A stretch of DNA of 51,589 bases, taken from the IMG/VR virus record IMGVR_UViG_3300024974_000002, positions 1-51,589 of that record; one strand, given 5' to 3'. The DNA comes from a virus. Of the stretch, positions 1-51,589 are shown piece by piece. The position numbers and the translations under genes were made by a program. The notes below the pieces were generated by a model. The model was not told the origin of the DNA, searched no databases, and saw only the letters and a program-made list of their open reading frames with translations. Numbering within the stretch: the stretch's first letter is position 1; each line of letters starts with the position of its first letter.

Positions 1-127
1 GCAAAAGAACAGGCCATTTTATCCAGCAAAATGACAACGGCTTATACAAAGCTAAACCTACAGCGAACTATTGCCAAAAGGAATTTGCTTGATTTATTGA
101 GTGCCGAAAATCAAAACACAGAAGCCA
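1..127. repeat. Terminal direct repeat copy A, identical to 51463..51589 (circular-contig overlap or terminal redundancy)
   Basis: Read by eye as 127/127 identical to the last 127 nt of the window. The repeat lies inside the tape-measure coding frame. Confidence 0.95.
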
Positions 128-3100
128 TTAAAAAAGCTCAGATAGAGTTCGATAAACTTGATGTTCGTGTTCGAAAAGCAGATCATGCAGTAGGAGATTT
201 TCATAAAACAGTTGGAAACTATCCAAAAATAGCAAGCTTGACCAGTGGACTTAAAAATCTTGTGGGTGCTTTCGGATTGTTGGGCGGTGTCGCCTTGTTT
301 GCATCAATATTGAAAAATGCCTTTGATACCATAAAACTGTTTGATCAAGCGCTTGCAGATTTGAGTGCCATTACGGGGGCAACCGGAAAAGACCTTGACT
401 ATCTAAAAAACCAAGCTATCGAGTTGGGAAAAGGAACAAAAGGCGGTGCTGTTGCAGTGGTTGAAGCCTACAAATTAATAGCTTCTGCAAAACCGGAATT
501 ACTTGAAAATGTTTCAGCATTGAACCAAGTGACTGAAGCCGTTTTAACATTGGCACAAGCTTCTGGAATGGAAATGCCGGATGCTGCAATTGCCTTGACA
601 GATGCAATGAATCAATTTGGTGCTGATGCTTCACAAGCAACTGTTTTTGTGGATGCATTGGCTAATGGTGCCAAATATGGTGCTGCTGAAATCCCACAAG
701 TAACTGAAGCCTTATTGAAATTTGGTGCCGTTGCACGAACTTCAAACGTAAGCATACAAGAAAGCACGGCTTTGGTTGAATTGTTGGCAGAAAATGGCCT
801 AAAAGGAGCTGATGCTGGTACAGCATTGCGAAATGTATTATTGAAAATCAGTGCTCCAGATGCTTTGCCTAAAAAAGCACAAGAGGAATTTGCTAGACTT
901 GGTATTTCATTGGAAACATTGAAAGACAAATCAATTCCTATCCAGCAAAAATTGGAGTTATTGAAACCGTTATTGAAAGATAATGCTTCCATCGTTAAAA
1001 TATTTGGATTGGAGAATGCTACAGCTGCTTTGAATGTTTTGGGGCATACGGACAGATTGAAAGAGTTGACCGCCAAAATGAATGAAAACGGAACAGCAAC
1101 AGAACAGGCCAATATCAGAATGGACACCTTAACAGGTTCAATGGATAAGTTGGAAAGCGCTTGGGGCAGTTTTATTTTAAGTCTTTCTGAAAAAGGGAAT
1201 GCCGGTGGTAACTTTTTAAAATTCTGGGTTAATGATGCAATTGACACTTTATCAATGCTGGATGATTGGTTTACCACCAGTGCCCAAAAAAGAGAAAGAG
1301 AACTTGCAGCGATAAGAAAAGAAGGTGCCGACAGCGCTATTAAAAATTATGCCGACAAGAATAAAAGAAGTTTGGAAGATTTGCAAAATGTAGTTGCTTG
1401 GAACAATGCAGAAATTGCCGAAAATACCAGAGCAGCTTTGGAATTAGAAAAGATAAATAAAAAAATAGCTACTGATGATTCCTTCTTCAATAGTGGTAAA
1501 AGAAAGAAACAAATTGAAGACAATCAAAGAAAAATTGCAGCATTAAATAATAAAACTGTTTTTGCTGATTCAGAAAATAAAACGGTAAAAGGATTTATTC
1601 AACAAAGAACGGCAAAACCAGCAGCTAATACTGATGGTAGTTCTACAGCTATAAATTCAAAAGAGCAGGATAAGTTGGCTAAAGAGGCTTTGGATAGAGC
1701 AAAAAAATTATCAGATTCTTTATATGAATTGCAAAAACAACGCTTGGAACGTTCCATTAAAATAAATGGAGACATTGCTGCAGATGATAAATTGAGTGAT
1801 GAAGTACGTATCAAAGCCTTAGAACTGGTACAAAATAAAGAGATTGATCTGGCCAAACTTACCGAAAAACATTCCTTGGATGCTGACAAATTTGTATTGG
1901 CCAAAGATAAAATGAATGCCAACCAAAAATTGGTAATCGTTAATGAAGCCGAAAATAAAATCGTTGATATCAAGAAAAAAACATCGGAGGAAATCTTGAA
2001 AATAAATCAATTCGATGATGCAAAATACCAGAAAGATTTGGAAGACAAGGTTTCCAAAATAAATGTATCGATGAATGCCGAATTACAGGCAGAAAACGAA
2101 AGGTTTGCCAAACTGGGCGATTTGGAAGCAATGGCACAAGCCGACAGGGAAAAAGCAGTCGAAGACCACGAACAAAAGATTTTCGAGATCAAGAAAGTAT
2201 TTGCAATAAAAACATTAAAGCTTCAAATTGCAAATCTTGAAGCAGAATTGGCAGCGAGTGATGCTCTTCCGTTAAATGAGCAAATATCAGCTGACAAAAG
2301 ACAAAAGATTGCTGAAACAATAAGCAAGGCAAAATTAGACTTATCAGAAGTCGAGGTCAGCACCAATAAAAAGAATTCGGAGAAAACGGTAATGACCGAA
2401 AAGGAAAAAACAGAAAAGATACTTGAAATGTCTTCTGCTTTAACATCGGCATTAACAGATCTTGGAAATGCCGTTTTCGAAAAAAGAATACAAAACATTC
2501 AGGATGAGATTGACAAAAACAATGAATACTACGATAAGCAAATTGAGCTGGCCGGAAACGATGCCCGTCAAAAAAATCTACTTGAAAAAGAGCGTGAGAA
2601 AAAGAATGATGAATTAGAGAAAAAGAAACGCAAAGAGCAGCATAAACAAGCTGTTTTCAATAAAGCTACAGCATTAGCACAAGCGGGAATAAGTACTGCA
2701 TTAGCGGTTTTGGCGGCTTTAAGTACGCAACCATTCCTACCAATGGGTCCTGCAATGGCAATATTGGCCGGTGTTCTTGGTGCAATTCAAATTGGAGCGA
2801 TCATCGCAACTCCAATTCCAAAATACAAAGATGGTAGAAAAGGTGGTCCAGCAGAAACGGCTTGGGTTGGTGACGGTGGAATAAGTGAGGTTGTGACCAG
2901 TTTCGATGGCTCAAATGCAAGATTGACACCAAACATACCAACGCTTACACACTTGGATCAAGGCGATATTGTACATAAATCATTTGCAGATTATCAGGAT
3001 TATATGAGAGCTTCCATTTTGTCCGGACTTAAAATGGATGGTCGCAGAATGAATGATTTTCAAGCGATGCAAAATGAGGAAAAATATGGCAAAGAAATGC

Positions 3101-3222
3101 TCGAAGAATTAAAACGAAATACTAAAGCTATCGAAAGACAAAAAAATGGTTCTGTGATCAATATGCCGGGATTAGATATTAATCATCATTTGTGGAAAAT
3201 GAAAAATACTAATTGGAACTAA
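1..3222 (+). CDS. Tail tape measure protein, C-terminal part (ORF open from nt 1; continues from 51067..51462 across the junction)
   Basis: Longest ORF upstream of the tail genes. TMP core-like segment GAAEIPQVTEALLKFGAVARTSNVSIQESTALVELLAENGLKGADAGTALRNVLLKI. Long K/E-rich coiled-coil middle and a hydrophobic stretch near the C-terminus. Frame 1 is in frame with ATG 51067 (51463-51067=396). Confidence 0.85.
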   Translation, partial: AKEQAILSSKMTTAYTKLNLQRTIAKRNLLDLLSAENQNTEAIKKAQIEFDKLDVRVRKADHAVGDFHKTVGNYPKIASLTSGLKNLVGAFGLLGGVALFASILKNAFDTIKLFDQALADLSAITGATGKDLDYLKNQAIELGKGTKGGAVAVVEAYKLIASAKPELLENVSALNQVTEAVLTLAQASGMEMPDAAIALTDAMNQFGADASQATVFVDALANGAKYGAAEIPQVTEALLKFGAVARTSNVSIQESTALVELLAENGLKGADAGTALRNVLLKISAPDALPKKAQEEFARLGISLETLKDKSIPIQQKLELLKPLLKDNASIVKIFGLENATAALNVLGHTDRLKELTAKMNENGTATEQANIRMDTLTGSMDKLESAWGSFILSLSEKGNAGGNFLKFWVNDAIDTLSMLDDWFTTSAQKRERELAAIRKEGADSAIKNYADKNKRSLEDLQNVVAWNNAEIAENTRAALELEKINKKIATDDSFFNSGKRKKQIEDNQRKIAALNNKTVFADSENKTVKGFIQQRTAKPAANTDGSSTAINSKEQDKLAKEALDRAKKLSDSLYELQKQRLERSIKINGDIAADDKLSDEVRIKALELVQNKEIDLAKLTEKHSLDADKFVLAKDKMNANQKLVIVNEAENKIVDIKKKTSEEILKINQFDDAKYQKDLEDKVSKINVSMNAELQAENERFAKLGDLEAMAQADREKAVEDHEQKIFEIKKVFAIKTLKLQIANLEAELAASDALPLNEQISADKRQKIAETISKAKLDLSEVEVSTNKKNSEKTVMTEKEKTEKILEMSSALTSALTDLGNAVFEKRIQNIQDEIDKNNEYYDKQIELAGNDARQKNLLEKEREKKNDELEKKKRKEQHKQAVFNKATALAQAGISTALAVLAALSTQPFLPMGPAMAILAGVLGAIQIGAIIATPIPKYKDGRKGGPAETAWVGDGGISEVVTSFDGSNARLTPNIPTLTHLDQGDIVHKSFADYQDYMRASILSGLKMDGRRMNDFQAMQNEEKYGKEMLEELKRNTKAIERQKNGSVINMPGLDINHHLWKMKNTNWN

Positions 3223-5444
3223 TGGGAAATCTAAATTACTTCGATAGAGTTCGATACACTTTGTTTAATAAAAACCAAGGCTCTTTGATAATCGAAGAGC
3301 CAATAGGTTGGAAAAGTGACGAAAAAGAACTCGCACGTCACGAACAGTATCACGGTATTATCTCTCGTTTTTCCAATTCTTCAAAATTCATTGGTGACGG
3401 CAAAGAGTTCATCCAGTTGGTTGATGATATTGACGGTATAAATGCGGATATTCAACTCAAAAGGGAAGAGAAAAATCCTCAGACAGACGTTTGGAATTTA
3501 GGATATTCTGGCAATCTTGACCTTTCAACAAAGGAAACGGAGAACAACCAAATTGCCATAAAATTCAATTCTGGTGGTTTGGAACAAATATTGAAAGCCC
3601 GAGAATCCGAAAGCGTGGAAATTGACAGAACTACGACTATTGACGGTAAAACGATTCCAGACATATTACCTATAACCGTAGCTTTGGATGGTAGAAGAAT
3701 ATTCCTTAAATCGAAACTCGAAACTAAATTAAACGATAATTCTCTAAGCCTTTATTGTGAATCAAATGCCGGAAATACCAGAAACCAAACGGCCGGTATT
3801 CCTTTTTCAATAATCAATAAATCATACGAACAGGTTCAAGAAGTGCTGTCTGGCAACACGGCAAGCGAAAACACCGGAACCACAGGAATGATGTTCTTTG
3901 CCAATTCGGACAAAAAAAGAACGCTTCACATAAAAACAAATTTTACATTCAAATTTGATGCCGTTAGTCAAGATCATGTTGATTGGTCCACTTTCAGCAT
4001 CAACTTGACAAAATTCAAAAATGGTGTCGATTATAACACTCCAACAAGAATTCCACTGTTTTCATTGAGTTCAAAAAGTGCAATTGGTGGAGCAAACGGA
4101 AAAACATTTTCAGTGAATTATGACGGAATTATAGATGTTGAATCAGGCGAAAGTTTGGCCATAGAAGCGTTCGAAAAAGCTGATTTCAAATCAAGTCCAA
4201 ATGCAAAACTGGCAATTAACTTGACCGAAATTTTAGGAACATTGTTTGTTGAAGAGGATTCACATAACGAAAAATCAACCACCAAAGCGATATTGGCTCA
4301 CGAATTAATGGATCGATTAGTGACCATTGCCACTGGAAAAGAAAAAGCTTTTTATTCTGATTTCTTGGGAAGAACAGACTTAGGTTATACAGTAGATGGA
4401 CCAGGAGCATTGACTGCTGTAACACACGGATTCTGGATTCGACAATTTGATAAGTTGCCAATACCATCCGAAGCAACCGCAACGACTTCAAAAATAGAAA
4501 ATCTATTCAAGCCGTTAACCACATCATTTAAAGATGCTGTTGCTTCATTGGATTCTGTTTGGAATATAGGAATAGGAATAGAAATCGTTGGAAACAAAGA
4601 GCGTGTTCGAATGGAAGAATTGTCTTTTTTCTATAATAATAACGTGACTATTCGTTTGGGGCAAGTCAAGAAAGTAAAGAGATCCTGCGCCACGGAATAC
4701 TATTATTCTTCATTGGAATTTGGCAGCGAAAAAGGAGGAACTTATGAAGAAGCGATGGGATTGGATGAACCAAACGGAAAATCAAATTTCACGACTGTAA
4801 TCAATAGATTGAAATCTACTTATTCAAAGTTGTCAAAATACAGATTCGACACCTACGGAATGGAATTTGCCAGACGTAAGCCAAAATCATTGAATGATAC
4901 TGAAGATACACCGTATGATTCTGATAATTTCATGATAGACTTGAAGCGTGGAATAACAGCTACTTTCGAACAAAGAAAATGGCAGGATGATTTTGAAAAC
5001 GAACCAACCGGAATATTCGATCCATCAAGCGCAACCAATTTAAGATTTTCGCCAGTCAATTGTTTGCTTCGCCATTCTTGGTGGTTTGGTGGTGGTTTCA
5101 AAAAGTATTTGACAGATTATGTGCGCTATGGTAGTTCATCAGCAAATAGCCAATTAAAGACAAAATTGATGGGAAAGAATGAATATTCAGAGAATGGTAA
5201 CATCATTAATTCTGAATTATTCCCAGCGAGGTTCTTCCCGGAATGGATAGAATTTGAATACGAATGTGGATTTTCTACTATGCAAATGGTGGAAGGAAAA
5301 ACCATAATTAAAGGCAAAGAAATAATGAATTTTTACGGACTAGTGGAGTTCACAAACGAGAATAACGAAAAAGAAAAAGGATTCCTTTTCAATCTAAAAC
5401 CAAATGGAAAAGGACAATGGAAATTATTAAAATCTAATAGATAA
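3222..5444 (+). CDS. Tail/baseplate protein (Dit position), function by synteny only
   Basis: ATG 3222 overlaps the TMP stop (TAATG). The track start 3213 is TTG. About 740 aa, directly after TMP. No motif recognised. Confidence 0.6.
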   Translation: MGNLNYFDRVRYTLFNKNQGSLIIEEPIGWKSDEKELARHEQYHGIISRFSNSSKFIGDGKEFIQLVDDIDGINADIQLKREEKNPQTDVWNLGYSGNLDLSTKETENNQIAIKFNSGGLEQILKARESESVEIDRTTTIDGKTIPDILPITVALDGRRIFLKSKLETKLNDNSLSLYCESNAGNTRNQTAGIPFSIINKSYEQVQEVLSGNTASENTGTTGMMFFANSDKKRTLHIKTNFTFKFDAVSQDHVDWSTFSINLTKFKNGVDYNTPTRIPLFSLSSKSAIGGANGKTFSVNYDGIIDVESGESLAIEAFEKADFKSSPNAKLAINLTEILGTLFVEEDSHNEKSTTKAILAHELMDRLVTIATGKEKAFYSDFLGRTDLGYTVDGPGALTAVTHGFWIRQFDKLPIPSEATATTSKIENLFKPLTTSFKDAVASLDSVWNIGIGIEIVGNKERVRMEELSFFYNNNVTIRLGQVKKVKRSCATEYYYSSLEFGSEKGGTYEEAMGLDEPNGKSNFTTVINRLKSTYSKLSKYRFDTYGMEFARRKPKSLNDTEDTPYDSDNFMIDLKRGITATFEQRKWQDDFENEPTGIFDPSSATNLRFSPVNCLLRHSWWFGGGFKKYLTDYVRYGSSSANSQLKTKLMGKNEYSENGNIINSELFPARFFPEWIEFEYECGFSTMQMVEGKTIIKGKEIMNFYGLVEFTNENNEKEKGFLFNLKPNGKGQWKLLKSNR

Positions 5445-5448
5445 AATT

Positions 5449-7470
5449 ATGGCATATTCTAAAATAACACTAGAATTTATAGCAGTTCCTACTGTTAACG
5501 ATGTGTTCAATATTGGTGAAACTTCTTTGGGTTTAATGCTGAATGAAATATTCAAGGAATCTCGTTTAAGTACGGGTCAGGTTTCTCTTCCTATTTTTGC
5601 TCCTGATGATGGCATACATCCTGATAGGTATTTTGGTTTTGTAAACGTAAACTATAAAAACGCTTTCAATTTAGATTATAATTCAACAGGTCTATTTACT
5701 TTGAGCACTTTAAATGGTCCGGTAAATTCAGGAGTTGGTTTTGTAACTATTGAAGCCAACTTTTCGGGAGCAGTTTTCACAGGCACAAGTACTGATTTTG
5801 TGGATGTAAATATCGAGAATGAAGTGACAGTAACTCCTTTTTCCATTGATGCAATTACATTCACTCCTAAAATTGGCGATGAATCCAGTAGATGCACAAT
5901 TAATATTGCCACAAATCATTTGGCAACTAAATTATTGCAGCCTTTTGTAACTAATCCAAATACGGCAAATCCCATCATTTTTTCGGCATATCGAGCTATG
6001 ACATTCAATGTTGAGGTCGAAGATTCTAATGGATTGAAAGTTTTACAATCAGTTACAACTCCAGCTTATTTGTATCTTGGAAACTTCACATTTGATATTG
6101 TAAATTCACCGAGTGGTGGCACCTTGAATATTTCAAATGTTAATAGTGACGGTTTGGATTTACAATATTCTTTGGACAATGTTACGTGGCAAACATCGCC
6201 AGTTTTTAGCGGTTTGGCAGTTGGATTGTACAGTATTTATATCAAGGACCAATTGGGTTATTTTATCGCAAATGGTTTTGCAGTTACTGAATTCGGCATT
6301 TACACGCCTTATTTCTACATTTCAAAATCAAACTCCTTTCGTTTTGCCAATCGCATATCTTGGGGAGATTCTGCCAATTATAAAACAGATGAAAACACCT
6401 TGAGTTACGAGGTGGATTGTGAAATTCCATATACTGAAATACAACAGTTTCAATCTGCTGACGTGATCACCACGCAATTCAAATCGAATTATGGTAGCAA
6501 TGTGGCCAAGATTATAAAATCCGATTTATCGGAGGTTGATGTTCCGGTGGTAAAGAAATCAAATAACATTGGAGTAAAAGATAAACGCAATGCTTTTAAA
6601 TATGATCTTGGCAACGGTAAAACAGGATTATATTTCATTGCAGGAAACATTTATGATTATACCACGGGATTAGCAACAGACACCTATTTTTTGAATGGTT
6701 CATTGCCGGAATGGGCAATTATAGGCAACTATTTCAAGATAGGTTCTTCTTGGTTCTTGATTGAAGAAATATTCTTTGACGAGGCGAAAAATGCAGATGT
6801 GTTGTCTTTTTCAAACATTTATACCGGTGTTGATGTTTCCGTGATTGCTGCTTCGGTGTTCAACCGTTTCAACTATGAGGTTTATGAATTTGCCATTGAT
6901 ATGGTAGATTATATTGATCAATATATCCAAGTGAGAATAAACAATATCGATGATAATTTCACGGAGATTGTTCATTTAAGCGAGAAAATTTGGTGCAAGG
7001 TAAAACACGAAAATGTGTTGGAAATAAAATATAGTAATTCCAGCAATACGGACATTTTTTATGGCACCGGTATCGAAAATTTGATTCGACAACAATACAC
7101 CTATTTCAAAGGAAAGTCCGACGAAGATAGCGAGGTCCACAAAACCGACACGAATTCCATCTTGCTAAATGCCGATGTTTACGAAGTTGACGAAATTGTT
7201 TTCGAGCCTGTAACCAAGGAAATTTGGAGAAAAATGGTTTTGGCTTTGTCACACGAAAACGTGACCATTAATGGAGTTGGTTACGTAAAGAATGGAAATT
7301 TCAATACTGAAGGACCATTAGAAAGATCAAATCTTTATGTTCTTACAGCTACAATGATCAAAACAGGAAGTGTTTACACCAGCCAGACAAGTGGAGGCAT
7401 GGACTTTGATGGAACAGCAGTTGCAGTGCCAGGATTAATTCAAACAGACAATGGATTTGTGAGTTACTAA
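5449..7470 (+). CDS. Tail/baseplate protein (Tal position), function by synteny only
   Basis: 673-aa ORF 4 nt after the previous stop, in the tail module. No motif recognised. Confidence 0.55.
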   Translation: MAYSKITLEFIAVPTVNDVFNIGETSLGLMLNEIFKESRLSTGQVSLPIFAPDDGIHPDRYFGFVNVNYKNAFNLDYNSTGLFTLSTLNGPVNSGVGFVTIEANFSGAVFTGTSTDFVDVNIENEVTVTPFSIDAITFTPKIGDESSRCTINIATNHLATKLLQPFVTNPNTANPIIFSAYRAMTFNVEVEDSNGLKVLQSVTTPAYLYLGNFTFDIVNSPSGGTLNISNVNSDGLDLQYSLDNVTWQTSPVFSGLAVGLYSIYIKDQLGYFIANGFAVTEFGIYTPYFYISKSNSFRFANRISWGDSANYKTDENTLSYEVDCEIPYTEIQQFQSADVITTQFKSNYGSNVAKIIKSDLSEVDVPVVKKSNNIGVKDKRNAFKYDLGNGKTGLYFIAGNIYDYTTGLATDTYFLNGSLPEWAIIGNYFKIGSSWFLIEEIFFDEAKNADVLSFSNIYTGVDVSVIAASVFNRFNYEVYEFAIDMVDYIDQYIQVRINNIDDNFTEIVHLSEKIWCKVKHENVLEIKYSNSSNTDIFYGTGIENLIRQQYTYFKGKSDEDSEVHKTDTNSILLNADVYEVDEIVFEPVTKEIWRKMVLALSHENVTINGVGYVKNGNFNTEGPLERSNLYVLTATMIKTGSVYTSQTSGGMDFDGTAVAVPGLIQTDNGFVSY

Positions 7471-7620
7471 TTTATATATTTGTACAGTAATAATGATGCA
7501 TTTATTACTGACTTGCGGGTAAAAGTAGTTAAGGTGGAGTTGGCTAATAGCCTAAAAGAAACCGTCTGACAATGAGATAATATCATAATTGCACAAAACG
7601 TAATCCTTACATACGCATCA

Positions 7621-7647
7621 AAAAAGCCTCTAATTAAGAGGCTTTTT
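7621..7647. terminator. Bidirectional intrinsic terminator between convergent genes
   Basis: AAAAAGCCTC-taattaa-GAGGCTTTTT: 10-bp perfect stem with an A-tract and a T-tract on either side. Confidence 0.8.
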
Positions 7648-7667
7648 GTTTTAAATATCGTTGCTGT

Positions 7668-7901
7668 TTATTTTTTTGAAGTAATAGTTTTTTGATAAAC
7701 AATAATTTCTTCTTTTGTTTTGTCATCGATAATATTGATGTGCTTGTGCTCGTGATGATGGTGATGTACGGACTTATCTATAAAAACATTACGGTTTTCT
7801 TTCTCACCGGGAAACAAGAAATTACCAAATGACTTTCCAATACGCCATCCACCGCCAACAAGGACAATGAATAATATCAGGAAAAACAGAAATAGTGCCA
7901 T
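7668..7901 (-). CDS. Small membrane protein with a His-rich tract (moron-like, opposite strand within the tail module)
   Basis: N-terminal hydrophobic helix ALFLFFLILFIVLVGGGW, then HHHHHEHKH. ATG at 7901 is preferred over the GTG at 7907. Its own terminator lies downstream. Confidence 0.55.
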   Translation of the reverse strand: MALFLFFLILFIVLVGGGWRIGKSFGNFLFPGEKENRNVFIDKSVHHHHHEHKHINIIDDKTKEEIIVYQKTITSKK

Positions 7902-7941
7902 AAACACAAAGTTACAAAAAATGAATCTAAACTATTTGTAC

Positions 7942-7991
7942 TTTTCTTATTTAGAATCATTCTAAATAAGAAAATAATTTTTACATTTGTT
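7942..7991 (+). promoter_or_regulatory. 16-bp-arm perfect palindrome plus TAnnTTTG box upstream of the tail fibre gene; near-copy at 45322..45357
   Basis: TTTTCTTATTTAGAAT-C-ATTCTAAATAAGAAAA (7942..7974), followed by TACATTTG. About 33 nt are shared with the region upstream of the scaffold gene. Confidence 0.6.
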
Positions 7992-8011
7992 GGAATATAA
8001 AATTCTAACTA

Positions 8012-11000
8012 ATGAGCTTTCAAACATTTGTAACCGAAAGATTAAAGGCAATTACGGAAACGTTGAATGCCATAGGCACAAATGCCAAGAAAATTGATGA
8101 ATTACCCGTTCAATCTACTTTAGATCCAGCCTCAAAAATACACGTTTCAAAAGGAGGAACTTCCGAGAGTTTGTCGGTTCAAAAAATAATCGATTCAATT
8201 GTAAATAAAACTTACAGCCAATTGTTAGATGTTGGTGACATAACAGTTTCAGGACTTAATGTTATTGTTCCATCGGCTGCAATGTGGGTATATGAAGGCA
8301 TTATTTATCAAACTACAGCTATTACAACCATACCAGAAACATTATGCGCTGCTGGATATTTAAGGAAAGATATTTTGGTGGCCAACCAATCAAACCAAAT
8401 TATTTTAATAAAAGGTGCTGAATCTGAAACAATAAGAATTAAGCCTAATATTCCAATAGGTACTGTTTTCGTCACTGAAATAGATGTTGATGATGCTGTT
8501 ATTGGAACTCCAACACCTCCAGTAATTGGTGATAATTTCATTTCAAAAGTATCACAAAGTCCTAGGAGAAGTTATGATAACGGGATTGTTGATTTGGAAA
8601 ATGAAACGAGAATCATTCTTTACACCTGCACCGAGATAAATTATATCAATCATCTTATTCCTGGTCAAGCGTATGATGGCAGACAATTATTTATAACTAA
8701 TGAAAATGAAGATGAATCAGATATTGTCATTAACAATTTATTCAACCATAAAGGGAATTTTTCGTTTCCAAATGCAGTTCCATTTGTTCTGAAATTCAAG
8801 GAAACTATCCATACTAAATTGTTTTATGATTTTGGCAATAAAGTGACTTATTTATATGTTGGTATAATTCGAAATCAAATTTCAGACATTACTGGATTAA
8901 CAGAAGCATTGGAAGCTATTTCGCCTGATGGACTAGTTAAAGAAGGTATTATATCAATGGCGGGGTTAATCGCCACTATAGCCAATGAGGCTTTTGTGTG
9001 GAGAATAAACCACGTGGAATACACCAATGCCGTTTTTACGGACACCTTGCCAGCCACAACTACTGGATATATGCGTACGGATATTTTTGAAGGTGATGAT
9101 AATGGGGATATATTCAGGAAACAAGGAAATGAAGCCATAGGCGCATCTCTTAAACCATCTGTTACCGTTGGAAGAATAGAATTAGGATCTGTTGACGTTG
9201 AGAATTCAACAGCTAGTACTCCAGTTATTCCTAAACCTAAATGGGCAGTTTCACAACAATTGAGAGATGGTGAAACCGGTTATTCTCCAAGTGAAAATGT
9301 GGTGTATGACGCTTTGGCTTTAAAAGTAGATAAAGATGGTGCGAAAGTTCTTTCCGACAATAACTACACCACTTCAGAAAAAAACAAACTGGCCAGCATC
9401 GATGCCACGCATTATTTACCTCCTCTTCAAACCACGGTGCAGTTATCGGCCTTGCCGCAAGCTGGCATTTCAGACAAAGCAAGGGTTTATGTAGAAAATG
9501 ATTTATCTGATTATTTCTATGATGTTACAGCATCGAGTGGTGACATTGCACCGGATGACCAAACGGGCGGAATTGGCTTTTGGAGAAAAGTAGCTGTAGG
9601 AGGCGAAACGGCTGCAAGCATAAAAACCAAATATGAAAGCAATGCTGATACCAATGCTTTCACCAATGCCTTGAAAGCAAAACTGGACAGTATTACCGAA
9701 ATATTCACGACTGCCTTGAAAACGGGTTATGATGGTGTGGTTACTGGATATACTGCGTTAATGGCAACTGGTTCAAGGCTGATTACTTCTGGAGAAATCA
9801 CGAAACTTAGTAATACAAGTGGAACGAATTCAGGTGATAATTCTACAAATACCCAATATAGCGGATTGGCATCATCGAAACAAGACGTTTTAGTTTCTGG
9901 AACAAATATAAAAACCATAAATGGCGCTTCTATTTTAGGAAGTGGAGATATTACTATTAGTGGTGGCGGTGGTGGCGATATGGTATTGGCATCAAATCAA
10001 ACCGTTTCCGGGTTGAAAATGTTTTTAAATGGAGCATTTGGACTTCGAAATGTAGCCAACACATTCACATCATTTTTTGCTAACTCAAATACTGCTTCAC
10101 GAACTTATACTTTGCAAAACCGAGATGGAACAATTGCTGATTTGACAGATATAGCAGGAGTAAATTCGGGTAAAATGAATACTCCAGCAGGTACAACAAA
10201 TTACTTGTCTAAGTTTTTAACAGCTTCAACGATTGGAGTTTCAAGATTATTTGACAATGGGACATTTTTTGGTATTGGTACATTTGGAGCCCCAACAAAA
10301 GATATTACATTAGGAAATCAAGCCACAAGGGAAATTGGGGTGGAGGAATCTAACAACACAACCATAGGGAGGGATTTAACAATCAGAGCAGGAAGAACAA
10401 TTAATTATATTCCAAATTCAAATTTCAATAGTTTGAACCAACAATTTGGGGGATATGGCGCCACTTCCGATGCTTCAGGGAATGTTTATTTTAAAGCGTA
10501 TGGAGGTACAATCTATAAGCAAACAGGAGGAACAGGAAGTTTTATAAACATTGGAAATACGGGGTTATTGGGTTATGATATAGAAATAGCAGTAAACGGA
10601 GATGTTTATGTACCAGGAAACGGTTACACTCCTGGAAATATTTATATGCAAACCGGAGGAACAGGAAGTTTTAATATTGTTAATACAATTCAAAGAACGT
10701 TTGGTGATGTTAGCGCACACATTAACGGAGATATTTATGTAACGGCAGATAGTGTATTGTTTAGAAGAATAGCTGGAGCCGGGGATTTCGTGGCTGTTAG
10801 TGGCGCACCTGTAAATGTTACTAACGTGGAATGTTCAGCTTCTGGCGATGTTTATGTAACAGGAAACAATAAATTATACAAGCAAACAGGGGCCACAGGA
10901 AGTTTCGTGGATTTATTGCAAACAGCACGAAATTATAAATATATAGCATGTGCCCCAAACGGAAACGTTTATGTGTGGGAAAATAACGGAGATATTTATA

Positions 11001-11410
11001 ATTTGTCGGGAGGCTCAGGAAATTTAATTGCTTTAAATCAAATTATAGGGGGCGTTACAGGTATTACATTCACACCAAATGGAAACGCCTACGTGGTTAC
11101 AGCGAGCGAAATTTATTTCCAGAATAATGACGCATTAGGAACCGCTAATTTGGATGGTGGCATTTTAAAACAAATTGCAGGCACAGGAAAAGGTACGGGT
11201 AAATCTCGTTGGCAAGTATGGACTGGTCAAAAGACCACATCAGGGACAAATATGCAGATTGAAACCCTTAGAGCAAGTTTCGATGAAAACGGAAGATTTA
11301 ATATTGTCACTATGCCTGTATATGCAGATAATGCAACAGCATTATCAGGCGGACTTATTGTGGGTGATTTTTATAGAACTTCTACAGGTTTATTAATGAT
11401 AGTTTACTAA
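8012..11410 (+). CDS. Tail fibre / receptor-binding protein with C-terminal beta-propeller-like repeats
   Basis: 1132 aa, last large ORF of the tail module. Gly-rich linker GGGGGD. Six repeats of the type NGDVYV...IYKQTGGTGSF. Confidence 0.7.
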   Translation: MSFQTFVTERLKAITETLNAIGTNAKKIDELPVQSTLDPASKIHVSKGGTSESLSVQKIIDSIVNKTYSQLLDVGDITVSGLNVIVPSAAMWVYEGIIYQTTAITTIPETLCAAGYLRKDILVANQSNQIILIKGAESETIRIKPNIPIGTVFVTEIDVDDAVIGTPTPPVIGDNFISKVSQSPRRSYDNGIVDLENETRIILYTCTEINYINHLIPGQAYDGRQLFITNENEDESDIVINNLFNHKGNFSFPNAVPFVLKFKETIHTKLFYDFGNKVTYLYVGIIRNQISDITGLTEALEAISPDGLVKEGIISMAGLIATIANEAFVWRINHVEYTNAVFTDTLPATTTGYMRTDIFEGDDNGDIFRKQGNEAIGASLKPSVTVGRIELGSVDVENSTASTPVIPKPKWAVSQQLRDGETGYSPSENVVYDALALKVDKDGAKVLSDNNYTTSEKNKLASIDATHYLPPLQTTVQLSALPQAGISDKARVYVENDLSDYFYDVTASSGDIAPDDQTGGIGFWRKVAVGGETAASIKTKYESNADTNAFTNALKAKLDSITEIFTTALKTGYDGVVTGYTALMATGSRLITSGEITKLSNTSGTNSGDNSTNTQYSGLASSKQDVLVSGTNIKTINGASILGSGDITISGGGGGDMVLASNQTVSGLKMFLNGAFGLRNVANTFTSFFANSNTASRTYTLQNRDGTIADLTDIAGVNSGKMNTPAGTTNYLSKFLTASTIGVSRLFDNGTFFGIGTFGAPTKDITLGNQATREIGVEESNNTTIGRDLTIRAGRTINYIPNSNFNSLNQQFGGYGATSDASGNVYFKAYGGTIYKQTGGTGSFINIGNTGLLGYDIEIAVNGDVYVPGNGYTPGNIYMQTGGTGSFNIVNTIQRTFGDVSAHINGDIYVTADSVLFRRIAGAGDFVAVSGAPVNVTNVECSASGDVYVTGNNKLYKQTGATGSFVDLLQTARNYKYIACAPNGNVYVWENNGDIYNLSGGSGNLIALNQIIGGVTGITFTPNGNAYVVTASEIYFQNNDALGTANLDGGILKQIAGTGKGTGKSRWQVWTGQKTTSGTNMQIETLRASFDENGRFNIVTMPVYADNATALSGGLIVGDFYRTSTGLLMIVY
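10475..11130 (+). repeat. Intragenic tandem repeats (about 40-45 codons, 6 copies) in the tail fibre gene
   Basis: SGNVYF..IYKQTGGTGSFINIGN / NGDVYV..IYMQTGGTGSFNIVN / NGDIYV..FRRIAGAGDFVAVSG / SGDVYV..LYKQTGATGSFVDLLQ / NGNVYV..IYNLSGGSGNLIALNQ / NGNAYV..IYFQ. DNA-level similarity is seen at 10521 and 10651, for example. Confidence 0.75.
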
Positions 11411-11421
11411 ATATTTATACT

Positions 11422-11790
11422 ATGATACAAACAAAAGAAATCATCACTTACGGTGACAGAAGCGAAAAGCAAGGCAAAATTTTAATCGAAGTTAGGCCGT
11501 TAGAAATGGAAAAAACAGGAATCAAATATTTGGTTGTTGATTGGGATATTTCATTGAACCCACCCGAGCCGATTTCATCGAAAGAGATATTTTATTTTAA
11601 TGAAAAAATAGACCAATTAGATGTTTATTTAGAAAGTACCTATGATTTTACAGGTATGACAAAATCAGAGAAAGAGTGGACGAAAGTAAAATTAGCGTTG
11701 ATGTTGGACACACAAACCAATTTATTGGCAAACGGCAAAACAATCAGAGGATTAAATCCAAACGATTGGGAATTTACACCGGAAGAATAA
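11422..11790 (+). CDS. Hypothetical protein
   Basis: 122-aa ORF co-oriented in the operon. Its stop overlaps the next ATG. Confidence 0.6.
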   Translation: MIQTKEIITYGDRSEKQGKILIEVRPLEMEKTGIKYLVVDWDISLNPPEPISSKEIFYFNEKIDQLDVYLESTYDFTGMTKSEKEWTKVKLALMLDTQTNLLANGKTIRGLNPNDWEFTPEE

Positions 11791-12257
11791 TGCTAGGCTC
11801 TAATTCTAACTATTTCAGGCAACCAAAAGAAATCCTTGTTGACTCCAGAGACAAAGTGTTTAGGCTTTTGGATTTGAAAGGCTATAGCTTTAATGAAATA
11901 GCTGTTTACTTAAAAGCATTCGATTATTTCTGTGAAAAAGTAGATCAGTTTGACGGAGCCACCATAGTAAAAGATTTGCAGGATTTACCAAGATTAGATC
12001 TTGATGCCATGTTACATGACTTTCATTATTTGAACTATAATGTAGGAGTTAATTTCATTACAAAATGGCAGGCTGATTGGATTTATGCCAAAGGAAACGA
12101 GCGAAAGGGTAAAGGTTCTTACAGTTCTTTTTCAAGATTCATCGGATTGACTTTTATAGGAATTGGATTTGTTCCTTATGCTTATTTAAAACAAGGAAAG
12201 ATTTCAATTGTTCAGAAAAAACAATTTTTAGAAGAGTATAAATTATTAATAAAATAA
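11790..12257 (+). CDS. Hypothetical protein (start trimmed to ATG 11790)
   Basis: ATG 11790 overlaps the upstream stop (ATAATG). The track start 11676 would overlap the previous gene by 115 nt. Confidence 0.6.
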   Translation: MLGSNSNYFRQPKEILVDSRDKVFRLLDLKGYSFNEIAVYLKAFDYFCEKVDQFDGATIVKDLQDLPRLDLDAMLHDFHYLNYNVGVNFITKWQADWIYAKGNERKGKGSYSSFSRFIGLTFIGIGFVPYAYLKQGKISIVQKKQFLEEYKLLIK

Positions 12258-12260
12258 CGC

Positions 12261-12779
12261 ATGAAAAAAATACTTTGCCACATCATTCTATTAGCTGACA
12301 ATCGGCCATCATTTATTGAAAAAATCACTTATTTTTTTAGTGTAATAGCAACTTTAACACCAGTGGCTTTTGTGCTTGATGGACTTAATTTATGGTTTAA
12401 AACCAATCAGCAGTTTTCGTCATTCGTGCTTATTTGTTTGCTTGTAAATTTATTCGTTGGCGCTAGATTTCATTATAAGATGAATACTTTTTCTTGGAAA
12501 CAGCTATTAACACGAAACTCCGAGATGTGGGTAGTTTTGATTATAGTATATGCTTTACTTGAAATGTTAAGGCTTACGGCTGGTAATAATTTTGTAGGTG
12601 AAGGGTTTAAAATCATGATACAAGTAATGACACTTTTGTACCCAATATCAAAAGCTTTAAAAAATATTTATATCCTTTCTAATAAGCAATTCCCTCCGGC
12701 TTTTATAATGGATAAGATTTACAACTTTGAGAAAACAGGTGACATAAAGGATTTGTTTGATACTGATAAAAAAGAGTAG
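12261..12779 (+). CDS. Holin-like multi-pass membrane protein
   Basis: Several hydrophobic segments (FFSVIATLTPVAFVL, FSSFVLICLLVNLFVG, MWVVLIIVYALL, IMIQVMTLLYPI). Lies immediately upstream of the muramidase. Confidence 0.5.
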   Translation: MKKILCHIILLADNRPSFIEKITYFFSVIATLTPVAFVLDGLNLWFKTNQQFSSFVLICLLVNLFVGARFHYKMNTFSWKQLLTRNSEMWVVLIIVYALLEMLRLTAGNNFVGEGFKIMIQVMTLLYPISKALKNIYILSNKQFPPAFIMDKIYNFEKTGDIKDLFDTDKKE

Positions 12780-12781
12780 CC

Positions 12782-13324
12782 ATGAAAAAAATAACACTCG
12801 AAGAAATACATTCGTTATCCAAAGAATTTGGAGTGCCAGTTTCAAGAATTCAAGCCATTAAGCACGTAGAAAGTGGAGGAATTGGTTTTGATAAAAAAAC
12901 GGGTAAGATAATCATCCAGTTTGAGCCAGTTTGGTTCAAAAGAAAATCACCATATACACCTTCAGGGAAATGGTCACTTAACGGAGTTGAGCGTCAGGCT
13001 CAAGAGTGGATTGCTTTTAATGATGCTTTCGCAAAAAATCCTAATGCAGCGATGGAAGCTACATCTATAGGAATTATGCAAGTCATGGGTTTTCATTGGA
13101 AATTATTAGGTTTTGTTTCTGTTGGGGCTATGTGGGATTATGCCAAAGAATCAGAACACAACCAATTAAGATTGGGCTTACTTTTCATCAAGTCAAACAA
13201 AAAAATGTTTGATGCATTGGTAAAAGGCGCGTGGAAAGTTGTGGCTTACTATTATAATGGAGAAAACTATTGGATTTTACAATATGATTTAAAATTGGCA
13301 GCAGCCGAAAAACTATACTTATGA
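12782..13324 (+). CDS. Endolysin, N-acetylmuramidase family (PF11860/DUF3380-like)
   Basis: IQAIKHVESGGIGF, IIIQFEPVWFKR, ATSIGIMQVMGFHWKLLGF and YYYNGENY..QYDLKLAAA match my recollection of the family pattern (AVxEVESxGxGF, ILFERHxF, SWGLFQIMGFN, YNGPxY..YDxKLAAAY). Confidence 0.85.
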   Translation: MKKITLEEIHSLSKEFGVPVSRIQAIKHVESGGIGFDKKTGKIIIQFEPVWFKRKSPYTPSGKWSLNGVERQAQEWIAFNDAFAKNPNAAMEATSIGIMQVMGFHWKLLGFVSVGAMWDYAKESEHNQLRLGLLFIKSNKKMFDALVKGAWKVVAYYYNGENYWILQYDLKLAAAEKLYL

Positions 13325-13941
13325 ATTTTATCACACCATATATCCAAACAATCAGAACCATTTTAATAATTGCCGGAATTGCTTTGGCAATTTGGTTTTA
13401 CAAAGATTGTCAGTTTCAGACAGCAGAAAACAAAAGACAATCTGAAAATATGCATCAAACACGCATTGCTGACAGTTTGCATTTTTCTAGTCAAAATTTA
13501 AACTCTGATGAGATAAAAGAGTATTTGGAATATCAGAATTCAGATCTAAAAAATAAGCTCGCAAAAGAAGGTATTAAGCTAAATAGAATTGAAGGTATCA
13601 TTGCTCAAACATTCAAATATCGAGATACTTCCAAAAGAGAAACCGATGTTTCCGGATTGGTTGCTGCAATAAAAAACAGCATTCCAAAAGAACAAGAATG
13701 GAGCGATTCGACAAAATGCCAAACCATAAAAGGATCCGTTTCTTTTGATGGCCAAAAACTTAAAGTCATTGTTAATGATCGTGAGTTTAAAAATAAATCG
13801 GATGCTGTTGCATTTTGGGAAAGGCGACAATGGAATTTTTTAGGAATAAAAACCCGGTTCCTGGGAAAGAAACAATTTACTTCAAAAGTATTCGATGAAT
13901 GTGGAGAAACTAAAATATTGAAGATTGAAAAGAAAAATTAG
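13321..13941 (+). CDS. Membrane-anchored protein, possible spanin-like lysis accessory
   Basis: N-terminal signal-anchor IRTILIIAGIALAIWF. ATGA overlap with the endolysin stop. Last gene of the lysis cassette. Confidence 0.35.
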   Translation: MNFITPYIQTIRTILIIAGIALAIWFYKDCQFQTAENKRQSENMHQTRIADSLHFSSQNLNSDEIKEYLEYQNSDLKNKLAKEGIKLNRIEGIIAQTFKYRDTSKRETDVSGLVAAIKNSIPKEQEWSDSTKCQTIKGSVSFDGQKLKVIVNDREFKNKSDAVAFWERRQWNFLGIKTRFLGKKQFTSKVFDECGETKILKIEKKN

Positions 13942-13969
13942 TTTTGGTTAATTAGTTTGAATTGGGGAG

Positions 13970-13997
13970 AAGCGCATCAGAAATGGTGCGTTTTTTT
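13970..13997 (+). terminator. Putative intrinsic terminator after the lysis cassette
   Basis: AAGCGCA-tcagaaatgg-TGCGTTT, a 7-bp stem with one G-U, followed by a T-run. Confidence 0.4.
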
Positions 13998-14101
13998 ATT
14001 TCAGTTAGTTCCAAAATGGAAACAACTGAAAACCTCGCTAACCATTAGTGGCCATATTTAAAAAAAACTTTCGAATTTCTCTAAAAATAAATGCTTTTTT
14101 G

Positions 14102-14133
14102 TTTGCACGTTACAAAAATGTAACGTATATTTG
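14102..14133 (+). promoter_or_regulatory. Bacteroidota-type promoter (TTTG-N20-TATATTTG) with an embedded perfect palindrome ACGTTACA-AAAA-TGTAACGT
   Basis: TTTG at 14102..14105, palindrome at 14107..14126, TATATTTG at 14126..14133. Confidence 0.55.
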
Positions 14134-14471
14134 TGGTGTAGTTAAGAGATAGCTACCTTGATTGTTTAACCAAATTCATTTAAACTATGAATTTTAAAGT
14201 GAAAATCCACTTTAGTAAAACAAAAAAAAGCTGGAAAATCCTCCTCAGAATTTCAGCCAGCTTTAAAAAGTTTCTAAGTTTATTAACTTAAAGTGGTGGG
14301 AGGGGAGAAATCCTCTCCCTACTTTCACTTTGCAAAATTACAACAAATTATGATAAAAGCAATTATTAAGTTCTTTAGGAACTTTTATGAGAAAGAAATC
14401 GATTATGAATTCGAGTTTGAATTTTCGATTTATGATGTTGTTTTCGGAGTATTAATTTTAATTTGGATTAT

Positions 14472-14675
14472 ATGGATACTTACGAAGTAAAAGAAAAAGT
14501 ATTGAAAATACTTGACGATTTCGGAATGACTGGAAGCAAAGCGGCTGAAGCGATGGGTGTGACTTATGCCACGTTTCGGAATAAGAAAAATGACAATGCC
14601 AAAGGTCATTCCTTCAATGAAAAGAATTATTTGGATTTAGTGAAATTCATCAAGGAAAAAGCAATCAATTTGTAA
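14472..14675 (+). CDS. Small HTH protein (excisionase or regulator candidate, convergent with the integrase)
   Basis: GMTGSKAAEAMGVTYATFRNKKN looks like a helix-turn-helix. ATG 14472 is preferred over the TTG at 14463. Confidence 0.45.
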   Translation: MDTYEVKEKVLKILDDFGMTGSKAAEAMGVTYATFRNKKNDNAKGHSFNEKNYLDLVKFIKEKAINL

Positions 14676-14705
14676 ATTGGACAAATTTTGTCCAATTTAC
14701 TTTTT
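14672..14705. terminator. Bidirectional hairpin terminator
   Basis: GTAAATTGGACAAA / TTTGTCCAATTTAC, 14-nt perfect inverted arms, followed by TTTTT. Confidence 0.7.
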
Positions 14706-14825
14706 CCTATTCCTCCAACTGTCATTATGGTATTTGTCGGATGGATGGCTTTTGAATTTCTCCCAAAGCAACCGGCCCAAAAATATAAAAGCCGCTGCCG
14801 AAATTATGATGTCTAGTATTGTCAT
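14697..14825 (-). CDS. Possible 42-aa membrane peptide downstream of the integrase
   Basis: Not in the ORF track (<60 aa). Reads MTILDIIISAAAFIFLGRLLWEKFKSHPSDKYHNDSWRNRKK. Co-oriented with the integrase and starts 10 nt after its stop. Confidence 0.25.
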   Translation of the reverse strand: MTILDIIISAAAFIFLGRLLWEKFKSHPSDKYHNDSWRNRKK

Positions 14826-14835
14826 ATATGCAAAT

Positions 14836-16050
14836 TTATAGATTTAAAAATTGAATGTTTATTTTTTTCAAAGCTTCGTTTTTTCGTTTATTTCTACCAA
14901 CCAAATATACAGTTTCTGTAACATCGGTTTCGTGTGATGCCATTCCTTTTGATAAATTCAATGCAGCATCTGAAGCTCTGTCCAGTTCATCCAGAAACAA
15001 ATGTTTCAAAGCATAGAAATCAGCAGTCACATTATATTTGTCTTTTACCAATCGCTTCCATCGCAAGCCAATTTGTCGTGGCTGTGTTGGAATTAATGAT
15101 GGTTGCAATCCTCTTGTAAACAAATAATCATCGTCATCGGTACATTCTCCTATTATTTCGGTCCAAAATTTTAAAACGTTTGGCAAAATAACCTTAATTA
15201 CTTCCTTGCTAACGCTACCTTTCAAAATAGTAACTTTATATTCCTGCTTGGCCAGATTAACATCTTTCTTTTGAACTCGAAACAATTCAGCGCTTCTGCC
15301 ACCGGAATGAAAGAATATCATACCATATCTGAAAAAAGTATAATTTTCAGTTTTTAGAATCTTGAATATTTTATTCAGTTCGTCAACTTCAAGGGTTTCA
15401 CGAATTTTCTTTACTGTTTTTTTCTTTTTGATGTCCTTAATAGGATTGTGAAAAACCATTCTTTTTTCTACCAAGTCTGAAAGTACAATAGATAAATGAG
15501 TAAGGTACTTATTGTATTCGTTTGGTGTCAAATCCAAAGGATCTAACAAATCACGTATATGGCCACTGTGAATTTCACAGATAGGAAAGTCAAGTTTCAA
15601 TGCAATAGCCGATTTATCCACCTTAGCGACAATTCTTCTAATCTCTTTTGTTACACCAGGAGAAACCGTTAATAAAGGATATGCAATTTTAAGAGCTTTA
15701 ACAAAATTTAATTTTGGATGTAGCTTTTCTGCTTCCGGTTCCGGTTCTGCAATTGGTTTTACTACATATTTTTTAGTAATCGGGTTGTAACCTTTCTCTT
15801 CAAATAGTTTAGGTATCTCTTTTAGCCATGTTTCAATCACGGCTTTACGATCTTCCAAAGTTCGGAACCGGTTTAATTTTCTTCTGAAAAGAAACCCTTT
15901 TGGGTATTTCTCTTTGAACAATGGATCGTAGAATTTGCATTCTATACGCCAATCAAGCTTTAAAGATTTCTGAGAAGTCAATGTTTTCCAGTTCTCCGGA
16001 TGTACCCATAGGTCAGAGTACGCACAATCGAATAATAAATTTGTTGCCAT
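14836..16050 (-). CDS. int: Tyrosine-type site-specific integrase
   Basis: 404 aa next to attP. C-terminal catalytic region has GGRSAEL (Arg), ILKGSVSKE (Lys), ALKHLF and ASHETDVTETVYL (His...Tyr). Confidence 0.8.
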   Translation of the reverse strand: MATNLLFDCAYSDLWVHPENWKTLTSQKSLKLDWRIECKFYDPLFKEKYPKGFLFRRKLNRFRTLEDRKAVIETWLKEIPKLFEEKGYNPITKKYVVKPIAEPEPEAEKLHPKLNFVKALKIAYPLLTVSPGVTKEIRRIVAKVDKSAIALKLDFPICEIHSGHIRDLLDPLDLTPNEYNKYLTHLSIVLSDLVEKRMVFHNPIKDIKKKKTVKKIRETLEVDELNKIFKILKTENYTFFRYGMIFFHSGGRSAELFRVQKKDVNLAKQEYKVTILKGSVSKEVIKVILPNVLKFWTEIIGECTDDDDYLFTRGLQPSLIPTQPRQIGLRWKRLVKDKYNVTADFYALKHLFLDELDRASDAALNLSKGMASHETDVTETVYLVGRNKRKNEALKKINIQFLNL

Positions 16051-16065
16051 AATGTAATTACTTTA

Positions 16066-16089
16066 GGGTTGTCGGTAGGGTTGCCGATT
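16066..16089. repeat. Tandem GGGTTGYCGRT repeats (arm-type site candidates); third copy at 16319..16330
   Basis: GGGTTGTCGGTA GGGTTGCCGATT, and GGGTTGCCGGTA at 16319..16330. The copies flank the tRNA-derived core. Confidence 0.5.
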
Positions 16090-16122
16090 TAAGTAATTAC
16101 AAGCCGTAAGATTTTTTATTAA

Positions 16123-16159
16123 AACACTTAAACCCTTGTTGGGAGTGGGTTTAAGTGTT
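16123..16159 (-). terminator. 13-bp perfect hairpin immediately downstream (minus strand) of the tRNA 3' fragment
   Basis: AACACTTAAACCC-ttgttgggagt-GGGTTTAAGTGTT. It would terminate the reconstituted tRNA gene after integration. Confidence 0.55.
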
Positions 16160-16169
16160 GTTTTAATTT

Positions 16170-16212
16170 GTAGCGAGGACGGGAGTTGAACCCGTGACCT
16201 CAGGGTTATGAA
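16170..16212 (-). other. attP core: 3' portion of a tRNA-Met(CAU)-type gene (anticodon loop to acceptor end), no matching 5' half
   Basis: The minus strand reads TTCATAA-CCCTG-AGGTC-ACGGG-TTCAACT-CCCGT-CCTCGCT-A. The upstream sequence (AATAGT) cannot pair as the 5' anticodon stem. Confidence 0.75.
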
Positions 16213-16318
16213 AACTATTACCCTATTTTTATCCTATTGTAATTACTGTAAAATCAGGCTTTTAATTATTTTGTTTTTTTCAATTTTTAGTCGTTTTTAT
16301 ATTTTTGGTTATTTATCA

Positions 16319-16330
16319 GGGTTGCCGGTA
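16319..16330. repeat. Third GGGTTGCCGGTA copy on the other side of the attP core
   Basis: Same 10-12-mer as at 16066..16089. Confidence 0.5.
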
Positions 16331-16336
16331 ACTCTT

Positions 16337-16606
16337 TTACGTTAACTCCTTTGTTGTAGCGGCTTTCGATGGATTGAATATGTTTTTTTGAATTCCAAAA
16401 ATCCAGTTTGCATTGACATTATATTTTTTACAGATCGTTTCTATATGCAGCACAGTAAAATGATTCAAGCCTTTTTTTACCTTGGAAACGGTTTGCTCTA
16501 AAACTTCTATTTCTTGACAAAAATCTTTTGTAGATGAAATCTTCTTTTGGTATTTCAAAAGATCAATCAAGTGGATTATATTTTCGTCTGAAGTGTACAT
16601 TACCAA
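16337..16606 (-). CDS. Xre-like HTH regulator
   Basis: FCQEIEVLEQTVSKVKKGLNHFTVLHIETICKKYNVNANWIFG resembles HTH_XRE with the typical C-terminal xxNxxWLxxG tail. Confidence 0.55.
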   Translation of the reverse strand: MVMYTSDENIIHLIDLLKYQKKISSTKDFCQEIEVLEQTVSKVKKGLNHFTVLHIETICKKYNVNANWIFGIQKNIFNPSKAATTKELT

Positions 16607-17154
16607 TCATTTTTTTTGCTTTTAATTCCATCACTAATTAAAAATTCCTTCAAGTTCAAGTTGAGGTTATTAAAATATTCCGGAACTGTATTGACAATAA
16701 ACTTGTAAGAGCTTTTTACTTCGCCTTTTTTATCAAAATACGATGCTGTATTATTGATTTCAAAATTGGTCCACAAAATTGATTTGGACATATTGTTGTA
16801 TTCTGAAATACTCAATACATCAAATTTGTATTTACCATCTTTAAATGAAATTTCAATTTCATACTTAGTATCACCACATCTTTTTCCCATATAACTATAG
16901 CAAATCAGATCTTTGCTAAATCCTTCAATACGGATATATTCATTTTCGATATTTGCTTTTATTACTTCTCCTGGTTCTTTAAAAGAATAAGAAACCCAAT
17001 CCAAAGTTTTTTTGTAAAGCTCGGATTGGATTTTCCCATTTACCGGAGTGATTACAAAATCAGTGAGGCCGTCTTTTGTGAATTTAAATTCAGATTCTTG
17101 GCCATAAATTGATAAATTAAAGAATACTAGTAATCCTAAAATAATATTTTTCAT
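16600..17154 (-). CDS. Secreted/lipoprotein-like protein in the lysogeny module (moron; possibly DUF4468-like)
   Basis: Signal peptide MKNIILGLLVFFNLSIYGQ. Lies between the repressor and the Xre-like gene on the lysogeny strand. Confidence 0.5.
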   Translation of the reverse strand: MKNIILGLLVFFNLSIYGQESEFKFTKDGLTDFVITPVNGKIQSELYKKTLDWVSYSFKEPGEVIKANIENEYIRIEGFSKDLICYSYMGKRCGDTKYEIEISFKDGKYKFDVLSISEYNNMSKSILWTNFEINNTASYFDKKGEVKSSYKFIVNTVPEYFNNLNLNLKEFLISDGIKSKKNDW

Positions 17155-17164
17155 AATAATTTAT

Positions 17165-17917
17165 TTAAAAAGTTCTTTTAATAACTTTCAAGATTTGATT
17201 TACATCATTCAAATTTATTGTGAAGTCTGGATGATTTGGAAGTCCGCTTCTGGATCCACAAATAATATCACCGGTTTCTTTATCCATTGACTTTATATCC
17301 TTGAATAGAACTGTTTTTTTATGAACGATTACCCATCCATATTTCGAATGATTAAAGCCATCTTTCCAGTGATGCCTTCCTAGTTCCCGACAAAGTAATT
17401 CTGCGCCATCTGGAGTATCATCTATACCACCACCGTTCATACTATCGCCTTCAACTTCAAAACACATATACTTACCTTTTCCAACGTGGTCAACAGTAAA
17501 TGAAACCTCTTCTAGTTCTTCCAAAAAATCCACGTTTTGAAAATCTGATAAGTATGATCCAAAAGCTCTTACTGGAACCTTTCTCACAATTATTTTGTAT
17601 TTACCGTTTTTTAACTCAATGAATTTGTTGCCGTTTTTGTTTTCAAAAAATTCAGGATCCGGTTCAGATTTAATTATTTCACTATCCTCTTTCTTAAACC
17701 ATTCAATGTCAGCAAAAGGGAATTTGTTTTTAATTGCTGTTAGGACACTTTTACTTCTAAGTACATTCGGAACTTCTCCATTTCTCTCATCAGCCCTAAA
17801 AAGCCTGTTTATATTGGTTTGAGTAACACCAATCAGTTCAGCAAAAGCATTTTGGCTGCCTAAAGAATACTTCTCTATTAGATGGTTTAGCTTTTGGTTC
17901 TCTTTAGGTATTAACAT
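17165..17917 (-). CDS. CI-like repressor (N-terminal HTH plus C-terminal S24 LexA-like peptidase domain)
   Basis: HTH SQNAFAELIGVTQTNINRLF. S24 Ser motif EVEGDSMNGG, with a downstream Lys candidate (VLFKDIK). Divergent from a Cro-like gene. Confidence 0.8.
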   Translation of the reverse strand: MLIPKENQKLNHLIEKYSLGSQNAFAELIGVTQTNINRLFRADERNGEVPNVLRSKSVLTAIKNKFPFADIEWFKKEDSEIIKSEPDPEFFENKNGNKFIELKNGKYKIIVRKVPVRAFGSYLSDFQNVDFLEELEEVSFTVDHVGKGKYMCFEVEGDSMNGGGIDDTPDGAELLCRELGRHHWKDGFNHSKYGWVIVHKKTVLFKDIKSMDKETGDIICGSRSGLPNHPDFTINLNDVNQILKVIKRTF

Positions 17918-18021
17918 AATTGTTTTTAATTGTTGATAACTTTAATTCACAATTGTTTTTAGTTGTGAATAATTGTTTTTATATTTGCATAACAATAATA
18001 AGAACAAAAATAGTAATAAAA
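17918..18021. promoter_or_regulatory. Genetic-switch intergenic region with three AATTGTTTTTA direct repeats, an inverted repeat and a TATATTTG box
   Basis: AATTGTTTTTA at 17918, 17951 and 17971. ATTCACAA...TTGTGAAT inverted repeat at about 17945..17970. TATATTTG at about 17980..17987. Confidence 0.65.
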
Positions 18022-18243
18022 ATGAAACTATCACAAAAAGCACTAAAAGAAATTAAAACAAACAAAGTGATTGGTGCTTTGATTGTTGCAACTGATAAAT
18101 CATATCCGACTATTAAGAGGTGGATTGATTCTGAAAATGAAAAAATAACAGACAGCAGATTGTGCATAAATGTTATCAAGGAACAAACCGGAATGACTGA
18201 AGATGAGATTTTCGAAAAAGAACCTAAAAAACCAAAAAAATGA
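18022..18243 (+). CDS. Cro-like/early regulator (73 aa)
   Basis: ATG 18022; the track start 17920 would cover the operator region. Divergent from the repressor. Small and basic. Confidence 0.55.
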   Translation: MKLSQKALKEIKTNKVIGALIVATDKSYPTIKRWIDSENEKITDSRLCINVIKEQTGMTEDEIFEKEPKKPKK

Positions 18244-18392
18244 ATTACGACGACGAAAGAACCCACAGGATTTACCAAACATTTTTACTGATAGGATCAG
18301 TTATCTGTTTGACAATTGGAATTGCAGGATTAACACTTTTAGCACTTAACCCAAAATGGATGCATACGATACTGGGATTATTGTCTGCATAA
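18240..18392 (+). CDS. Possible 50-aa membrane peptide
   Basis: ATGA overlap with the upstream stop. Reads MNYDDERTHRIYQTFLLIGSVICLTIGIAGLTLLALNPKWMHTILGLLSA. Below the ORF-track cutoff. Confidence 0.35.
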   Translation: MNYDDERTHRIYQTFLLIGSVICLTIGIAGLTLLALNPKWMHTILGLLSA

Positions 18393-18463
18393 TCCTGATA
18401 GCAGTTTTAGGATTGCTGAATTTGGGTAAGTGGATTTTTGATAAACTAAATAAATGGCAATAA
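18356..18463 (+). CDS. Possible 35-aa membrane peptide
   Basis: Reads MDAYDTGIIVCIILIAVLGLLNLGKWIFDKLNKWQ. Overlaps the previous small ORF in another frame. Confidence 0.25.
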   Translation: MDAYDTGIIVCIILIAVLGLLNLGKWIFDKLNKWQ

Positions 18464-18681
18464 TGAATAGACTTCAAAAAATAGCATTTATAAAAAGAGA
18501 GGCTAGGGAATTAGAAACTCAGGAGCAGCTTTTTCAACAAGGATTAAGTTCAATTACAAGCCGTAAGAGATACTTAGAATTGGAACTGGATAGTTTGGGA
18601 GCTTCCAGTTCCGCCCGAAAGGGTAAATATGAACTATCTCCCGAAAAGAAATTAGAAGCAATTGCAAGCCTTACAAAATAA
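18454..18681 (+). CDS. Hypothetical coiled-coil protein
   Basis: 75-aa ORF followed by a strong terminator. Confidence 0.5.
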   Translation: MAIMNRLQKIAFIKREARELETQEQLFQQGLSSITSRKRYLELELDSLGASSSARKGKYELSPEKKLEAIASLTK

Positions 18682-18708
18682 AAAACCACTTCGCGAAAAG
18701 TGGTTTTT
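18681..18708 (+). terminator. Intrinsic terminator
   Basis: AAAAACCACTT-cgcgaa-AAGTGGTTTTT. Confidence 0.75.
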
Positions 18709-18753
18709 ACAATCAAATTTTTAATCACGAGTAATAATTAAAAACCTTTAGAG

Positions 18754-19029
18754 ATGCCAAACCTACAAAATAATTCAGGATTCGCCAAACCAGACATTAA
18801 GTTTCCAATGTTTCCTTTCATATATGCCTACATCGAGAGCGCATATAACAAGGTCGAAACTTACCAAGACTTCACCGCATTCATTCATGGATGTATGAAT
18901 GAAGCTGAAATTACTAAAAATAATGTAAGACAAGCAGCATACACAAAAATAGCCAATGCACTTTATTCCATCGAAACAAACGTGTCTTTTGAGTCAAAAG
19001 CACTTGAAATATTAGTAGAGAAATTATAA
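18754..19029 (+). CDS. Hypothetical protein
   Basis: 91-aa ORF preceded by the conserved ACAATCAAATTT..CGAGTAA leader motif. Confidence 0.55.
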   Translation: MPNLQNNSGFAKPDIKFPMFPFIYAYIESAYNKVETYQDFTAFIHGCMNEAEITKNNVRQAAYTKIANALYSIETNVSFESKALEILVEKL

Positions 19030-19053
19030 CAATCAAATTTAATAACGAGTAAA

Positions 19054-21066
19054 ATGAAAACAATTCAAATTAAAGAAATCAACCTTACCAACTTCAAAGG
19101 GTTGAGAAATGAAAAAATCAGTTTTGAAAAAAACACTGATATTTTTGGAGCAAACGGAACTGGAAAAACAACCATTATGGATGCTTTTTTATGGATGTTG
19201 TTTGGTAAAGATTCTACCGATAGAAAAGATTTTGAGATCAAAACATTGGACAAATTCAATGTGGCCATCCCAAAAATAGAACACGAAGTTTCAGCGATTA
19301 TTTTGGTAGATGGTATTGAGATTTCAATATCAAAAATACTTAAAGAAAACTGGGTTAAGAAAAGAGGTTCTGAAACTACTGAGTTCTCAGGTAATGTTTC
19401 TGAATATTATTGGGATGGAGTTCCAATGCAGCAAAAAGCATTTCAGGAAAAAGTAAGCAGTGTTCTTGATGAGACCATTTTCAAAATGATCACAAATCCA
19501 CTGGCTTTTAATTCTTTGAAATGGCAGGATAGAAGAAATGTTTTGGTAGATATTGCCGGAGCAATTTCGGATAGTGATTTGGCAGCCGGAAATGCAGAAT
19601 ACGAAAATCTTGTGGCGCAATTGACCAACGGTAAAACATTGGCCGAATACCAAAAACAGATCCTTGCATCCATCAAAAAAGCCAAAGAAGATCTAAAAGG
19701 AATTCCAACCCGAATTGATGAGGTTTCAAAAAGTAAGCCCGAGTCATTTGATTTTGTAAATCTTGGAATCAGTTTGGATATGAAGGAAAAGGCTTTGTCG
19801 AAAATTGATGATGAAATCACCGATAGCACCAAAGCTTTTGACGGCAAACTACAAGCCATCAATGAGAAAAAAACCAAAGCCAATTCGTTGAAGTCTGAAA
19901 TAGAAATCATCAAAACCAACACTCAAGCTCAAATCGAAAGCAGTTTGAAGCCGGACACTTCTACTTTGGATAATTTCAAAAGAAATCTGGAAACCAAAAA
20001 AGGAGAGTTGTCCAGTTACGAAAACGGTTTGAATACTTTGAACACAAAGACAATTTCAATAAATGACCAGATAAGAACTTATGACAGTAAGTTGGCTACA
20101 CTTCGCATGGATTGGGCTGCTGAAAATGCCAAAGAATTGACATTTAACGATAACGACTTTCATTGTCCTACTTGCAAACGTGAGTTTGAAGCTGGCGATG
20201 TTGAAGGTAAAAAAGTTGAAATGTTGGCAAATTTCAAAACCAAGAAACAAAATGCCTTGGCTGAAATTAATACCAAAGGCGCTAACATAAACACGGAAAA
20301 AACAGCCTTGGAAACCGAGCTGGTAGGACTTAATGACCGTATTGAAAACGGAAAAAAGCATATTGAAACTTTAAAATCCGAGATCAAAACATTGGAGGGA
20401 TCCATCGAAACAGAAGCTTCAAAAACTACAGCAACTGCAAATATCGATAAGGATTCTCTTGTGAGAGAAAGTCTTATAAAAAGCAGCGATTACCAAGCTA
20501 AAATTCAAGAATTGGAAACATTGGAAGCGTCTATTGAAGAAGTTCCAATGGTGGATAATTCAGAACTGAAAGCGAAAAGAGCATCGTTGGTTCAAGATAT
20601 TGACCAAATTAAATCACAATTACGTAACGAGGACCAAATCAAAGCAGTTGACAATCGTATTGCTGACTTGGAGAAAGAGGAAACTGCTTTGGCGCAACAA
20701 ATCGCCAATGTAGATAAAACGCAATTTGTTATCGAGCGATTCAACAAACTGAAAATTGACACTCTGGAAGCCAAAATCAACGAGAAATTCAAGTTCGTGA
20801 ATTTCAGAATGTTCGAAACACAAATTAACGGTGGAGAATCTGAATGTTGCGATGCTTTAATCGATGGTGTACCGTTCAGCGATGCTAATACTGCATCCAG
20901 AATTAATGCCGGATTGGACATCATCAATACGCTTTGCGAATTCTACCAAGTAACCGCTCCAATCTTTATTGACAATCGAGAATCAATCATCAAAGTAATT
21001 GACATCAAAAGTCAACTGATCAACTTGATTGTTTCTGAAAATGATTCAAAACTTAGAGTTGCCTAA
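19054..21066 (+). CDS. Rad50/SbcC-like SMC-type ATPase with a central CxxC zinc-hook-like motif
   Basis: Walker A FGANGTGKTT. Long coiled coils. HCPTCKREF near the midpoint. C-terminal APIFIDNRES (Walker B-like). Confidence 0.65.
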   Translation: MKTIQIKEINLTNFKGLRNEKISFEKNTDIFGANGTGKTTIMDAFLWMLFGKDSTDRKDFEIKTLDKFNVAIPKIEHEVSAIILVDGIEISISKILKENWVKKRGSETTEFSGNVSEYYWDGVPMQQKAFQEKVSSVLDETIFKMITNPLAFNSLKWQDRRNVLVDIAGAISDSDLAAGNAEYENLVAQLTNGKTLAEYQKQILASIKKAKEDLKGIPTRIDEVSKSKPESFDFVNLGISLDMKEKALSKIDDEITDSTKAFDGKLQAINEKKTKANSLKSEIEIIKTNTQAQIESSLKPDTSTLDNFKRNLETKKGELSSYENGLNTLNTKTISINDQIRTYDSKLATLRMDWAAENAKELTFNDNDFHCPTCKREFEAGDVEGKKVEMLANFKTKKQNALAEINTKGANINTEKTALETELVGLNDRIENGKKHIETLKSEIKTLEGSIETEASKTTATANIDKDSLVRESLIKSSDYQAKIQELETLEASIEEVPMVDNSELKAKRASLVQDIDQIKSQLRNEDQIKAVDNRIADLEKEETALAQQIANVDKTQFVIERFNKLKIDTLEAKINEKFKFVNFRMFETQINGGESECCDALIDGVPFSDANTASRINAGLDIINTLCEFYQVTAPIFIDNRESIIKVIDIKSQLINLIVSENDSKLRVA

Positions 21067-21290
21067 TGAATTCTTATAAGGTCAAAAGAAACTCCGACAG
21101 CTTGCCAACTGAAAATTGTCCAGTAAATGTTGGAGTTAAAATAGGAAGTTTTGATTGTACTGCCAATTGCAAAAACAACCAAAACACTAAAAAAGAAATA
21201 CAAAATTTTGGTTTTGAAACACCGGTAATAAGATGCTCGGAAAGGTCAAAACTCAACAAGGAAAATGAACAATTAACCATAGAAATTTAA
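21066..21290 (+). CDS. Hypothetical Cys-containing small protein
   Basis: 74 aa, ATG overlaps the upstream stop, four Cys. Confidence 0.5.
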   Translation: MNSYKVKRNSDSLPTENCPVNVGVKIGSFDCTANCKNNQNTKKEIQNFGFETPVIRCSERSKLNKENEQLTIEI

Positions 21291-21294
21291 AAAA

Positions 21295-22341
21295 ATGACA
21301 GCAGTAACAACACAAGTAGCACCATCACAAAGTGAAAGATTCACGGCAGCAGTGATAAAAGAGTTTTCTTCTAATAATGGAGCCGTTACTATAACACCTT
21401 TCCAAAAGAAACTTTGCCAGAACTATTTTATCAAGATAGATCAAACCCTGAAAGATGCCGAAAAGAAACGTTTGGCAAAAAGTCCTGATGTTAGAGATGC
21501 ATTATCTCTTTCGTGGGAAAATGTAAATATGTCCAAACTGGCCGTTGATGTGATCGCTTTTTCAAGCGTGGAACTAGATCCAACGCAGCCAAATCATATC
21601 AACATGATTCCTTACAAAAACACGGCCAACAACAAATACGATATGGGTTTTGTTATTGGGTACCGAGGAATGGAATTGAAAGCAAAAAAATACGGTTTGG
21701 AAGTTCCAACCGATGTAGTTGTTGAATTGGTTTACTCTAATGACACTTTCAAACAGTATAAAAAAGACCGCAACAACGAAGTGGAAAGTTATGACTTCAT
21801 CATCACGGACAACTTTAACCGTGGCGAAGTGGTTGGCGGTTTTTGGTACCACGAATTTGAAGATTTCCCGACAAAAAACAAGTTGAAAGTATTCTCCTTG
21901 AAAGACATCGAAAAAAGAAAACCAAAATATGCTTCTGTAGAATTTTGGGGCGGTGAAAAAGATAAGTGGGTATTTGATCCAGGAACGGGTAAAAATAAAA
22001 AAGAAGGCAAGGAGAAAATTGAAGGATGGAGCGAAGAAATGTACTTGAAAACAATTTCAAGAAATGCTTTTAATGCCATCACCATCGACAGCAAGAAAAT
22101 TGACGATAATTACTTGGCCATCATCCAGAAAGAAAGCGAAATGAAGGACGCAATTGTCCAGAATGAAGTGATTGCCAATGCCAACAAATCGTCGTTAGAT
22201 TTTGATGAAGCCGAAGTAGTAGAAGATGAAGTAAAACAAATTTCTGAAACTATTCCAACGCCAGTTCCAGAAGAACAGGAAATAATGCAGCCTGAATTTG
22301 AAGAAGCTCAACAACCTGCAGAAGAAGGACCAAAATTCTAA
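21295..22341 (+). CDS. recT: RecT-family single-strand annealing recombinase
   Basis: KLAVDVIAFSSVELDPTQPNHINMIPYKN...FVIGYRGMELKAKKYG resembles the RecT core. Acidic C-terminal tail. Confidence 0.7.
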   Translation: MTAVTTQVAPSQSERFTAAVIKEFSSNNGAVTITPFQKKLCQNYFIKIDQTLKDAEKKRLAKSPDVRDALSLSWENVNMSKLAVDVIAFSSVELDPTQPNHINMIPYKNTANNKYDMGFVIGYRGMELKAKKYGLEVPTDVVVELVYSNDTFKQYKKDRNNEVESYDFIITDNFNRGEVVGGFWYHEFEDFPTKNKLKVFSLKDIEKRKPKYASVEFWGGEKDKWVFDPGTGKNKKEGKEKIEGWSEEMYLKTISRNAFNAITIDSKKIDDNYLAIIQKESEMKDAIVQNEVIANANKSSLDFDEAEVVEDEVKQISETIPTPVPEEQEIMQPEFEEAQQPAEEGPKF

Positions 22342-22438
22342 ATTAAAACAAAGTGGAATTGATAAACGGATAAAGGATACTCTTTTTGAGTATAACGGCA
22401 ACCGGAAGTAAACCTCTTCCACTTTTTATAAAAAATAT

Positions 22439-23179
22439 ATGGAACTCACAATCATAGGAACTGGATCAAAAGGCAATGCTTACATCCTTGGAAATAAAGA
22501 TGAAGTTTTACTCATAGAATGTGGAGTAAATATCAAAGAAATAAAACAAGCCTTAAATTTTGATTTAAGCAAAGTAGTTGGATGCATCTGCACTCACGAA
22601 CACATGGATCATAGCAAAAGCATCTGGGATGTTATGAAATTAGGAATCAATGTTTATAGTTCAAACGGAACATTGAAAAGCAGATTTGTAGATGAACAAT
22701 CCAGAGCTAAAAAGATAGTTTCAAAACAAACTTTCCAAATCGGAAATTTCAAAATACTAGCTTTCGATGTGAAACACGATGCTGCCGAACCATTAGGATT
22801 CTTAATCGAGCATCCTGATTGTGGAAAGGTGCTTTTCCTGACTGATACCAATTATTGCGAGTACACATTCCCTGGCTTGAATAATATCATTATCGAAGCC
22901 AATTTCTCCAAGGAAATCATTGATAGAAAGTTTGGTTCTGAAAGCGGATTGGAATTTTTGAGAAACCGAATTCTAAGATCACATTTCTCACTGACCAATT
23001 GCAAGGATATGTTGTCAGCCAATGACTTGTCAAAAGTAAACAACATTGTGCTGATTCATTTGTCAGATAGCAATTCCGATGAAAAGCAATTTCACAAAGA
23101 AGTTTCTGAATTAACTGGAAAAAACGTCACCGTGGCGAATAACGGAATGAAAATCAATTTTAATAAAACACCGTTTTAA
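22439..23179 (+). CDS. MBL-fold metallo-hydrolase (candidate recombination nuclease)
   Basis: HxHxDH motif (CTHEHMDHSKS). Adjacent to recT. Confidence 0.7.
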   Translation: MELTIIGTGSKGNAYILGNKDEVLLIECGVNIKEIKQALNFDLSKVVGCICTHEHMDHSKSIWDVMKLGINVYSSNGTLKSRFVDEQSRAKKIVSKQTFQIGNFKILAFDVKHDAAEPLGFLIEHPDCGKVLFLTDTNYCEYTFPGLNNIIIEANFSKEIIDRKFGSESGLEFLRNRILRSHFSLTNCKDMLSANDLSKVNNIVLIHLSDSNSDEKQFHKEVSELTGKNVTVANNGMKINFNKTPF

Positions 23180-23181
23180 TA

Positions 23182-23781
23182 ATGCACCGACCAAAACCAA
23201 TCAACGAGCGAAAAGCAAACCAAACATTTATACTTACTTTAATTTTTGTCATCGCTTTAATTTGCGGAATTGCCAATGCACAACCAAAGGACCAGGAACA
23301 TTATTTGGCTTTTTCTACCGGATTAGACATTAAAAATGCCATAATTGGCAGCAAGGCAACTGGTGATAAACCCGCACTTGATTTATTGTATCAATTTGCA
23401 ATGGTTTCCCAAAACATCGAAGTGAACATAGGATATGAGCGATTCAATGCCATTTACTTTGACAAATTCACATTTGGAGTTGGCTATCATTTCCCACTTT
23501 ATGGAAGGATTGGAAACACGGTTATCAAGACCGTTCTTATTCCTAGTATAGAGCCAACTCTTATTGGTAGATGGGGTAACGAATGGCAAACTACAAGCTC
23601 ACATCTTTCCATCGGTGGTAACTTATCTCTAAGATGGCATTTAAGCGATAAAACAGCCTTGGAATTTCTTTCCAACTTTTTGCCACGAACCGATTTATAC
23701 TCCAGGTACCCAGAACTTCATTCGAGCGTTCCGATTGTTCCTAGTTATTATTTAAAGATAATTTATAAAATACAAAGATAA
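23182..23781 (+). CDS. Outer-membrane beta-barrel-like protein (moron)
   Basis: Signal peptide FILTLIFVIALICGIANAQ. Alternating hydrophobic beta-strand pattern (FTFGVGYHF, LSIGGNLSLRWHL, YYLKIIYKI). Confidence 0.5.
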   Translation: MHRPKPINERKANQTFILTLIFVIALICGIANAQPKDQEHYLAFSTGLDIKNAIIGSKATGDKPALDLLYQFAMVSQNIEVNIGYERFNAIYFDKFTFGVGYHFPLYGRIGNTVIKTVLIPSIEPTLIGRWGNEWQTTSSHLSIGGNLSLRWHLSDKTALEFLSNFLPRTDLYSRYPELHSSVPIVPSYYLKIIYKIQR

Positions 23782-24056
23782 TGGCTAAAAAAATCAAAAA
23801 AAAGAGTCACGTCACTTACAACAAAAAATCATTTTTGGCTCCTGAAAGCATTCATTCAATGGCTGCAATTTTCACCAAAATATATCCTGATGGAATAGCC
23901 ATTATTAGAATATCAGATTGCAATCAAACCATCAAGCTTTGGAATGATTTGAATGACAAAGATCAAGTCAAAGAAATGGTTACAAAAATCACAAACATCC
24001 AAAATGCTTTGGATGAGTTTAAAAAAGAAGTAGAAATAAAATTAAACAAAATTTAA
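23781..24056 (+). CDS. Hypothetical protein
   Basis: 91 aa, ATAATG overlap with the upstream gene. Confidence 0.55.
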   Translation: MAKKIKKKSHVTYNKKSFLAPESIHSMAAIFTKIYPDGIAIIRISDCNQTIKLWNDLNDKDQVKEMVTKITNIQNALDEFKKEVEIKLNKI

Positions 24057-24058
24057 AA

Positions 24059-24535
24059 ATGGAAACATTACAAATTGACAAAGCGAATGCTTTAAAAGCC
24101 CACGAAGAGGCAAGTATCAAAGGGAAATCATTATTGGAAAATCTATTTGGCAAAAAAGTTTTTCTAAAAGATGTAAAAGACAGAATCAAAAATTTTGATG
24201 ATGTTTTGGCCGAAAACGGAATTTCAAGAGAAGATTTTGAAACATCCTGCGAAGGATTGGAACCAGATGAAATTGCCTATCGAATGGCAAAATTAGTATG
24301 TCTAGCATTCAATGAGGGATGGTTGCCAGATTGGACCAATAGCAATGAGTATAAGTATGCGCCTTATTTCAGAATGGGTTCTTCTTCGGGCGTCGGTTTT
24401 TCGTACTACGGCTACGATCGTTGGGATACGAATTCGACTGTCGGCTCGCGCCTTTGCTTTAAATCTTCTGATTTGGCAAAACATGCTGGACAACTTTTTG
24501 AACAAGAAATTTATAAACCACTTTTTACAATTTAA
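24059..24535 (+). CDS. DGR target protein 1 (158 aa)
   Basis: Contains VR1. Paralogue of the next ORF: WLPDWTNSNEYKYAPYFRMGSSSGVGFSYYGYDRWDTNSTVGSRLCF. Confidence 0.85.
   Translation: METLQIDKANALKAHEEASIKGKSLLENLFGKKVFLKDVKDRIKNFDDVLAENGISREDFETSCEGLEPDEIAYRMAKLVCLAFNEGWLPDWTNSNEYKYAPYFRMGSSSGVGFSYYGYDRWDTNSTVGSRLCFKSSDLAKHAGQLFEQEIYKPLFTI
24378..24453 (+). repeat. DGR variable repeat VR1
   Basis: 76-nt alignment to TR. 10 mismatches, all at TR adenines (hand count). Confidence 0.9.
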
Positions 24536-24536
24536 A

Positions 24537-24917
24537 ATGAACTACACAGAAATCAAAACATTTGAAGATGCTTGCATTGCCATTGGACTTCAACAGCCGG
24601 AATTAGTAATTCCAGATTTTTTAAGCTTTCCATCAACTGATAGAGAAGCTATGATTGCACACGCAAAATTAGTGATAATCGCCAAAGCCATAAATGGTGA
24701 CTGGGTACCAGACTGGACAGATTCAAGCCAATGGAAATATTACCCTTGGTTTGAGATGGGTTCTTCTTCGGGCGTCGGTTTTTCGTTCGGCGGCGACGGT
24801 GCTTGGTATTCGGATTCGGTTGTCGGCTCGCGCCTTTGCTTTGAAACCAGAGAAAAAGCAAAGTATGTAGGAACACAATTTGAAGAATTGTACAAAATCT
24901 ATTTTGTAAAAGAATAG
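24537..24917 (+). CDS. DGR target protein 2 (126 aa; start trimmed to ATG 24537)
   Basis: Contains VR2: WVPDWTDSSQWKYYPWFEMGSSSGVGFSFGGDGAWYSDSVVGSRLCF. The track ORF 24312.. is an out-of-frame upstream extension over target 1. Confidence 0.85.
   Translation: MNYTEIKTFEDACIAIGLQQPELVIPDFLSFPSTDREAMIAHAKLVIIAKAINGDWVPDWTDSSQWKYYPWFEMGSSSGVGFSFGGDGAWYSDSVVGSRLCFETREKAKYVGTQFEELYKIYFVKE
24760..24835 (+). repeat. DGR variable repeat VR2
   Basis: 76-nt alignment to TR. 17 mismatches, 16 at TR adenines plus one T->G (hand count). Confidence 0.9.
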
Positions 24918-24948
24918 CAAATTAAGGTTGTGTGGTGTCGTTGCTGTA

Positions 24949-25024
24949 GTTCTTCTTCAGGCGTCAGTTTTTCGTACAACGACTACGATAATTGGAATAC
25001 GAATTCGAATGTCAGCTCGCACCT
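24949..25024 (+). repeat. DGR template repeat (TR), non-coding, immediately upstream of the RT
   Basis: 19 adenines in 76 nt. In the VR frame it reads SSSGVSFSYNDYDNWNTNSNVSSH. Homology to the VRs breaks at 25025 (CCTGAGCTAA vs CCTTTGCTTT). Confidence 0.9.
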
Positions 25025-25061
25025 GAGCTAAAAAATATTAAACATCACAGACCTTGCCCAC

Positions 25062-26093
25062 ATGGCAAAAAAACACAAATTAATAGGTTCGTTAGTAATG
25101 AAAATGAAAGCGAACCAATCAAAGCAAAGTATGAAACGATTCAAAAACATATACCAACAAATTATATCACCGGAAAACTTAATTCTTGCGGAAGCGAAAG
25201 CACGCAAAGGCAAAGCCAAACAATATGGTGTTAAGGTTTTTGATAAAAATCCACATGGAAACCTTGCGGAACTTCATAATATTTTGCTTGAAAAAAATTA
25301 CAAAACATCAGAATACACCACTTTCAAAATCTTTGAACCTAAGGAAAGGCTGGTTTTTAGATTGCCATACTTTCCTGATCGCATTACCCATCACGCTGTT
25401 ATGAATGTTCTGGAACCAATATTTACCAAATTATTCACGGCTGATACTTATAGTTGTATCAAAGGAAGAGGAATTCACGGAGCTGCCAATAATCTAAAAA
25501 AAGCATTGAAGGACCAGGAGAATACAAAGTACTGTTTGAAATTAGATATTGTCAAGTTCTATCCAAATGTAGATCATGAGGTTCTAAAGCAACTATTTAG
25601 AAAAAAGTTTAAAGACCAGGATTTATTTTGGTTGTTGGATGAAATTATTGATAGCGCTGATGGTTTGCCAATCGGCAATTATTTAAGCCAATATTTTGCA
25701 AACTATTACCTGACCTATTTTGACCATTGGATAAAAGAAAACAAGGAAGTAAAATATTACTTCAGGTATGCTGACGATATTATTATTCTATCGAACAACA
25801 AACCACATCTTCACGAGCTGTTGGCAGAAATAAAAACCTATTTGAATGATAATCTAAAGCTTCAGGTAAAAGGGAATTATCAAATATTTCCAGTTGAAGC
25901 CCGTGGAATTGATTTCGTGGGTTATAAGTTCTACCATACGCACACAATGCTTAGGAAATCAATCAAAAAAAGATTTGCCAAAGCAATATCAAAAACAAAA
26001 AACAAAGCAACGATAGCCGCTTATTTCGGATGGGCTAAACATTGCAATTCAAAACATTTATTAAAAAAATTAATACCAAATGAACAATTTTAA
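25062..26093 (+). CDS. DGR reverse transcriptase (alternative start ATG 25131)
   Basis: LPIGNYLSQYFANYYL ([LIV]GxxxSQ DGR signature), YADDIIILS (YxDD), and an N-terminus MKRFKNIYQQIISPENLILAEAKARKGK typical of DGR RTs. Confidence 0.9.
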   Translation: MAKKHKLIGSLVMKMKANQSKQSMKRFKNIYQQIISPENLILAEAKARKGKAKQYGVKVFDKNPHGNLAELHNILLEKNYKTSEYTTFKIFEPKERLVFRLPYFPDRITHHAVMNVLEPIFTKLFTADTYSCIKGRGIHGAANNLKKALKDQENTKYCLKLDIVKFYPNVDHEVLKQLFRKKFKDQDLFWLLDEIIDSADGLPIGNYLSQYFANYYLTYFDHWIKENKEVKYYFRYADDIIILSNNKPHLHELLAEIKTYLNDNLKLQVKGNYQIFPVEARGIDFVGYKFYHTHTMLRKSIKKRFAKAISKTKNKATIAAYFGWAKHCNSKHLLKKLIPNEQF

Positions 26094-26376
26094 AGATTTC
26101 GATATAAAACCTGTGATAACAAATTTTGTAGGCGAAAAAATCAAGATAAACAATTTGCTTGACAAAGAAATAATTGTAGTTGATTTCAAAGTACTTCCAT
26201 CAAACTATGAAGGAAAAGGAGATAGACTTGACATACAAATTGAATATCGTGATGAACCACGAGTGGTTTTTACTGGAGGTAAATATCTAATTCAAACCAT
26301 AGAAAAAGTACCAAAAGACAAGTTCCCATTCAAAACAAAAATTTGCAAAAATGGTGAGCATTTAGAATTCACATAA
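26080..26376 (+). CDS. Hypothetical protein translationally coupled to the RT (14-nt overlap)
   Basis: 98 aa. Appears beta-rich rather than a helical bundle by eye. Confidence 0.55.
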   Translation: MNNFKDFDIKPVITNFVGEKIKINNLLDKEIIVVDFKVLPSNYEGKGDRLDIQIEYRDEPRVVFTGGKYLIQTIEKVPKDKFPFKTKICKNGEHLEFT

Positions 26377-26385
26377 AATAACCCT

Positions 26386-26835
26386 ATGATTTACAACGCC
26401 ACAAACCAGCTTCAAAAAAACCAAGCAATAGAAAAGCTGAAATATTTTATTTCTAAAGGAAAAACTTTTGAATTGAAAGCAAAGCATCCAAAAAGAAGTA
26501 TTTCCCAAAACAGCTATTTGCATTTAATCCTGACTTGGTTTGGAATTGAAACCGGTTACACGATGGAAGAAGTAAAACAGGAAATATTTAAAAAGCACAT
26601 CAATTCAGCCATTTTTTATGAAGGAGAATTTGAGGGTAAAATCAAAGGATTCAAAATTGAACGCTGGCGAAGTACTGCAAGTTTAGATACAGCAGAAACA
26701 ACATTGGCCATTAATAGGTTTAGGAATTTTTCAAGCAATGAACTTGGGATTTATCTCCCAGAACCCAAAGAGTTGGCATTGCTTCAAGACTTGGAAAACG
26801 AAATAAGTAAACACACAAATCAAGAATATTTATGA
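26386..26835 (+). CDS. NinB/Orf-like recombination mediator (tentative)
   Basis: KRSISQNSYLHLILTWFG resembles the lambda NinB segment RSLDQNRKLWACLGDV (from memory). Confidence 0.4.
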   Translation: MIYNATNQLQKNQAIEKLKYFISKGKTFELKAKHPKRSISQNSYLHLILTWFGIETGYTMEEVKQEIFKKHINSAIFYEGEFEGKIKGFKIERWRSTASLDTAETTLAINRFRNFSSNELGIYLPEPKELALLQDLENEISKHTNQEYL

Positions 26836-27209
26836 CACCATTTGAAATAACTAACCAGGCTGTTGAAGAAGTTGATAAAAATAACAAATCATACAGCAAT
26901 AGTATTTATGAATTTGCCGAAAACTGGGTCAAAAAACAAATGAAACCCTTTACTGCAGATGATTTGAAAAAAGCCTATTACGAGGCTGGAAATACACCTC
27001 CATCACAACCAAGTGTTTTTGGAGCACCTTTCAGAAAATTATCAAAAAGACATTTGATTTTCGATACTGAAAGAACCCAAAAAAGCACCAATAAAGATGC
27101 TCACCAAAGACTGTTGCGAGTTTGGATAAGTAAAGAATATAGCCTAGTACAACAGGCCAACGCATCGCAACAAAACCGAAACCAAATATCAATTTTTAAT
27201 CAATTATAA
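26832..27209 (+). CDS. Hypothetical protein
   Basis: 125 aa, ATGA overlap with the upstream gene. Confidence 0.55.
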   Translation: MTPFEITNQAVEEVDKNNKSYSNSIYEFAENWVKKQMKPFTADDLKKAYYEAGNTPPSQPSVFGAPFRKLSKRHLIFDTERTQKSTNKDAHQRLLRVWISKEYSLVQQANASQQNRNQISIFNQL

Positions 27210-27211
27210 TC

Positions 27212-27808
27212 ATGGCAAAAGAAAAAGTTTTCACAATCCTTGCAGACAAATTAGGATTAGCAGATCAAGTTCAAAAAGATGTAGAAATTAAAAGCGCCTC
27301 GCTCAAAGATGCCCTTTGTAATTATTCCTATGAATTATTAGTAGGCAAAATGAAAGGTGATGGATTATCACGAAAAGGAACCCATATTGTACACGAAGAT
27401 TTACAAGATGCTTTCTCAAAATTCGATGTGTTTTTAGCGCACTTAGATGATGCTTTTACAGGAAATGACAACGCTACAGAGCTTTCATTTTTAGAAGGAG
27501 AACCAGAAACTAAAAGTTACTTCGTTTCCTCTTTTAAAATTACTGGAGTAGAAGAAAACAAAGCCTTAATTATTTCTGGCACAAAAGACGTTACCAATGG
27601 TACTATTTCATTTGATGCTCCAAAGGTAAAACTAAATGGAAACTACCTCTACTTAACCCAATTGACTGATTGCTTAGATAACGTGATCAAAGAAGTTGAG
27701 TTTTATATGAATGGAAAAGTAGCTCCACAACCGGAACAAATGCACATGGATTTTGCCTCAGAAGATGCTTCTTTTGATAATGCCAAATTCGAAGAAGAAG
27801 CCGTTTAG
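27212..27808 (+). CDS. Hypothetical protein with an acidic C-terminal tail
   Basis: 198 aa, ends ...SEDASFDNAKFEEEAV. Lies upstream of the helicase. Confidence 0.55.
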   Translation: MAKEKVFTILADKLGLADQVQKDVEIKSASLKDALCNYSYELLVGKMKGDGLSRKGTHIVHEDLQDAFSKFDVFLAHLDDAFTGNDNATELSFLEGEPETKSYFVSSFKITGVEENKALIISGTKDVTNGTISFDAPKVKLNGNYLYLTQLTDCLDNVIKEVEFYMNGKVAPQPEQMHMDFASEDASFDNAKFEEEAV

Positions 27809-27810
27809 TT

Positions 27811-28959
27811 ATGGGATTTCAACTTAGGCCATATCAAGCAGATTCAACACGTTTAGGGGTGGAATATTTACAAGGAAAGTCAAATGACAATGCTGTAATA
27901 GTGCTACCAACAGGCGCTGGGAAATCTATTGTTATTGCCAATTTAGTAGCACCGCTGGAGGGTAAAACGGTTATCCTCCAGCCGTCAAAAGAAATTCTTG
28001 AACAGAACTATGAAAAGTATTCAAAATATGGAAAAGCTTCTATTTACAGCGCATCAGCTGGCGAAAAATACATTAGTAGGGTTACTTTTTGCACCATTGG
28101 CAGCGTAATAAATAAGAAACATTTGTTTGCTGGACTCAAAAATATACTGATTGATGAATGTCATTTGGTAAATTCAGATGGGGGAATGTATCAGGAATTT
28201 ATCAATTACTTTCCAGAAGCTAATGTCTTAGGATTAACGGCCACGCCATATCGCTTATCACAAACCAGCGAAGGACCACAACTGACATTCCTGACTAGAA
28301 GCACGCCAAGGATATTTAATAAAATCTTGTACTACGTTCAAAATAATACGCTGTTTGACGCAGGATTTTTGGCAAAGCTAGAGTATTACTCCTTTGATGT
28401 AATTGACCGCTCAAAATTGGAGCTGAACAGTTCAGGAACCGATTTTACACCAGCTTCGTTAAGTCGCTATTACAAGTCAATCGATATGCCAAGCCGAATT
28501 GTAAAATATGCAATGCACATCCTTTCCAAAAAACCAAATTTATTGATTTTCTGTGCCTTGATTACCGAAGCGCAGCAAGTAGTAAAACGCATTCCTGGAG
28601 CGGTTCTTTTAACCTCAGATACCAAGAAAGAGGAACGAGAACGTATCCTTTCCAAATTCAAAAAAGGAATCATCAAATGTGTGGTAAATGTAGGTGTTTT
28701 GACTACTGGTTTTGATTATCCAGAACTCGAAGCCGTATTGATGGCCAGATCCACAATGTCGTTATCATTATTCTATCAAATTGTAGGTCGTGCAATGCGA
28801 ATTCACCCCAACAAAGAGAATGCTTGGGTGGTTGATTTAGGAGGTAATCTCAACCAATTTGGTAAGATTGAAACAATGAAAATTGAAGTAGATAATGAAG
28901 GGCGTTTTGCTATCTGGAACAACGGAAGACAACTTACAAACGTACCTTTTAAAAAGTAG
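27811..28959 (+). CDS. SF2 DEAD/DEAH-box helicase
   Basis: Walker A LPTGAGKS, DExH box LIDECH, motif III LTATP, motif VI QIVGRAMR. Confidence 0.85.
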   Translation: MGFQLRPYQADSTRLGVEYLQGKSNDNAVIVLPTGAGKSIVIANLVAPLEGKTVILQPSKEILEQNYEKYSKYGKASIYSASAGEKYISRVTFCTIGSVINKKHLFAGLKNILIDECHLVNSDGGMYQEFINYFPEANVLGLTATPYRLSQTSEGPQLTFLTRSTPRIFNKILYYVQNNTLFDAGFLAKLEYYSFDVIDRSKLELNSSGTDFTPASLSRYYKSIDMPSRIVKYAMHILSKKPNLLIFCALITEAQQVVKRIPGAVLLTSDTKKEERERILSKFKKGIIKCVVNVGVLTTGFDYPELEAVLMARSTMSLSLFYQIVGRAMRIHPNKENAWVVDLGGNLNQFGKIETMKIEVDNEGRFAIWNNGRQLTNVPFKK

Positions 28960-28966
28960 AATTAAT

Positions 28967-29890
28967 ATGGCTAGAGAACAAAGAAAAGATGTTGATTATT
29001 TTCCACACGATTGTACTCACGGACGTAAAATGCACATAATTGAAACAAAATATGGTAATGATGGGTATGCAACTTGGTTTAAGCTATTAGAACAGCTTGG
29101 AAAAGCCAATAATCATTACATAGATGCTTCAGATGAAATGACCTTAATGTTTCTGACTTCTGTTTTTAAAATTGATGAAGAAAAAACACTTTCTATTTTA
29201 AATGATTTGGCAAAATTAGGAGCAATAGACAAAGTACTTTTTGATGATTACAAAGTTATTTTCAGTCAAAAATTTGCCGATAGTATTCAAGATGCTTATC
29301 GAAATAGAAAAGGTAAAATTTTTCAATACAGCGACATATTGGACGAAATAGGGCAAAAAAACGGTCAATCTTACGTAAGAATGACACCTAATGACGCCAA
29401 TCTTACGGAAGTTATCCCTAAAGTAAAAGAGAGTAAAGTAAAAGAGAGTAAAGTAAAAGAAAACAAAGAAGAATATACTCCTAACGGAGTAGTTGATTTT
29501 CCAAATCAACCTCCAGCTCACAAGATTGATTTTGATAAACTTCTTTCTTTTTTTAATTCAAACCGAGGGCTTTTGCCGGAGGTAAAAAAAATGTCAGACG
29601 TCAGGAAAAAAAGAATTCAGCTTCTGGAAAAACAATACGGCAAAGAATCAATTCAGACTGTAATTCAAAAAACAAGAGATTCTCCATTCCTGCAAGGCGA
29701 CAATAAAGAAAACTGGACGGCTAGTTTTGATTGGATTTTCAAACCAGCCAATTTTTTAAAAATTTTAGAAAATAATTATGGAACAAGAGAAAATATACGA
29801 GGTAATAATTCATCAAGAACAGATGCTGACCTTAAAAAATCCGCTAACAACGCAGTTGATGCAATGTTTGGTATCACAGGATCAAGTTAA
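28967..29890 (+). CDS. Replication initiator/organiser (DUF4373-like N-terminus; start trimmed to ATG 28967)
   Basis: MAREQRKDVDYFPHDCTHGRKMHIIETKYGNDGYATWFKLLEQLG resembles the Lin1244/DUF4373 N-terminal domain seen in Bacteroidota phage replication genes (from memory). Confidence 0.55.
   Translation: MAREQRKDVDYFPHDCTHGRKMHIIETKYGNDGYATWFKLLEQLGKANNHYIDASDEMTLMFLTSVFKIDEEKTLSILNDLAKLGAIDKVLFDDYKVIFSQKFADSIQDAYRNRKGKIFQYSDILDEIGQKNGQSYVRMTPNDANLTEVIPKVKESKVKESKVKENKEEYTPNGVVDFPNQPPAHKIDFDKLLSFFNSNRGLLPEVKKMSDVRKKRIQLLEKQYGKESIQTVIQKTRDSPFLQGDNKENWTASFDWIFKPANFLKILENNYGTRENIRGNNSSRTDADLKKSANNAVDAMFGITGSS
29420..29464 (+). repeat. 15-bp tandem repeat x3 inside the initiator gene (iteron/origin candidate)
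   Basis: AAAGTAAAAGAGAGT AAAGTAAAAGAGAGT AAAGTAAAAGAAAAC, encoding KVKES KVKES KVKEN. Confidence 0.8.
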
Positions 29891-29912
29891 ACTTTTGATC
29901 CTTGAAAAAAAC

Positions 29913-30518
29913 ATGAATCTTCAAAAAGCTATTGATGGGACCAGAATAAACAAATTGGAAAAAACTTTGGGAGAAATCAATATGGTAAAAGTGGTTACTT
30001 ATCTGTTGATGCGATTTTCAGAAAGTTTTAATGTTGGAAAAAATATCACAAATACTCAAGCTCCATTAATTGCCATTGACATCATCGAAAAATATCCGTA
30101 TGAAACAATCGAAGATTTAGTATTGCTTCTAAAGCAAGTAAGGCAGGGTATTATTGGTGACGGTAAGGATTATAAACTAGACGGCCAAAACATTCTAAAC
30201 AAATGGTTTCCCGAATATCTTGAAAAAAAATACATTGAATTTGAGCGTATGAAAAAGCAGGAAAATGTTATTTCTCAAGACGAAAAAGACCTTAGAAATA
30301 ATGCAGTAGCCCAACTTTATGCAAAGAGAAATTCACAAAAAGCCAGAAAAGAAAGGGAAGAAAAAACCAAACTTGAAATTGATGAAATGGTTAAAAATAT
30401 GGACAGACAAATGCTTGAAGATACCATTGCCAGTTGGGAAAAACAGCAGGAAATGGAGCCTTATCTGGATTATTTAAGACAAAAAAGATTAGTTGTCAAA
30501 GGAGATTATAAATTTTAA
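29913..30518 (+). CDS. Hypothetical protein (start trimmed to ATG 29913)
   Basis: The track start 29778 overlaps the previous gene by 113 nt. ATG 29913 lies 20 nt after its stop. Confidence 0.55.
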   Translation: MNLQKAIDGTRINKLEKTLGEINMVKVVTYLLMRFSESFNVGKNITNTQAPLIAIDIIEKYPYETIEDLVLLLKQVRQGIIGDGKDYKLDGQNILNKWFPEYLEKKYIEFERMKKQENVISQDEKDLRNNAVAQLYAKRNSQKARKEREEKTKLEIDEMVKNMDRQMLEDTIASWEKQQEMEPYLDYLRQKRLVVKGDYKF

Positions 30519-30520
30519 TT

Positions 30521-30946
30521 ATGAGCAAAATACTTATAGGAATTGATCCAGATGTAGAAAAAAGCGGTTTTGCCAGGATAGAAGGCAATCAATTGAAACT
30601 TGATAATCTTTCCTTTTTTGACTTATACGAAGAGTTGAAATTTTACAAGGAACTTGAAGTAAAGCCGGTGGTGTATGTAGAGTGTGGTTTTCTAAATAAA
30701 TCCAACTTTCATAAAAAAGCAGGAATGAGCGCTGCATTAAATGCCAAGATTGGAGAGCGAACCGGAGCCAACTTTGAAACCGCAAAAAAAATTGTTGAAA
30801 TGTGTGAGTATTTAAAAATGCCATACGTAAAAATTCAGCCGAAAGCTTCCAAGATTACCAATGACTATTTCAAAAAAATAACTGGTATAGACACCAGAAC
30901 CAACCAAGAGCAACGCGATGCAATGATGCTTATTTGGGGAAGATAA
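30521..30946 (+). CDS. RuvC-like Holliday junction resolvase (tentative)
   Basis: N-terminal ILIGIDPDVEKSGFA resembles the RuvC GIDPGxxxxG motif. 141 aa. Confidence 0.45.
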   Translation: MSKILIGIDPDVEKSGFARIEGNQLKLDNLSFFDLYEELKFYKELEVKPVVYVECGFLNKSNFHKKAGMSAALNAKIGERTGANFETAKKIVEMCEYLKMPYVKIQPKASKITNDYFKKITGIDTRTNQEQRDAMMLIWGR

Positions 30947-30979
30947 TTTTAAACAATCAAATTTTAAAAACGAGTAAAA

Positions 30980-31489
30980 ATGAAAACATCAAACGCATTT
31001 AAAGAAACCATCAAGGCTTACCTTGACAAAAGAGCATCTGAAGACGAACTCTTCGCTGTTACCTATCAAAAAGAAAACAAAAATCTGGACGAATGCTGCA
31101 ACTATGTTGTGCAATGCGCAAAAGAAGGAAAATGTGAGGGATATGATCCTTCCGAAGTTTTTGGCTGGGCAGTTCATTACTACGATGAGGATGATGTCAA
31201 AAACATCAAACCTATCAGCTGTAGAGTAGTTGTTAATCAGGCCGTGGAACTGACCGAAGAAGACAAAGCATTGGCCAAAGACAAAGCAATGGATTTGTTG
31301 ATTGAGGAAGCAAAAGTAGAAGCGAAGAAAACCCTTTCAGAAACTATTGAACTATCTGAAGAAGATATTCAGGATGCAAAAAAACAAGCAGTCGATAAAG
31401 TAGTATCTGATCAAAAAGAAAAAATGGTTGCCAAGGCTGCCAAAAAGAAACCAACAACCGAAGTGGAACAAATAGACTTATTTGGGTAA
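30980..31489 (+). CDS. PcfK-like protein (family that, as I recall, includes the Cas9 inhibitor AcrIIA9)
   Basis: FKETIKAYLDKRASEDELFAVTYQKENKNLDECCNYVVQCAKE...VFGWAVHYYDEDDV matches my memory of PcfK-like proteins. Followed by a PcfJ-like gene. Confidence 0.6.
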   Translation: MKTSNAFKETIKAYLDKRASEDELFAVTYQKENKNLDECCNYVVQCAKEGKCEGYDPSEVFGWAVHYYDEDDVKNIKPISCRVVVNQAVELTEEDKALAKDKAMDLLIEEAKVEAKKTLSETIELSEEDIQDAKKQAVDKVVSDQKEKMVAKAAKKKPTTEVEQIDLFG

Positions 31490-31491
31490 TT

Positions 31492-32844
31492 ATGAAACCG
31501 AGAACTAAACTACAACTGGAAGTTTGGAATCTACACCAAAAACTTTCAAATCCTAAAGAACACGAGCCTTTTGTAATATCTAAACATGAATTCTACTACA
31601 CGACGCACTATAAGAATTTAGTTTGTTTAGAATGCAATCATAGCTGGAGACCGGCACAAGTCTGGCAAGAGCAAGTTATCGGAGTTACTTGCCCTTCGTG
31701 TGCAAAAAAACTTAAGAAAATCAATATCAATAACGGATTGTTTGAAAAAGTAATTTCTTATTCAGTAGTTCAAGTAGTTGAAAGATTTCAAGTGTTTAGA
31801 TATTTCTCCTGTTGGAAATTAATGTCCAAAAACAAACCACCTCGGTATACTTTCAGAAGCTTGTTTGAAGATTGGAAAGATTACGATAAAAACAAAAGCG
31901 TGATTGTAGGTCGAAATACTACTTGGTACGGTGATGGTTTTAGTTCATCTAATTATGAAGTAAGATATGTTAATCCTCGATACGGACAAAGTGAATATGA
32001 TCGTTTTGCATCAGATTTTAATTGTCCAGGAGCAGAATTTCTTCCAAGATTTAAAATGTATGGTTTAGGAAAGGATTTTCATAATTGCGACTATAGATTT
32101 CTGTTAATCAAACTTCAACAAAGTTCAAAAGTTGAAACTCTATTTAAAGCAAAAGAAAAAGAACTTTTGTTTTATGCAGTTCATAAAGATAACAATTATC
32201 AAACCTATTGGCCTCAAATCAAAATTGTTCTTAGAAATAAATACAAGATAACGGATGCCGGAATATGGTATGACTATCTCGATCTTTTAAAGAGGTTTGG
32301 TAAAGACATTAGAAATCCAAAATACATTTTGCCTCAAAATCTAAAAAAAGAACATAATGTATATATCAATAAAGCGGCAAAGCTTAGAAAAATAGAAGAA
32401 GCTAAACGTGAATTTAAACGTCAAGAAAATGAACGATTGAAAGCTGAAGCCGACGAAGTTTTAAAAAAAATTAAGCATGATGTTTTCAAAAATTTTAGCT
32501 TCAAAAAAGACAAGATCTTGGTTGTTTGTTTAATTGATGAAAAGGATGTTGAGCAAGAAGGGAAGATACTTGAGCATTGTGTTTATGAGAATGAATACCA
32601 TAAAAAATCAGGAATACTTTTAATGTCCGCTCGAATTGACGGAAAACCTATTGAAACCATTGAGATTTCATTAGCAAACTATTCGATAATTCAATGCAGA
32701 GGATTTGATAATGAACCAACGGAATATCACGAAGAAATTATTTCTATTGTTCGTCAGAACATGGGGAAGATTTCAAAAATAATCAAAAAAAATAAAAAGC
32801 TATTGAAGGACGAAGACTATAATAAACTTTGTCAAGTAGCCTAA
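31492..32844 (+). CDS. PcfJ-like protein
   Basis: 450 aa. Two CxxC pairs near the N-terminus (CLECNHSW..CPSCAKK). C-terminal EHCVYENEYHKK region. Conserved pairing with PcfK. Confidence 0.55.
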   Translation: MKPRTKLQLEVWNLHQKLSNPKEHEPFVISKHEFYYTTHYKNLVCLECNHSWRPAQVWQEQVIGVTCPSCAKKLKKININNGLFEKVISYSVVQVVERFQVFRYFSCWKLMSKNKPPRYTFRSLFEDWKDYDKNKSVIVGRNTTWYGDGFSSSNYEVRYVNPRYGQSEYDRFASDFNCPGAEFLPRFKMYGLGKDFHNCDYRFLLIKLQQSSKVETLFKAKEKELLFYAVHKDNNYQTYWPQIKIVLRNKYKITDAGIWYDYLDLLKRFGKDIRNPKYILPQNLKKEHNVYINKAAKLRKIEEAKREFKRQENERLKAEADEVLKKIKHDVFKNFSFKKDKILVVCLIDEKDVEQEGKILEHCVYENEYHKKSGILLMSARIDGKPIETIEISLANYSIIQCRGFDNEPTEYHEEIISIVRQNMGKISKIIKKNKKLLKDEDYNKLCQVA

Positions 32845-32863
32845 AACAATTAAAAACAAAATT

Positions 32864-33976
32864 ATGAAAATCACATTAAGCAGCACGGAGTTATTAAAGA
32901 AACTCAATTTTTTAGGTGGAGTAATCTCCAATAGTAACACAATGCCAATCTTGGACAATTTCCTTTTTGAAATGGAAAACGGCCAATTGAAAATCACAGC
33001 ATCCGATCTGGAAACCACAATGTCAACTACAATGGAGGTAGATTTTGAGGGCAAAGCATCCGTGGCCATACCAGCCAAACTTTTAATTGAAGTTTTAAAA
33101 ACATTTTCAGAACAACCTTTGATTTTTACAACACAAGAAAACAACACAATTGAAATCAGTTCTAATTCTGGACAATATGAAATTGCTTATTTCTCTGGAG
33201 AAGAATATCCAAAAGCCATTGTATTGGAAAATCCATCATCAACATTAATTCCTTCCAAGGTATTAGCAAACGCAATCAGCAAAACACTTTTTGCAACTGG
33301 AACCGATGATTTGAGACCAATGATGACAGGTGTATATTTTCAACTTTCACCAGAAGGTTTGATTTTCACGGCAACCGATGCTCATAAGTTGGTCAAGTAT
33401 TCCAGATCAGATGTGAAAGCTTCAGAAAATGCCAATTTCATTATGCCAAAAAAACCATTGGGAGTTTTGAAAGGAATTTTGAGCACCTTGGATGATGCCG
33501 TAAAAATTGAATTCAACAATTCAAATGCCGTGTTTTCTTTTGAAAACTATATTATCTCTTGCCGTTTGATTGATGCCAAATATCCAAATTATGAAGCGGT
33601 TATTCCAAAAAACAATCCAAGTATGTTAATAATTGACAGAAGTTTGTTATTGCAATCGGTAAAGCGTGTGGCCACATTCTCCAATAAAACCACACATCAA
33701 ATTATTTTGAAAGTAGCCGGAACTGAATTAAACATTTTTGCTGAAGATATTGATTACTCCAATAAAGCCGATGAACGCCTTACTTGTAACTTCGAAGGAG
33801 AAGACATCAAAATTGGGTTTAACTCCCGTTTCCTATCTGAAATGTTGGGCAATTTGCAATCAACAATGATTCAATTGGAGCTTTCAACTCCTGTTCGTGC
33901 TGGAATATTAAAACCCATTGACGGTCTGGAAGATGGAGAAGATATTTTAATGTTGGCAATGCCAGTAAAAATATAA
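32864..33976 (+). CDS. dnaN: DNA polymerase III beta subunit (sliding clamp)
   Basis: 370 aa. LLKKLNFLGGVISNSNTMPILDNFLFEMENGQLKITASDLETTM and the C-terminal ...ILKPIDG..ILMLAMPVKI are typical of DnaN. Confidence 0.85.
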   Translation: MKITLSSTELLKKLNFLGGVISNSNTMPILDNFLFEMENGQLKITASDLETTMSTTMEVDFEGKASVAIPAKLLIEVLKTFSEQPLIFTTQENNTIEISSNSGQYEIAYFSGEEYPKAIVLENPSSTLIPSKVLANAISKTLFATGTDDLRPMMTGVYFQLSPEGLIFTATDAHKLVKYSRSDVKASENANFIMPKKPLGVLKGILSTLDDAVKIEFNNSNAVFSFENYIISCRLIDAKYPNYEAVIPKNNPSMLIIDRSLLLQSVKRVATFSNKTTHQIILKVAGTELNIFAEDIDYSNKADERLTCNFEGEDIKIGFNSRFLSEMLGNLQSTMIQLELSTPVRAGILKPIDGLEDGEDILMLAMPVKI

Positions 33977-33993
33977 ATAAAAAAAAAGTTGCT

Positions 33994-34200
33994 ATGCCAA
34001 ATGAATTATCAGAAAATCAAAAACAAACAATCCTGGAATTATTCTTTTGTTCAGATGATAGAAGATTATGGGTTATTGCTACAATAGTAGGAACATCATT
34101 GAATACCGTTTCAAGAACCATTCAAGATTTTTATGATCACAAACTAAAGTTTGAGCGTGGCAACTTTTTAATTTATCACTCAAGTATAAACAATTTTTAA
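33994..34200 (+). CDS. Small HTH-like protein
   Basis: 68 aa. IATIVGTSLNTVSRTIQDF is HTH-like. Confidence 0.5.
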   Translation: MPNELSENQKQTILELFFCSDDRRLWVIATIVGTSLNTVSRTIQDFYDHKLKFERGNFLIYHSSINNF

Positions 34201-34204
34201 AATT

Positions 34205-34618
34205 ATGAAAGCACTATCAATAAAACAGCCTTGGGCATCATTGATTGCTAATGGCATTAAGGACATCGAGAACAGAACTTGGAAAACTCACTTTCGAGGT
34301 AGAATTTTTATTCATGCTTCTTCTATTTCAAAAGGAATGCTTGGTTTGTTAAATAAAGAGCAAGTTGGAGATATTAGAAAAAAGTCAAAGCTAGATTTTG
34401 ATTTTCCAACTTCAGCCATAATCGGAGAAGTTGACATCATAGATTGTGTTATCAATCATCCAAGCATCTGGGCAGAAAAAACAGATTTCAGTCAAGAAGA
34501 TCCTGCATCAATCTGGAACTGGGTACTTGCCAATCCAGTTCTTTATGATAAACCAATCCTGAATGTAAAAGGAAAACTGTCGTTTTGGGAATTTGAACCT
34601 TTAAAAATAGAAAAATGA
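34205..34618 (+). CDS. ASCH domain protein
   Basis: MKALSIKQPWASLIANGIKDIENRTW matches the ASCH N-terminal pattern. Confidence 0.7.
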   Translation: MKALSIKQPWASLIANGIKDIENRTWKTHFRGRIFIHASSISKGMLGLLNKEQVGDIRKKSKLDFDFPTSAIIGEVDIIDCVINHPSIWAEKTDFSQEDPASIWNWVLANPVLYDKPILNVKGKLSFWEFEPLKIEK

Positions 34619-34911
34619 GTAAAATAGAATTCTGGAATCAAAAACCACAAGTGAACCCAATAACAATGCTTCCTGTTCCGATCGAGAATAAAGCAAGCAC
34701 GGTAAAGTATTCCAAGAAAGGAATGTACGTCAAAGACGAAGAATTCGATTCAGTAATTGAAGCGAAGGAATTAATGAAAGAGTTTGGTTTATCAGCCAAG
34801 GCACTTTCGAAGCTTTTCAAATCAATAAATGCAAAACCAAGATACAAAGGTGTAACTACCTACTATAATTCTAAAAGCGTTATAGAAATCAGGAAATCTT
34901 TAAATAAATAA
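34615..34911 (+). CDS. Hypothetical protein
   Basis: 98 aa, ATGA overlap. Confidence 0.55.
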   Translation: MSKIEFWNQKPQVNPITMLPVPIENKASTVKYSKKGMYVKDEEFDSVIEAKELMKEFGLSAKALSKLFKSINAKPRYKGVTTYYNSKSVIEIRKSLNK

Positions 34912-34913
34912 TT

Positions 34914-35078
34914 ATGCAAATCGAAAAAATAAAAACAAAATATTGGATGGAGCACGGTAGCGGAGGTGGTTCCAGAGCAATTGGTAAAAAGATTGTCATT
35001 TACACAGAAGAACTTCAGGAACTAAACATCGAAGAAGAGGAAAAAATAAAGGAATTTTTCAAAACACTAAGAACATAA
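34914..35078 (+). CDS. Hypothetical small protein (54 aa, below track cutoff)
   Basis: Reads MQIEKIKTKYWMEHGSGGGSRAIGKKIVIYTEELQELNIEEEEKIKEFFKTLRT. Fills the gap between neighbouring ORFs exactly. Confidence 0.45.
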   Translation: MQIEKIKTKYWMEHGSGGGSRAIGKKIVIYTEELQELNIEEEEKIKEFFKTLRT

Positions 35079-35081
35079 ACT

Positions 35082-35312
35082 ATGAGCGAAGACATCAAAA
35101 AAACTCAAAAGGTTATTCTCTTTCCGGAAGATCCGGAAATTAACAAAGAAGTAAATCAGGAAGTGATAATTTCAGAAAATGGCACATCCATTAGCATTAT
35201 GCACGATGGAGAAGCAATATGGATGAGCGTTGACAACTTTGTCAAGTTTGCGGAACTGATTGATTCAGCTTTCAATGAATTGTGCATTGAAAATCATAAA
35301 AGGCTTTTGTAA
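35082..35312 (+). CDS. Hypothetical protein
   Basis: 76 aa. Confidence 0.55.
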   Translation: MSEDIKKTQKVILFPEDPEINKEVNQEVIISENGTSISIMHDGEAIWMSVDNFVKFAELIDSAFNELCIENHKRLL

Positions 35313-35524
35313 TGAAAAGAAAAGCAAAAGACTTGATTTTCATCAGTAGAATAATCGGTCACGGACTAGATTTGGAAATATTATCAGAAGTTGAATCTGA
35401 AAAATTACAAGATAAATGCTTTATAGATGATGAGTATAAATTAAACAGCCTTTCAATATCAAACAAAACATATATTGCAAGTGGCTTTAATTCATACGTT
35501 GTAAAACTGAAAGACAATGCTTAA
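35312..35524 (+). CDS. Hypothetical protein
   Basis: 70 aa, TAATG overlap. Confidence 0.5.
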   Translation: MKRKAKDLIFISRIIGHGLDLEILSEVESEKLQDKCFIDDEYKLNSLSISNKTYIASGFNSYVVKLKDNA

Positions 35525-35732
35525 TCCAAACAACACATACTCCAGAAAATCTAATGTCATTTATGAAAATGGTATTCCCATTATTATTCTTAAGCATAAT
35601 TTCATTGACATTGAAAATCTTTCTGAAACGGTAATCAGTTATACAAACAGGTATATGGAAATGTTTCCTGATTTGTTTGAAATAATAGTCAAAAAAGAGA
35701 AAGAAATTAACGACCAACTTTCTCTTTTTTAA
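35517..35732 (+). CDS. Hypothetical protein
   Basis: 71 aa, 8-nt overlap. Confidence 0.5.
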   Translation: MLNPNNTYSRKSNVIYENGIPIIILKHNFIDIENLSETVISYTNRYMEMFPDLFEIIVKKEKEINDQLSLF

Positions 35733-35815
35733 TTAAAGAATAAGCCAAAAACTCTTGACAGTGAAAATATGTCAACCTAATATTGCTCTACAATCAACTT
35801 AAAAAAGACAATATT

Positions 35816-36025
35816 ATGGCTACACTTTTATTTACTCCAAGAACTACAATTGACGCAAATTTATTGCAATATAGATTAGATAATTCTTGCTTTCACGCTG
35901 AATGGAATACCTGGACCGGTTCTTACGAATTTCAAGAAGAAGAGGAAAACATCGACCAACTGGAGGAAGATTTATCAATGTCGATTACCTATGACATCAA
36001 CGGATATTTTGAACTACAAAATTAA
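35816..36025 (+). CDS. Hypothetical protein (ATG 35816)
   Basis: The track start 35783 is TTG. The first ATG gives MATLLFTPR... Confidence 0.5.
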   Translation: MATLLFTPRTTIDANLLQYRLDNSCFHAEWNTWTGSYEFQEEEENIDQLEEDLSMSITYDINGYFELQN

Positions 36026-36029
36026 AGCT

Positions 36030-36224
36030 ATGAACAATAATGAATTACCTCAATTAAATCAAATAGTAAAAGCTATTTGTAAAAGAGCAAACGGACTAAA
36101 TGAAGAACATTTAATCAGAAGAATAAAAACAAAAGATACATCTAAAGGATGGCAATGGTCACATTCAGAAATATATACTTATTTCACTCTGGAAGTGCTT
36201 TCTTTCGAAACTTTAAATAATTAA
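36030..36224 (+). CDS. Hypothetical protein (ATG 36030)
   Basis: ATG lies 5 nt after the upstream stop. The earlier ATG 35991 would overlap by 35 nt. Confidence 0.5.
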   Translation: MNNNELPQLNQIVKAICKRANGLNEEHLIRRIKTKDTSKGWQWSHSEIYTYFTLEVLSFETLNN

Positions 36225-36228
36225 TTAT

Positions 36229-36870
36229 ATGAACACTTACGCAAAATACACAGCTAATGTTTTTGTTGCAAAATGCACAGAAAGACACGAAAAAGGAGAA
36301 ACCATTACCTTGGAAACCAAATATGGAAAAGAACACGAATGTATAGTTTTTAACCTTGTATTAAGAAAGGACGACCATTATTACTATTCAATAGTTCGTG
36401 CCGATGGTTTCAACGTTCAGGAGTTTGCCAGAAAAAAAGCCGAACGTTATCAAAAATGGGCTGGCGCTCGTGAAAATAAATCAACCGAATACTACGAAGC
36501 ATCACAGGAAGGAAAAGATTTTCTTGCATTGGCAGAACCTATAAAAATTGGACATCATTCAGAAAAACGTCATCGCGCCCTGATTGAAAGAAATTACAAT
36601 AGAATGGCCAAATCTGTCGAGAACACCAAAATTGCAGAACAACACGAAAGCAAAGCGGAATACTGGGAAAGCAAAGCAAACGTCATAAATCTTTCAATGC
36701 CGGAAAGTCTTGAGTATTTCGAATACAAAGTTGAGGTTGCAAAAGAACAGCACGAAGGATTAAAGTCTGGAAAGTACGAAAGACGACACTCTTATTCGCT
36801 TACTTATGCTAAAAAAGCAGTAAATGAAGCCGAAAAGAACCTTGAAATGGCTAAAAAATTATGGTCATAA
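36229..36870 (+). CDS. DUF3560-like protein (tentative)
   Basis: PIKIGHHSEKRHRALIERNYNRMAKS resembles the GHHSExRHR core I associate with DUF3560. Confidence 0.4.
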   Translation: MNTYAKYTANVFVAKCTERHEKGETITLETKYGKEHECIVFNLVLRKDDHYYYSIVRADGFNVQEFARKKAERYQKWAGARENKSTEYYEASQEGKDFLALAEPIKIGHHSEKRHRALIERNYNRMAKSVENTKIAEQHESKAEYWESKANVINLSMPESLEYFEYKVEVAKEQHEGLKSGKYERRHSYSLTYAKKAVNEAEKNLEMAKKLWS

Positions 36871-36990
36871 TCTAAAATAGGCCATAAAGTTGGTTTTGAT
36901 GTGAAAACCTCATTGTCACATAAAGAGGAAAGAACGTAATTATATTTTTTCGACCAATAAAATTAAAACATTAACATTCAGTTATTTATG

Positions 36991-37019
36991 ATAAAGCCAC
37001 TTATTGCAAGTGGCTTTAT
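36991..37019 (+). terminator. Hairpin terminator candidate
   Basis: ATAAAGCCACTT-attgc-AAGTGGCTTTAT, 12-bp stem. Confidence 0.55.
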
Positions 37020-37022
37020 TGA

Positions 37023-37079
37023 TGTAACATATTTTGCAACATACTAACATATTTTGTTACATTTGTGGTATAATGTAAC
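37023..37079 (+). promoter_or_regulatory. Promoter with two direct TAACATATTTTG repeats (20-nt period) and a TACATTTG box
   Basis: TAACATATTTTG at 37025..37036 and 37045..37056. TACATTTG at 37058..37065. TGTAAC again at 37074..37079. Confidence 0.55.
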
Positions 37080-37102
37080 CAAAGAAAAAAATTTCAAAAC
37101 CA

Positions 37103-38587
37103 ATGACTTCACAAACCATCGCTTCCAGAATCATCAAAACAGAGCCAATCAACTGGCGTGAGCTTCAGTTCATCCAACAGGAAAATTTCAAAGAATGGGT
37201 TAATAACGGAGCAGAAAAACTGGTTGAATCCATATTAAAATATCAATTCATTGCTCCGTTTATGGTTTGGCATTCTGAAGGCGTGAATTATTGCCTTGAT
37301 GGTCGCCATAGGTTTTTAGATTTGGAAAAAGTATCATTGTCTGGAGCAGCGGTTCCAGAATTACTACCAGCCACTTTTGTTGATTGTGCTAATATGAAAG
37401 AAGCAGCCGAATTGGTTTTGGTTTATTCATCGAATTACGCCAAAATTACCCAGCAAGGATTGCTCGACTTCGTAAACAACTTTGATTTAGACTTTCCGGA
37501 TATGCAAGCGATGTTAAATATAGCAGATTTTGACGATATCGCTTTTCAAGGATTGATGAACAAAAACGATTCAGAAAGTGAAACAATCATTCCAGCATCA
37601 TTGAAAGACAGTTTTATATTTCCTCCATTCTCAATCTTGGATACACGCTCTGGAGTATGGCAGGAACGAAAACGTAAATGGCTATCTCTTGGTTTCAATT
37701 CACAAGAAACCCGAGAAGATGTTGAGCTAATCGCAAAAAGTGGACAATCGACAGCAATCTATGAACTTCGAAATAAAATGCGTGAAAGTTTAGGACGCGA
37801 CCCAGATTGGGATGAAATCCTCGATTATGCAAAGAAAAAAGGAATGCACGTTTACGAAGGTGCCAGTATTTTTGATCCAGTTCTTTGTGAGCTTCTGTAC
37901 AAGTGGTTCTGTACTAATGGAGGTTCTGTACTTGACCCATTTGCTGGGGGTTCTGTTCGTGGTATAGTGGCCGGAGTTCTCGGTTATCCTTATGCCGGAA
38001 TTGATTTGCGACTGGACCAAGTAGAAGCCAACAGAAAACAAGCTGATTTGTTAAGCCTTGAAAATGTAGAATGGTTCGATGGTGATAGTAATGAGGTTCT
38101 TGATACTTATAAACCTCTCGATGGATTTGATTTTCTTATGAGCTGTCCACCTTATGCCGATTTGGAAAAATACAGCGATGATCCAAAGGATTTGTCCAAT
38201 ATGGATTATGCCGACTTCAAGGAGGTTTATTTCAGTATCATCAAAAAGTCGGTTGCACAACTCAAAGAAGACCGCTTTGCCTGTTTTGTAGTGGGTGATG
38301 TCCGAGACAAAAAAGGATTCTACTACAACTTTGTGAGCGATACAATTCAAGCGTTTAGAGATGCTGGAATGGAATTATACAATGAAATCATATTGGTAAA
38401 CGTAGTTGGTTCTCTGGCCATTCGTGTTCGTCGCCAGTTCAATGGTGGCCGAAAAGTAGGCAAAATGCACCAGAATGTATTGGTGTTCTACAAAGGTGAT
38501 CCAAAGAAAATAAAAGAAAACTATCCTGAATTAAACTTGGGTGATGATATGGAGGAATTAAATAATGAACCAGCAATCACTCTATAA
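37103..38587 (+). CDS. ParB-like nuclease domain fused to a DNA methyltransferase (N6-A/N4-C type)
   Basis: N-terminal ParB-like region (YCLDGRHRF). Motif I VLDPFAGGSVRG. Motif IV SCPPY. Confidence 0.75.
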   Translation: MTSQTIASRIIKTEPINWRELQFIQQENFKEWVNNGAEKLVESILKYQFIAPFMVWHSEGVNYCLDGRHRFLDLEKVSLSGAAVPELLPATFVDCANMKEAAELVLVYSSNYAKITQQGLLDFVNNFDLDFPDMQAMLNIADFDDIAFQGLMNKNDSESETIIPASLKDSFIFPPFSILDTRSGVWQERKRKWLSLGFNSQETREDVELIAKSGQSTAIYELRNKMRESLGRDPDWDEILDYAKKKGMHVYEGASIFDPVLCELLYKWFCTNGGSVLDPFAGGSVRGIVAGVLGYPYAGIDLRLDQVEANRKQADLLSLENVEWFDGDSNEVLDTYKPLDGFDFLMSCPPYADLEKYSDDPKDLSNMDYADFKEVYFSIIKKSVAQLKEDRFACFVVGDVRDKKGFYYNFVSDTIQAFRDAGMELYNEIILVNVVGSLAIRVRRQFNGGRKVGKMHQNVLVFYKGDPKKIKENYPELNLGDDMEELNNEPAITL

Positions 38588-38641
38588 ATAGTTTAAAGTT
38601 TTGCTTACATTTATGCCATCGTAACAAAACTAAGTAAACAA

Positions 38642-38878
38642 ATGGCAGAAACTAATTACCAAATATTAATCGAAATGAGAGATTCCATTTTAGAATACTT
38701 AGAAGAAGAAAAAACGATAAACGAAAAAGCATTGTTGGCTTATGAGCCAAAACCAATTGCTGAACAAGATGCTGAAATACGTATTTTAAGAGAAAAAGAA
38801 GCTATCAAACTTCGTGATAGAATTACAGAATTAAGCCGACATATTGCGGTTATTAAACGAATGTACCCAAATCAATAA
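38642..38878 (+). CDS. Hypothetical protein
   Basis: 78 aa. Confidence 0.55.
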   Translation: MAETNYQILIEMRDSILEYLEEEKTINEKALLAYEPKPIAEQDAEIRILREKEAIKLRDRITELSRHIAVIKRMYPNQ

Positions 38879-38883
38879 ACGAT

Positions 38884-39345
38884 ATGCCGGGTTCAAGATC
38901 AAGTAAATTAGAAACCGAAAAGCGAGTATTCACCATTCAAGGGTGGATAATCAATGGCGTGCCCGATTATTTGATTTTAAAGAATATAGAGCAGCAGTTT
39001 GTAAATAAAGATGGTGAGTACATCAAGAGACGGCAATCAAAAGTTTTACTTCAAAAAGCTTATAAGATTTGGCACGAAGAACAGGAAGCTACCGTCGAGC
39101 AAAAGCGATCATTAAAAATTGCAGAACTAAAGCAAGATGTTCGTTCGATGGATGCTAAGTTTAAAAATACACCTCAAGGAATGGCCGTCTTGCTTAACTA
39201 CAAAAAGGAAATAAATAAACTTGAGGCAATCTACCCAGTAACTAAGATTATGATCCAGGGCGACAAAGAAAATCCTTTGGTAATAACCAATTCCGATGAG
39301 CGAGAGAAACGCATCGCTGAACTTATCGCTAAAGCACAAAAATAA
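38884..39345 (+). CDS. Hypothetical protein
   Basis: 153 aa, basic with a coiled-coil C-terminus. Confidence 0.55.
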   Translation: MPGSRSSKLETEKRVFTIQGWIINGVPDYLILKNIEQQFVNKDGEYIKRRQSKVLLQKAYKIWHEEQEATVEQKRSLKIAELKQDVRSMDAKFKNTPQGMAVLLNYKKEINKLEAIYPVTKIMIQGDKENPLVITNSDEREKRIAELIAKAQK

Positions 39346-39359
39346 ATTTAGCTTTTTAA

Positions 39360-39400
39360 TAACATATTTTGCAATTTAATAGTAAAATATGTTACTTTTG
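39360..39400 (+). promoter_or_regulatory. Promoter with TAACATATTTTG, its inverted copy, and a TACTTTTG box
   Basis: TAACATATTTTG at 39360..39371. AAAATATGTTA at 39384..39394. TACTTTTG at 39393..39400. Confidence 0.55.
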
Positions 39401-39408
39401 ATATTCTT

Positions 39409-39783
39409 ATGAAGAACATCCGTTCGGTCTTTATTTTACTAATTGGGATGATTAGTCTAACAGCATTTGCAACTACAAGCAAACTGGACCAAAAACAAAA
39501 AACAGAATTCAAAAGTGAGCATTCAGTTCAAATTGAAGCTGTAAACGTAGCAAATGATTTTCAGGTTGTTTCTGTATCTACAGTGGCATTTTTAAACAAC
39601 AGTGAAGTGAAAGTCTTTACAATTTCAATCAATCCGGTGATCAATTCAATTACTGATGTTGGATGGCAAACAGAAAAGCAAACATATCAATTGACATCAT
39701 ACCATGATAAGTTGCTGGAGAATTACAATTTAAACTTCAAAAACCAATTTAAACCCGTTGCCAATATGCGTAGCAACTGTTAA
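39409..39783 (+). CDS. Small secreted protein
   Basis: Signal peptide MKNIRSVFILLIGMISLTAFA. 124 aa. Has its own promoter and terminator. Confidence 0.6.
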   Translation: MKNIRSVFILLIGMISLTAFATTSKLDQKQKTEFKSEHSVQIEAVNVANDFQVVSVSTVAFLNNSEVKVFTISINPVINSITDVGWQTEKQTYQLTSYHDKLLENYNLNFKNQFKPVANMRSNC

Positions 39784-39803
39784 AAAGGTTCAATTAAATA
39801 TAT

Positions 39804-39834
39804 AAAAGCCTTTCAGTAAATGAACGGCTTTTTT
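39804..39834 (+). terminator. Hairpin terminator candidate
   Basis: AAAAGCC-15 nt-GGCTTTT, followed by TT. Confidence 0.45.
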
Positions 39835-39838
39835 AAAT

Positions 39839-39961
39839 GGGGAAGTAGCTCAGTTGGTAGAGTAAACACGAGAAAATGGGGTCTGTCAAACGAAAATGTA
39901 CATAAGTAGTTTGAGATTGAGTTGTAAGTGTTGGTCAGCGGTTCGAGTCCGCTCTTCTCCT
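39839..39961 (+). tRNA. tRNA-like gene with canonical acceptor, D and T arms but a 58-nt segment in place of the anticodon loop (possible interrupted tRNA; UGU anticodon if 51 nt are removed)
   Basis: GGGGAAG/CTTCTCC acceptor (G3-U70). U8, A14, G18G19 and A21 present. T arm AGCGG-TTCGAGT-CCGCT. AACAC (39865..39869) pairs with GTGTT (39928..39932). Confidence 0.5.
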
Positions 39962-40032
39962 CAAAAACAACCAAGATTGAAAACATAGCTGAAGGAGTTT
40001 CAATAGGACGTTATTTTAAAATTCAGCAAAAA

Positions 40033-40100
40033 GGGGAGTTCGTCTAATGCTAGGACGGTGACTGATCATCATTACAAAGGTTGGAATCCTTTACTCTCCA
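40033..40100 (+). ncRNA. Second, degenerate tRNA-like element (68 nt)
   Basis: GGGGAGT/ACTCTCC acceptor (again G3-U70). D arm GTCT-aatgcta-GGAC. T arm AAAGG-TTGGAAT-CCTTT. Only 18 nt are available for the anticodon arm plus variable loop. Confidence 0.3.
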
Positions 40101-40328
40101 CAAAACAAAAAGCAGTTCATGCCGATAAGTCGGAACATGGAACCAGTCGGGTTGAAAAAGGCTCGTTAAATCATTCTGTGATACATCGATTACTGGGTAA
40201 AAATAGGGATGTAGACAATTTGAATCGTATAGCGTTAGGTAGTATTAATGTTTTTTAATTTTCATTGAAATGCCTTATAAAAAATCAGATGTGAGCTGCT
40301 TTTGTTTTTTAAATCAAACCAAAAAATT

Positions 40329-40499
40329 ATGATAGAAATTGTGAACGGCCGTGTTTTCGTTGAAGGAGTAGAAACAGTAGACCCAACTCTCATTGGCTAC
40401 GCACTACTTGATTTTGCAGAATCCCAAGAAAATGACGGGATTAAAATAGTACTCAAGGACCAGGATGTATTTGTGCAATCCTTAATCACGGAACTATAA
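40329..40499 (+). CDS. Hypothetical protein (ATG 40329)
   Basis: The track start 40302 is TTG. ATG gives MIEIVNGRVFVEG... Confidence 0.5.
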   Translation: MIEIVNGRVFVEGVETVDPTLIGYALLDFAESQENDGIKIVLKDQDVFVQSLITEL

Positions 40500-40735
40500 T
40501 GGCCAGACAAACAAAATTTATCAAAGACAGCAAGATTTCAAACAATCGAGTTTCAAAGTATGTTGGCGTTCGCTGGGATAGAGAACACTCTAAATGGGTT
40601 TCTACCGTGCTACATAAGAAAGTAAAATACTTATGTGGTTGCTTCGATGATGACCGAGAAGCAGCCAAGGCCAGAGACGTGAAGATTATTTCATTAGGAC
40701 TTGCAAAACCATTACAAATTTTAAAAAGAGCGTAA
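40499..40735 (+). CDS. AP2-domain DNA-binding protein
   Basis: SKYVGVRWDREHSKWVSTVLHKKVKYLCGCFDDDREAAKARD fits the AP2/ERF-like pattern (YxGVxW...W.A.I...GxF..eeAA.AYD). Confidence 0.65.
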   Translation: MARQTKFIKDSKISNNRVSKYVGVRWDREHSKWVSTVLHKKVKYLCGCFDDDREAAKARDVKIISLGLAKPLQILKRA

Positions 40736-40737
40736 AA

Positions 40738-40998
40738 ATGAGCTTCTTCCTAAAATACATCAAACGAAAGTTGTCTATCCGGTTTCAATATCTAATCAGA
40801 AAGCGTGCGCAAAAGGAACAGGTAAAACGAATCATAGATAAGTATAACCTAAACGATCCCACAGAACGTCAAAAAATTATCGACAAATATCTTTTGACAC
40901 AAACCAACAAACGTGCCTTTGGTCGCAAAGAAAAGGAGTTTCTAAAAGATAAAATCAGGTTTATGATTCATTATAAATTAATCGAAACAGTACAATGA
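40738..40998 (+). CDS. Hypothetical protein
   Basis: 86 aa, basic. Confidence 0.5.
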   Translation: MSFFLKYIKRKLSIRFQYLIRKRAQKEQVKRIIDKYNLNDPTERQKIIDKYLLTQTNKRAFGRKEKEFLKDKIRFMIHYKLIETVQ

Positions 40999-41345
40999 GA
41001 GGAATAATTATAATCGGTAACTGTAGATCAGGAAAGCAAGCAATGATACAGCAACACTTAAAAGAAAGACCTGTGTTATTGGGTATTGATTTTGGCGATA
41101 TGACTTCCGCGGTTTTGTCTTTAAATATGTCTTTTGAAAAATCAATTATAGCATCAAAAAAAATAAATGATGCAATGCTGGAATTTCAAAAAATCACTCC
41201 GGATAAAATTGTTTCTATGAATGATTATTTCAGGGATGAAGCTATGAAATTGAGGTCTTTTCAAGAAAACGAAAATACTATTGTTTACGAAAAAGTACAA
41301 AGCAAATTCATATCAAGGCCAATAAATAATTTTAGAAAGAGATGA
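40995..41345 (+). CDS. Hypothetical protein
   Basis: 116 aa, ATGA overlap. Confidence 0.5.
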   Translation: MRGIIIIGNCRSGKQAMIQQHLKERPVLLGIDFGDMTSAVLSLNMSFEKSIIASKKINDAMLEFQKITPDKIVSMNDYFRDEAMKLRSFQENENTIVYEKVQSKFISRPINNFRKR

Positions 41346-41656
41346 TGATGAAAAGACAAAACTATTACCAGGTTCACAAAAATAAGAAGCCTAAAAAGCT
41401 TCGAAAAAGTAAACCAAAGTGGTTTGTGATTCAAGCTGCAATTATTTCAATGCAATCATTCACTCAACAGGCCATAATAGTTTCTCAACAATTTAATTCA
41501 GTTACAGAAAAATCTTTGGCAGTAGTTGAAAACGTAAAAAATCACGCTGAAGCAATCTCTAATTTAATCAAAAACAAGAATGGAAGAACTTCAATCCAAG
41601 CTAGACGAACTAATTCAACTTCGAGAAAGCTATATGATAAATGCCAGAAACGATGA
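41342..41656 (+). CDS. Hypothetical basic protein (3' end uncertain; small-terminase position)
   Basis: 104 aa. The last 25 codons or so overlap a better-looking coiled-coil ORF in another frame. Confidence 0.4.
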   Translation: MMMKRQNYYQVHKNKKPKKLRKSKPKWFVIQAAIISMQSFTQQAIIVSQQFNSVTEKSLAVVENVKNHAEAISNLIKNKNGRTSIQARRTNSTSRKLYDKCQKR

Positions 41657-41714
41657 ATCATTGAATGATGAGATCAGGGAACTGCAAAAGAAAATCAGGG
41701 AATTTAAAAAGTAA
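41580..41714 (+). CDS. Possible 44-aa coiled-coil ORF in frame with terL
   Basis: Reads MEELQSKLDELIQLRESYMINARNDESLNDEIRELQKKIREFKK, then TAA. Same frame as the TerL ORF, one codon upstream of its TTG. Confidence 0.3.
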   Translation: MEELQSKLDELIQLRESYMINARNDESLNDEIRELQKKIREFKK

Positions 41715-41717
41715 CAA

Positions 41718-43202
41718 TTGCTAACAGATGCTGAAATATTGGAATTAGAAACTCTTTTGAAAGAAAGGGACATCGACATTTCCAGAAATCACCTCAAAGT
41801 AATTGACGATGATACCAATCCAAACTACAAACTGCTGCAGGAATCTATTGTTGATCAAAAATACAACGACAAGGACGAGTTAGTTAGTGGGAAAAGAGGT
41901 TGTGCATTAGAAGGTTCTTCTCGTTCCGGCAAAACATGGTCCGGCGTGGACATCATTATTTGGCTTTGTCTTTATGTAGAAACCAAATGTACCATCAACA
42001 TTTATCGTGCTACTTATAACGAATTCAAAACGACTTTATACGATGATTTCAAGCGTAGGCTAGATGATTTTGGACTACCAAATAAATTCCACGATGCCGA
42101 AGAGATTAAAAGTTTCAAAATAGGTCAAAATACAATCTATTTTCTTGGTGACGGTAAACACGGTGGAGGTTGCGACTATGCTTTTTTTAATGAAATGATG
42201 TTTATTAAGAACTCAGTATTTGACCAAGTAGAAATGCGATGCCGTAAATTTTGGTGGGCAGATTACAACCCATCGTTTACGGAACACTGGTTTTTTGACA
42301 AAGTACTTTCCCGTCCGGATGTTGGTTTCTTAAGAACCACATTTCTTGACAATCTCACGCATTTGTCGGTCCAAGAAAAGAACAAAATTAAATCTTGGGA
42401 ACCTTGGAAGCCAGGATCATATATTGTAAAAGATGATGAAATCCATTGTTACAATAAAGCAACTGGCAAGGTCGAGCCTATAACCAAAATCAACCAACCA
42501 CCTCCACATCTTACCAACATAGCGAACGGAACTGCCGACGACTTTATGTGGAAGGTTTACGGACTTGGATTGCGAGGTGCTATGAAAGGCGTGATATTTA
42601 ATCACGTCACCTGGATTGAGCCAAATGAATTTCCAGACATACAACACATTTATACCAATGACTTTGGATTTACAACGGATCCAAACGCATTAAACAGATA
42701 TGCCGAAGACGAACATAATATTTGGATTGAGCCATTGATTTATACGCCAATTGAAACGGCTGCAGAATTAGTAGGTATTTTAGAATCTTTTGGAGTAAGG
42801 CAAAATTCCAGTGATTATGATGACGATGGAGATTTAATCATTTGTGATAGTTCCGATAAATACACGGGAGAAAACAAAGGAACTGTTGAAATGGTGCGAT
42901 CATTAAAAAAAGACCATAGATACAATGCCAAAAAAGTAAGCAAAACAAAAGGTGTTATGTATTGGCTTAACTCGATGAAGACTAAAAAAATACACATCGT
43001 AAAAAACCATTTGTATGCCCAAATTAAAAAAGAAAAAGAGAATTATAAGCTGAAAGAAATTCAAGGAATTTGTATCAACCAGCCAATTGATTCGTGGAAT
43101 CACTTTTGGGATTCTGGAAGATATGGCCACATGGCGCATAATAGCCAAGGCGAGACCGTATTTAAAATGACAGAGGAACAAATCAGAAAACTAAATTATT
43201 AA
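41718..43202 (+). CDS. terL: Terminase large subunit (TTG start; no in-frame ATG before the Walker A)
   Basis: Walker A-like GCALEGSSRSGKTWSG. 494 aa, immediately upstream of the portal. Confidence 0.8.
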   Translation: MLTDAEILELETLLKERDIDISRNHLKVIDDDTNPNYKLLQESIVDQKYNDKDELVSGKRGCALEGSSRSGKTWSGVDIIIWLCLYVETKCTINIYRATYNEFKTTLYDDFKRRLDDFGLPNKFHDAEEIKSFKIGQNTIYFLGDGKHGGGCDYAFFNEMMFIKNSVFDQVEMRCRKFWWADYNPSFTEHWFFDKVLSRPDVGFLRTTFLDNLTHLSVQEKNKIKSWEPWKPGSYIVKDDEIHCYNKATGKVEPITKINQPPPHLTNIANGTADDFMWKVYGLGLRGAMKGVIFNHVTWIEPNEFPDIQHIYTNDFGFTTDPNALNRYAEDEHNIWIEPLIYTPIETAAELVGILESFGVRQNSSDYDDDGDLIICDSSDKYTGENKGTVEMVRSLKKDHRYNAKKVSKTKGVMYWLNSMKTKKIHIVKNHLYAQIKKEKENYKLKEIQGICINQPIDSWNHFWDSGRYGHMAHNSQGETVFKMTEEQIRKLNY

Positions 43203-43214
43203 TAAATTATTGTT

Positions 43215-44627
43215 ATGGAAGAAATAATCGCATTATTACAATCAGACCCGGCAAAAGCAATTGAGACCATCAAGGCTCAAAGTACCAAGAAAGCATCTGA
43301 CATTGATAGTTACGTCAAGGAGTACAAGGATTTTGACCGAAACCAACGAGAAGGACAACTCGAAAAGATACAGTTAGACAAAACACTTGATGCCGGAAAA
43401 GTATCCAAAATGGTTAAAATTTACATTAACCACGCCCAAAATATTGTCGAAACAATGGCAGCATTTACCATCGGTAAACCCATCACTTTAATTCCATCCG
43501 AAGAAAGCAATTTGGCCAAGTTGGTCAAACAAATTTGGCGAGTAAACCGCATCGATTCAAAACTGCTTGATGCCACGATCATCAAGTTTTCGCAAACCCA
43601 AGTCGCAATGCAATTCTACATTGTAGATGCTGGAGAAACTTCGCTTTTGAATAAAGTGTTGTCATACTTGAAACTTAAAACACAGATCAAGGAAATAAAA
43701 GCCAAAGTATTGGATAATACCAAGGGAACGATGACACCATATTTTGATGCCACAGGCGATATGTTGTTGTTTATGTGGGAATACAAAGCCAAGGAAGGCG
43801 ACAAAGAGGTGGCCAATGTACAGATTTGGAATGAAATTAATATGTTTCATTTCAAAGACGGTGTTTTATTTGGAAAACCTTTGCTCCACGGCTTCGACAG
43901 GATTCCAGTTGTTTACGATTCACAGGATGAACCGCTATGGTACACCGTTAAATCGCCTATAGATAGACACGAAGTTGCCTTGTCAAAATTGGGTGATTCC
44001 AATGATTATTCTGGGCATCCTATTTTATTGACCGAGGGGGAAGGTATATCTATGCCTTCGAAATCAGAAAGCGGTAAGCATTTTAACATTCCAATTAAAT
44101 TAGGAGGCGAAGATGGCAAAACACTTATCAAAGGCGATGTTCGTTTTCTTGAAGCCCAAACAGCACCGGAAAGCAACAAACTGGAATTGGATAAACTAGA
44201 AGACACCATCGCTTACGGTTCTGGAGTTCCCAACCTATCATTGGAAAAACTGAAATCATTGGGTAACGTGGCCGAAAAAACAGTAAAGCTAATGTTTATC
44301 GCCACCGACATCAAAGCCGCTTTGAAGCAATCAGCAACAAGAACATTTGTCGAAAGATGTATCAATATCATTGTTTCGGGAGTGACAAAAACTACCAATA
44401 CTACCATGGCGGCTGAGGGTAAAGCCTTGTATTACGACATTCAATTCAATTCTATTTTGCCGTCGGATATTGCCGAAACGGTAACCTATCTATCCAATGC
44501 CGTTGCAGGTAAATTTGTGAGCCAAAAAACAGCTATGGGAATAATTGATTTAGTAGATGACCACGAAGCGGAATTGGCACAAATAGCATTAGAAAACAAA
44601 GTGGGTATTGTAGTGCCTACAGCTTAA
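43215..44627 (+). CDS. Portal protein
   Basis: 470 aa, directly downstream of terL. Size and position are typical of SPP1-type portals. Confidence 0.7.
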   Translation: MEEIIALLQSDPAKAIETIKAQSTKKASDIDSYVKEYKDFDRNQREGQLEKIQLDKTLDAGKVSKMVKIYINHAQNIVETMAAFTIGKPITLIPSEESNLAKLVKQIWRVNRIDSKLLDATIIKFSQTQVAMQFYIVDAGETSLLNKVLSYLKLKTQIKEIKAKVLDNTKGTMTPYFDATGDMLLFMWEYKAKEGDKEVANVQIWNEINMFHFKDGVLFGKPLLHGFDRIPVVYDSQDEPLWYTVKSPIDRHEVALSKLGDSNDYSGHPILLTEGEGISMPSKSESGKHFNIPIKLGGEDGKTLIKGDVRFLEAQTAPESNKLELDKLEDTIAYGSGVPNLSLEKLKSLGNVAEKTVKLMFIATDIKAALKQSATRTFVERCINIIVSGVTKTTNTTMAAEGKALYYDIQFNSILPSDIAETVTYLSNAVAGKFVSQKTAMGIIDLVDDHEAELAQIALENKVGIVVPTA

Positions 44628-44630
44628 ATT

Positions 44631-44957
44631 ATGAAATCAAAAACAGTTTCAATACCCATATATTTTGGTAAACTTACGATCATAAGTACTGATGATTTTA
44701 AAGAAGTGAACAAGATTTACAAAACAAAAGCCAAAAATAAGCTTTATGATGCCGTTGTGTTTGAAACTCTTGGAAGAGGAGAATATGTAGTAGCGATAAA
44801 AGTAGTTGATTGGTCTATAATTGCCCACGAAACAGTACACTTGGTAAACGATATTTTTTTAAAGTGCGGAGTGCAACTGGACCGAGTAAATGATGAACCA
44901 CAGGCTTATTTAACAGGATGGATAGTAAATGAAATCGATAAATTTTTAAAAGAATAA
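44631..44957 (+). CDS. Small protein with an HExxH motif
   Basis: IIAHETVHLVNDIF. 108 aa, lies after the portal. Confidence 0.5.
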   Translation: MKSKTVSIPIYFGKLTIISTDDFKEVNKIYKTKAKNKLYDAVVFETLGRGEYVVAIKVVDWSIIAHETVHLVNDIFLKCGVQLDRVNDEPQAYLTGWIVNEIDKFLKE

Positions 44958-45018
44958 TAATAAATAAAGCGGAACCCGAAAAGCTAATGAGTAGGGAAAA
45001 TATCAAAAATATATAATT

Positions 45019-45246
45019 ATGTCACAAGTAAGAGCAAAATTCGTGTGTAATCAAATTACAGATAGTCCAGAGTATAAGCAAAAATTAGTTTCATTAACCC
45101 CAGTAGTTTCCGGAAGTGAAGAAAATAAATCATTTGCAAAATACACACCAGCTGGAAGCGTTTCATTAAATATTAGTGATGAAACGGAAGCGGCCAATTT
45201 CTTCGAACAAGGTAAAGAATACTACCTTGACTTCACAGAAGCATAA
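45019..45246 (+). CDS. Hypothetical protein
   Basis: 75 aa, followed by a terminator. Confidence 0.55.
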   Translation: MSQVRAKFVCNQITDSPEYKQKLVSLTPVVSGSEENKSFAKYTPAGSVSLNISDETEAANFFEQGKEYYLDFTEA

Positions 45247-45267
45247 AATTGGAAACATTTCAATATT

Positions 45268-45297
45268 AAAACCACTCTTTTTTTGGGTGGTTTTTTT
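45268..45297 (+). terminator. Intrinsic terminator
   Basis: AAACCAC-loop-GTGGTTT, followed by a T-run. Confidence 0.65.
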
Positions 45298-45321
45298 ATG
45301 ATTAAATTTATTATTTATAAT

Positions 45322-45357
45322 GATTCTAAATAAGAAAATAATTTTATTACATTTGTT
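45322..45357 (+). promoter_or_regulatory. Late promoter/operator, near-copy of 7958..7991
   Basis: GATTCTAAATAAGAAAATAATTTTATTACATTTGTT. Imperfect palindrome TTATTTATAAT-G-ATTCTAAATAA. TACATTTG box. Confidence 0.6.
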
Positions 45358-45388
45358 CTTTATAAATCAACAATTTAAAACAATTATC

Positions 45389-46060
45389 ATGGCAGTAAAA
45401 CCTGAAATTATTAAGGCACGACTTAAGGCTTTGTTTCCTAAGGCGAACTTATCTCAAAAAAGGCTAGACACTTATGTGGCTAAACTTGCACCAAAACCAG
45501 CCGATGATGCCGATGAAGCAGCAGTCGATGCAATAATTAACGATTACAATGATGTAATTGATTTTGTTGCAGTAGCACAAGAGGACGACAGAACACGAAC
45601 TCTTGAAGCCGACAAAAAGAAAGCCGAAGATGCAGCAGCAGCCAAAGGTGCTAAAGGAGGAAAAAAAGACGGTGAGGAAGAGGAAGAAGAAGATGAAACC
45701 GAAGGATTGACACCTTTTGAAAAAAAGATGTTAAAAAGTTTCGGTGATCTAAAATCTGACATTGACTCAATTAAAACTGGTAATGTTCTTCAAACAAAAA
45801 AACAAACCGCTTCTCAATTATTTGAAAAGTCAGATGTTTTAAGCAAGCTGAAAGAAGATTTAAAACCTCGCTGGGTTAATCGAATAGACGTGAATTCAGA
45901 GACCTCAATCGAGGATCAAATCAAGGAATTAGAAACGGAATATTCAGAATTAGTCCAAGTGAATGCCGATAATAATCAGTATGGCGGTGCAGCCGGTGGT
46001 GGAAACCCAGGTGCAACATTTGATGAAAAAGCAATGGCTGAGGTTGTTAAAAGTATGTAA
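45389..46060 (+). CDS. Scaffolding protein (ATG 45389)
   Basis: Helical with an acidic run EEEEEEDETE. Lies just upstream of the capsid genes. The track start 45320 lies within the promoter repeat. Confidence 0.6.
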   Translation: MAVKPEIIKARLKALFPKANLSQKRLDTYVAKLAPKPADDADEAAVDAIINDYNDVIDFVAVAQEDDRTRTLEADKKKAEDAAAAKGAKGGKKDGEEEEEEDETEGLTPFEKKMLKSFGDLKSDIDSIKTGNVLQTKKQTASQLFEKSDVLSKLKEDLKPRWVNRIDVNSETSIEDQIKELETEYSELVQVNADNNQYGGAAGGGNPGATFDEKAMAEVVKSM

Positions 46061-46091
46061 AAACAATTATTAACAAAAAACATTAGAAATT

Positions 46092-46493
46092 ATGTCTGAC
46101 GTAAAAGGAGATTTATCTAACACACCAATCCAAGTTGATACCACTTTGGATGTTGTGATCATTAAAAAGGTAGACCACGACATACCGGGAGGAAAAACTC
46201 TCGATGTTACAGGTGTTACCGAAGAAGTATTGAAGGCTGGTAGAGTTATCATTATTGAAACGGCTACCGGAAAACTAAAACCGTTGGCTATTTCTGCAGG
46301 TGCTTATGCTGCATTGCCATCTGGACATACCTACAAAGGTATTTTGATCGCTACCATTCTAACAAAAAGACCTTTTGCGTCTGTTATGTTGGCCGGAGAC
46401 GTTAATGAAGGAGCTGTAATCAATTATGAATTGCCAGCTATTCCTGCAGGAGCAAAAACAGCTCTTACTCACATTTTATTCACTCAAGATTAA
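46092..46493 (+). CDS. Head-associated protein (decoration-like by position)
   Basis: 133 aa, between the scaffold and major capsid genes. Confidence 0.4.
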   Translation: MSDVKGDLSNTPIQVDTTLDVVIIKKVDHDIPGGKTLDVTGVTEEVLKAGRVIIIETATGKLKPLAISAGAYAALPSGHTYKGILIATILTKRPFASVMLAGDVNEGAVINYELPAIPAGAKTALTHILFTQD

Positions 46494-46503
46494 TTATTAA
46501 ATT

Positions 46504-47796
46504 ATGGAAAAGTCCTTATTCCCTGCGTGGGTGGATAAATTGTTCAAATTTATCACAACACAAACATTAACAGATTTGATAAACGGAACCACTAATCCGT
46601 TGACATATCTTCACAGAACAATGTTGAGAAAAGAATACTCGCCAACGCTTCGTTGGGGTTCTTTATCAACATTAAACACAGCTGTATCAGCTGATGTTGT
46701 TTCAATGAATTCCTCTTTGCCTTTGAAAAAAAGAGATTCTATTAAAAAGGCTGATGGAGAAATTCCTAAAATTGGTATGAAAATACCTCTTGACGAAAAC
46801 ACGATGAATGAACTAAACATTCTATTAGCTGTTGGAGGTCAAGAAAATGAAGTTGTTAGAAAACTTTTTGCAGATTCAAAAAAATGTATCACCGGTGTTT
46901 GGGAGCGTTTAGAATACATGTTTCTACAGGCATTATCTACAGGCTATATTTTAGTGGCCGATGATGATAATCCAGGGCTTGGAATTCGTGTTAATTTCAA
47001 TCATCCAGCAAAAAACAAGTTTGGTGTTTCTGCTAAATGGTCAGATTCAGCTGCAAAACCTATTGATGATATTGATAGAGTAATCGAAGCAGCCAGACCT
47101 TTTGGAAATGTTATTCGACATATTTTAATGGATAAACAAACGTGGAATAAATTCAAAGTAAATCAGCAAGTTAGAGAACAATATGCTTTCTATCGTGATT
47201 TCGTTGGATCAAACATTCCACCAGTTCAATCTGTCGATAAAGCAAATGAATTTTTGCAAGCTACTTACGGAATTATGATAATGATTGTCGATAGACAAGT
47301 TATGGTCGAAAAAGACGGTAAACAAAAATCTGTAAAACCTTGGGCTGATAATGCAGTTGTTTTCTTGACTGATACAAATGTAGGTACATTAACTTATGGT
47401 AGATTAGCCGAAGAAACTTTCCCAAGTAAATCGGTTGATTATCAAAAACTAGATGATTTTATTTTAGTTTCTAAATACCATACTAACGATCCAATCAAAG
47501 AGTACACATCTTCTCAAGCTATTGTATTGCCAGTTATCAACAACATCGACAGTATTTACATATTGGATTGTGAAGAAGCTACTGCTTCAACTGATACACA
47601 AACTGAAGGTGATGCTGCTTACTTGTACAAAACAGTTTCTTACACTAAAGCTTCTGTAATAGCTGCTATTAACTTGGCAGTGGGAACTACCAAAGCGAAA
47701 TCAACTAATCTTGATGCTACTTTGGCCAAATACATTGACGAGCTTTCAGCAGAACAAGTATTGGTATTCGAAGCTAACATCGTAGCATCAGCATAA
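46504..47796 (+). CDS. Major capsid protein
   Basis: 430 aa. Position is after the scaffold and before the connector genes. Confidence 0.65.
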   Translation: MEKSLFPAWVDKLFKFITTQTLTDLINGTTNPLTYLHRTMLRKEYSPTLRWGSLSTLNTAVSADVVSMNSSLPLKKRDSIKKADGEIPKIGMKIPLDENTMNELNILLAVGGQENEVVRKLFADSKKCITGVWERLEYMFLQALSTGYILVADDDNPGLGIRVNFNHPAKNKFGVSAKWSDSAAKPIDDIDRVIEAARPFGNVIRHILMDKQTWNKFKVNQQVREQYAFYRDFVGSNIPPVQSVDKANEFLQATYGIMIMIVDRQVMVEKDGKQKSVKPWADNAVVFLTDTNVGTLTYGRLAEETFPSKSVDYQKLDDFILVSKYHTNDPIKEYTSSQAIVLPVINNIDSIYILDCEEATASTDTQTEGDAAYLYKTVSYTKASVIAAINLAVGTTKAKSTNLDATLAKYIDELSAEQVLVFEANIVASA

Positions 47797-47797
47797 T

Positions 47798-48379
47798 ATG
47801 TACAACGAACAAAGCATAACGTCATTAGTCACTAGAATTGGTTGGGAAAAACCTTTAGACACTGCATTTGCAATTGAGTTAGATGAGGAGGTTCTAACCG
47901 CAGATTCAGAACGAAAAGTAAATTCTTTTCATCAACTCGTTACCGTGGAAAATATGTATGCAGCAGTTCCAGAAATAGAAATGGAAGCCGAAGATTTCAA
48001 CGGCTTCCTTTCTTCTATTCGTAAACAATCGGTTTTAGAGGTCTTGACCGCTATTTTCGACAAAAACGAACAGTACATAGAAACCGTTGATTATTCTGAA
48101 TTGATACTTGCAAGACCAAGACTGTTTGATGATGCCATTGGATATTGCATGGCCATAAAAGCATTAGAATTGTTCATTGCATCCAGTAGAAGCAATCTTT
48201 TAGAACGAAATGCCAAATTGAGTTTCCAAAACCTTAAAATTGAATTGGAAGGAGTTCGAAACGATGGCGGTTTCTTCGTGGCCAAAGGAATAATCTACAA
48301 AATGGAAAGAGCGATCCAAAAAGCGCAAAACATATTGTTTCCAAAAAACGCAACCGTGCAAAACGGCAAACCCTGGTAA
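47798..48379 (+). CDS. Head-tail connector/adaptor (by position)
   Basis: 193 aa, ATG overlaps the capsid stop region. Confidence 0.4.
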   Translation: MYNEQSITSLVTRIGWEKPLDTAFAIELDEEVLTADSERKVNSFHQLVTVENMYAAVPEIEMEAEDFNGFLSSIRKQSVLEVLTAIFDKNEQYIETVDYSELILARPRLFDDAIGYCMAIKALELFIASSRSNLLERNAKLSFQNLKIELEGVRNDGGFFVAKGIIYKMERAIQKAQNILFPKNATVQNGKPW

Positions 48380-48381
48380 TT

Positions 48382-48912
48382 ATGAACTATAACAACTATC
48401 CAGCCAAAGGAATGGACCACAAAGTCAAACTCATTCAAAATGCTTTAGCATTGCATTTGGGTTTCACCGGAGTTGATTTTTATGGACGGGTCCAAAAGGT
48501 TCTGGCCAAGGATGGAAAATCATTTGTTCCGGAAGTACACATTTCAAGCAAAGAACGAAAAGAAGTTTTTTATGACGATGTGAAAGCGCCTGGAGGCAAT
48601 GTTTTCTTTATTGACGATGACAATCACGCATCGAAAGATGGGAAGTTGTTCACGGCCAAGGTAAAAATTGTTTTTATGTTGAATTTGAACAAAATTTTTC
48701 CAAACGCAACCTACAGGGCAGATTCAGAAGTTCAGGATATATGCATAAAGCTAGTCGAAAAAATAAAAGCATTAGACATCACCGGACTTGAAAAAGGATT
48801 AAAAAACGTGTTGAAAGATTTCAATATTGAACAAATCAAGTTGAGCGATTTACAGCCATATCATACTTTTTCTATAAACGGGGATTTGAAATACACATTT
48901 AATTGTAACTAA
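48382..48912 (+). CDS. Head-tail joining/tail completion protein (by position)
   Basis: 176 aa. Confidence 0.4.
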   Translation: MNYNNYPAKGMDHKVKLIQNALALHLGFTGVDFYGRVQKVLAKDGKSFVPEVHISSKERKEVFYDDVKAPGGNVFFIDDDNHASKDGKLFTAKVKIVFMLNLNKIFPNATYRADSEVQDICIKLVEKIKALDITGLEKGLKNVLKDFNIEQIKLSDLQPYHTFSINGDLKYTFNCN

Positions 48913-48927
48913 TAAAAAACAGGAACT

Positions 48928-49791
48928 ATGAGTATAATCGTAGAATTCACCGCAACCGGTGAAAGCAATAAAAATACTGGTGCTAATGACCAATTCCACG
49001 AAGGAGTAGCCATTCGCCACGCACTGGCAACTGACGAGCAAGAATTTGCCACCGTTGTAGCTGCCAAAACATTGGCCACTTGGAAAGCCGATGTTGATTT
49101 GAAGAAAATCATACCATTGTATGAAATAGAGGAATTAGCCATTGGCGATACTGCTGATGCTTTCTTCGAAGGAAATTCAAAATACAAAACCAAAAACGGC
49201 AAGAAAATCAGGACTTTCACTTGTATGATTGGTTTGAATTCTCACGCTGCATTGGCATCTTACAACAATAAAACAATGCGTGTTTATGAGTTTACCGATG
49301 CGCAAGAAATCAAGGGAGTTACTCCAGATGGTGTAAAAGTTCGTGGCCAGTTAGTAACAATCGAAGTTGGAAAACGTGTTGATGCTATGCCGGACAAACC
49401 AGCGCACACTCCGGTAACTTTGACTTATTCTGATTACAAAGATTTCGAGAAAAATGGTGTAATCGTGAAACCAACTTGGAGCCACATCGAAGTAAACGGA
49501 ATCTTCGACGCTAAAATAGTTGTCGTGAGTTCTTCTGCAACTTCGGTTAAATTCAAAGTGTTGACAGGCGATGCCCTTGATCCGGTAACCTCATTAGATA
49601 CTGCCGATGTAACTTTCAAAACTAATCTTGGCGTTGCCGTGACACATTCATTTGTGCCTGCCGATGCTGATGGAGTTTATGAGTTAACAGGAACCGGCTT
49701 TGTTGCAGGAAGTAAAGTTGACTTGAATGGAGTTGTTGTTCAAACAGAAGCCACTTACCAAAGCGTTGGTGCCGTTGCTACAACTGCATAA
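48928..49791 (+). CDS. Major tail (tube) protein with a C-terminal Ig-like extension
   Basis: 287 aa, upstream of the chaperones and TMP. The C-terminal region VVVSSSATSVKFKVLTGDALDPV...VYELTGTGFVAGSKVDLNGV is Ig-like. A strong terminator lies about 200 nt downstream (49987..50025). Confidence 0.6.
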   Translation: MSIIVEFTATGESNKNTGANDQFHEGVAIRHALATDEQEFATVVAAKTLATWKADVDLKKIIPLYEIEELAIGDTADAFFEGNSKYKTKNGKKIRTFTCMIGLNSHAALASYNNKTMRVYEFTDAQEIKGVTPDGVKVRGQLVTIEVGKRVDAMPDKPAHTPVTLTYSDYKDFEKNGVIVKPTWSHIEVNGIFDAKIVVVSSSATSVKFKVLTGDALDPVTSLDTADVTFKTNLGVAVTHSFVPADADGVYELTGTGFVAGSKVDLNGVVVQTEATYQSVGAVATTA

Positions 49792-49794
49792 CAA

Positions 49795-49965
49795 ATGTCA
49801 CGTCCTAAATACAAAGGTATAACGTTTGAAGAAAATTACAGTAGAACGTTTGAGCAGTTCAGAGCTGAATTCGAGAATACATGGGTATTCAAGGGAATTG
49901 AAGAAAAAGAACGGCTGGTAGAACTAAAGAAAGCGTTTAAAATCGCTTCCAAGAAATCAGAATAA
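49795..49965 (+). CDS. Hypothetical small protein (56 aa, below track cutoff)
   Basis: Reads MSRPKYKGITFEENYSRTFEQFRAEFENTWVFKGIEEKERLVELKKAFKIASKKSE. Confidence 0.4.
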   Translation: MSRPKYKGITFEENYSRTFEQFRAEFENTWVFKGIEEKERLVELKKAFKIASKKSE

Positions 49966-49986
49966 AAGATTAAAATTTATTGAACA

Positions 49987-50025
49987 AGAGGCTAAAATCA
50001 TCCAATGGTTTAGCCTCTTTTTTTA
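49987..50025 (+). terminator. Strong intrinsic terminator (attenuator) after the tail tube gene
   Basis: AGAGGCTAAA-12 nt-TTTAGCCTCT, then TTTTTTT. Confidence 0.8.
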
Positions 50026-50033
50026 TACAAAAT

Positions 50034-50483
50034 ATGGCCACATTCAACCAACAATTAGAGCGTTCAAAAGCTGTTTCTTCTGAAAACATCGCCAAGGACT
50101 TGTTTCTATTCATCAAAACCGTAAGTGAGTATATGGTCGAATTGAACAAAAAACAAATCAATCAGGATAGCCAGGATATTTACGGAAAAGCAATTGGGTT
50201 TTATTCCAAAGCCACGGACATCTTGACCAATGGACAAAAAGAATGGGGCACGCCTTTCACCGGAAAAGATACAGGCGACTGGCTGGGCAGTTTTTATGTA
50301 AGCGTTCTTGATGATGTCTTTTTCTTCGGTTCTACTGATCCTAAAACCGATGATATTTTAAGCAGTAAACATTGGCTTTCCCACAGCCTTTATGGATTGA
50401 CAGACGAAAACCTTAAAGATGTTATCGACACCAAAATAAAACCATTCGTGATGAACTACAACCGTCAAAAAATAGGATTATGA
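50034..50483 (+). CDS. Tail assembly chaperone candidate (G-like; ATG 50034)
   Basis: Lies between the tube protein and TMP. The track start 49980 is TTG inside the terminator. Confidence 0.5.
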   Translation: MATFNQQLERSKAVSSENIAKDLFLFIKTVSEYMVELNKKQINQDSQDIYGKAIGFYSKATDILTNGQKEWGTPFTGKDTGDWLGSFYVSVLDDVFFFGSTDPKTDDILSSKHWLSHSLYGLTDENLKDVIDTKIKPFVMNYNRQKIGL

Positions 50484-51067
50484 TTTACAAAACACTCCGA
50501 AAATTACCAATGGTAACCTTTACTGAAATAACTGAATCAGGTGATATCACATTACTTTCTGATGAAGAAACTCCTATTGATGAATTGGTGACGATTTGGA
50601 ATGAATTATTTGAACAATACCAGCAAAAATACAACAAGCAAAACAGCAACAAAGTATTCAGTCTTGAAAAAGAAATCGAATACCTGGACAAAAAATACTT
50701 CGAAATAAAGTTGATCATCGAAGCTTTAAAATTTGATGTTTATCAAGAGTTAATTTCAATTCTTCGAGATTATGGATACAGATTCCGTGACGAAAACTAC
50801 AATGAAGATCTGGAACGTGTAGAACGAGAAAGTAAGGGTATTGTTCAGAAAATTAACCAACTTAAACAAGGACTTCCAAAAGTTGATGAATCAGGACCTG
50901 AAAACAAGGACAATTCAATCATCAATCTAATGGCCAGTTACTCTTCTGTTTTGGGTTATGATTTTGACTATTACACTGTATCAGTAGAGAAATTCAAATC
51001 ACTGGAAAACCAAGTGAAACAAAAAATAGCAGCTATCGAAAAAAATAACGCTAAAAACCGCAAATAA
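50480..51067 (+). CDS. Second tail chaperone-position protein (T-like; -1 frame relative to the previous ORF)
   Basis: ATGA overlap with the upstream ORF. Its frame is open from 50417. Immediately precedes TMP. Confidence 0.5.
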   Translation: MIYKTLRKLPMVTFTEITESGDITLLSDEETPIDELVTIWNELFEQYQQKYNKQNSNKVFSLEKEIEYLDKKYFEIKLIIEALKFDVYQELISILRDYGYRFRDENYNEDLERVERESKGIVQKINQLKQGLPKVDESGPENKDNSIINLMASYSSVLGYDFDYYTVSVEKFKSLENQVKQKIAAIEKNNAKNRK

Positions 51068-51589
51068 TGGAAGGAACCATAACCCGAAAAGATATAATTA
51101 CAGACGATGCTTTGCGCTGGGGTGATGAATATGCAAAAACATTGAATGAGGCAATTGCTAAAAATAGAGAATTTGTAGATTCAATTATTTTATTGAATGC
51201 TGAAAATGTGAAACTTCGTCGAAGTGAAAATCAAACCGAGTTTATCAAGCAGAAAAACGAAGTGAAACTCCTTGCCGAACAATCAATAGTTACGTTGAAA
51301 GAGCAGCAAATTGCCGAAACCAATTTGGAGAAAGTAAAGCAAGAAGCTTTAAAAACGGAGAAACTAGCCTTGGAAGTTGCCAATAAAAAACAGGCAGCAA
51401 CAAGAGCCGGAACAAAGCTTTCTATCGAGGAACGTGTGGCCAATGAACAGAACAACCGAATAGCAAAAGAACAGGCCATTTTATCCAGCAAAATGACAAC
51501 GGCTTATACAAAGCTAAACCTACAGCGAACTATTGCCAAAAGGAATTTGCTTGATTTATTGAGTGCCGAAAATCAAAACACAGAAGCCA
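51067..51589 (+). CDS. Tail tape measure protein, N-terminal part (runs off the window end and continues at nt 128 after removing the duplicated 127 nt)
   Basis: ATG 51067 overlaps the stop of the upstream ORF (ATAATG). The frame stays open to the window end. The joined ORF would be 3618 nt (about 1205 aa). Confidence 0.8.
   Translation, partial: MEGTITRKDIITDDALRWGDEYAKTLNEAIAKNREFVDSIILLNAENVKLRRSENQTEFIKQKNEVKLLAEQSIVTLKEQQIAETNLEKVKQEALKTEKLALEVANKKQAATRAGTKLSIEERVANEQNNRIAKEQAILSSKMTTAYTKLNLQRTIAKRNLLDLLSAENQNTEA
51463..51589. repeat. Terminal direct repeat copy B, identical to 1..127
   Basis: Same 127-nt string as the window start. Confidence 0.95.

Follow-up and report, generated by a model that had tools for sequence, protein, structure and literature searches.

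Positions 24059-26376 of the window, by which the whole 51,589-nt stretch of viral DNA analysed here is meant, are occupied by a compact, mobile cassette whose features all lie on the plus strand in the order T1-T2-TR-structured RNA-RT-ORF98. T1 (24059-24535) encodes an acidic protein of 158 aa (pI 5.1) that matches phrog_11581, and T2 (24537-24917) encodes its acidic paralogue of 126 aa (pI 4.7); the two are 42% identical, and neither has a signal peptide. T2 starts at the ATG at 24537, 1 nt past the T1 stop codon, and not at the ORF start at 24312. The 3′ parts of these two ORFs harbour VR1 (24378-24459) and VR2 (24760-24841), respectively. The non-coding TR (24949-25030) is intergenic, with its 3′ end approximately 100 nt upstream of the RT gene, and is followed by a structured spacer RNA (25050-25131), a gene for a reverse transcriptase (RT) of 320 aa (25131-26093), and ORF98 (26080-26376), which encodes 98 aa (pI 7.8) and shares its first 14 nt with the end of the RT gene. 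A 91-aa ORF lying upstream (23781-24056) was placed outside the cassette because it is common to only two of 80 loci. The sigma-70 promoter scan, the model of which is unsuited to Bacteroidota, did not rise above the shuffled expectation. The first-pass annotation of this DNA had proposed a diversity-generating retroelement (DGR), which is, to our knowledge, the only natural system of targeted protein hypermutation known in prokaryotes.

Reverse transcriptase and spacer RNA

The RT has an RVT_1 domain (E = 6e-20) and matches phrog_1423 (E = 4.5e-128). The signature motifs by which it had been assigned to the DGR class were recovered, namely, LPIGNYLSQYFANYYL at 25665-25712, which includes the [I/V/L]GxxxSQ motif as IGNYLSQ (25671-25691), and YADD at 25767-25778. 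The reading frame is open from 25062, but translation most likely starts at the ATG at 25131 since all 80 relatives align from that methionine and the interval 25050-25131 is a structured RNA. In the PDB search, the best match was 8ub7 (154.5 bits, E = 4e-44), which we take to be Brt because the Brt gene of BPP-1 yields the same alignment; the RTs of group II introns, retrons, and Drt3a reached 35-60 bits, with E values of 3e-15 or weaker. The RT is 33% identical to BPP-1 Brt (E = 8e-52) and 37% identical to the DGR RT of ANMV-1 (E = 3e-74), and its alignment to Brt contains counterparts of R74 and I181, the Brt residues that promote adenine mutagenesis (PMC7826257). A total of 516 relatives were found in IMG/VR, and among deposited phage genomes it is the crAss-like phages whose RTs are closest, with 50-60% identity.

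The RVT_1 domain also gives sub-threshold matches to group II, Drt3a, and retron models, as would be expected if the RT belonged to another class and the repeats beside it were the outcome of ordinary paralogy or gene conversion. These matches fall far under the curated cut-offs, with 117 bits against 300 for the group II intron RT/maturase model TIGR04416, 61 against 235 for Retron St85, 83 against 200 for Drt3a, and 46 against 390 for Drt2, and DGR RTs score much higher. Neither a group II intron RNA nor a retron RNA was detected in the Rfam scan, PADLOC returned no match for T1, T2, or ORF98, and the adenine-only pattern described below is absent from control paralogous gene tails. A non-DGR origin of the locus is considered extremely improbable, and the sequence comparisons support the placement of the RT with the DGR RTs.

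The spacer between TR and RT contains a hairpin P1 (25054-25068) and a stem P2 (25086-25116) with an inner hairpin, together with the conserved elements GCAAAAAA, UAGUA/GAAA, and AAGCAAAG; compensatory changes were observed in nine of 12 pairs (RNAalifold, 49 loci). It shares with the Rfam family RT-17 (RF03020) the site just upstream of the RT gene and the two-stem architecture, and it scores 36.8 bits (E = 1e-5), which is under the gathering score of 40.4. At the homologous site, the relatives L053 and L078 pass that score with 45.9 and 44.0 bits, respectively, and the RNA of the window is best regarded as either a close relative of RT-17 or a divergent member of that family. In Rfam, RT-17 is listed as an sRNA gene under an entry name that makes no reference to DGRs; this orphan motif would thereby gain a biological role as a DGR spacer RNA.

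TR and its two VRs

A repeat search of the window identified a three-copy family starting at 24378, 24760, and 24949, which MAFFT aligned without gaps as VR1, VR2, and TR. The hand count of the first-pass annotation was reproduced: the 76-nt TR span 24949-25024 has 19 adenines; VR1 differs from TR at 10 positions, all 10 of them TR adenines (hypergeometric p = 1e-7); and VR2 differs at 17, comprising 16 TR adenines and T24984>G (p = 1.5e-12). The remaining non-A positions are identical in the three copies. A computed alignment had been named as a possible refutation of the adenine bias, and it places 26 of the 27 mismatches in this genome at TR adenines. Homology ends abruptly on the 3′ side, as had been noticed, at 25024/25025, where TR has CCTGAGCTAA and both VRs have CCTTTGCTTT.

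Each copy comprises a 5′ homology block, a core, and a terminal IMH or IMH* segment. In VR1, these are 24378-24404, 24405-24438 (diversified core), and 24439-24459 (IMH, GTCGGCTCGCGCCTTTGCTTT); in VR2, 24760-24786, 24787-24820 (diversified core), and 24821-24841 (IMH); and in TR, 24949-24975, 24976-25009, and 25010-25030 (IMH*, GTCAGCTCGCACCTGAGCTAA). The IMH of the VRs is GC-rich (GTCGGCTCGCGCC...) and differs from the IMH* of TR. Both VRs share one reading frame, in which TR reads SSSSGVSFSYNDYDNWNTNSNVSSHLS followed by a stop codon, as annotated, and 18 of the 19 adenines occupy codon positions 1 or 2. The richness of TR in AAY codons was also borne out, the mutagenic core consisting of five AAY codons and five codons with a single A. 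A pattern with N at the TR adenines matches the 51.6-kb window at these three copies and nowhere else, so that there is no third VR, and no match is expected from 100 shuffles.

Inverted repeats are present in coding sequence at the IMH end of both VRs, with z = -2.56 for VR1 and z = -1.18 for VR2, the latter not significant alone. The one at VR2, a 9-bp inverted repeat (CTTTGCTTT/AAAGCAAAG, 24834-24862), begins within the IMH. A hairpin or cruciform just 3′ of the VR is a feature of BPP-1 that is not universal among DGRs.

All 19 adenines had been taken as diversified sites, a claim that stood for the 15 of the core (24976-25009), which fall in 10 codons and alone undergo real randomisation, all four bases occurring at them among 88 distinct VRs. 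The four flanking adenines are fixed differences between an A in TR and a G in the VRs, with G present at 24959 in 70 of 71 VRs, at 24966 in 64 of 66, at 25014 in 86 of 88, and at 25021 in 80 of 81. The differences at 25014 and 25021 belong to the IMH/IMH* segment. Position 24959 is a silent site and is nonetheless occupied by G, which is explained neither by random mutagenesis nor by selection at the protein level.

The adenine bias extends to the family. From 74 related viral loci, 152 TR-VR pairs were found by blastn with no use of the bias itself, and 2003 of their 2095 mismatches (95.6%) lie at TR adenines. The mismatch rates by TR base are 66% for A, 0.5% for C, 1.7% for G, and 1.1% for T, against 29%, 27%, 35%, and 19%, respectively, in the paralogous 3′ tails of the target genes, which served as the control. 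Per-position outcomes derive from ungapped extension, by which non-adenine differences are inflated (5%) in divergent loci, and the aligned-blastn rates are preferred.

TR is identical over 75 nt in six further viral contigs, and all 11 VRs across these seven contigs differ. Compared with L012 and L013, TR shows 0 of 82 differences, while the RT differs at 18% of nucleotides, T2 at 25%, and the VR cores at 24-50%; even in the closest relative, T2 outside the VR still differs at approximately 5% of nucleotides. Lineage-specific non-adenine substitutions occur jointly in TR and both VRs. These patterns show TR under purifying selection with the VRs free to vary, and they show the repeats evolving in concert, with information flowing from TR to VR.

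The same comparisons bear on whether the DGR was active in ancestors and is inert here, the VR differences being relics. The evidence for turnover comes from related contigs rather than from the population of this genome, VR2 carries its single non-adenine change, and the spacer RNA scores slightly under the RT-17 threshold, all of which a fossil system would accommodate. However, the RT ORF with its YADD, the RNA stems, both target ORFs, and ORF98 are all intact, TR matches that of six other contigs exactly, and its strong conservation is accompanied by a turnover of VRs between even the closest relatives. A fossil DGR is considered quite unlikely, and we infer from these comparisons that the system is presently active in this particular genome. 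The interpretation as a DGR is supported by the class of the RT, the non-coding TR with two VRs, the adenine-specific mismatches, and the IMH/IMH* pair. It is highly likely that the locus is a complete, very probably active DGR of an Avd-less lineage, carried as a mobile cassette in the replication/recombination module of a temperate siphovirus.

ORF98 and the absence of Avd

Approximately 74% of DGRs possess Avd, which is therefore not strictly defining for them. Avd was not found in the ORFs neighbouring the cassette with Pfam or NCBIfam. In all 77 loci with enough downstream DNA, ORF98 occupies position +949 relative to the RT start, and the other neighbours of the cassette are common to just one to six loci. 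It lies directly 3′ of the RT in L091, and in two archaeal viruses the ORF immediately downstream of the RT is a homologue (hhalign E = 6e-18 for ANMV-1 and 7e-21 for vir525); these two viruses also gave the only matches to ORF98 in the phage collection, LoVEphage records included. The family comprises at least 806 clusters, and ORF98 has no Pfam or NCBIfam match. Its AF2 model (pLDDT 93.9) is a small beta-barrel with OB-like topology. It is called just "OB-like" because its Foldseek matches, mostly OB folds, are non-significant (best E = 0.12) and its profile found no match among PDB sequences. ORF98 was rejected as an Avd, the profile showing no similarity to BPP-1 Avd.

The conserved position argues that ORF98 is probably a DGR accessory factor acting in place of Avd, and it is a testable candidate for how an Avd-less DGR works, strictly linked to the RT in viruses as far apart as those of Flavobacterium and of ANME-1. 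Against such a role stand its non-significant fold matches and its near-neutral pI, which is unlike that of the basic Avd. If this is true, an OB-fold cofactor of the ORF98 family would be common to the DGRs of bacterial and archaeal viruses. In ANMV-1, a small ORF between the target and the RT was called Avd from its pI and mass, and the ORF downstream was not discussed (Paul et al., 2015, PMC4372165). Avd-less DGRs are already known (Architecture A, Lineage 3, and the accessory gene CH1), and the present cassette shares with them the lack of avd and the TR-RT core; multiple targets also occur there, and a lineage is characterised by a different small accessory gene (Wu et al., 2018, PMC5758913). 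CH1 has 160-169 aa and is acidic (pI 4.7), as opposed to the 98 aa and near-neutral pI of ORF98 (PMC5758913). ORF98 is set apart from CH1 by size and pI and appears to be previously undescribed, unless it corresponds to one of the rare "PAG1-4" candidates of that study.

Targets, phage context, and known systems

The carrier is a temperate siphovirus of Flavobacterium-like Bacteroidota; a megablast of 10 kb against GenBank phages gave no match, so it has no close cultured relative there. T1 and T2 belong to its early replication/recombination module, on the same strand as the replication genes, and are separated from the tail genes by at least 13 kb and the lysogeny module. Related cassettes move among non-structural contexts, and in 69 of the 80 loci a T1-type gene precedes the RT start by approximately 1068 nt. 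T2 has 692 homologues, every one named "hypothetical", and its family has 3,992 representatives at 50% clustering. At the protein level, the variability of T2 homologues is restricted to TR-adenine codons, and the variable surface of T1 and T2 is presumably the C-terminal loop FS-x6-W-x3-S-x-VGSRLCF.

T1 and T2 belong to no Pfam or NCBIfam family, the longer members of the target family likewise lack Pfam domains, and all matches of the target in BFVD are uncharacterised phage proteins. Two further candidates, the tentaclins (PMC10743442) and the pilus-tip targets of Bacteroides (bioRxiv 2024.11.15.621889), were rejected as different target families. The AF2 model of the target has a pLDDT below 50 across the VR, and the targets gave no PDB fold match with Foldseek, no profile match to PDB sequences, and no match to the Mtd profile. 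The VR of a DGR is usually displayed on a C-type-lectin fold and rarely on an Ig-like fold, and indirect support for such a display comes from the LoVEphage homologue, which has its TR in common with the VR of a tail collar fibre; given the low pLDDT over the VR and the empty PDB and Mtd comparisons, a C-type-lectin scaffold is not demonstrated for these targets.

The same DGR could also serve the virion, T1 and T2 being accessory receptor-binding or adhesin modules, for example tips or decorations, that dock on the tail or head via a helical N-terminal part; their diversification would then affect host range, as it does in BPP-1. Tail proteins make up the majority of viral DGR targets (PMC8144416), incorporation into the virion is possible without a signal peptide, and T1 and T2 have a VR that is similar, although not significantly, to the one in a crAss-like tail protein (GS..G.G...GSRL). 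The DGR of LoVEphage, a temperate phage of Bacteroidota whose second VR is distal (Dahlman et al., 2025, PMC12629997), has a single TR that serves both a tail collar fibre and a homologue of the small proteins, so a tail collar fibre and a small protein share one VR type. Against such a role stand the distance of T1 and T2 from the tail genes, the varying non-structural contexts of related cassettes, the lack of a PHROG structural annotation for the targets, and the position of the LoVEphage homologue, which is likewise found among RecE/RecT, resolvase, and methyltransferase genes. We conclude that T1 and T2 are probably not tail proteins and keep a role in the virion as a rival with a clearly less than even chance.

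Our best guess is that the targets are soluble binding modules of the infected or lysogenic cell, engaged in phage-host conflict rather than adsorption. A fuller proposal is put forward tentatively, in which the DGR would solely maintain hypervariable small cytoplasmic binders, such as adaptable inhibitors directed at host factors or at host defence, or sensors encoded by the prophage, with ORF98 as an OB-fold cofactor that replaces Avd. Phage DGRs are understood almost entirely as tail-fibre or host-range devices that need the cofactor Avd. The present cassette has more than 500 relatives in IMG/VR. It targets no tail gene and acts solely on small proteins of the early region, whose unannotated family is very large (approximately 4,000 clusters at 50% identity), which raises the question of how a phage benefits when a protein that is apparently intracellular is diversified. 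In 2025, only four species of gut prophage were flagged for distal VRs close to counter-defence genes.

In the proposed mechanism, TR and the adjoining RT-17-type RNA would be transcribed, and the RT, probably assisted by ORF98 in place of Avd, would make a TR cDNA that is faithful at C, G, and U and promiscuous at A. This cDNA would replace the homologous stretch of VR1 or VR2, and the contrast between the GC-rich IMH in the VRs and the IMH* in TR would determine the direction. Effective randomisation would be limited to the 34-nt core with its 15 adenines and 10 codons, potentially yielding 4^15 = 1.1e9 DNA variants and 7.8e8 peptide variants per target, and the four flanking adenines would remain A in TR and G in the VRs. 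With a length of only 2.3 kb, the cassette could also be attractive for engineered in vivo mutagenesis.

What is new here is an architectural variant of a known DGR system. The prototype, the BPP-1 DGR (mtd-avd-TR-brt), resembles it in the homologous RT with IGxxxSQ/YxDD motifs and R74/I181 equivalents, in the TR upstream of the RT and the VR near the 3′ end of the target, and in the adenine-specific differences, the GC-rich IMH against IMH*, and the structured TR-RT spacer RNA. It differs in having Avd, where the present cassette has a conserved ORF after the RT instead, and in having one target rather than two in tandem. The targets here are non-tail proteins of 126 and 158 aa with no detectable similarity to Mtd. 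TR measures 82 nt with 15 effective adenines, compared with 134 nt in BPP-1, the TR of which has 22 adenines (PMC7826257), and 25-35 codons follow the VR, whereas the VR of Mtd ends 5 nt before the end of the gene.

ANMV-1 and the Methanosarcinales virus vir525, the RT of which is annotated as phrog_1423, the family matched here, share the RT-ORF98 pair but have archaeal hosts and other targets, namely, in ANMV-1 the 446-aa adtA, whose flanking genes carry a capsid tail fibre annotation, and in vir525 a large tail protein. The crAss-like DGR of cr55_1 (NC_055869) has the same order of target, TR, and RT followed by a small overlapping ORF, but its target is a tail protein of 572 aa; the ORF after its RT has no detectable relation to ORF98. 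In the Bacteroides LoVEphage, the distal target (MW660583, 33613-34197) is homologous to T1 and T2 (hhalign probability 99.1%) and lies amid recombination and methyltransferase genes, and its VR differs from the LoVEphage TR only at adenines within the repeat. The LoVEphage DGR mainly serves the tail collar fibre beside the RT, with the small protein as a remote target 14 kb away, whereas the small proteins here are the sole targets, tandem-duplicated and in cis, and their VR is approximately 24 aa shorter than that of LoVEphage.

Template repeat, variable repeats and the adenine bias

The element is a real diversity-generating retroelement (DGR) and not a new kind of system. Judged by its parts, it is a distinct architectural variant that lacks Avd, the usual DGR accessory protein, and combines a conserved OB-like ORF coupled to the reverse transcriptase (RT), a spacer RNA of the RT-17 type, a pair of small non-tail targets, a short template repeat (TR) and a 10-codon mutagenic core lying between fixed differences of TR and variable repeats (VRs). 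The direct repeat has three copies, starting at 24378, 24760 and 24949, that align without gaps: VR1 (24378-24459) in the target gene T1 (24059-24535, 158 aa), VR2 (24760-24841) in the target gene T2 (24537-24917, 126 aa) and the intergenic TR (24949-25030). T1 and T2 are paralogues of 42% identity, separated by 1 nt. The first-pass annotation had described a DGR with adenine-specific mismatches from a hand alignment, and every detail of it was borne out. TR 24949-25024 holds 19 adenines; VR1 differs from it at 10 positions, each a TR adenine (hypergeometric p = 1e-7), and VR2 at 17, comprising 16 adenines and T24984>G (p = 1.5e-12), while the quoted RT motifs were found in the RT sequence. 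Both VRs share a reading frame in which 18 of the 19 adenines occupy codon position 1 or 2 and TR translates as SSSSGVSFSYNDYDNWNTNSNVSSHLS followed by a stop codon. A pattern with N at the TR adenines has only these three copies in the entire window, where none is expected by chance, and thus no VR lies in a tail gene or another remote gene.

The adenine bias was re-tested across the family by a procedure independent of it, with 80 RT-related IMG/VR loci sampled out of 516 found. TR was defined by position alone, by taking the 300 nt that precede the RT, and was compared by blastn with equal penalties against the 3.5 kb upstream. Two VRs were present in 66 of the 74 analysable loci, three in six and one in two. 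Over 152 pairs, 2,003 of 2,095 mismatches (95.6%) fell at TR adenines, the mismatch rates being 66% for A, 0.5% for C, 1.7% for G and 1.1% for T. The paralogous 3' tails of both target genes, an internal control from the same search, were unbiased, with each of the four bases at 19-35%. The DGR interpretation is supported by RT similarity, by the adenine-specific mismatches and by a conserved TR set against varying VRs. Six other contigs carry an identical 75-nt TR, and all 11 VRs are mutually different. When the window is set against the related loci L012 and L013, 18% of nucleotides differ in the RT gene, 25% in T2 and 24-50% in the VR cores, but none of the 82 in TR. Lineage-specific non-adenine substitutions co-occur in TR and both VRs (e.g., TTCTTC>TTCTCC, GGCGTC>GGTGGC), a pattern that is the hallmark of information passing repeatedly from TR to VR; the comparison between related contigs thus offers evidence, at the sequence level, of DGR activity over evolutionary time. 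In a protein alignment of 36 homologues, variation was found only at FS-x6-W-x3-S-x-VGSRLCF. Three VR-bearing target genes per cassette, not two, were seen in six loci (L029, L034, L052, L065, L085 and L087), and some database proteins of 250-350 aa hold two copies of the target domain, indicating that the target array expands and fuses.

Mutagenic core, its boundaries and the spacer RNA

Outcomes per site were tabulated for 88 distinct VRs, taken from 45 loci whose TR resembles that of the window. At the 15 adenines of 24976-25009, all four bases were seen, with A kept in approximately 38% and replaced by G in 29%, T in 21% and C in 12%. The four flanking TR adenines behaved otherwise, being G in the VRs in 70/71 cases at 24959, 64/66 at 24966, 86/88 at 25014 and 80/81 at 25021. 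Since these four are nearly fixed as G, the effective repertoire is 10 codons (five AAY and five with a single A), corresponding to 4^15 = 1.07e9 DNA variants and 15^5 x 4^5 = 7.8e8 peptide variants per target. Positions 25014 and 25021 lie within the GC-rich block directly before the homology end and are read as differences between IMH, the 3' boundary block of the VRs (GTCGGCTCGCGCC), and IMH*, its TR counterpart (GTCAGCTCGCACC). In VR1 and VR2, 24959 corresponds to 24388 and 24770, and 24966 to 24395 and 24777. The constancy of 24966 could reflect selection for Gly; 24959 is a silent third codon position, and its constancy is not explained by random adenine mutagenesis followed by protein-level selection. 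Sites 24959, 24966 and 25014 read CAG in TR and CGG in essentially all VRs, even where the RTs are only 67-69% identical, so that GTCAG boxes bracket the mutagenic core in TR and GTCGG boxes do so in the VRs.

Inverted repeats start exactly at the end of TR/VR homology and lie inside coding sequence. The one 3' of VR2 (24834-24862) has a 9-bp stem, CTTTGCTTT/AAAGCAAAG, and VR1 is followed by a composite hairpin at 24453-24480 (z = -2.56). Both are reminiscent of the hairpin that BPP-1, the Bordetella phage with the prototype DGR, has 3' of its VR, but those of the window are coding. The TR IMH* (25011-25030) is itself a small palindrome, AGCTCG...TGAGCT, created by G>T at 25025 and A>T at 25026, which the VR IMH cannot form; in more distant relatives, CCTATGC pairs instead with GCAT(A) further downstream.

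BPP-1 requires its spacer to prime cDNA synthesis. The Rfam RT-17 model matched 25050-25131 with 36.8 bits (E = 1e-5), under its gathering score of 40.4, and two relatives exceeded this threshold at the homologous site; RT-14 matched 24991-25122 more weakly. RNAalifold on 49 loci gave a hairpin P1 (25054-25068) and a stem P2 with an inner stem (25086-25116), with compensatory changes in 9 of 12 pairs. By analogy with the BPP-1 spacer, 25050-25131 is the scaffold RNA of the DGR. Although the RT reading frame is open from 25062, its start was placed at Met 25131 because the alignment starts there in all 80 relatives and because 25050-25131 is RNA structure.

Reverse transcriptase and the ORF98 accessory candidate

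The RT matched phrog_1423 (E = 4.5e-128), and its best solved relative was 8ub7 (E = 4e-44), with group II, retron and Drt3a RTs at 3e-15 or weaker. The BPP-1 brt gene gave the same alignment as 8ub7, at 33% identity, and the DGR RT of the archaeal virus ANMV-1 was 37% identical. The RT carries IGNYLSQ, an instance of the [I/V/L]GxxxSQ signature, and counterparts of R74 and I181 of Brt, the BPP-1 RT, which promote adenine mutagenesis (PMC7826257). The group II, retron and DRT models all scored far under their cut-offs.

Family scans of the neighbouring ORFs, and a profile of ORF98 compared with BPP-1 Avd, gave no resemblance to Avd. ORF98 (26080-26376, 98 aa, pI 7.8) overlaps the RT stop with its start and was found at a constant offset in 77 of the 77 loci that extend far enough, whereas the other flanking genes are each common to just 1-6 of 80 loci; T1, T2, TR, RNA, RT and ORF98 thus form a mobile module. 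A search from the ORF98 side returned a 43%-identical homologue directly after an RVT_1 RT, with two genes of approximately 160 aa in front of that RT. Homologues also lie directly 3' of the DGR RTs of ANMV-1 (L095, KP703175; 3492-3788) and vir525 (L096, BK063673; 3462-3749), with hhalign E = 6e-18 and 7e-21 for these archaeal-virus proteins, so the RT-ORF98 pair is common to viruses of bacteria and of archaea. At least 806 clusters make up the ORF98 family, none of them annotated. The AF2 model of ORF98 (pLDDT 93.9) has the topology b1-b2-b3-helix-b4-b5, and its Foldseek matches were non-significant and mostly to OB-fold domains. From synteny and predicted fold class only, we infer that ORF98 may be a nucleic-acid-binding cofactor that replaces Avd. 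DGR lineages without Avd are known, as are further accessory genes restricted to particular lineages (PMC5758913), and no prior description of an ORF98-type accessory gene was found in the literature. The published scheme of ANMV-1 labels one ORF as Avd (PMC4372165), probably the one of 64 aa that lies between the target gene and the RT; in the Nanoarchaeota DGRs of the same study, Avd-type ORFs were assigned by pI and mass.

Target proteins and their genomic setting

T1 (pI 5.1) and T2 (pI 4.7) are both acidic, belong to phrog_11581 and have no signal peptide and no Pfam, NCBIfam or PADLOC family. Their own family is very large, with 3,992 representatives at 50% clustering and typical sizes of approximately 125 or 158 aa; homologues are encoded in contigs of 51-53 kb and in Flavobacterium genomes. 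T2 homologues of 70-71% identity were seen in several of the latter, among them F. gilvum EM308, Flavobacterium sp. AED and Flavobacterium sp. GT3P67, and the GT3P67 contig has an ORF98 homologue of 94% identity as well. AF2 modelled the helical N-terminal part well and the VR poorly, and fold, profile and Mtd (the BPP-1 target) comparisons gave no solved fold or sequence match. A distant homologue of 194 aa (hhalign probability 99.1%) is encoded by the Bacteroides LoVEphage (L097, MW660583.1; 33613-34197) in an early region among RecE/RecT, resolvase and methyltransferase genes, 14 kb from an RT that adjoins a tail collar fibre gene. The LoVEphage TR (L098, 13383-13500) matches two VRs, one in the fibre (L098, 13670-13787) and one in the small protein (L097, about 34003-34116), with mismatches within the repeat only at adenines; the original description mentions just the RT beside the fibre (PMC8525569). 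DGRs of temperate Bacteroidota phages that have a second, remote VR are treated by Dahlman et al. (2025, PMC12629997). As this LoVEphage homologue also carries a VR, the T1/T2 family has served as a DGR target recurrently. The small protein of LoVEphage has the same VR type as a receptor-binding protein, whereas in the window, small proteins are the sole targets. In the crAss-like cr55_1 (L094, NC_055869; 1554-3272), the tail protein encoded beside an RT of 60% identity ends in GSAAGLGSCLSSYTVGYSHAYCGSRLVY, resembling the window VR motif GSSSGVGFS...VGSRLCF, a similarity that is not statistically significant.

The window, which is an entire JGI contig of 51,589 bp (35% GC, no tRNA genes), reads as a complete, circularly permuted genome of a temperate siphovirus. 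Its terminase, portal and major head genes lie at 41.7-47.8 kb; the tape measure spans 31-3222, virion proteins extend to approximately 11.4 kb, and the integrase is on the minus strand (14836-16050). A megablast of the 10 kb of 20000-30000 against 50,697 GenBank phage records gave no match. A 1,132-aa ORF (8012-11410) that closes the tail module, with no PHROG match and no VR, is a candidate for a tail fibre or receptor-binding protein. Around the DGR are an SbcC-like protein (19054), an MBL-fold protein (22439; PF12706/PF00753 matches), NinB (26386) and a 382-aa ORF (27811), helicase-like as judged by sequence alone; this gene content places the DGR in a replication/recombination module, away from the tail genes. 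That T1 and T2 are virion adhesins is rather unlikely, as their position in this module speaks against a virion role; from gene position alone, we favour an intracellular action in phage-host conflict.

Two genes before T1, and separated from it by a 91-aa ORF (23781-24056), a 199-aa ORF (23182-23781) with no family match has an N-terminal signal-like hydrophobic segment. Among the relatives, L031, L057, L029 and L045 likewise encode signal-peptide proteins next to the cassette, and these flanking genes suggest that the cassette occupies a moron or accessory hotspot.

Follow-up and report, generated by a model that had tools for sequence, protein, structure and literature searches.

Phage DGRs have been explained almost entirely by tail-fibre tropism switching. 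Roux et al. (2021) sorted DGR targets into 24 main clusters, one of which, PC_00007, bears the labels "Phage_other" and "non-structural/unknown". Only 1.6% of the PC_00007 members were predicted to be structural by PhANNs, and the same authors noted that such clusters may hold uncharacterised structural proteins. Their table also contains adjacent primary and secondary PC_00007 targets beside the RT. The second target of Quimbyvirus (ORF 80/84), located near methyltransferases and a tRNA ligase, was described as "non-structural", and a C-type lectin domain was reported for it (Benler et al. 2021). Outside phages, cytoplasmic conflict-system sensors of multicellular bacteria are known that are diversified by DGRs (PMC10907252).

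We analysed a 51,589-nt stretch of viral DNA (hereafter the window). Bases 1-127 of the window recur exactly at 51463-51589, which indicates a circular assembly of about 51.46 kb. A megablast search with 24 kb of the window against a phage collection returned no match. Flavobacterium sp. ZT3R17 holds a target 93% identical to that of the window within an identical cassette layout, and Flavobacterium is probably the host of the phage, which is of a temperate type. Below we describe the cassette, its two small targets, the genes that surround it here and in related loci, and its relation to the systems mentioned above.

The DGR cassette and its two target genes

The gene for the DGR reverse transcriptase (25062..26093, plus strand) encodes a protein of 343 aa that matches RVT_1 (5.9e-20) and phrog_1423 (4.5e-128). 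Its translation contains IGNYLSQ and YADD, corresponding to the motifs [I/L/V]GxxxSQ and YxDD. The closest relatives of this RT are annotated DGR RTs of crAss-like phages (50-58% identity), and its scores against group II intron, Drt and retron models are all under the curated cut-offs.

The TR core lies at 24949..25024 (plus strand), within the 144-nt gap that separates the second target gene (TG2) from the RT gene. It aligns without gaps to two segments of the same strand, VR1 (24378..24453, codons 107-132 of the first target gene, TG1) and VR2 (24760..24835, codons 75-100 of TG2). VR1 differs from the TR at 10 positions, all 10 of which are TR adenines. VR2 shows 17 mismatches, 16 at TR adenines and a single T24984 to G change. 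An earlier sequence-only reading of this DNA had described VR2 as the more diverged, at 16 A-sites against 10, and this count proves exact; the same reading had put both VRs about 25-30 codons before the stops, and the stop is found 26 codons past the end of each. When the TR region was compared with the whole window on both strands, no VR beyond VR1 and VR2 was recovered. The tail fibre gene (8012..11410, assigned by PHROGs) is thus not a DGR target, in agreement with the earlier remark that it has no VR.

Together these features identify the cassette as an active-type DGR with a well-supported mechanism. The differences between TR and VRs are the footprint left by adenine-mutagenised copies of the TR in two tandem paralogous genes, in each of which a block of about 12 residues is recoded. 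This variable block (xxxxxxWxxxSx) is enclosed by two fixed motifs, GSSSGVGFS and VGSRLCF. In the stretch 24946-25023, 19 of the 20 TR adenines fall on codon positions 1-2, almost only in codons of the AAY type. Four A-to-G changes are common to VR1 and VR2. Through them the Ser, Ser and His encoded by the TR become the Gly, Gly and Arg of GVGFS and VGSRLCF, residues at least 90% conserved across the protein family described below. Since both VRs replace these TR residues, selection probably acts on the protein after each retrohoming event. One homologue (P0027) retains a TR-like VSSHL.

The VR ends are GC-rich (GTCGGCTCGCGCC) and the last 15 nt or so of the TR (GTCAGCTCGCACC) are different; by analogy, the TR end and the VR ends resemble an IMH*/IMH pair. 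A candidate target-site hairpin, a 9-bp perfect inverted repeat (CTTTGCTTT/AAAGCAAAG) with a 12-nt loop, is present at 24834..24863 (plus strand) and starts at the boundary of TR/VR homology in VR2. At the matching place of VR1 (about 24453-24480) there is an interrupted 11-bp stem. Comparable stems occur at this boundary in many related loci, with z-scores that are weak and a control comparison that is not rigorous.

The RT stop is overlapped by an ORF of 98 aa (26080..26376, plus strand), which follows the RT in most of the related loci. It shares 35% identity (E-value = 8e-14) with the 98-aa ORF found directly after the RT of the archaeal virus ANMV-1, to which the original ANMV-1 paper gives no accessory-gene label, and it matches weakly the C-terminal extension of a crAss RT. 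Searches of Pfam, PDB, PADLOC and NCBIfam gave zero matches for this ORF. We take this ORF to be a candidate accessory factor, conserved as part of the cassette. No Avd-like match was obtained for any cassette ORF in Pfam or NCBIfam; this is compatible with DGR membership, since roughly one in four catalogued DGRs lacks Avd (Wu et al. 2018). The 98-aa ORF may therefore bear on the working of DGRs that have no Avd. Wu et al. (2018) also describe CH1, an acidic accessory protein of 160-169 aa. A basic ORF of 91 aa located upstream of the targets (23781..24056) was considered as an Avd substitute and rejected, being present only in the closest relatives.

TG1 (24059..24535, plus strand) encodes the long form of the target, 158 aa with an extra N-terminal helical segment (residues 1-37), and TG2 (24537..24917, plus strand) encodes the short form, 126 aa. 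The two genes are adjacent and their products are 42% identical, so that the description of them as neighbouring paralogues of 158 and 126 aa was correct. Both match phrog_11581 (4.7e-20 for TG1, 3.6e-29 for TG2), a family with neither an assigned function nor a structural label, and 506 homologues of TG1 were retrieved. Both products are acidic (pI 5.13 for TG1 and 4.65 for TG2). A hydrophobic segment is absent from both by Kyte-Doolittle hydropathy (19-residue maxima of 0.69 and 1.08, respectively), and to the extent of this hydropathy measure the proposed lack of a signal peptide or TM helix holds. Scans of TG1 and TG2 against Pfam, NCBIfam and PADLOC gave zero matches. In the general libraries PADLOC and NCBIfam, no similarity to defence or anti-defence families was seen for TG1, TG2 or their Bacteroides-phage homologues.

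Early-gene placement and breadth of the target family

A gene map was drawn from PHROG scans of the window ORFs. Genes for the tape measure, virion structural proteins, tail fibre, holin and endolysin occupy 31..13324, and an integrase gene follows on the minus strand (14836..16050). On the plus strand come genes for an SbcC-like ATPase (start 19054), a RecT-like protein (start 21295) and an MBL hydrolase (start 22439), then two small ORFs and the targets. Beyond the cassette lie genes for NinB (start 26386), a helicase (start 27811) and a replication initiator (start 28895), and the plus-strand early string extends to a sliding clamp (start 32864). Terminase, portal and major capsid protein genes are located at 41718..47796. 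The two targets accordingly sit between recombination (RecT/MBL) and replication genes, as the sequence-only reading had stated, and the separation from the tail fibre gene, given there as more than 12 kb, measures 12.6 kb.

From 22439 to 28959 the genes abut or overlap, head-to-tail and in the same orientation, and a terminator search of the plus strand over 22420-29476 found none that was convincing. Because of this arrangement, the targets probably share their transcription with the early genes, and their products are probably made within the infected cell. A sigma-70 promoter scan of the window performed at chance level, the consensus being not applicable to Bacteroidota.

The same placement is upheld in unrelated phage backbones. 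Backbones carrying the cassette include lambdoid-like and Mu-like ones, among others, and in all of them (about 150 loci) it lies on the side of the early genes. In a Mu-like prophage of Flavobacterium gilvum, it comes after genes for a repressor, a transposase, a MuB-like ATPase and DUF3164, with convergent Mu F and portal genes downstream of it. In an Epilithonimonas prophage it lies between YqaJ/HNH and helicase/methylase genes. A PHROG census covered 150 upstream ORFs within 6 kb, from the first 20 or so of 52 dereplicated loci, and 150 downstream ORFs. The upstream side is dominated by transposase, transposition ATPase (MuB), primase/helicase, SbcC, RecT, HNH and repressor families; the downstream ORFs belong to replication or to head morphogenesis, and in Mu-like loci many of these genes run on the opposite strand. 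The 25 commonest PHROG families listed for each flank include no tail-fibre family. A specific link between the cassette and the RecT recombinase was considered and rejected, as Mu-like loci have a transposase and MuB instead.

When 1.84 billion representative proteins were searched with the family profile (E-value up to 1e-3, clusters at 50% identity), the family proved to have at least 4169 representatives. Nearly all of the top 150 representatives listed are 150-165 aa long, and 15 of these 150 are fusions of two family domains. Of 270 family members, 265 lack a hydrophobic segment. The cassette found in most of about 150 related loci of Bacteroidota phages and prophages is made up of the target (1-5 copies), the TR, the RT and the 98-aa ORF. 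Among 80 IMG/VR loci this order is near-invariant, with one to three target copies of which the long form is first and the short form last. The 79 loci found in species-representative genomes belong to Flavobacteriales, Chitinophagales, Sphingobacteriales, Cytophagales and Bacteroidales, with up to five tandem copies. Of the 72 loci in these genomes with enough room for an RT, at least 58 have one adjoining the targets; about eight loci carry tandem copies with the RT absent within 8 kb. With few exceptions, family members are linked to a DGR. One match, in BT-TP2, is fragmentary and lies where a linear record ends.

The diversification itself is equally widespread. Of 77 related viral loci, 65 yielded A-specific TR/VR pairs, each locus having one to three VRs. 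Summed over related loci, the mismatches number 1830 at TR adenines versus 102 at other positions, an A-specific pattern far above chance. Nearly all of the VRs lie within family ORFs, and nearly all end 60-95 nt before the stop. Among close TG1 homologues (P0001-P0004), 4-9 of the 13 variable-block residues differ, against 4-6 of the 145 residues elsewhere.

Six isolate genomes with related loci appear under PC_00007 in the table of Roux et al. (IMG 2609460187, 2627853621, 2582581873, 2585428184, 2630968489 and 2636415439). All six are listed as viral, FCB and DGR clade 1, with VR positions of 0.74-0.82; five of them have an RT of cluster REF_DGR_[t122], and the RTs are of about 317-320 aa in five and 415 aa in the sixth. 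The family is thus already catalogued. The rarity and novelty implied by the sequence-only reading are not borne out, given at least 4169 representatives, the existing PC_00007 cluster and the second targets of Bacteroides phages. The other part of that interpretation, namely small, soluble and duplicated early-operon targets far from an undiversified tail fibre, is supported by the gene map and by hydropathy.

Alternatively, the small proteins may be near-functionless landing pads, retained for being carried along by a mobile DGR cassette, their diversity being largely neutral. The cassette does move as a unit between unrelated phage backbones, its target copy number varies from 1 to 5, and the RT has been lost from some arrays. 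Nevertheless the scaffold is strongly conserved over more than 4000 clusters, the TR-encoded Ser, Ser and His are exchanged in both VRs for residues that the family conserves, and TR adenines avoid third codon positions. We consider the landing-pad explanation very improbable.

Full-length homologues of the targets are present in two Bacteroides phages, the cultured phage Versailles (WAK79127; hhalign probability 99.3%, E-value = 1e-20) and in LoVEphage (QVQ57199; hhalign probability 99.6%, E-value = 1e-24). The gene order in Versailles is SbcC-RecT-MBL-NinB-[target]-replisome organiser, and its target is 44 kb away from the RT. In LoVEphage the neighbours of QVQ57199 are methyltransferases, radical-SAM enzymes and RtcB. 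The second Quimbyvirus target is probably a homologue of the family too, being likened to it through LoVEphage by its described neighbourhood. Homologues were also found in the cultured isolates BI-TP1/PV4-TP1.

These neighbourhoods bear on the possibility, drawn by analogy, that the proteins, expressed from the prophage, serve the lysogen as hypervariable sensors or as factors that exclude incoming phages. The family resides mainly in temperate phages and prophages, the island type in which the LoVEphage copy is found is defence-related according to Benler et al. (2021), and cytoplasmic DGR targets of bacteria are on record (PMC10907252). Against a lysogen role, the genes belong to the lytic early operon and come downstream of the region under repressor control; they do not form a moron-like unit. 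They encode no effector domain, their conserved partners are only the RT and the 98-aa ORF, and a PADLOC match is absent. A role in the lysogen appears to us distinctly unlikely.

We favour the reading that the targets are binders of a variable partner inside the infected cell, to which we give a probability of about 0.45. The hypervariable loop would bind a polymorphic intracellular partner, for instance a target in host defence or takeover, as the sequence-only reading had speculated, or else a rival element. This reading is favoured by the early-operon position conserved on unrelated backbones and by the solubility of the proteins, which have no anchor or structural signature. The low structural-prediction rate of PC_00007 and the DNA-modification/repair neighbourhood of the gut-phage homologues point in the same direction. 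Against it stand the lack of PADLOC and NCBIfam similarity to defence or anti-defence families, the TR that serves a tail protein as well in gut phages, and the C-type lectin domain reported for the second Quimbyvirus target; the position of the genes is compatible with other expression timing and with incorporation into virions.

The conserved long and short forms probably work together, since single-chain fusions of two family domains exist. A more elaborate proposal would make the pair a two-chain soluble binder with one diversified loop per chain, produced early and acting across Bacteroidota as an antibody-like counter-defence library able to block variable host defence proteins or rival elements; we rate this extension as unlikely.

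Scaffold and origin of the diversified segment

The AF2 model of TG1 is helical (pLDDT 77.5), and that of TG2, built with 132 sequences, has a pLDDT of 84 and a pTM of 0.79. In both models, confidence is good over the helices and over the conserved W-P-D-W / KYxPWF stretch but lowest in the VR loop (pLDDT<50), which makes the description of the targets as a non-CLec scaffold insecure. A Foldseek search of the two models against PDB gave a best E-value of 3.4 for one and zero matches for TG2, and a search against BFVD hit only uncharacterised phage proteins, some of them from crAss-like viruses. The family profile matched PDB only through spurious helical hits, and the Versailles homologue alone matched nothing there. 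We dropped the missing Pfam and PDB matches as evidence against CLec after positive controls: genuine tail targets gave no CLec Pfam match, and the profile of a tail-target family gave no PDB match. As genuine tail targets fail them too, such sequence tests for CLec are uninformative. The fold may be a CLec-like domain in strongly reduced form, or else a helical scaffold of another kind.

Comparison of the small-target profile with that of crAss-type tail targets was more instructive. In this profile-profile comparison, 45 columns around the VR align with a probability of 87.8% (E-value = 3e-6). The aligned columns correspond to SGxGFS...GSRLCF, and nothing upstream of them aligns. What the family and the tail-protein targets have in common is only this VR segment of about 26-45 aa. 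One family member (P0258) bears a longer VR of the crAss type. The VR segment is probably of common origin with that of the tail targets and would have been grafted onto a different, mainly helical scaffold. Because only the VR columns align with the tail targets, the diversified segment looks like a transferable module carried on different scaffolds. If the targets do act inside the cell, the family would provide a compact natural scaffold on which a hypervariable loop is displayed.

Versailles and LoVEphage bring the two kinds of target together in one genome. In each, a single TR is matched by two VRs, one belonging to a tail protein and the other to the family member. The two Versailles VRs show 12 and 15 A-site mismatches with one other change each; the LoVEphage family member shows 19 A-site mismatches and no others. 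The use of a single TR for a tail protein and a family member could reflect a shared class of extracellular ligand.

Such observations favour the alternative that the small targets are virion-associated adhesins or receptor-binding tips, produced abundantly enough to enter the particle in spite of where their genes lie, the whole being an ordinary tropism-switching DGR that happens to be sited in the early region. Besides the homology of the VR segment to crAss-type tail-protein VRs and the TR common to both target types, the RT lineage elsewhere adjoins tail genes, and HHpred against PHROGs labels the Versailles homologue "tail protein"; Roux et al. (2021) also left the possibility of a structural role open. 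The "tail protein" label, however, is probably due to the shared VR segment only. In about 150 loci the targets are never beside tail genes; they share the orientation of the early genes and are closely packed among them. They have no recognisable anchor domain, and neither the PhANNs rate of 1.6% for PC_00007 nor the absence of a structural label from phrog_11581 suggests a virion protein. On balance we find the adhesin explanation somewhat unlikely and retain, at the probability stated above, a binder acting inside the infected cell.

The family is large and diversified as heavily as tail targets, yet it is encoded in early operons and looks soluble. If the targets act inside the cell, DGRs also serve phage-host conflict after entry. 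The function is directly testable, as Versailles and the BI-TP1/PV4-TP1 isolates are cultured. The value of the present locus is that of a pointer to a large and experimentally tractable family, and not that of the first of its kind.

Comparison with described DGR systems

The cassette resembles that of Bordetella phage BPP-1 (mtd-avd-TR-brt) in the A-specific differences between TR and VR, in the location of the VR in the 3' part of the target, in the GC-rich IMH-like end and possibly in the downstream hairpin. In contrast to BPP-1, the window has two targets, which belong to an early operon and are not tail fibres, with about 26 codons after the VR; it has no Avd, and a 98-aa ORF follows the RT.

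The nearest RTs are those of the crAss-like phages cr55_1 and crAssphage LMMB, whose VR segment is homologous to that of the window and ends in a GSRLCF-type motif. The targets of the crAss-like phages and of ANMV-1 are nevertheless tail proteins of 446-572 aa located in the tail module, and they show no similarity to the small targets outside the VR segment. ANMV-1 has the 98-aa ORF after the RT in common with the window.

In Versailles and LoVEphage, as in the window, the family member is A-mutagenised and lies among early recombination/replication or DNA-modification genes. It differs in being a single copy at 15-44 kb from the RT, in depending on a TR that also serves a tail protein, and in an additional stretch of about 30 aa inserted ahead of the VR. 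In the Flavobacterium-type cassette, on the other hand, the small proteins are the only targets, are duplicated and abut the TR and RT.

The bacterial conflict-system sensors (PMC10907252) offer a precedent for DGR variation of proteins acting inside the cell. They are cellular and not viral, large and multi-domain, with effector/NTPase modules, and homology to the small targets is not expected.

PC_00007 of Roux et al. (2021) is the same protein family as TG1 and TG2, represented there by a catalogue entry only; the observations on gene context, paralogue pair, scaffold and accessory ORF are those of the present analysis and not of that survey. The window is a new complete genome of a Flavobacterium-type phage carrying PC_00007 targets, of a kind that had been catalogued but unstudied.

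The 98-aa ORF and the stem-loops of the cassette

The RT gene is followed on the plus strand by a 98-aa ORF (window 26080-26376) that overlaps the RT stop. This gene order is kept in most of the related loci (most of L002-L166), and the ORF after the RT in the archaeal virus ANMV-1 (L086, 3992-4288) exhibits 35% identity to the 98-aa ORF of the window. Searches of Pfam, PDB, PADLOC and NCBIfam returned no match for this ORF. Possibly, cassettes that lack Avd use this ORF as an accessory factor of the DGR that has so far not been described.

Two stem-loops, both lying within coding sequence (window 24834-24863 and about 24453-24480), start exactly at the end of the TR/VR homology. The stronger of the two stems belongs to VR2, the more diverged VR. 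These structures are possible candidates for DGR target-recognition hairpins.

Fusions, arrays and additional VRs in the target family

Two family domains are joined in a single polypeptide in 15 of the 150 top representatives (representative proteins P0122-P0170; see also loci L117 and L125), and tandem arrays reach up to five copies of family genes. At about eight genome loci (e.g. L104 and L136), tandem family copies occur with no RT within 8 kb. One viral locus carries a third VR-bearing family member approximately 6 kb downstream of the cassette (L075, 9111-9698). In another, the region downstream of the 98-aa ORF holds a VR that is not inside any called family ORF (L046, 5360-5436).

Early region, genome ends and RNA motifs

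Directly upstream of the cassette, the early operon contains a basic 199-aa ORF (window 23182-23781, plus strand), which is confined to the closest relatives and has no family match. Its N-terminal segment is strongly hydrophobic and looks to be of the signal-peptide or membrane-anchor type. A direct repeat of about 31 nt (ATAATTGTTTTTA...) occurs three times at window 17916-17999, in the divergent intergenic region beside the minus-strand ORF 17165-17917. By their appearance, the three copies are candidate operators of a lysis-lysogeny switch.

Positions 1-127 of the window are identical to positions 51463-51589. This 127-nt terminal repeat is an assembly overlap, the genome being circular or circularly permuted, with a length of about 51,462 bp. 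An Rfam tRNA match of 123 nt (window 39839-39961, plus strand, 43.6 bits), not called by ARAGORN, could represent a tRNA gene interrupted by an intron or other insert. An Rfam DUF805b RNA motif match (window 44966-44997, plus strand) scores 39.8 bits, above the gathering score, and lies just behind the portal-region ORF 44631-44957.

The RT of LoVEphage

The RT of LoVEphage is annotated as fragments only (L172, 7565-9108, minus strand). Despite this fragmentary annotation, the LoVEphage TR/VR pairs exhibit clean A-specific differences, a combination that fits the frameshifted RT of Quimbyvirus reported by Benler et al.

Follow-up and report, generated by a model that had tools for sequence, protein, structure and literature searches.

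Comparative analysis of the 51,589-nt viral genome studied here (the window) has established, at the level of primary sequence and predicted fold, a conserved, structured and anticodon-less RNA gene with the shape of tRNA(Ala), in which a conserved arm of another kind replaces the anticodon arm (Table 1). The element is a member of a family that phages and prophages of Flavobacteriia and other Bacteroidota carry; judging from the pattern of compensatory changes, these phages keep the top half of tRNA-Ala under selection while losing its decoding arm. No description of an anticodon-less alanine-tRNA look-alike family was found in the literature searched, and such a family in phages of Flavobacterium-type bacteria has apparently gone undescribed. 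The explanation that we consider, taken as a whole, reasonably probable is that the element would be a stable, non-decoding mimic of the upper half and elbow of tRNA(Ala), processed like a tRNA and likely to be a ligand of AlaRS.

Table 1. Features of the element, its replacing arm and the surrounding RNA island (window coordinates)
Feature	Position	Strand	Basis or remark
Promoter-like motif TAACATATTTTG...TTACTTTTG, Bacteroidota-type TAnnTTTG -7 box	39360-39400	+	Repeat family D5
Terminator-like hairpin AGCC-T-TTCA-GTAAA-TGAA-C-GGCT + T6	39807-39834	+	Read from sequence
tRNA(Ala)-like RNA gene, 123 nt (the element)	39839-39961	+	Rfam tRNA match, core covariation, no embedded anticodon stem-loop
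Acceptor stem GGGGAAG / CTTCTCC, G3-U70	39839-39845 / 39954-39960	+	Read from sequence
D arm GCTC-AGTTGGTA-GAGT, G18G19 and A21	39848-39863	+	Read from sequence
Extended arm instead of anticodon arm	39865-39932	+	MFE and centroid fold
Arm helix AACAC/GUGUU	39865-39869 / 39928-39932	+	MFE and centroid fold
Arm helix AAU/GUU	39875-39877 / 39921-39923	+	MFE and centroid fold
Arm helix GGUC/GAUU	39880-39883 / 39915-39918	+	MFE and centroid fold
Arm helix UCAAAC/GUUUGA	39886-39891 / 39909-39914	+	Fold, and covariation among class-A relatives
Conserved 17-nt apical loop GAAAAUGUACAUAAGUA	39892-39908	+	1/17 differences from the loop of prophage L248
Self-complementary loop core AUGUACAU	39896-39903	+	Palindromic
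T arm AGCGG-TTCGAGT-CCGCT	39937-39953	+	Read from sequence
Discriminator U	39961	+	Nearly all relatives have A here
Spacer between the two tRNA-like genes, 71 nt	39962-40032	+	Conserved in L174 and L246
Second, compact tRNA-like gene, 68 nt	40033-40100	+	Rfam tRNA, 37.9 bits
Structured RNA block, ~200 nt	40108-40312	+	75-90% nt identity in many relatives

The alanine-type body and the supposed intron

Most of a canonical tRNA can be recognised in the element, including the 7-bp acceptor stem, the G18G19-bearing D arm and a T arm whose loop is of the TTCGA type; U8 and the variable GGTC are also both in place upon inspection of the sequence, and all of the stems, loops and coordinates listed by the initial annotation were found where it had put them. 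The element lacks an anticodon arm of the usual kind, in which 5 bp close a 7-nt loop that has U33 and a purine at position 37. The stem AACAC/GTGTT surrounds 58 nt (39870-39927) at the site where a 7-nt loop is expected. The Rfam tRNA model (RF00005), a check proposed by the same annotation, matches the exact span of the element with a score of 43.6 bits, against a gathering score of 29 and with E=4.6e-06 over the whole window; its alignment passes over 58 nt at the anticodon loop position, so that both the sequence and the model bear out the claim that 58 nt stand in place of the loop. Because of this match, and because the 3' half of the element occurs once in the window against 0 expected, the element lies far beyond chance; its MFE as a whole is unremarkable (z = -1.46), and default ARAGORN called no tRNA and no tmRNA at this site in the window.

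With regard to identity, the window copy has G3.U70, G2-C71 and G4-C69 and carries U at position 73, where 18 of 20 relatives have A. In E. coli, the alanine identity set includes the A73 discriminator and the flanking G2-C71 and G4-C69 pairs.

It had been proposed that removal of 51 nt would leave the last 7 nt of the insert as a Thr (UGU) anticodon loop, and the recommended ARAGORN run in intron mode does reproduce this, calling tRNA-Thr(tgt) with a 51-nt intron at 32/33. The call, however, carries no information. ARAGORN -i called an intron-containing tRNA in 500/500 shuffles of the window insert, and a U33..R37 split loop was possible in 38% of the shuffled inserts. Across 46 relatives the program returned at least 10 different anticodons and intron positions from 31 to 39, with no call in 16 of the 46; the near-identical L058 and L235 were assigned His and Tyr, respectively. 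A hidden canonical anticodon stem-loop, as detected by the same search in its positive control, the Asn-type L007, is absent from the window insert and from 62 of the 66 G3.U70 sequences overall; two of the remaining four are genuine tRNA-Ala controls, and neither of the other two has an Ala anticodon. Likewise, no group I intron or small ribozyme matched an Rfam model at E<=10 within 39000-41500. Since shuffles are called alike, relatives are called inconsistently, and both an embedded anticodon stem-loop and an intron model match are lacking, the UGU "anticodon" is accidental, and the Thr(UGU) reading with a 51-nt intron is rejected by the shuffle controls and the inconsistent calls.

We therefore regard as very improbable the first of three options in the initial annotation, namely a genuine tRNA (Thr or other) whose novel short intron is removed by an unknown splicing activity. 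The 5-bp anticodon-type stem around the insert and the ARAGORN -i call agree with it; besides the shuffles and the missing intron models, it is opposed by the disagreeing anticodons of the relatives, by minimal relatives that have no anticodon arm at all, and by G3.U70, which would mischarge a Thr anticodon with alanine. That clash between an alanine identity element and a Thr anticodon, already pointed out from the sequence, turned out to be the right clue, the body being derived from tRNA-Ala. Bacterial and phage tRNAs with group I introns are like the element in that a tRNA-shaped gene carries additional sequence at its anticodon loop. In the element, however, there is no group I fold or match, the insert (51-58 nt) is much too short for such an intron, and the orthologues do not recover an anticodon. 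A warning for annotation is that tRNA finders tolerant of introns will present such genes as intron-containing tRNAs and give them an arbitrary anticodon.

The family and the conservation of core and arm

Relatives were gathered by pattern scans of viral contigs, metagenomes and genomes, plus 80 loci retrieved via the terminase protein; most family members were retrieved with patterns fixing the acceptor sequence, and for this reason only the terminase-anchored subset is unbiased. The relatives, in viral contigs, metagenomes, Flavobacterium prophages and the Polaribacter phage Danklef, form one family. Their common features are the acceptor GGGGAAG/CUUCUCC with G3·U70, in most cases A73, a D arm that contains G18G19, and a T arm; total lengths are 58-165 nt. 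In bacterial genomes, near relatives of the element occur in Flavobacterium, Kaistella, Sphingobacterium and one Erysipelotrichaceae MAG, and the host of the window phage would presumably be a Flavobacterium-type bacterium.

Between the D and T arms, three arrangements occur: the region is absent in elements of 58-59 nt (L001, L059, L050, L128), short and non-canonical with 6- or 8-nt loops (L015, L062, L003), or a structured insert of 40-100 nt, as in the window and many others. The anticodon arm is thus dispensable in the family, some members lacking it and others having in its place a structured arm specific to their lineage. Even among the 58-59-nt forms without it, the D and T stems differ by compensatory changes (L001, L059). 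Some members also have inserts in the D loop, just before G18G19, in the form of hairpins or ~40-nt closed domains, for example GGA-GAAA-UCC versus GAA-GAAA-UUC and GC-GAAA-GC. Danklef is the only cultured phage with the element. Its homologue (58 nt; Rfam tRNA, 50.4 bits) consists of the same acceptor stem, A73, the D arm, three nucleotides, AGGUC and the T arm, with no anticodon arm, and is annotated "tRNA-OTHER, Undet"; the paper describing Danklef only counted its tRNAs.

For the analysis of covariation, 20 elements were used, namely 18 from terminase-retrieved loci together with the window and Danklef (19/20 retrieved independently of RNA sequence). In this set the cloverleaf without its anticodon arm has 98.1% of cells paired, and both-side (compensatory) changes occur in 13/16 core pairs; the observed pairing and covariation values were reached by 0/500 shuffles, and in slid controls pairing falls to 48-62%. 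All three core helices are maintained by compensatory change across phages with terminases 54-93% identical. The T stem occurs in at least 10 compensated versions, while the acceptor stem is near-invariant at the nucleotide level and G3.U70 is kept in 19/20. In paralogues at the second tRNA-like position of the island (slot 2), acceptor pairs 5-7 change with compensation (GGGGAGU, GGGGAUU, GGGGAAU), and G1-G4, U70 and A73 are kept. Such a conserved acceptor beside a free T stem would fit, though it does not prove, sequence-specific recognition of the alanine-type acceptor end. The exception to G3.U70, the syntenic L150, retains the same architecture on another acceptor stem (AGGUUGU/ACAACCU-C), so that alanine identity is not obligatory.

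These data also make it highly unlikely that the element is a decaying tRNA-Ala pseudogene, another of the options raised initially, or a DNA-level remnant such as an integration (attP) fragment. The phage is indeed temperate, with an integrase at 14836-16050, and the window copy has U73 and a G.U pair in the D stem. However, the core is kept by compensatory changes across divergent phages and the insert helices covary; both halves of the acceptor stem are present; 24 kb separate the element from the integrase, in L248 it is situated inside the prophage, and it has no second tRNA fragment elsewhere in the genome. An attP or integration remnant was accordingly rejected. The evidence favours the third of the initial options, a decoy or tRNA-like regulatory RNA, over both a short intron and a decaying gene.

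The arm that replaces the anticodon arm comprises in the window ~18 bp in four interrupted helices (5+3+4+6) capped by the 17-nt loop, according to the MFE fold. The hairpin TCAAAC/GTTTGA noticed earlier within the insert is present in both the MFE and the centroid fold. Compared with prophage L248 of Flavobacterium sp. ZT3R17, the stems differ completely and the loops at only one of 17 positions. The inserts were aligned manually into two homologous classes, since MAFFT/RNAalifold did not align the window insert. Class A consists of the window, L248, L217, L046, L234, L176 and perhaps L169. Its distal stem covaries (UCAAAC/GUUUGA, AAUCU/GGGUU, CUCU/AGGG, CUCU/AGAG, UCUU/GAGA, GCUUU/AAAGC), as had been asked of related phages, and its loop of 16-19 nt has a conserved GAAAA...AAGUA. 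Class B forms a three-way junction whose closing stem covaries (CUG/CAG, CUU/AAG, CUAC/GUAG), with one hairpin bearing a 6-7-nt loop and a second hairpin that has eight different compensated stems and often a GNRA loop. By these comparisons the replacing arms are best described as conserved structures, not debris. An antisense target within the phage's own genome was also considered and rejected, the best complementarity being no better than that of shuffled inserts.

The RNA island around the element

The window is the complete genome of a temperate tailed phage, circular by virtue of a 127-nt terminal overlap. Besides the integrase, it encodes a repressor, tape-measure protein, lysis genes, replication genes, a DGR with reverse transcriptase, a ParB/methylase gene, an HNH endonuclease, large terminase, portal and major head protein; by terminase, the closest cultured relative is Cellulophaga phage Nekkels (58.5% aa identity). 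The element lies in an intergenic island with a small signal-peptide ORF (39409-39783) on one side and the HNH/terminase genes on the other, that is, in a variable tRNA/ncRNA island upstream of the packaging genes. The island consists, in order, of the terminator-like hairpin, the element, the spacer, the second tRNA-like gene and the ~200-nt block.

The promoter-like motif upstream of the small ORF is repeated at 37025-37065, and in prophage L248 the same motif is located ~45 nt upstream of the element, the ORF being missing there. It is, as a putative promoter, the probable source of transcripts entering the island. The terminator-like hairpin ends 4 nt before the element and is conserved in relatives and Danklef; owing to an internal mismatch, it was not called by the consensus terminator scan. 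Because this hairpin directly precedes the element, transcription of the latter would need read-through or an unrecognised promoter.

In the spacer, a possible pseudoknot (AUUGAAA/UUUCAAU and GCUGAA/UUCAGC) can be read by eye. No Rfam ribozyme matched the spacer, and an HDV-like "theta" ribozyme (PMC10879173) 3' of the tRNA-like genes was rejected, with 4 nt only at P3. The second tRNA-like gene has the acceptor GGGGAGU/ACUCUCC with G3.U70 and A73, a 5-bp anticodon-type stem with two G.U pairs, the loop CUGAUCA and a 2-nt variable region; ARAGORN needs a lowered threshold to call it and then assigns Ile(gat). Its slot-2 relatives L154, L166 and L169 have the loop CUGGCCA (GGC, an Ala anticodon) on the compensated stem GGUAG/CUAUU. 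The ~200-nt block, more conserved than the surrounding genes, is closed by AAAAGCAGUUCA (40108-40119) pairing with UGAGCUGCUUUU (40291-40302) and ends in a U-run. RNAalifold on 26 unique sequences found covariation in its closing and internal helices, and no Rfam model matched it at E<=10.

This arrangement leads to the main rival of the mimic reading, which we consider rather unlikely: a pure "punctuation" signal for an ncRNA operon, in which RNase P and 3' processing would cut a read-through transcript and thereby part the hairpin-protected upstream mRNA from the downstream ncRNAs, as t-elements or MALAT1-mascRNA do, the released RNA being functionless and G3.U70 merely inherited from a tRNA-Ala ancestor. 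The position directly after an mRNA-terminal hairpin and before other RNA genes fits well, as does the fact that in relatives a tRNA or tRNA-like gene always abuts the ~200-nt block. RNase P needs no anticodon arm, which would explain the loss of the arm, and L150 manages without G3.U70. A purely structural signal, however, would not require a near-invariant acceptor beside a freely covarying T stem, nor replacing arms with covarying helices of their own and a conserved loop.

The genuine tRNAs that occupy the island in relatives are tRNA-Met, Tyr, Leu, Trp or Phe; tRNA-Ala or tRNA-Thr was never found among them. L138, the closest relative by terminase (93%), has tRNA-Trp in slot 1, the place of the element, and Nekkels lacks the island altogether. 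This makes the element an accessory gene that can be exchanged. Such variability would also be compatible with an anti-defence decoy, an RNA that sponges or inhibits an immune effector or toxin recognising the tRNA acceptor, T arm or elbow and so spares the host tRNA pool. Phage tRNAs are described as counter-measures to tRNA-cleaving defences (PMC11555353, PMC13096335). Nevertheless, the known systems of this kind cleave tRNAs in the anticodon or variable loop, and the counter-measure is a functional replacement tRNA, not a mimic that lacks an anticodon. We regard such a decoy, with a hypothetical target, as quite improbable on its own; it would overlap with the mimic explanation rather than exclude it.

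Among the ~60 ORFs scanned, SmpB, TROVE, a CCA-adding enzyme, RNA ligase or synthetase-like protein was not found. A conserved protein partner was rejected as a candidate, the upstream ORF encoding a small signal-peptide protein and the scanned ORFs including none of these proteins. One ASCH-domain protein was observed among them. A link to the DGR reverse transcriptase was rejected as well: it has its own TR/VR set at 24.4-25.0 kb. The region of the tRNA-like gene in Danklef has no annotated RT.

Kinship to known RNAs and a possible mode of action

In its way of working the element would come closest to the tRNA-like domain of tmRNA and to the domain of YrlA that mimics tRNA, and it fails the defining features of both. 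With tmRNA (SsrA) it shares an alanine-type acceptor with G3.U70, a T arm, the absence of an anticodon and the emergence of the rest of the molecule at the anticodon-arm position; AlaRS is known to charge tmRNA irrespective of an anticodon (PMC4201824). In contrast to the stemless D loop of tmRNA, the element has a canonical and conserved 4-bp D stem, and the family members, at most 165 nt long, have no conserved tag frame and no apparent pseudoknot series and are not detected as tmRNA. A miniature tmRNA-like ribosome-rescue RNA, which the acceptor and T arm and the UAAUAA at the end of class-B inserts might suggest, is for these reasons largely refuted. No reading frame or tag is conserved in the inserts of relatives (0-19 codons, unrelated peptides, no hydrophobic C-terminal tag), and a tmRNA-like tag frame was rejected on this ground. 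ARAGORN made no tmRNA call at default, and its two permuted calls at a lowered threshold reach into the flanks. The genuine phage tmRNAs present among the data (L056, L078) look quite different, and SmpB is missing from the scanned ORFs.

YrlA-type Y RNAs are likewise non-coding, also occur in phages, and mimic tRNA with a D arm, T arm and acceptor stem (PMC4201824); in M. smegmatis, YrlA is cleaved by RNase P and has CCA added (Chen et al. 2014, PMC4201824). However, YrlA has a Ro60-binding module and a neighbouring Ro60 (TROVE) gene, and its ends lie in another helix, whereas the ends of the element are the acceptor stem itself, TROVE is absent from the ORFs scanned, and there is no non-tRNA Rfam match. 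In engineered tRNA scaffolds (Ponchon and Dardel; PMC3753655), a cargo replaces the anticodon arm and the tRNA body serves processing and stability. Those scaffolds are man-made, and the natural 58-nt forms are free of cargo yet conserved, so the tRNA body of the family is not only a chassis. On the other hand, phages both related and unrelated also contain tRNA bodies that have other identities and bear inserts, and the body may therefore be a mere processing and stability chassis after all.

Plant mitochondrial t-elements and the MALAT1 mascRNA are acceptor/T-arm mimics with reduced anticodon arms at transcript boundaries, a situation resembling that of the element directly behind its mRNA-terminal hairpin. 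They differ in being eukaryotic or organellar, while the present family has nucleotide-level conservation of the acceptor and a structured, conserved replacing arm.

What RNase P, the CCA-adding enzyme, EF-Tu and AlaRS recognise in a tRNA is its acceptor/T-arm half and its elbow rather than the anticodon, and G3.U70 suffices for AlaRS charging of minihelices and tmRNA. From this established knowledge of tRNA-handling enzymes we infer the following course for the favoured mimic. The element would be co-transcribed with the second tRNA-like gene and the ~200-nt structured RNA, released like a tRNA by RNase P (with U at -1), 3' trimming and CCA addition, and would not be spliced. Its alanine-type acceptor end would make it a likely ligand, possibly a substrate, of AlaRS, as are tmRNA and alanine minihelices. 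The anticodon-less RNA might then mimic a tRNA towards host or defence factors that bind tRNAs, and the variable arm would add a contact specific to the lineage, which may be the self-pairing of two copies via the palindromic loop. The alanine step is weakened by U73 in the window, as far as identity can be judged from sequence, and by the exception L150.

The broader interest of the family lies in the fact that tRNA mimics (tmRNA, YrlA, viral tRNA-like ends) have each shown how cells and viruses exploit the tRNA-handling machinery. It is widespread in flavobacterial phages and prophages, and Danklef and its Polaribacter host provide a tractable marine phage-host pair for questions of charging, arm binding and counter-defence.

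As to the loop, its self-complementary core varies by lineage in class A (AUGUACAU, UGUACA, ACAUGU, AGAUCU, CUAG), and the homologous loop of class B has the cores UGUACA, UGCGCA, GUGCGCAC and CGCGCG, again self-complementary. Such lineage-varying palindromic cores look like a site of loop-loop self-pairing, and dimerisation may be taken as a lead only. AU-rich sequence is generally rich in palindromes, and palindrome enrichment was not significant for the whole family (30/44 against 26.8+-3.1) or after refolding of shuffled inserts (7/44 against 5.0+-2.3). The resemblance to kissing-loop RNAs, such as the HIV-1 dimerisation site and the oligomeric ROOL, GOLLD and manA RNAs, consists in a self-complementary hexamer in a hairpin loop with GNRA hairpins nearby, and several natural oligomeric RNAs are phage-associated (PMC12286853, bioRxiv 10.64898/2026.07.01.735769, PMC12990946); for an element known from sequence and with these family-wide statistics, it too is a lead only. 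It is conceivable, if doubtful, that host-matured and alanine-charged anticodon-less mimics pairing with each other or with a partner through the palindromic loop constitute a new functional class of RNA. If so, the phages would have in them a charged, non-decoding, tRNA-shaped particle with which to manipulate or evade the host translation or defence machinery.

The structured block and its tRNA-like neighbours

Downstream of the tRNA(Ala)-like gene lies a block of about 200 nt whose nucleotide identity reaches 75-90% across many related phages and prophages, and whose closing helix covaries, pairing AAAAGCAGUUCA with UGAGCUGCUUUU in the window versus AAAAUCAAUUCA with UGGAUUGAUUUU in the related locus L174. 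Several helices lie within it, some lineages carry an additional hairpin, and a U-run stands at its end. The Rfam search returned no match for this block, which is probably an undescribed structured ncRNA. Immediately 5' of it there is always a tRNA or tRNA-like gene, here a compact one with a variable region of 2 nt and the loop CUGAUCA (GAU). In the counterparts from loci L154, L166 and L169, this loop reads CUGGCCA (GGC, an alanine anticodon) and the stem is compensated; should this gene decode, its version in the window would place an isoleucine anticodon on an alanine acceptor. The spacer between the two tRNA-like genes can form a possible pseudoknot from AUUGAAA/UUUCAAU and GCUGAA/UUCAGC. 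An HDV/theta-like identity of this spacer was rejected.

Features in the window and in other phage loci
Feature	Position	Strand	Remarks
Diversity-generating retroelement	24378-26093	+	reverse transcriptase, template and variable repeats
Variable repeats (two)	24378-24463, 24760-24845	+	84-85% identical
Template repeat	24949-25034	+	adenine-rich
Reverse transcriptase	25062-26093	+	
ASCH-domain protein	34205-34618	+	predicted RNA-binding fold
41-nt motif (two copies)	37025-37065, 39360-39400	+	Bacteroidota-type promoter boxes (TAnnTTTG)
Spacer, 71 nt	39962-40032	+	conserved in L174 and Flavobacterium prophage L246
Second tRNA-like gene, 68 nt	40033-40100	+	G3.U70 acceptor GGGGAGU/ACUCUCC-A
RNA block, ~200 nt	40108-40312	+	nucleotide conservation, covarying helices, terminal U-run
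DUF805b RNA motif	44966-44997	+	Rfam 39.8 bits (gathering score 35.6)
Further insert-bearing tRNA bodies	L170:5025, L178:5000, L176:5115, L168:1723, L013, L007		phage loci
73-nt tRNAs, anticodon UAG (Leu)	L139/L209:~2703/4436, L174:3886, L138		

Unusual tRNA bodies in other phages

Inserts of 60-130 nt also occur in other phage tRNA bodies (Leu-like D arm, Asn-type acceptor), and one insert module (..CUAAAACACUCUUCUAGAUUGGUAUAUUCUAGUA..) is common to L170 and L178, where it is housed in two different bodies. L007 retains a perfect Asn anticodon arm with extra sequence flanking it. Phage tRNA genes with inserts are a broader, heterogeneous phenomenon. The UAG tRNAs, which are carried by relatives, combine a tRNA-Leu-type D arm with a short variable region of 5 nt, whereas a long variable arm is typical of bacterial tRNA-Leu.

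Promoter-like motif and genome features

One copy of the promoter-like motif lies 5' of the methylase gene and the other 5' of the small signal-peptide ORF 39409-39783; in the Flavobacterium prophage L248 this ORF is deleted, and the motif directly precedes the hairpin and tRNA-like gene. The two ends of the window, 1-127 and 51463-51589, overlap by 127 identical nt, so the genome closes into a circle of 51,462 bp. Besides ASCH, no RNA-related protein domain was found among the ~60 phage ORFs scanned. The variable repeats of the retroelement fall within ORFs 24059-24535 and 24312-24917, and the DUF805b match sits just 3' of the portal gene.
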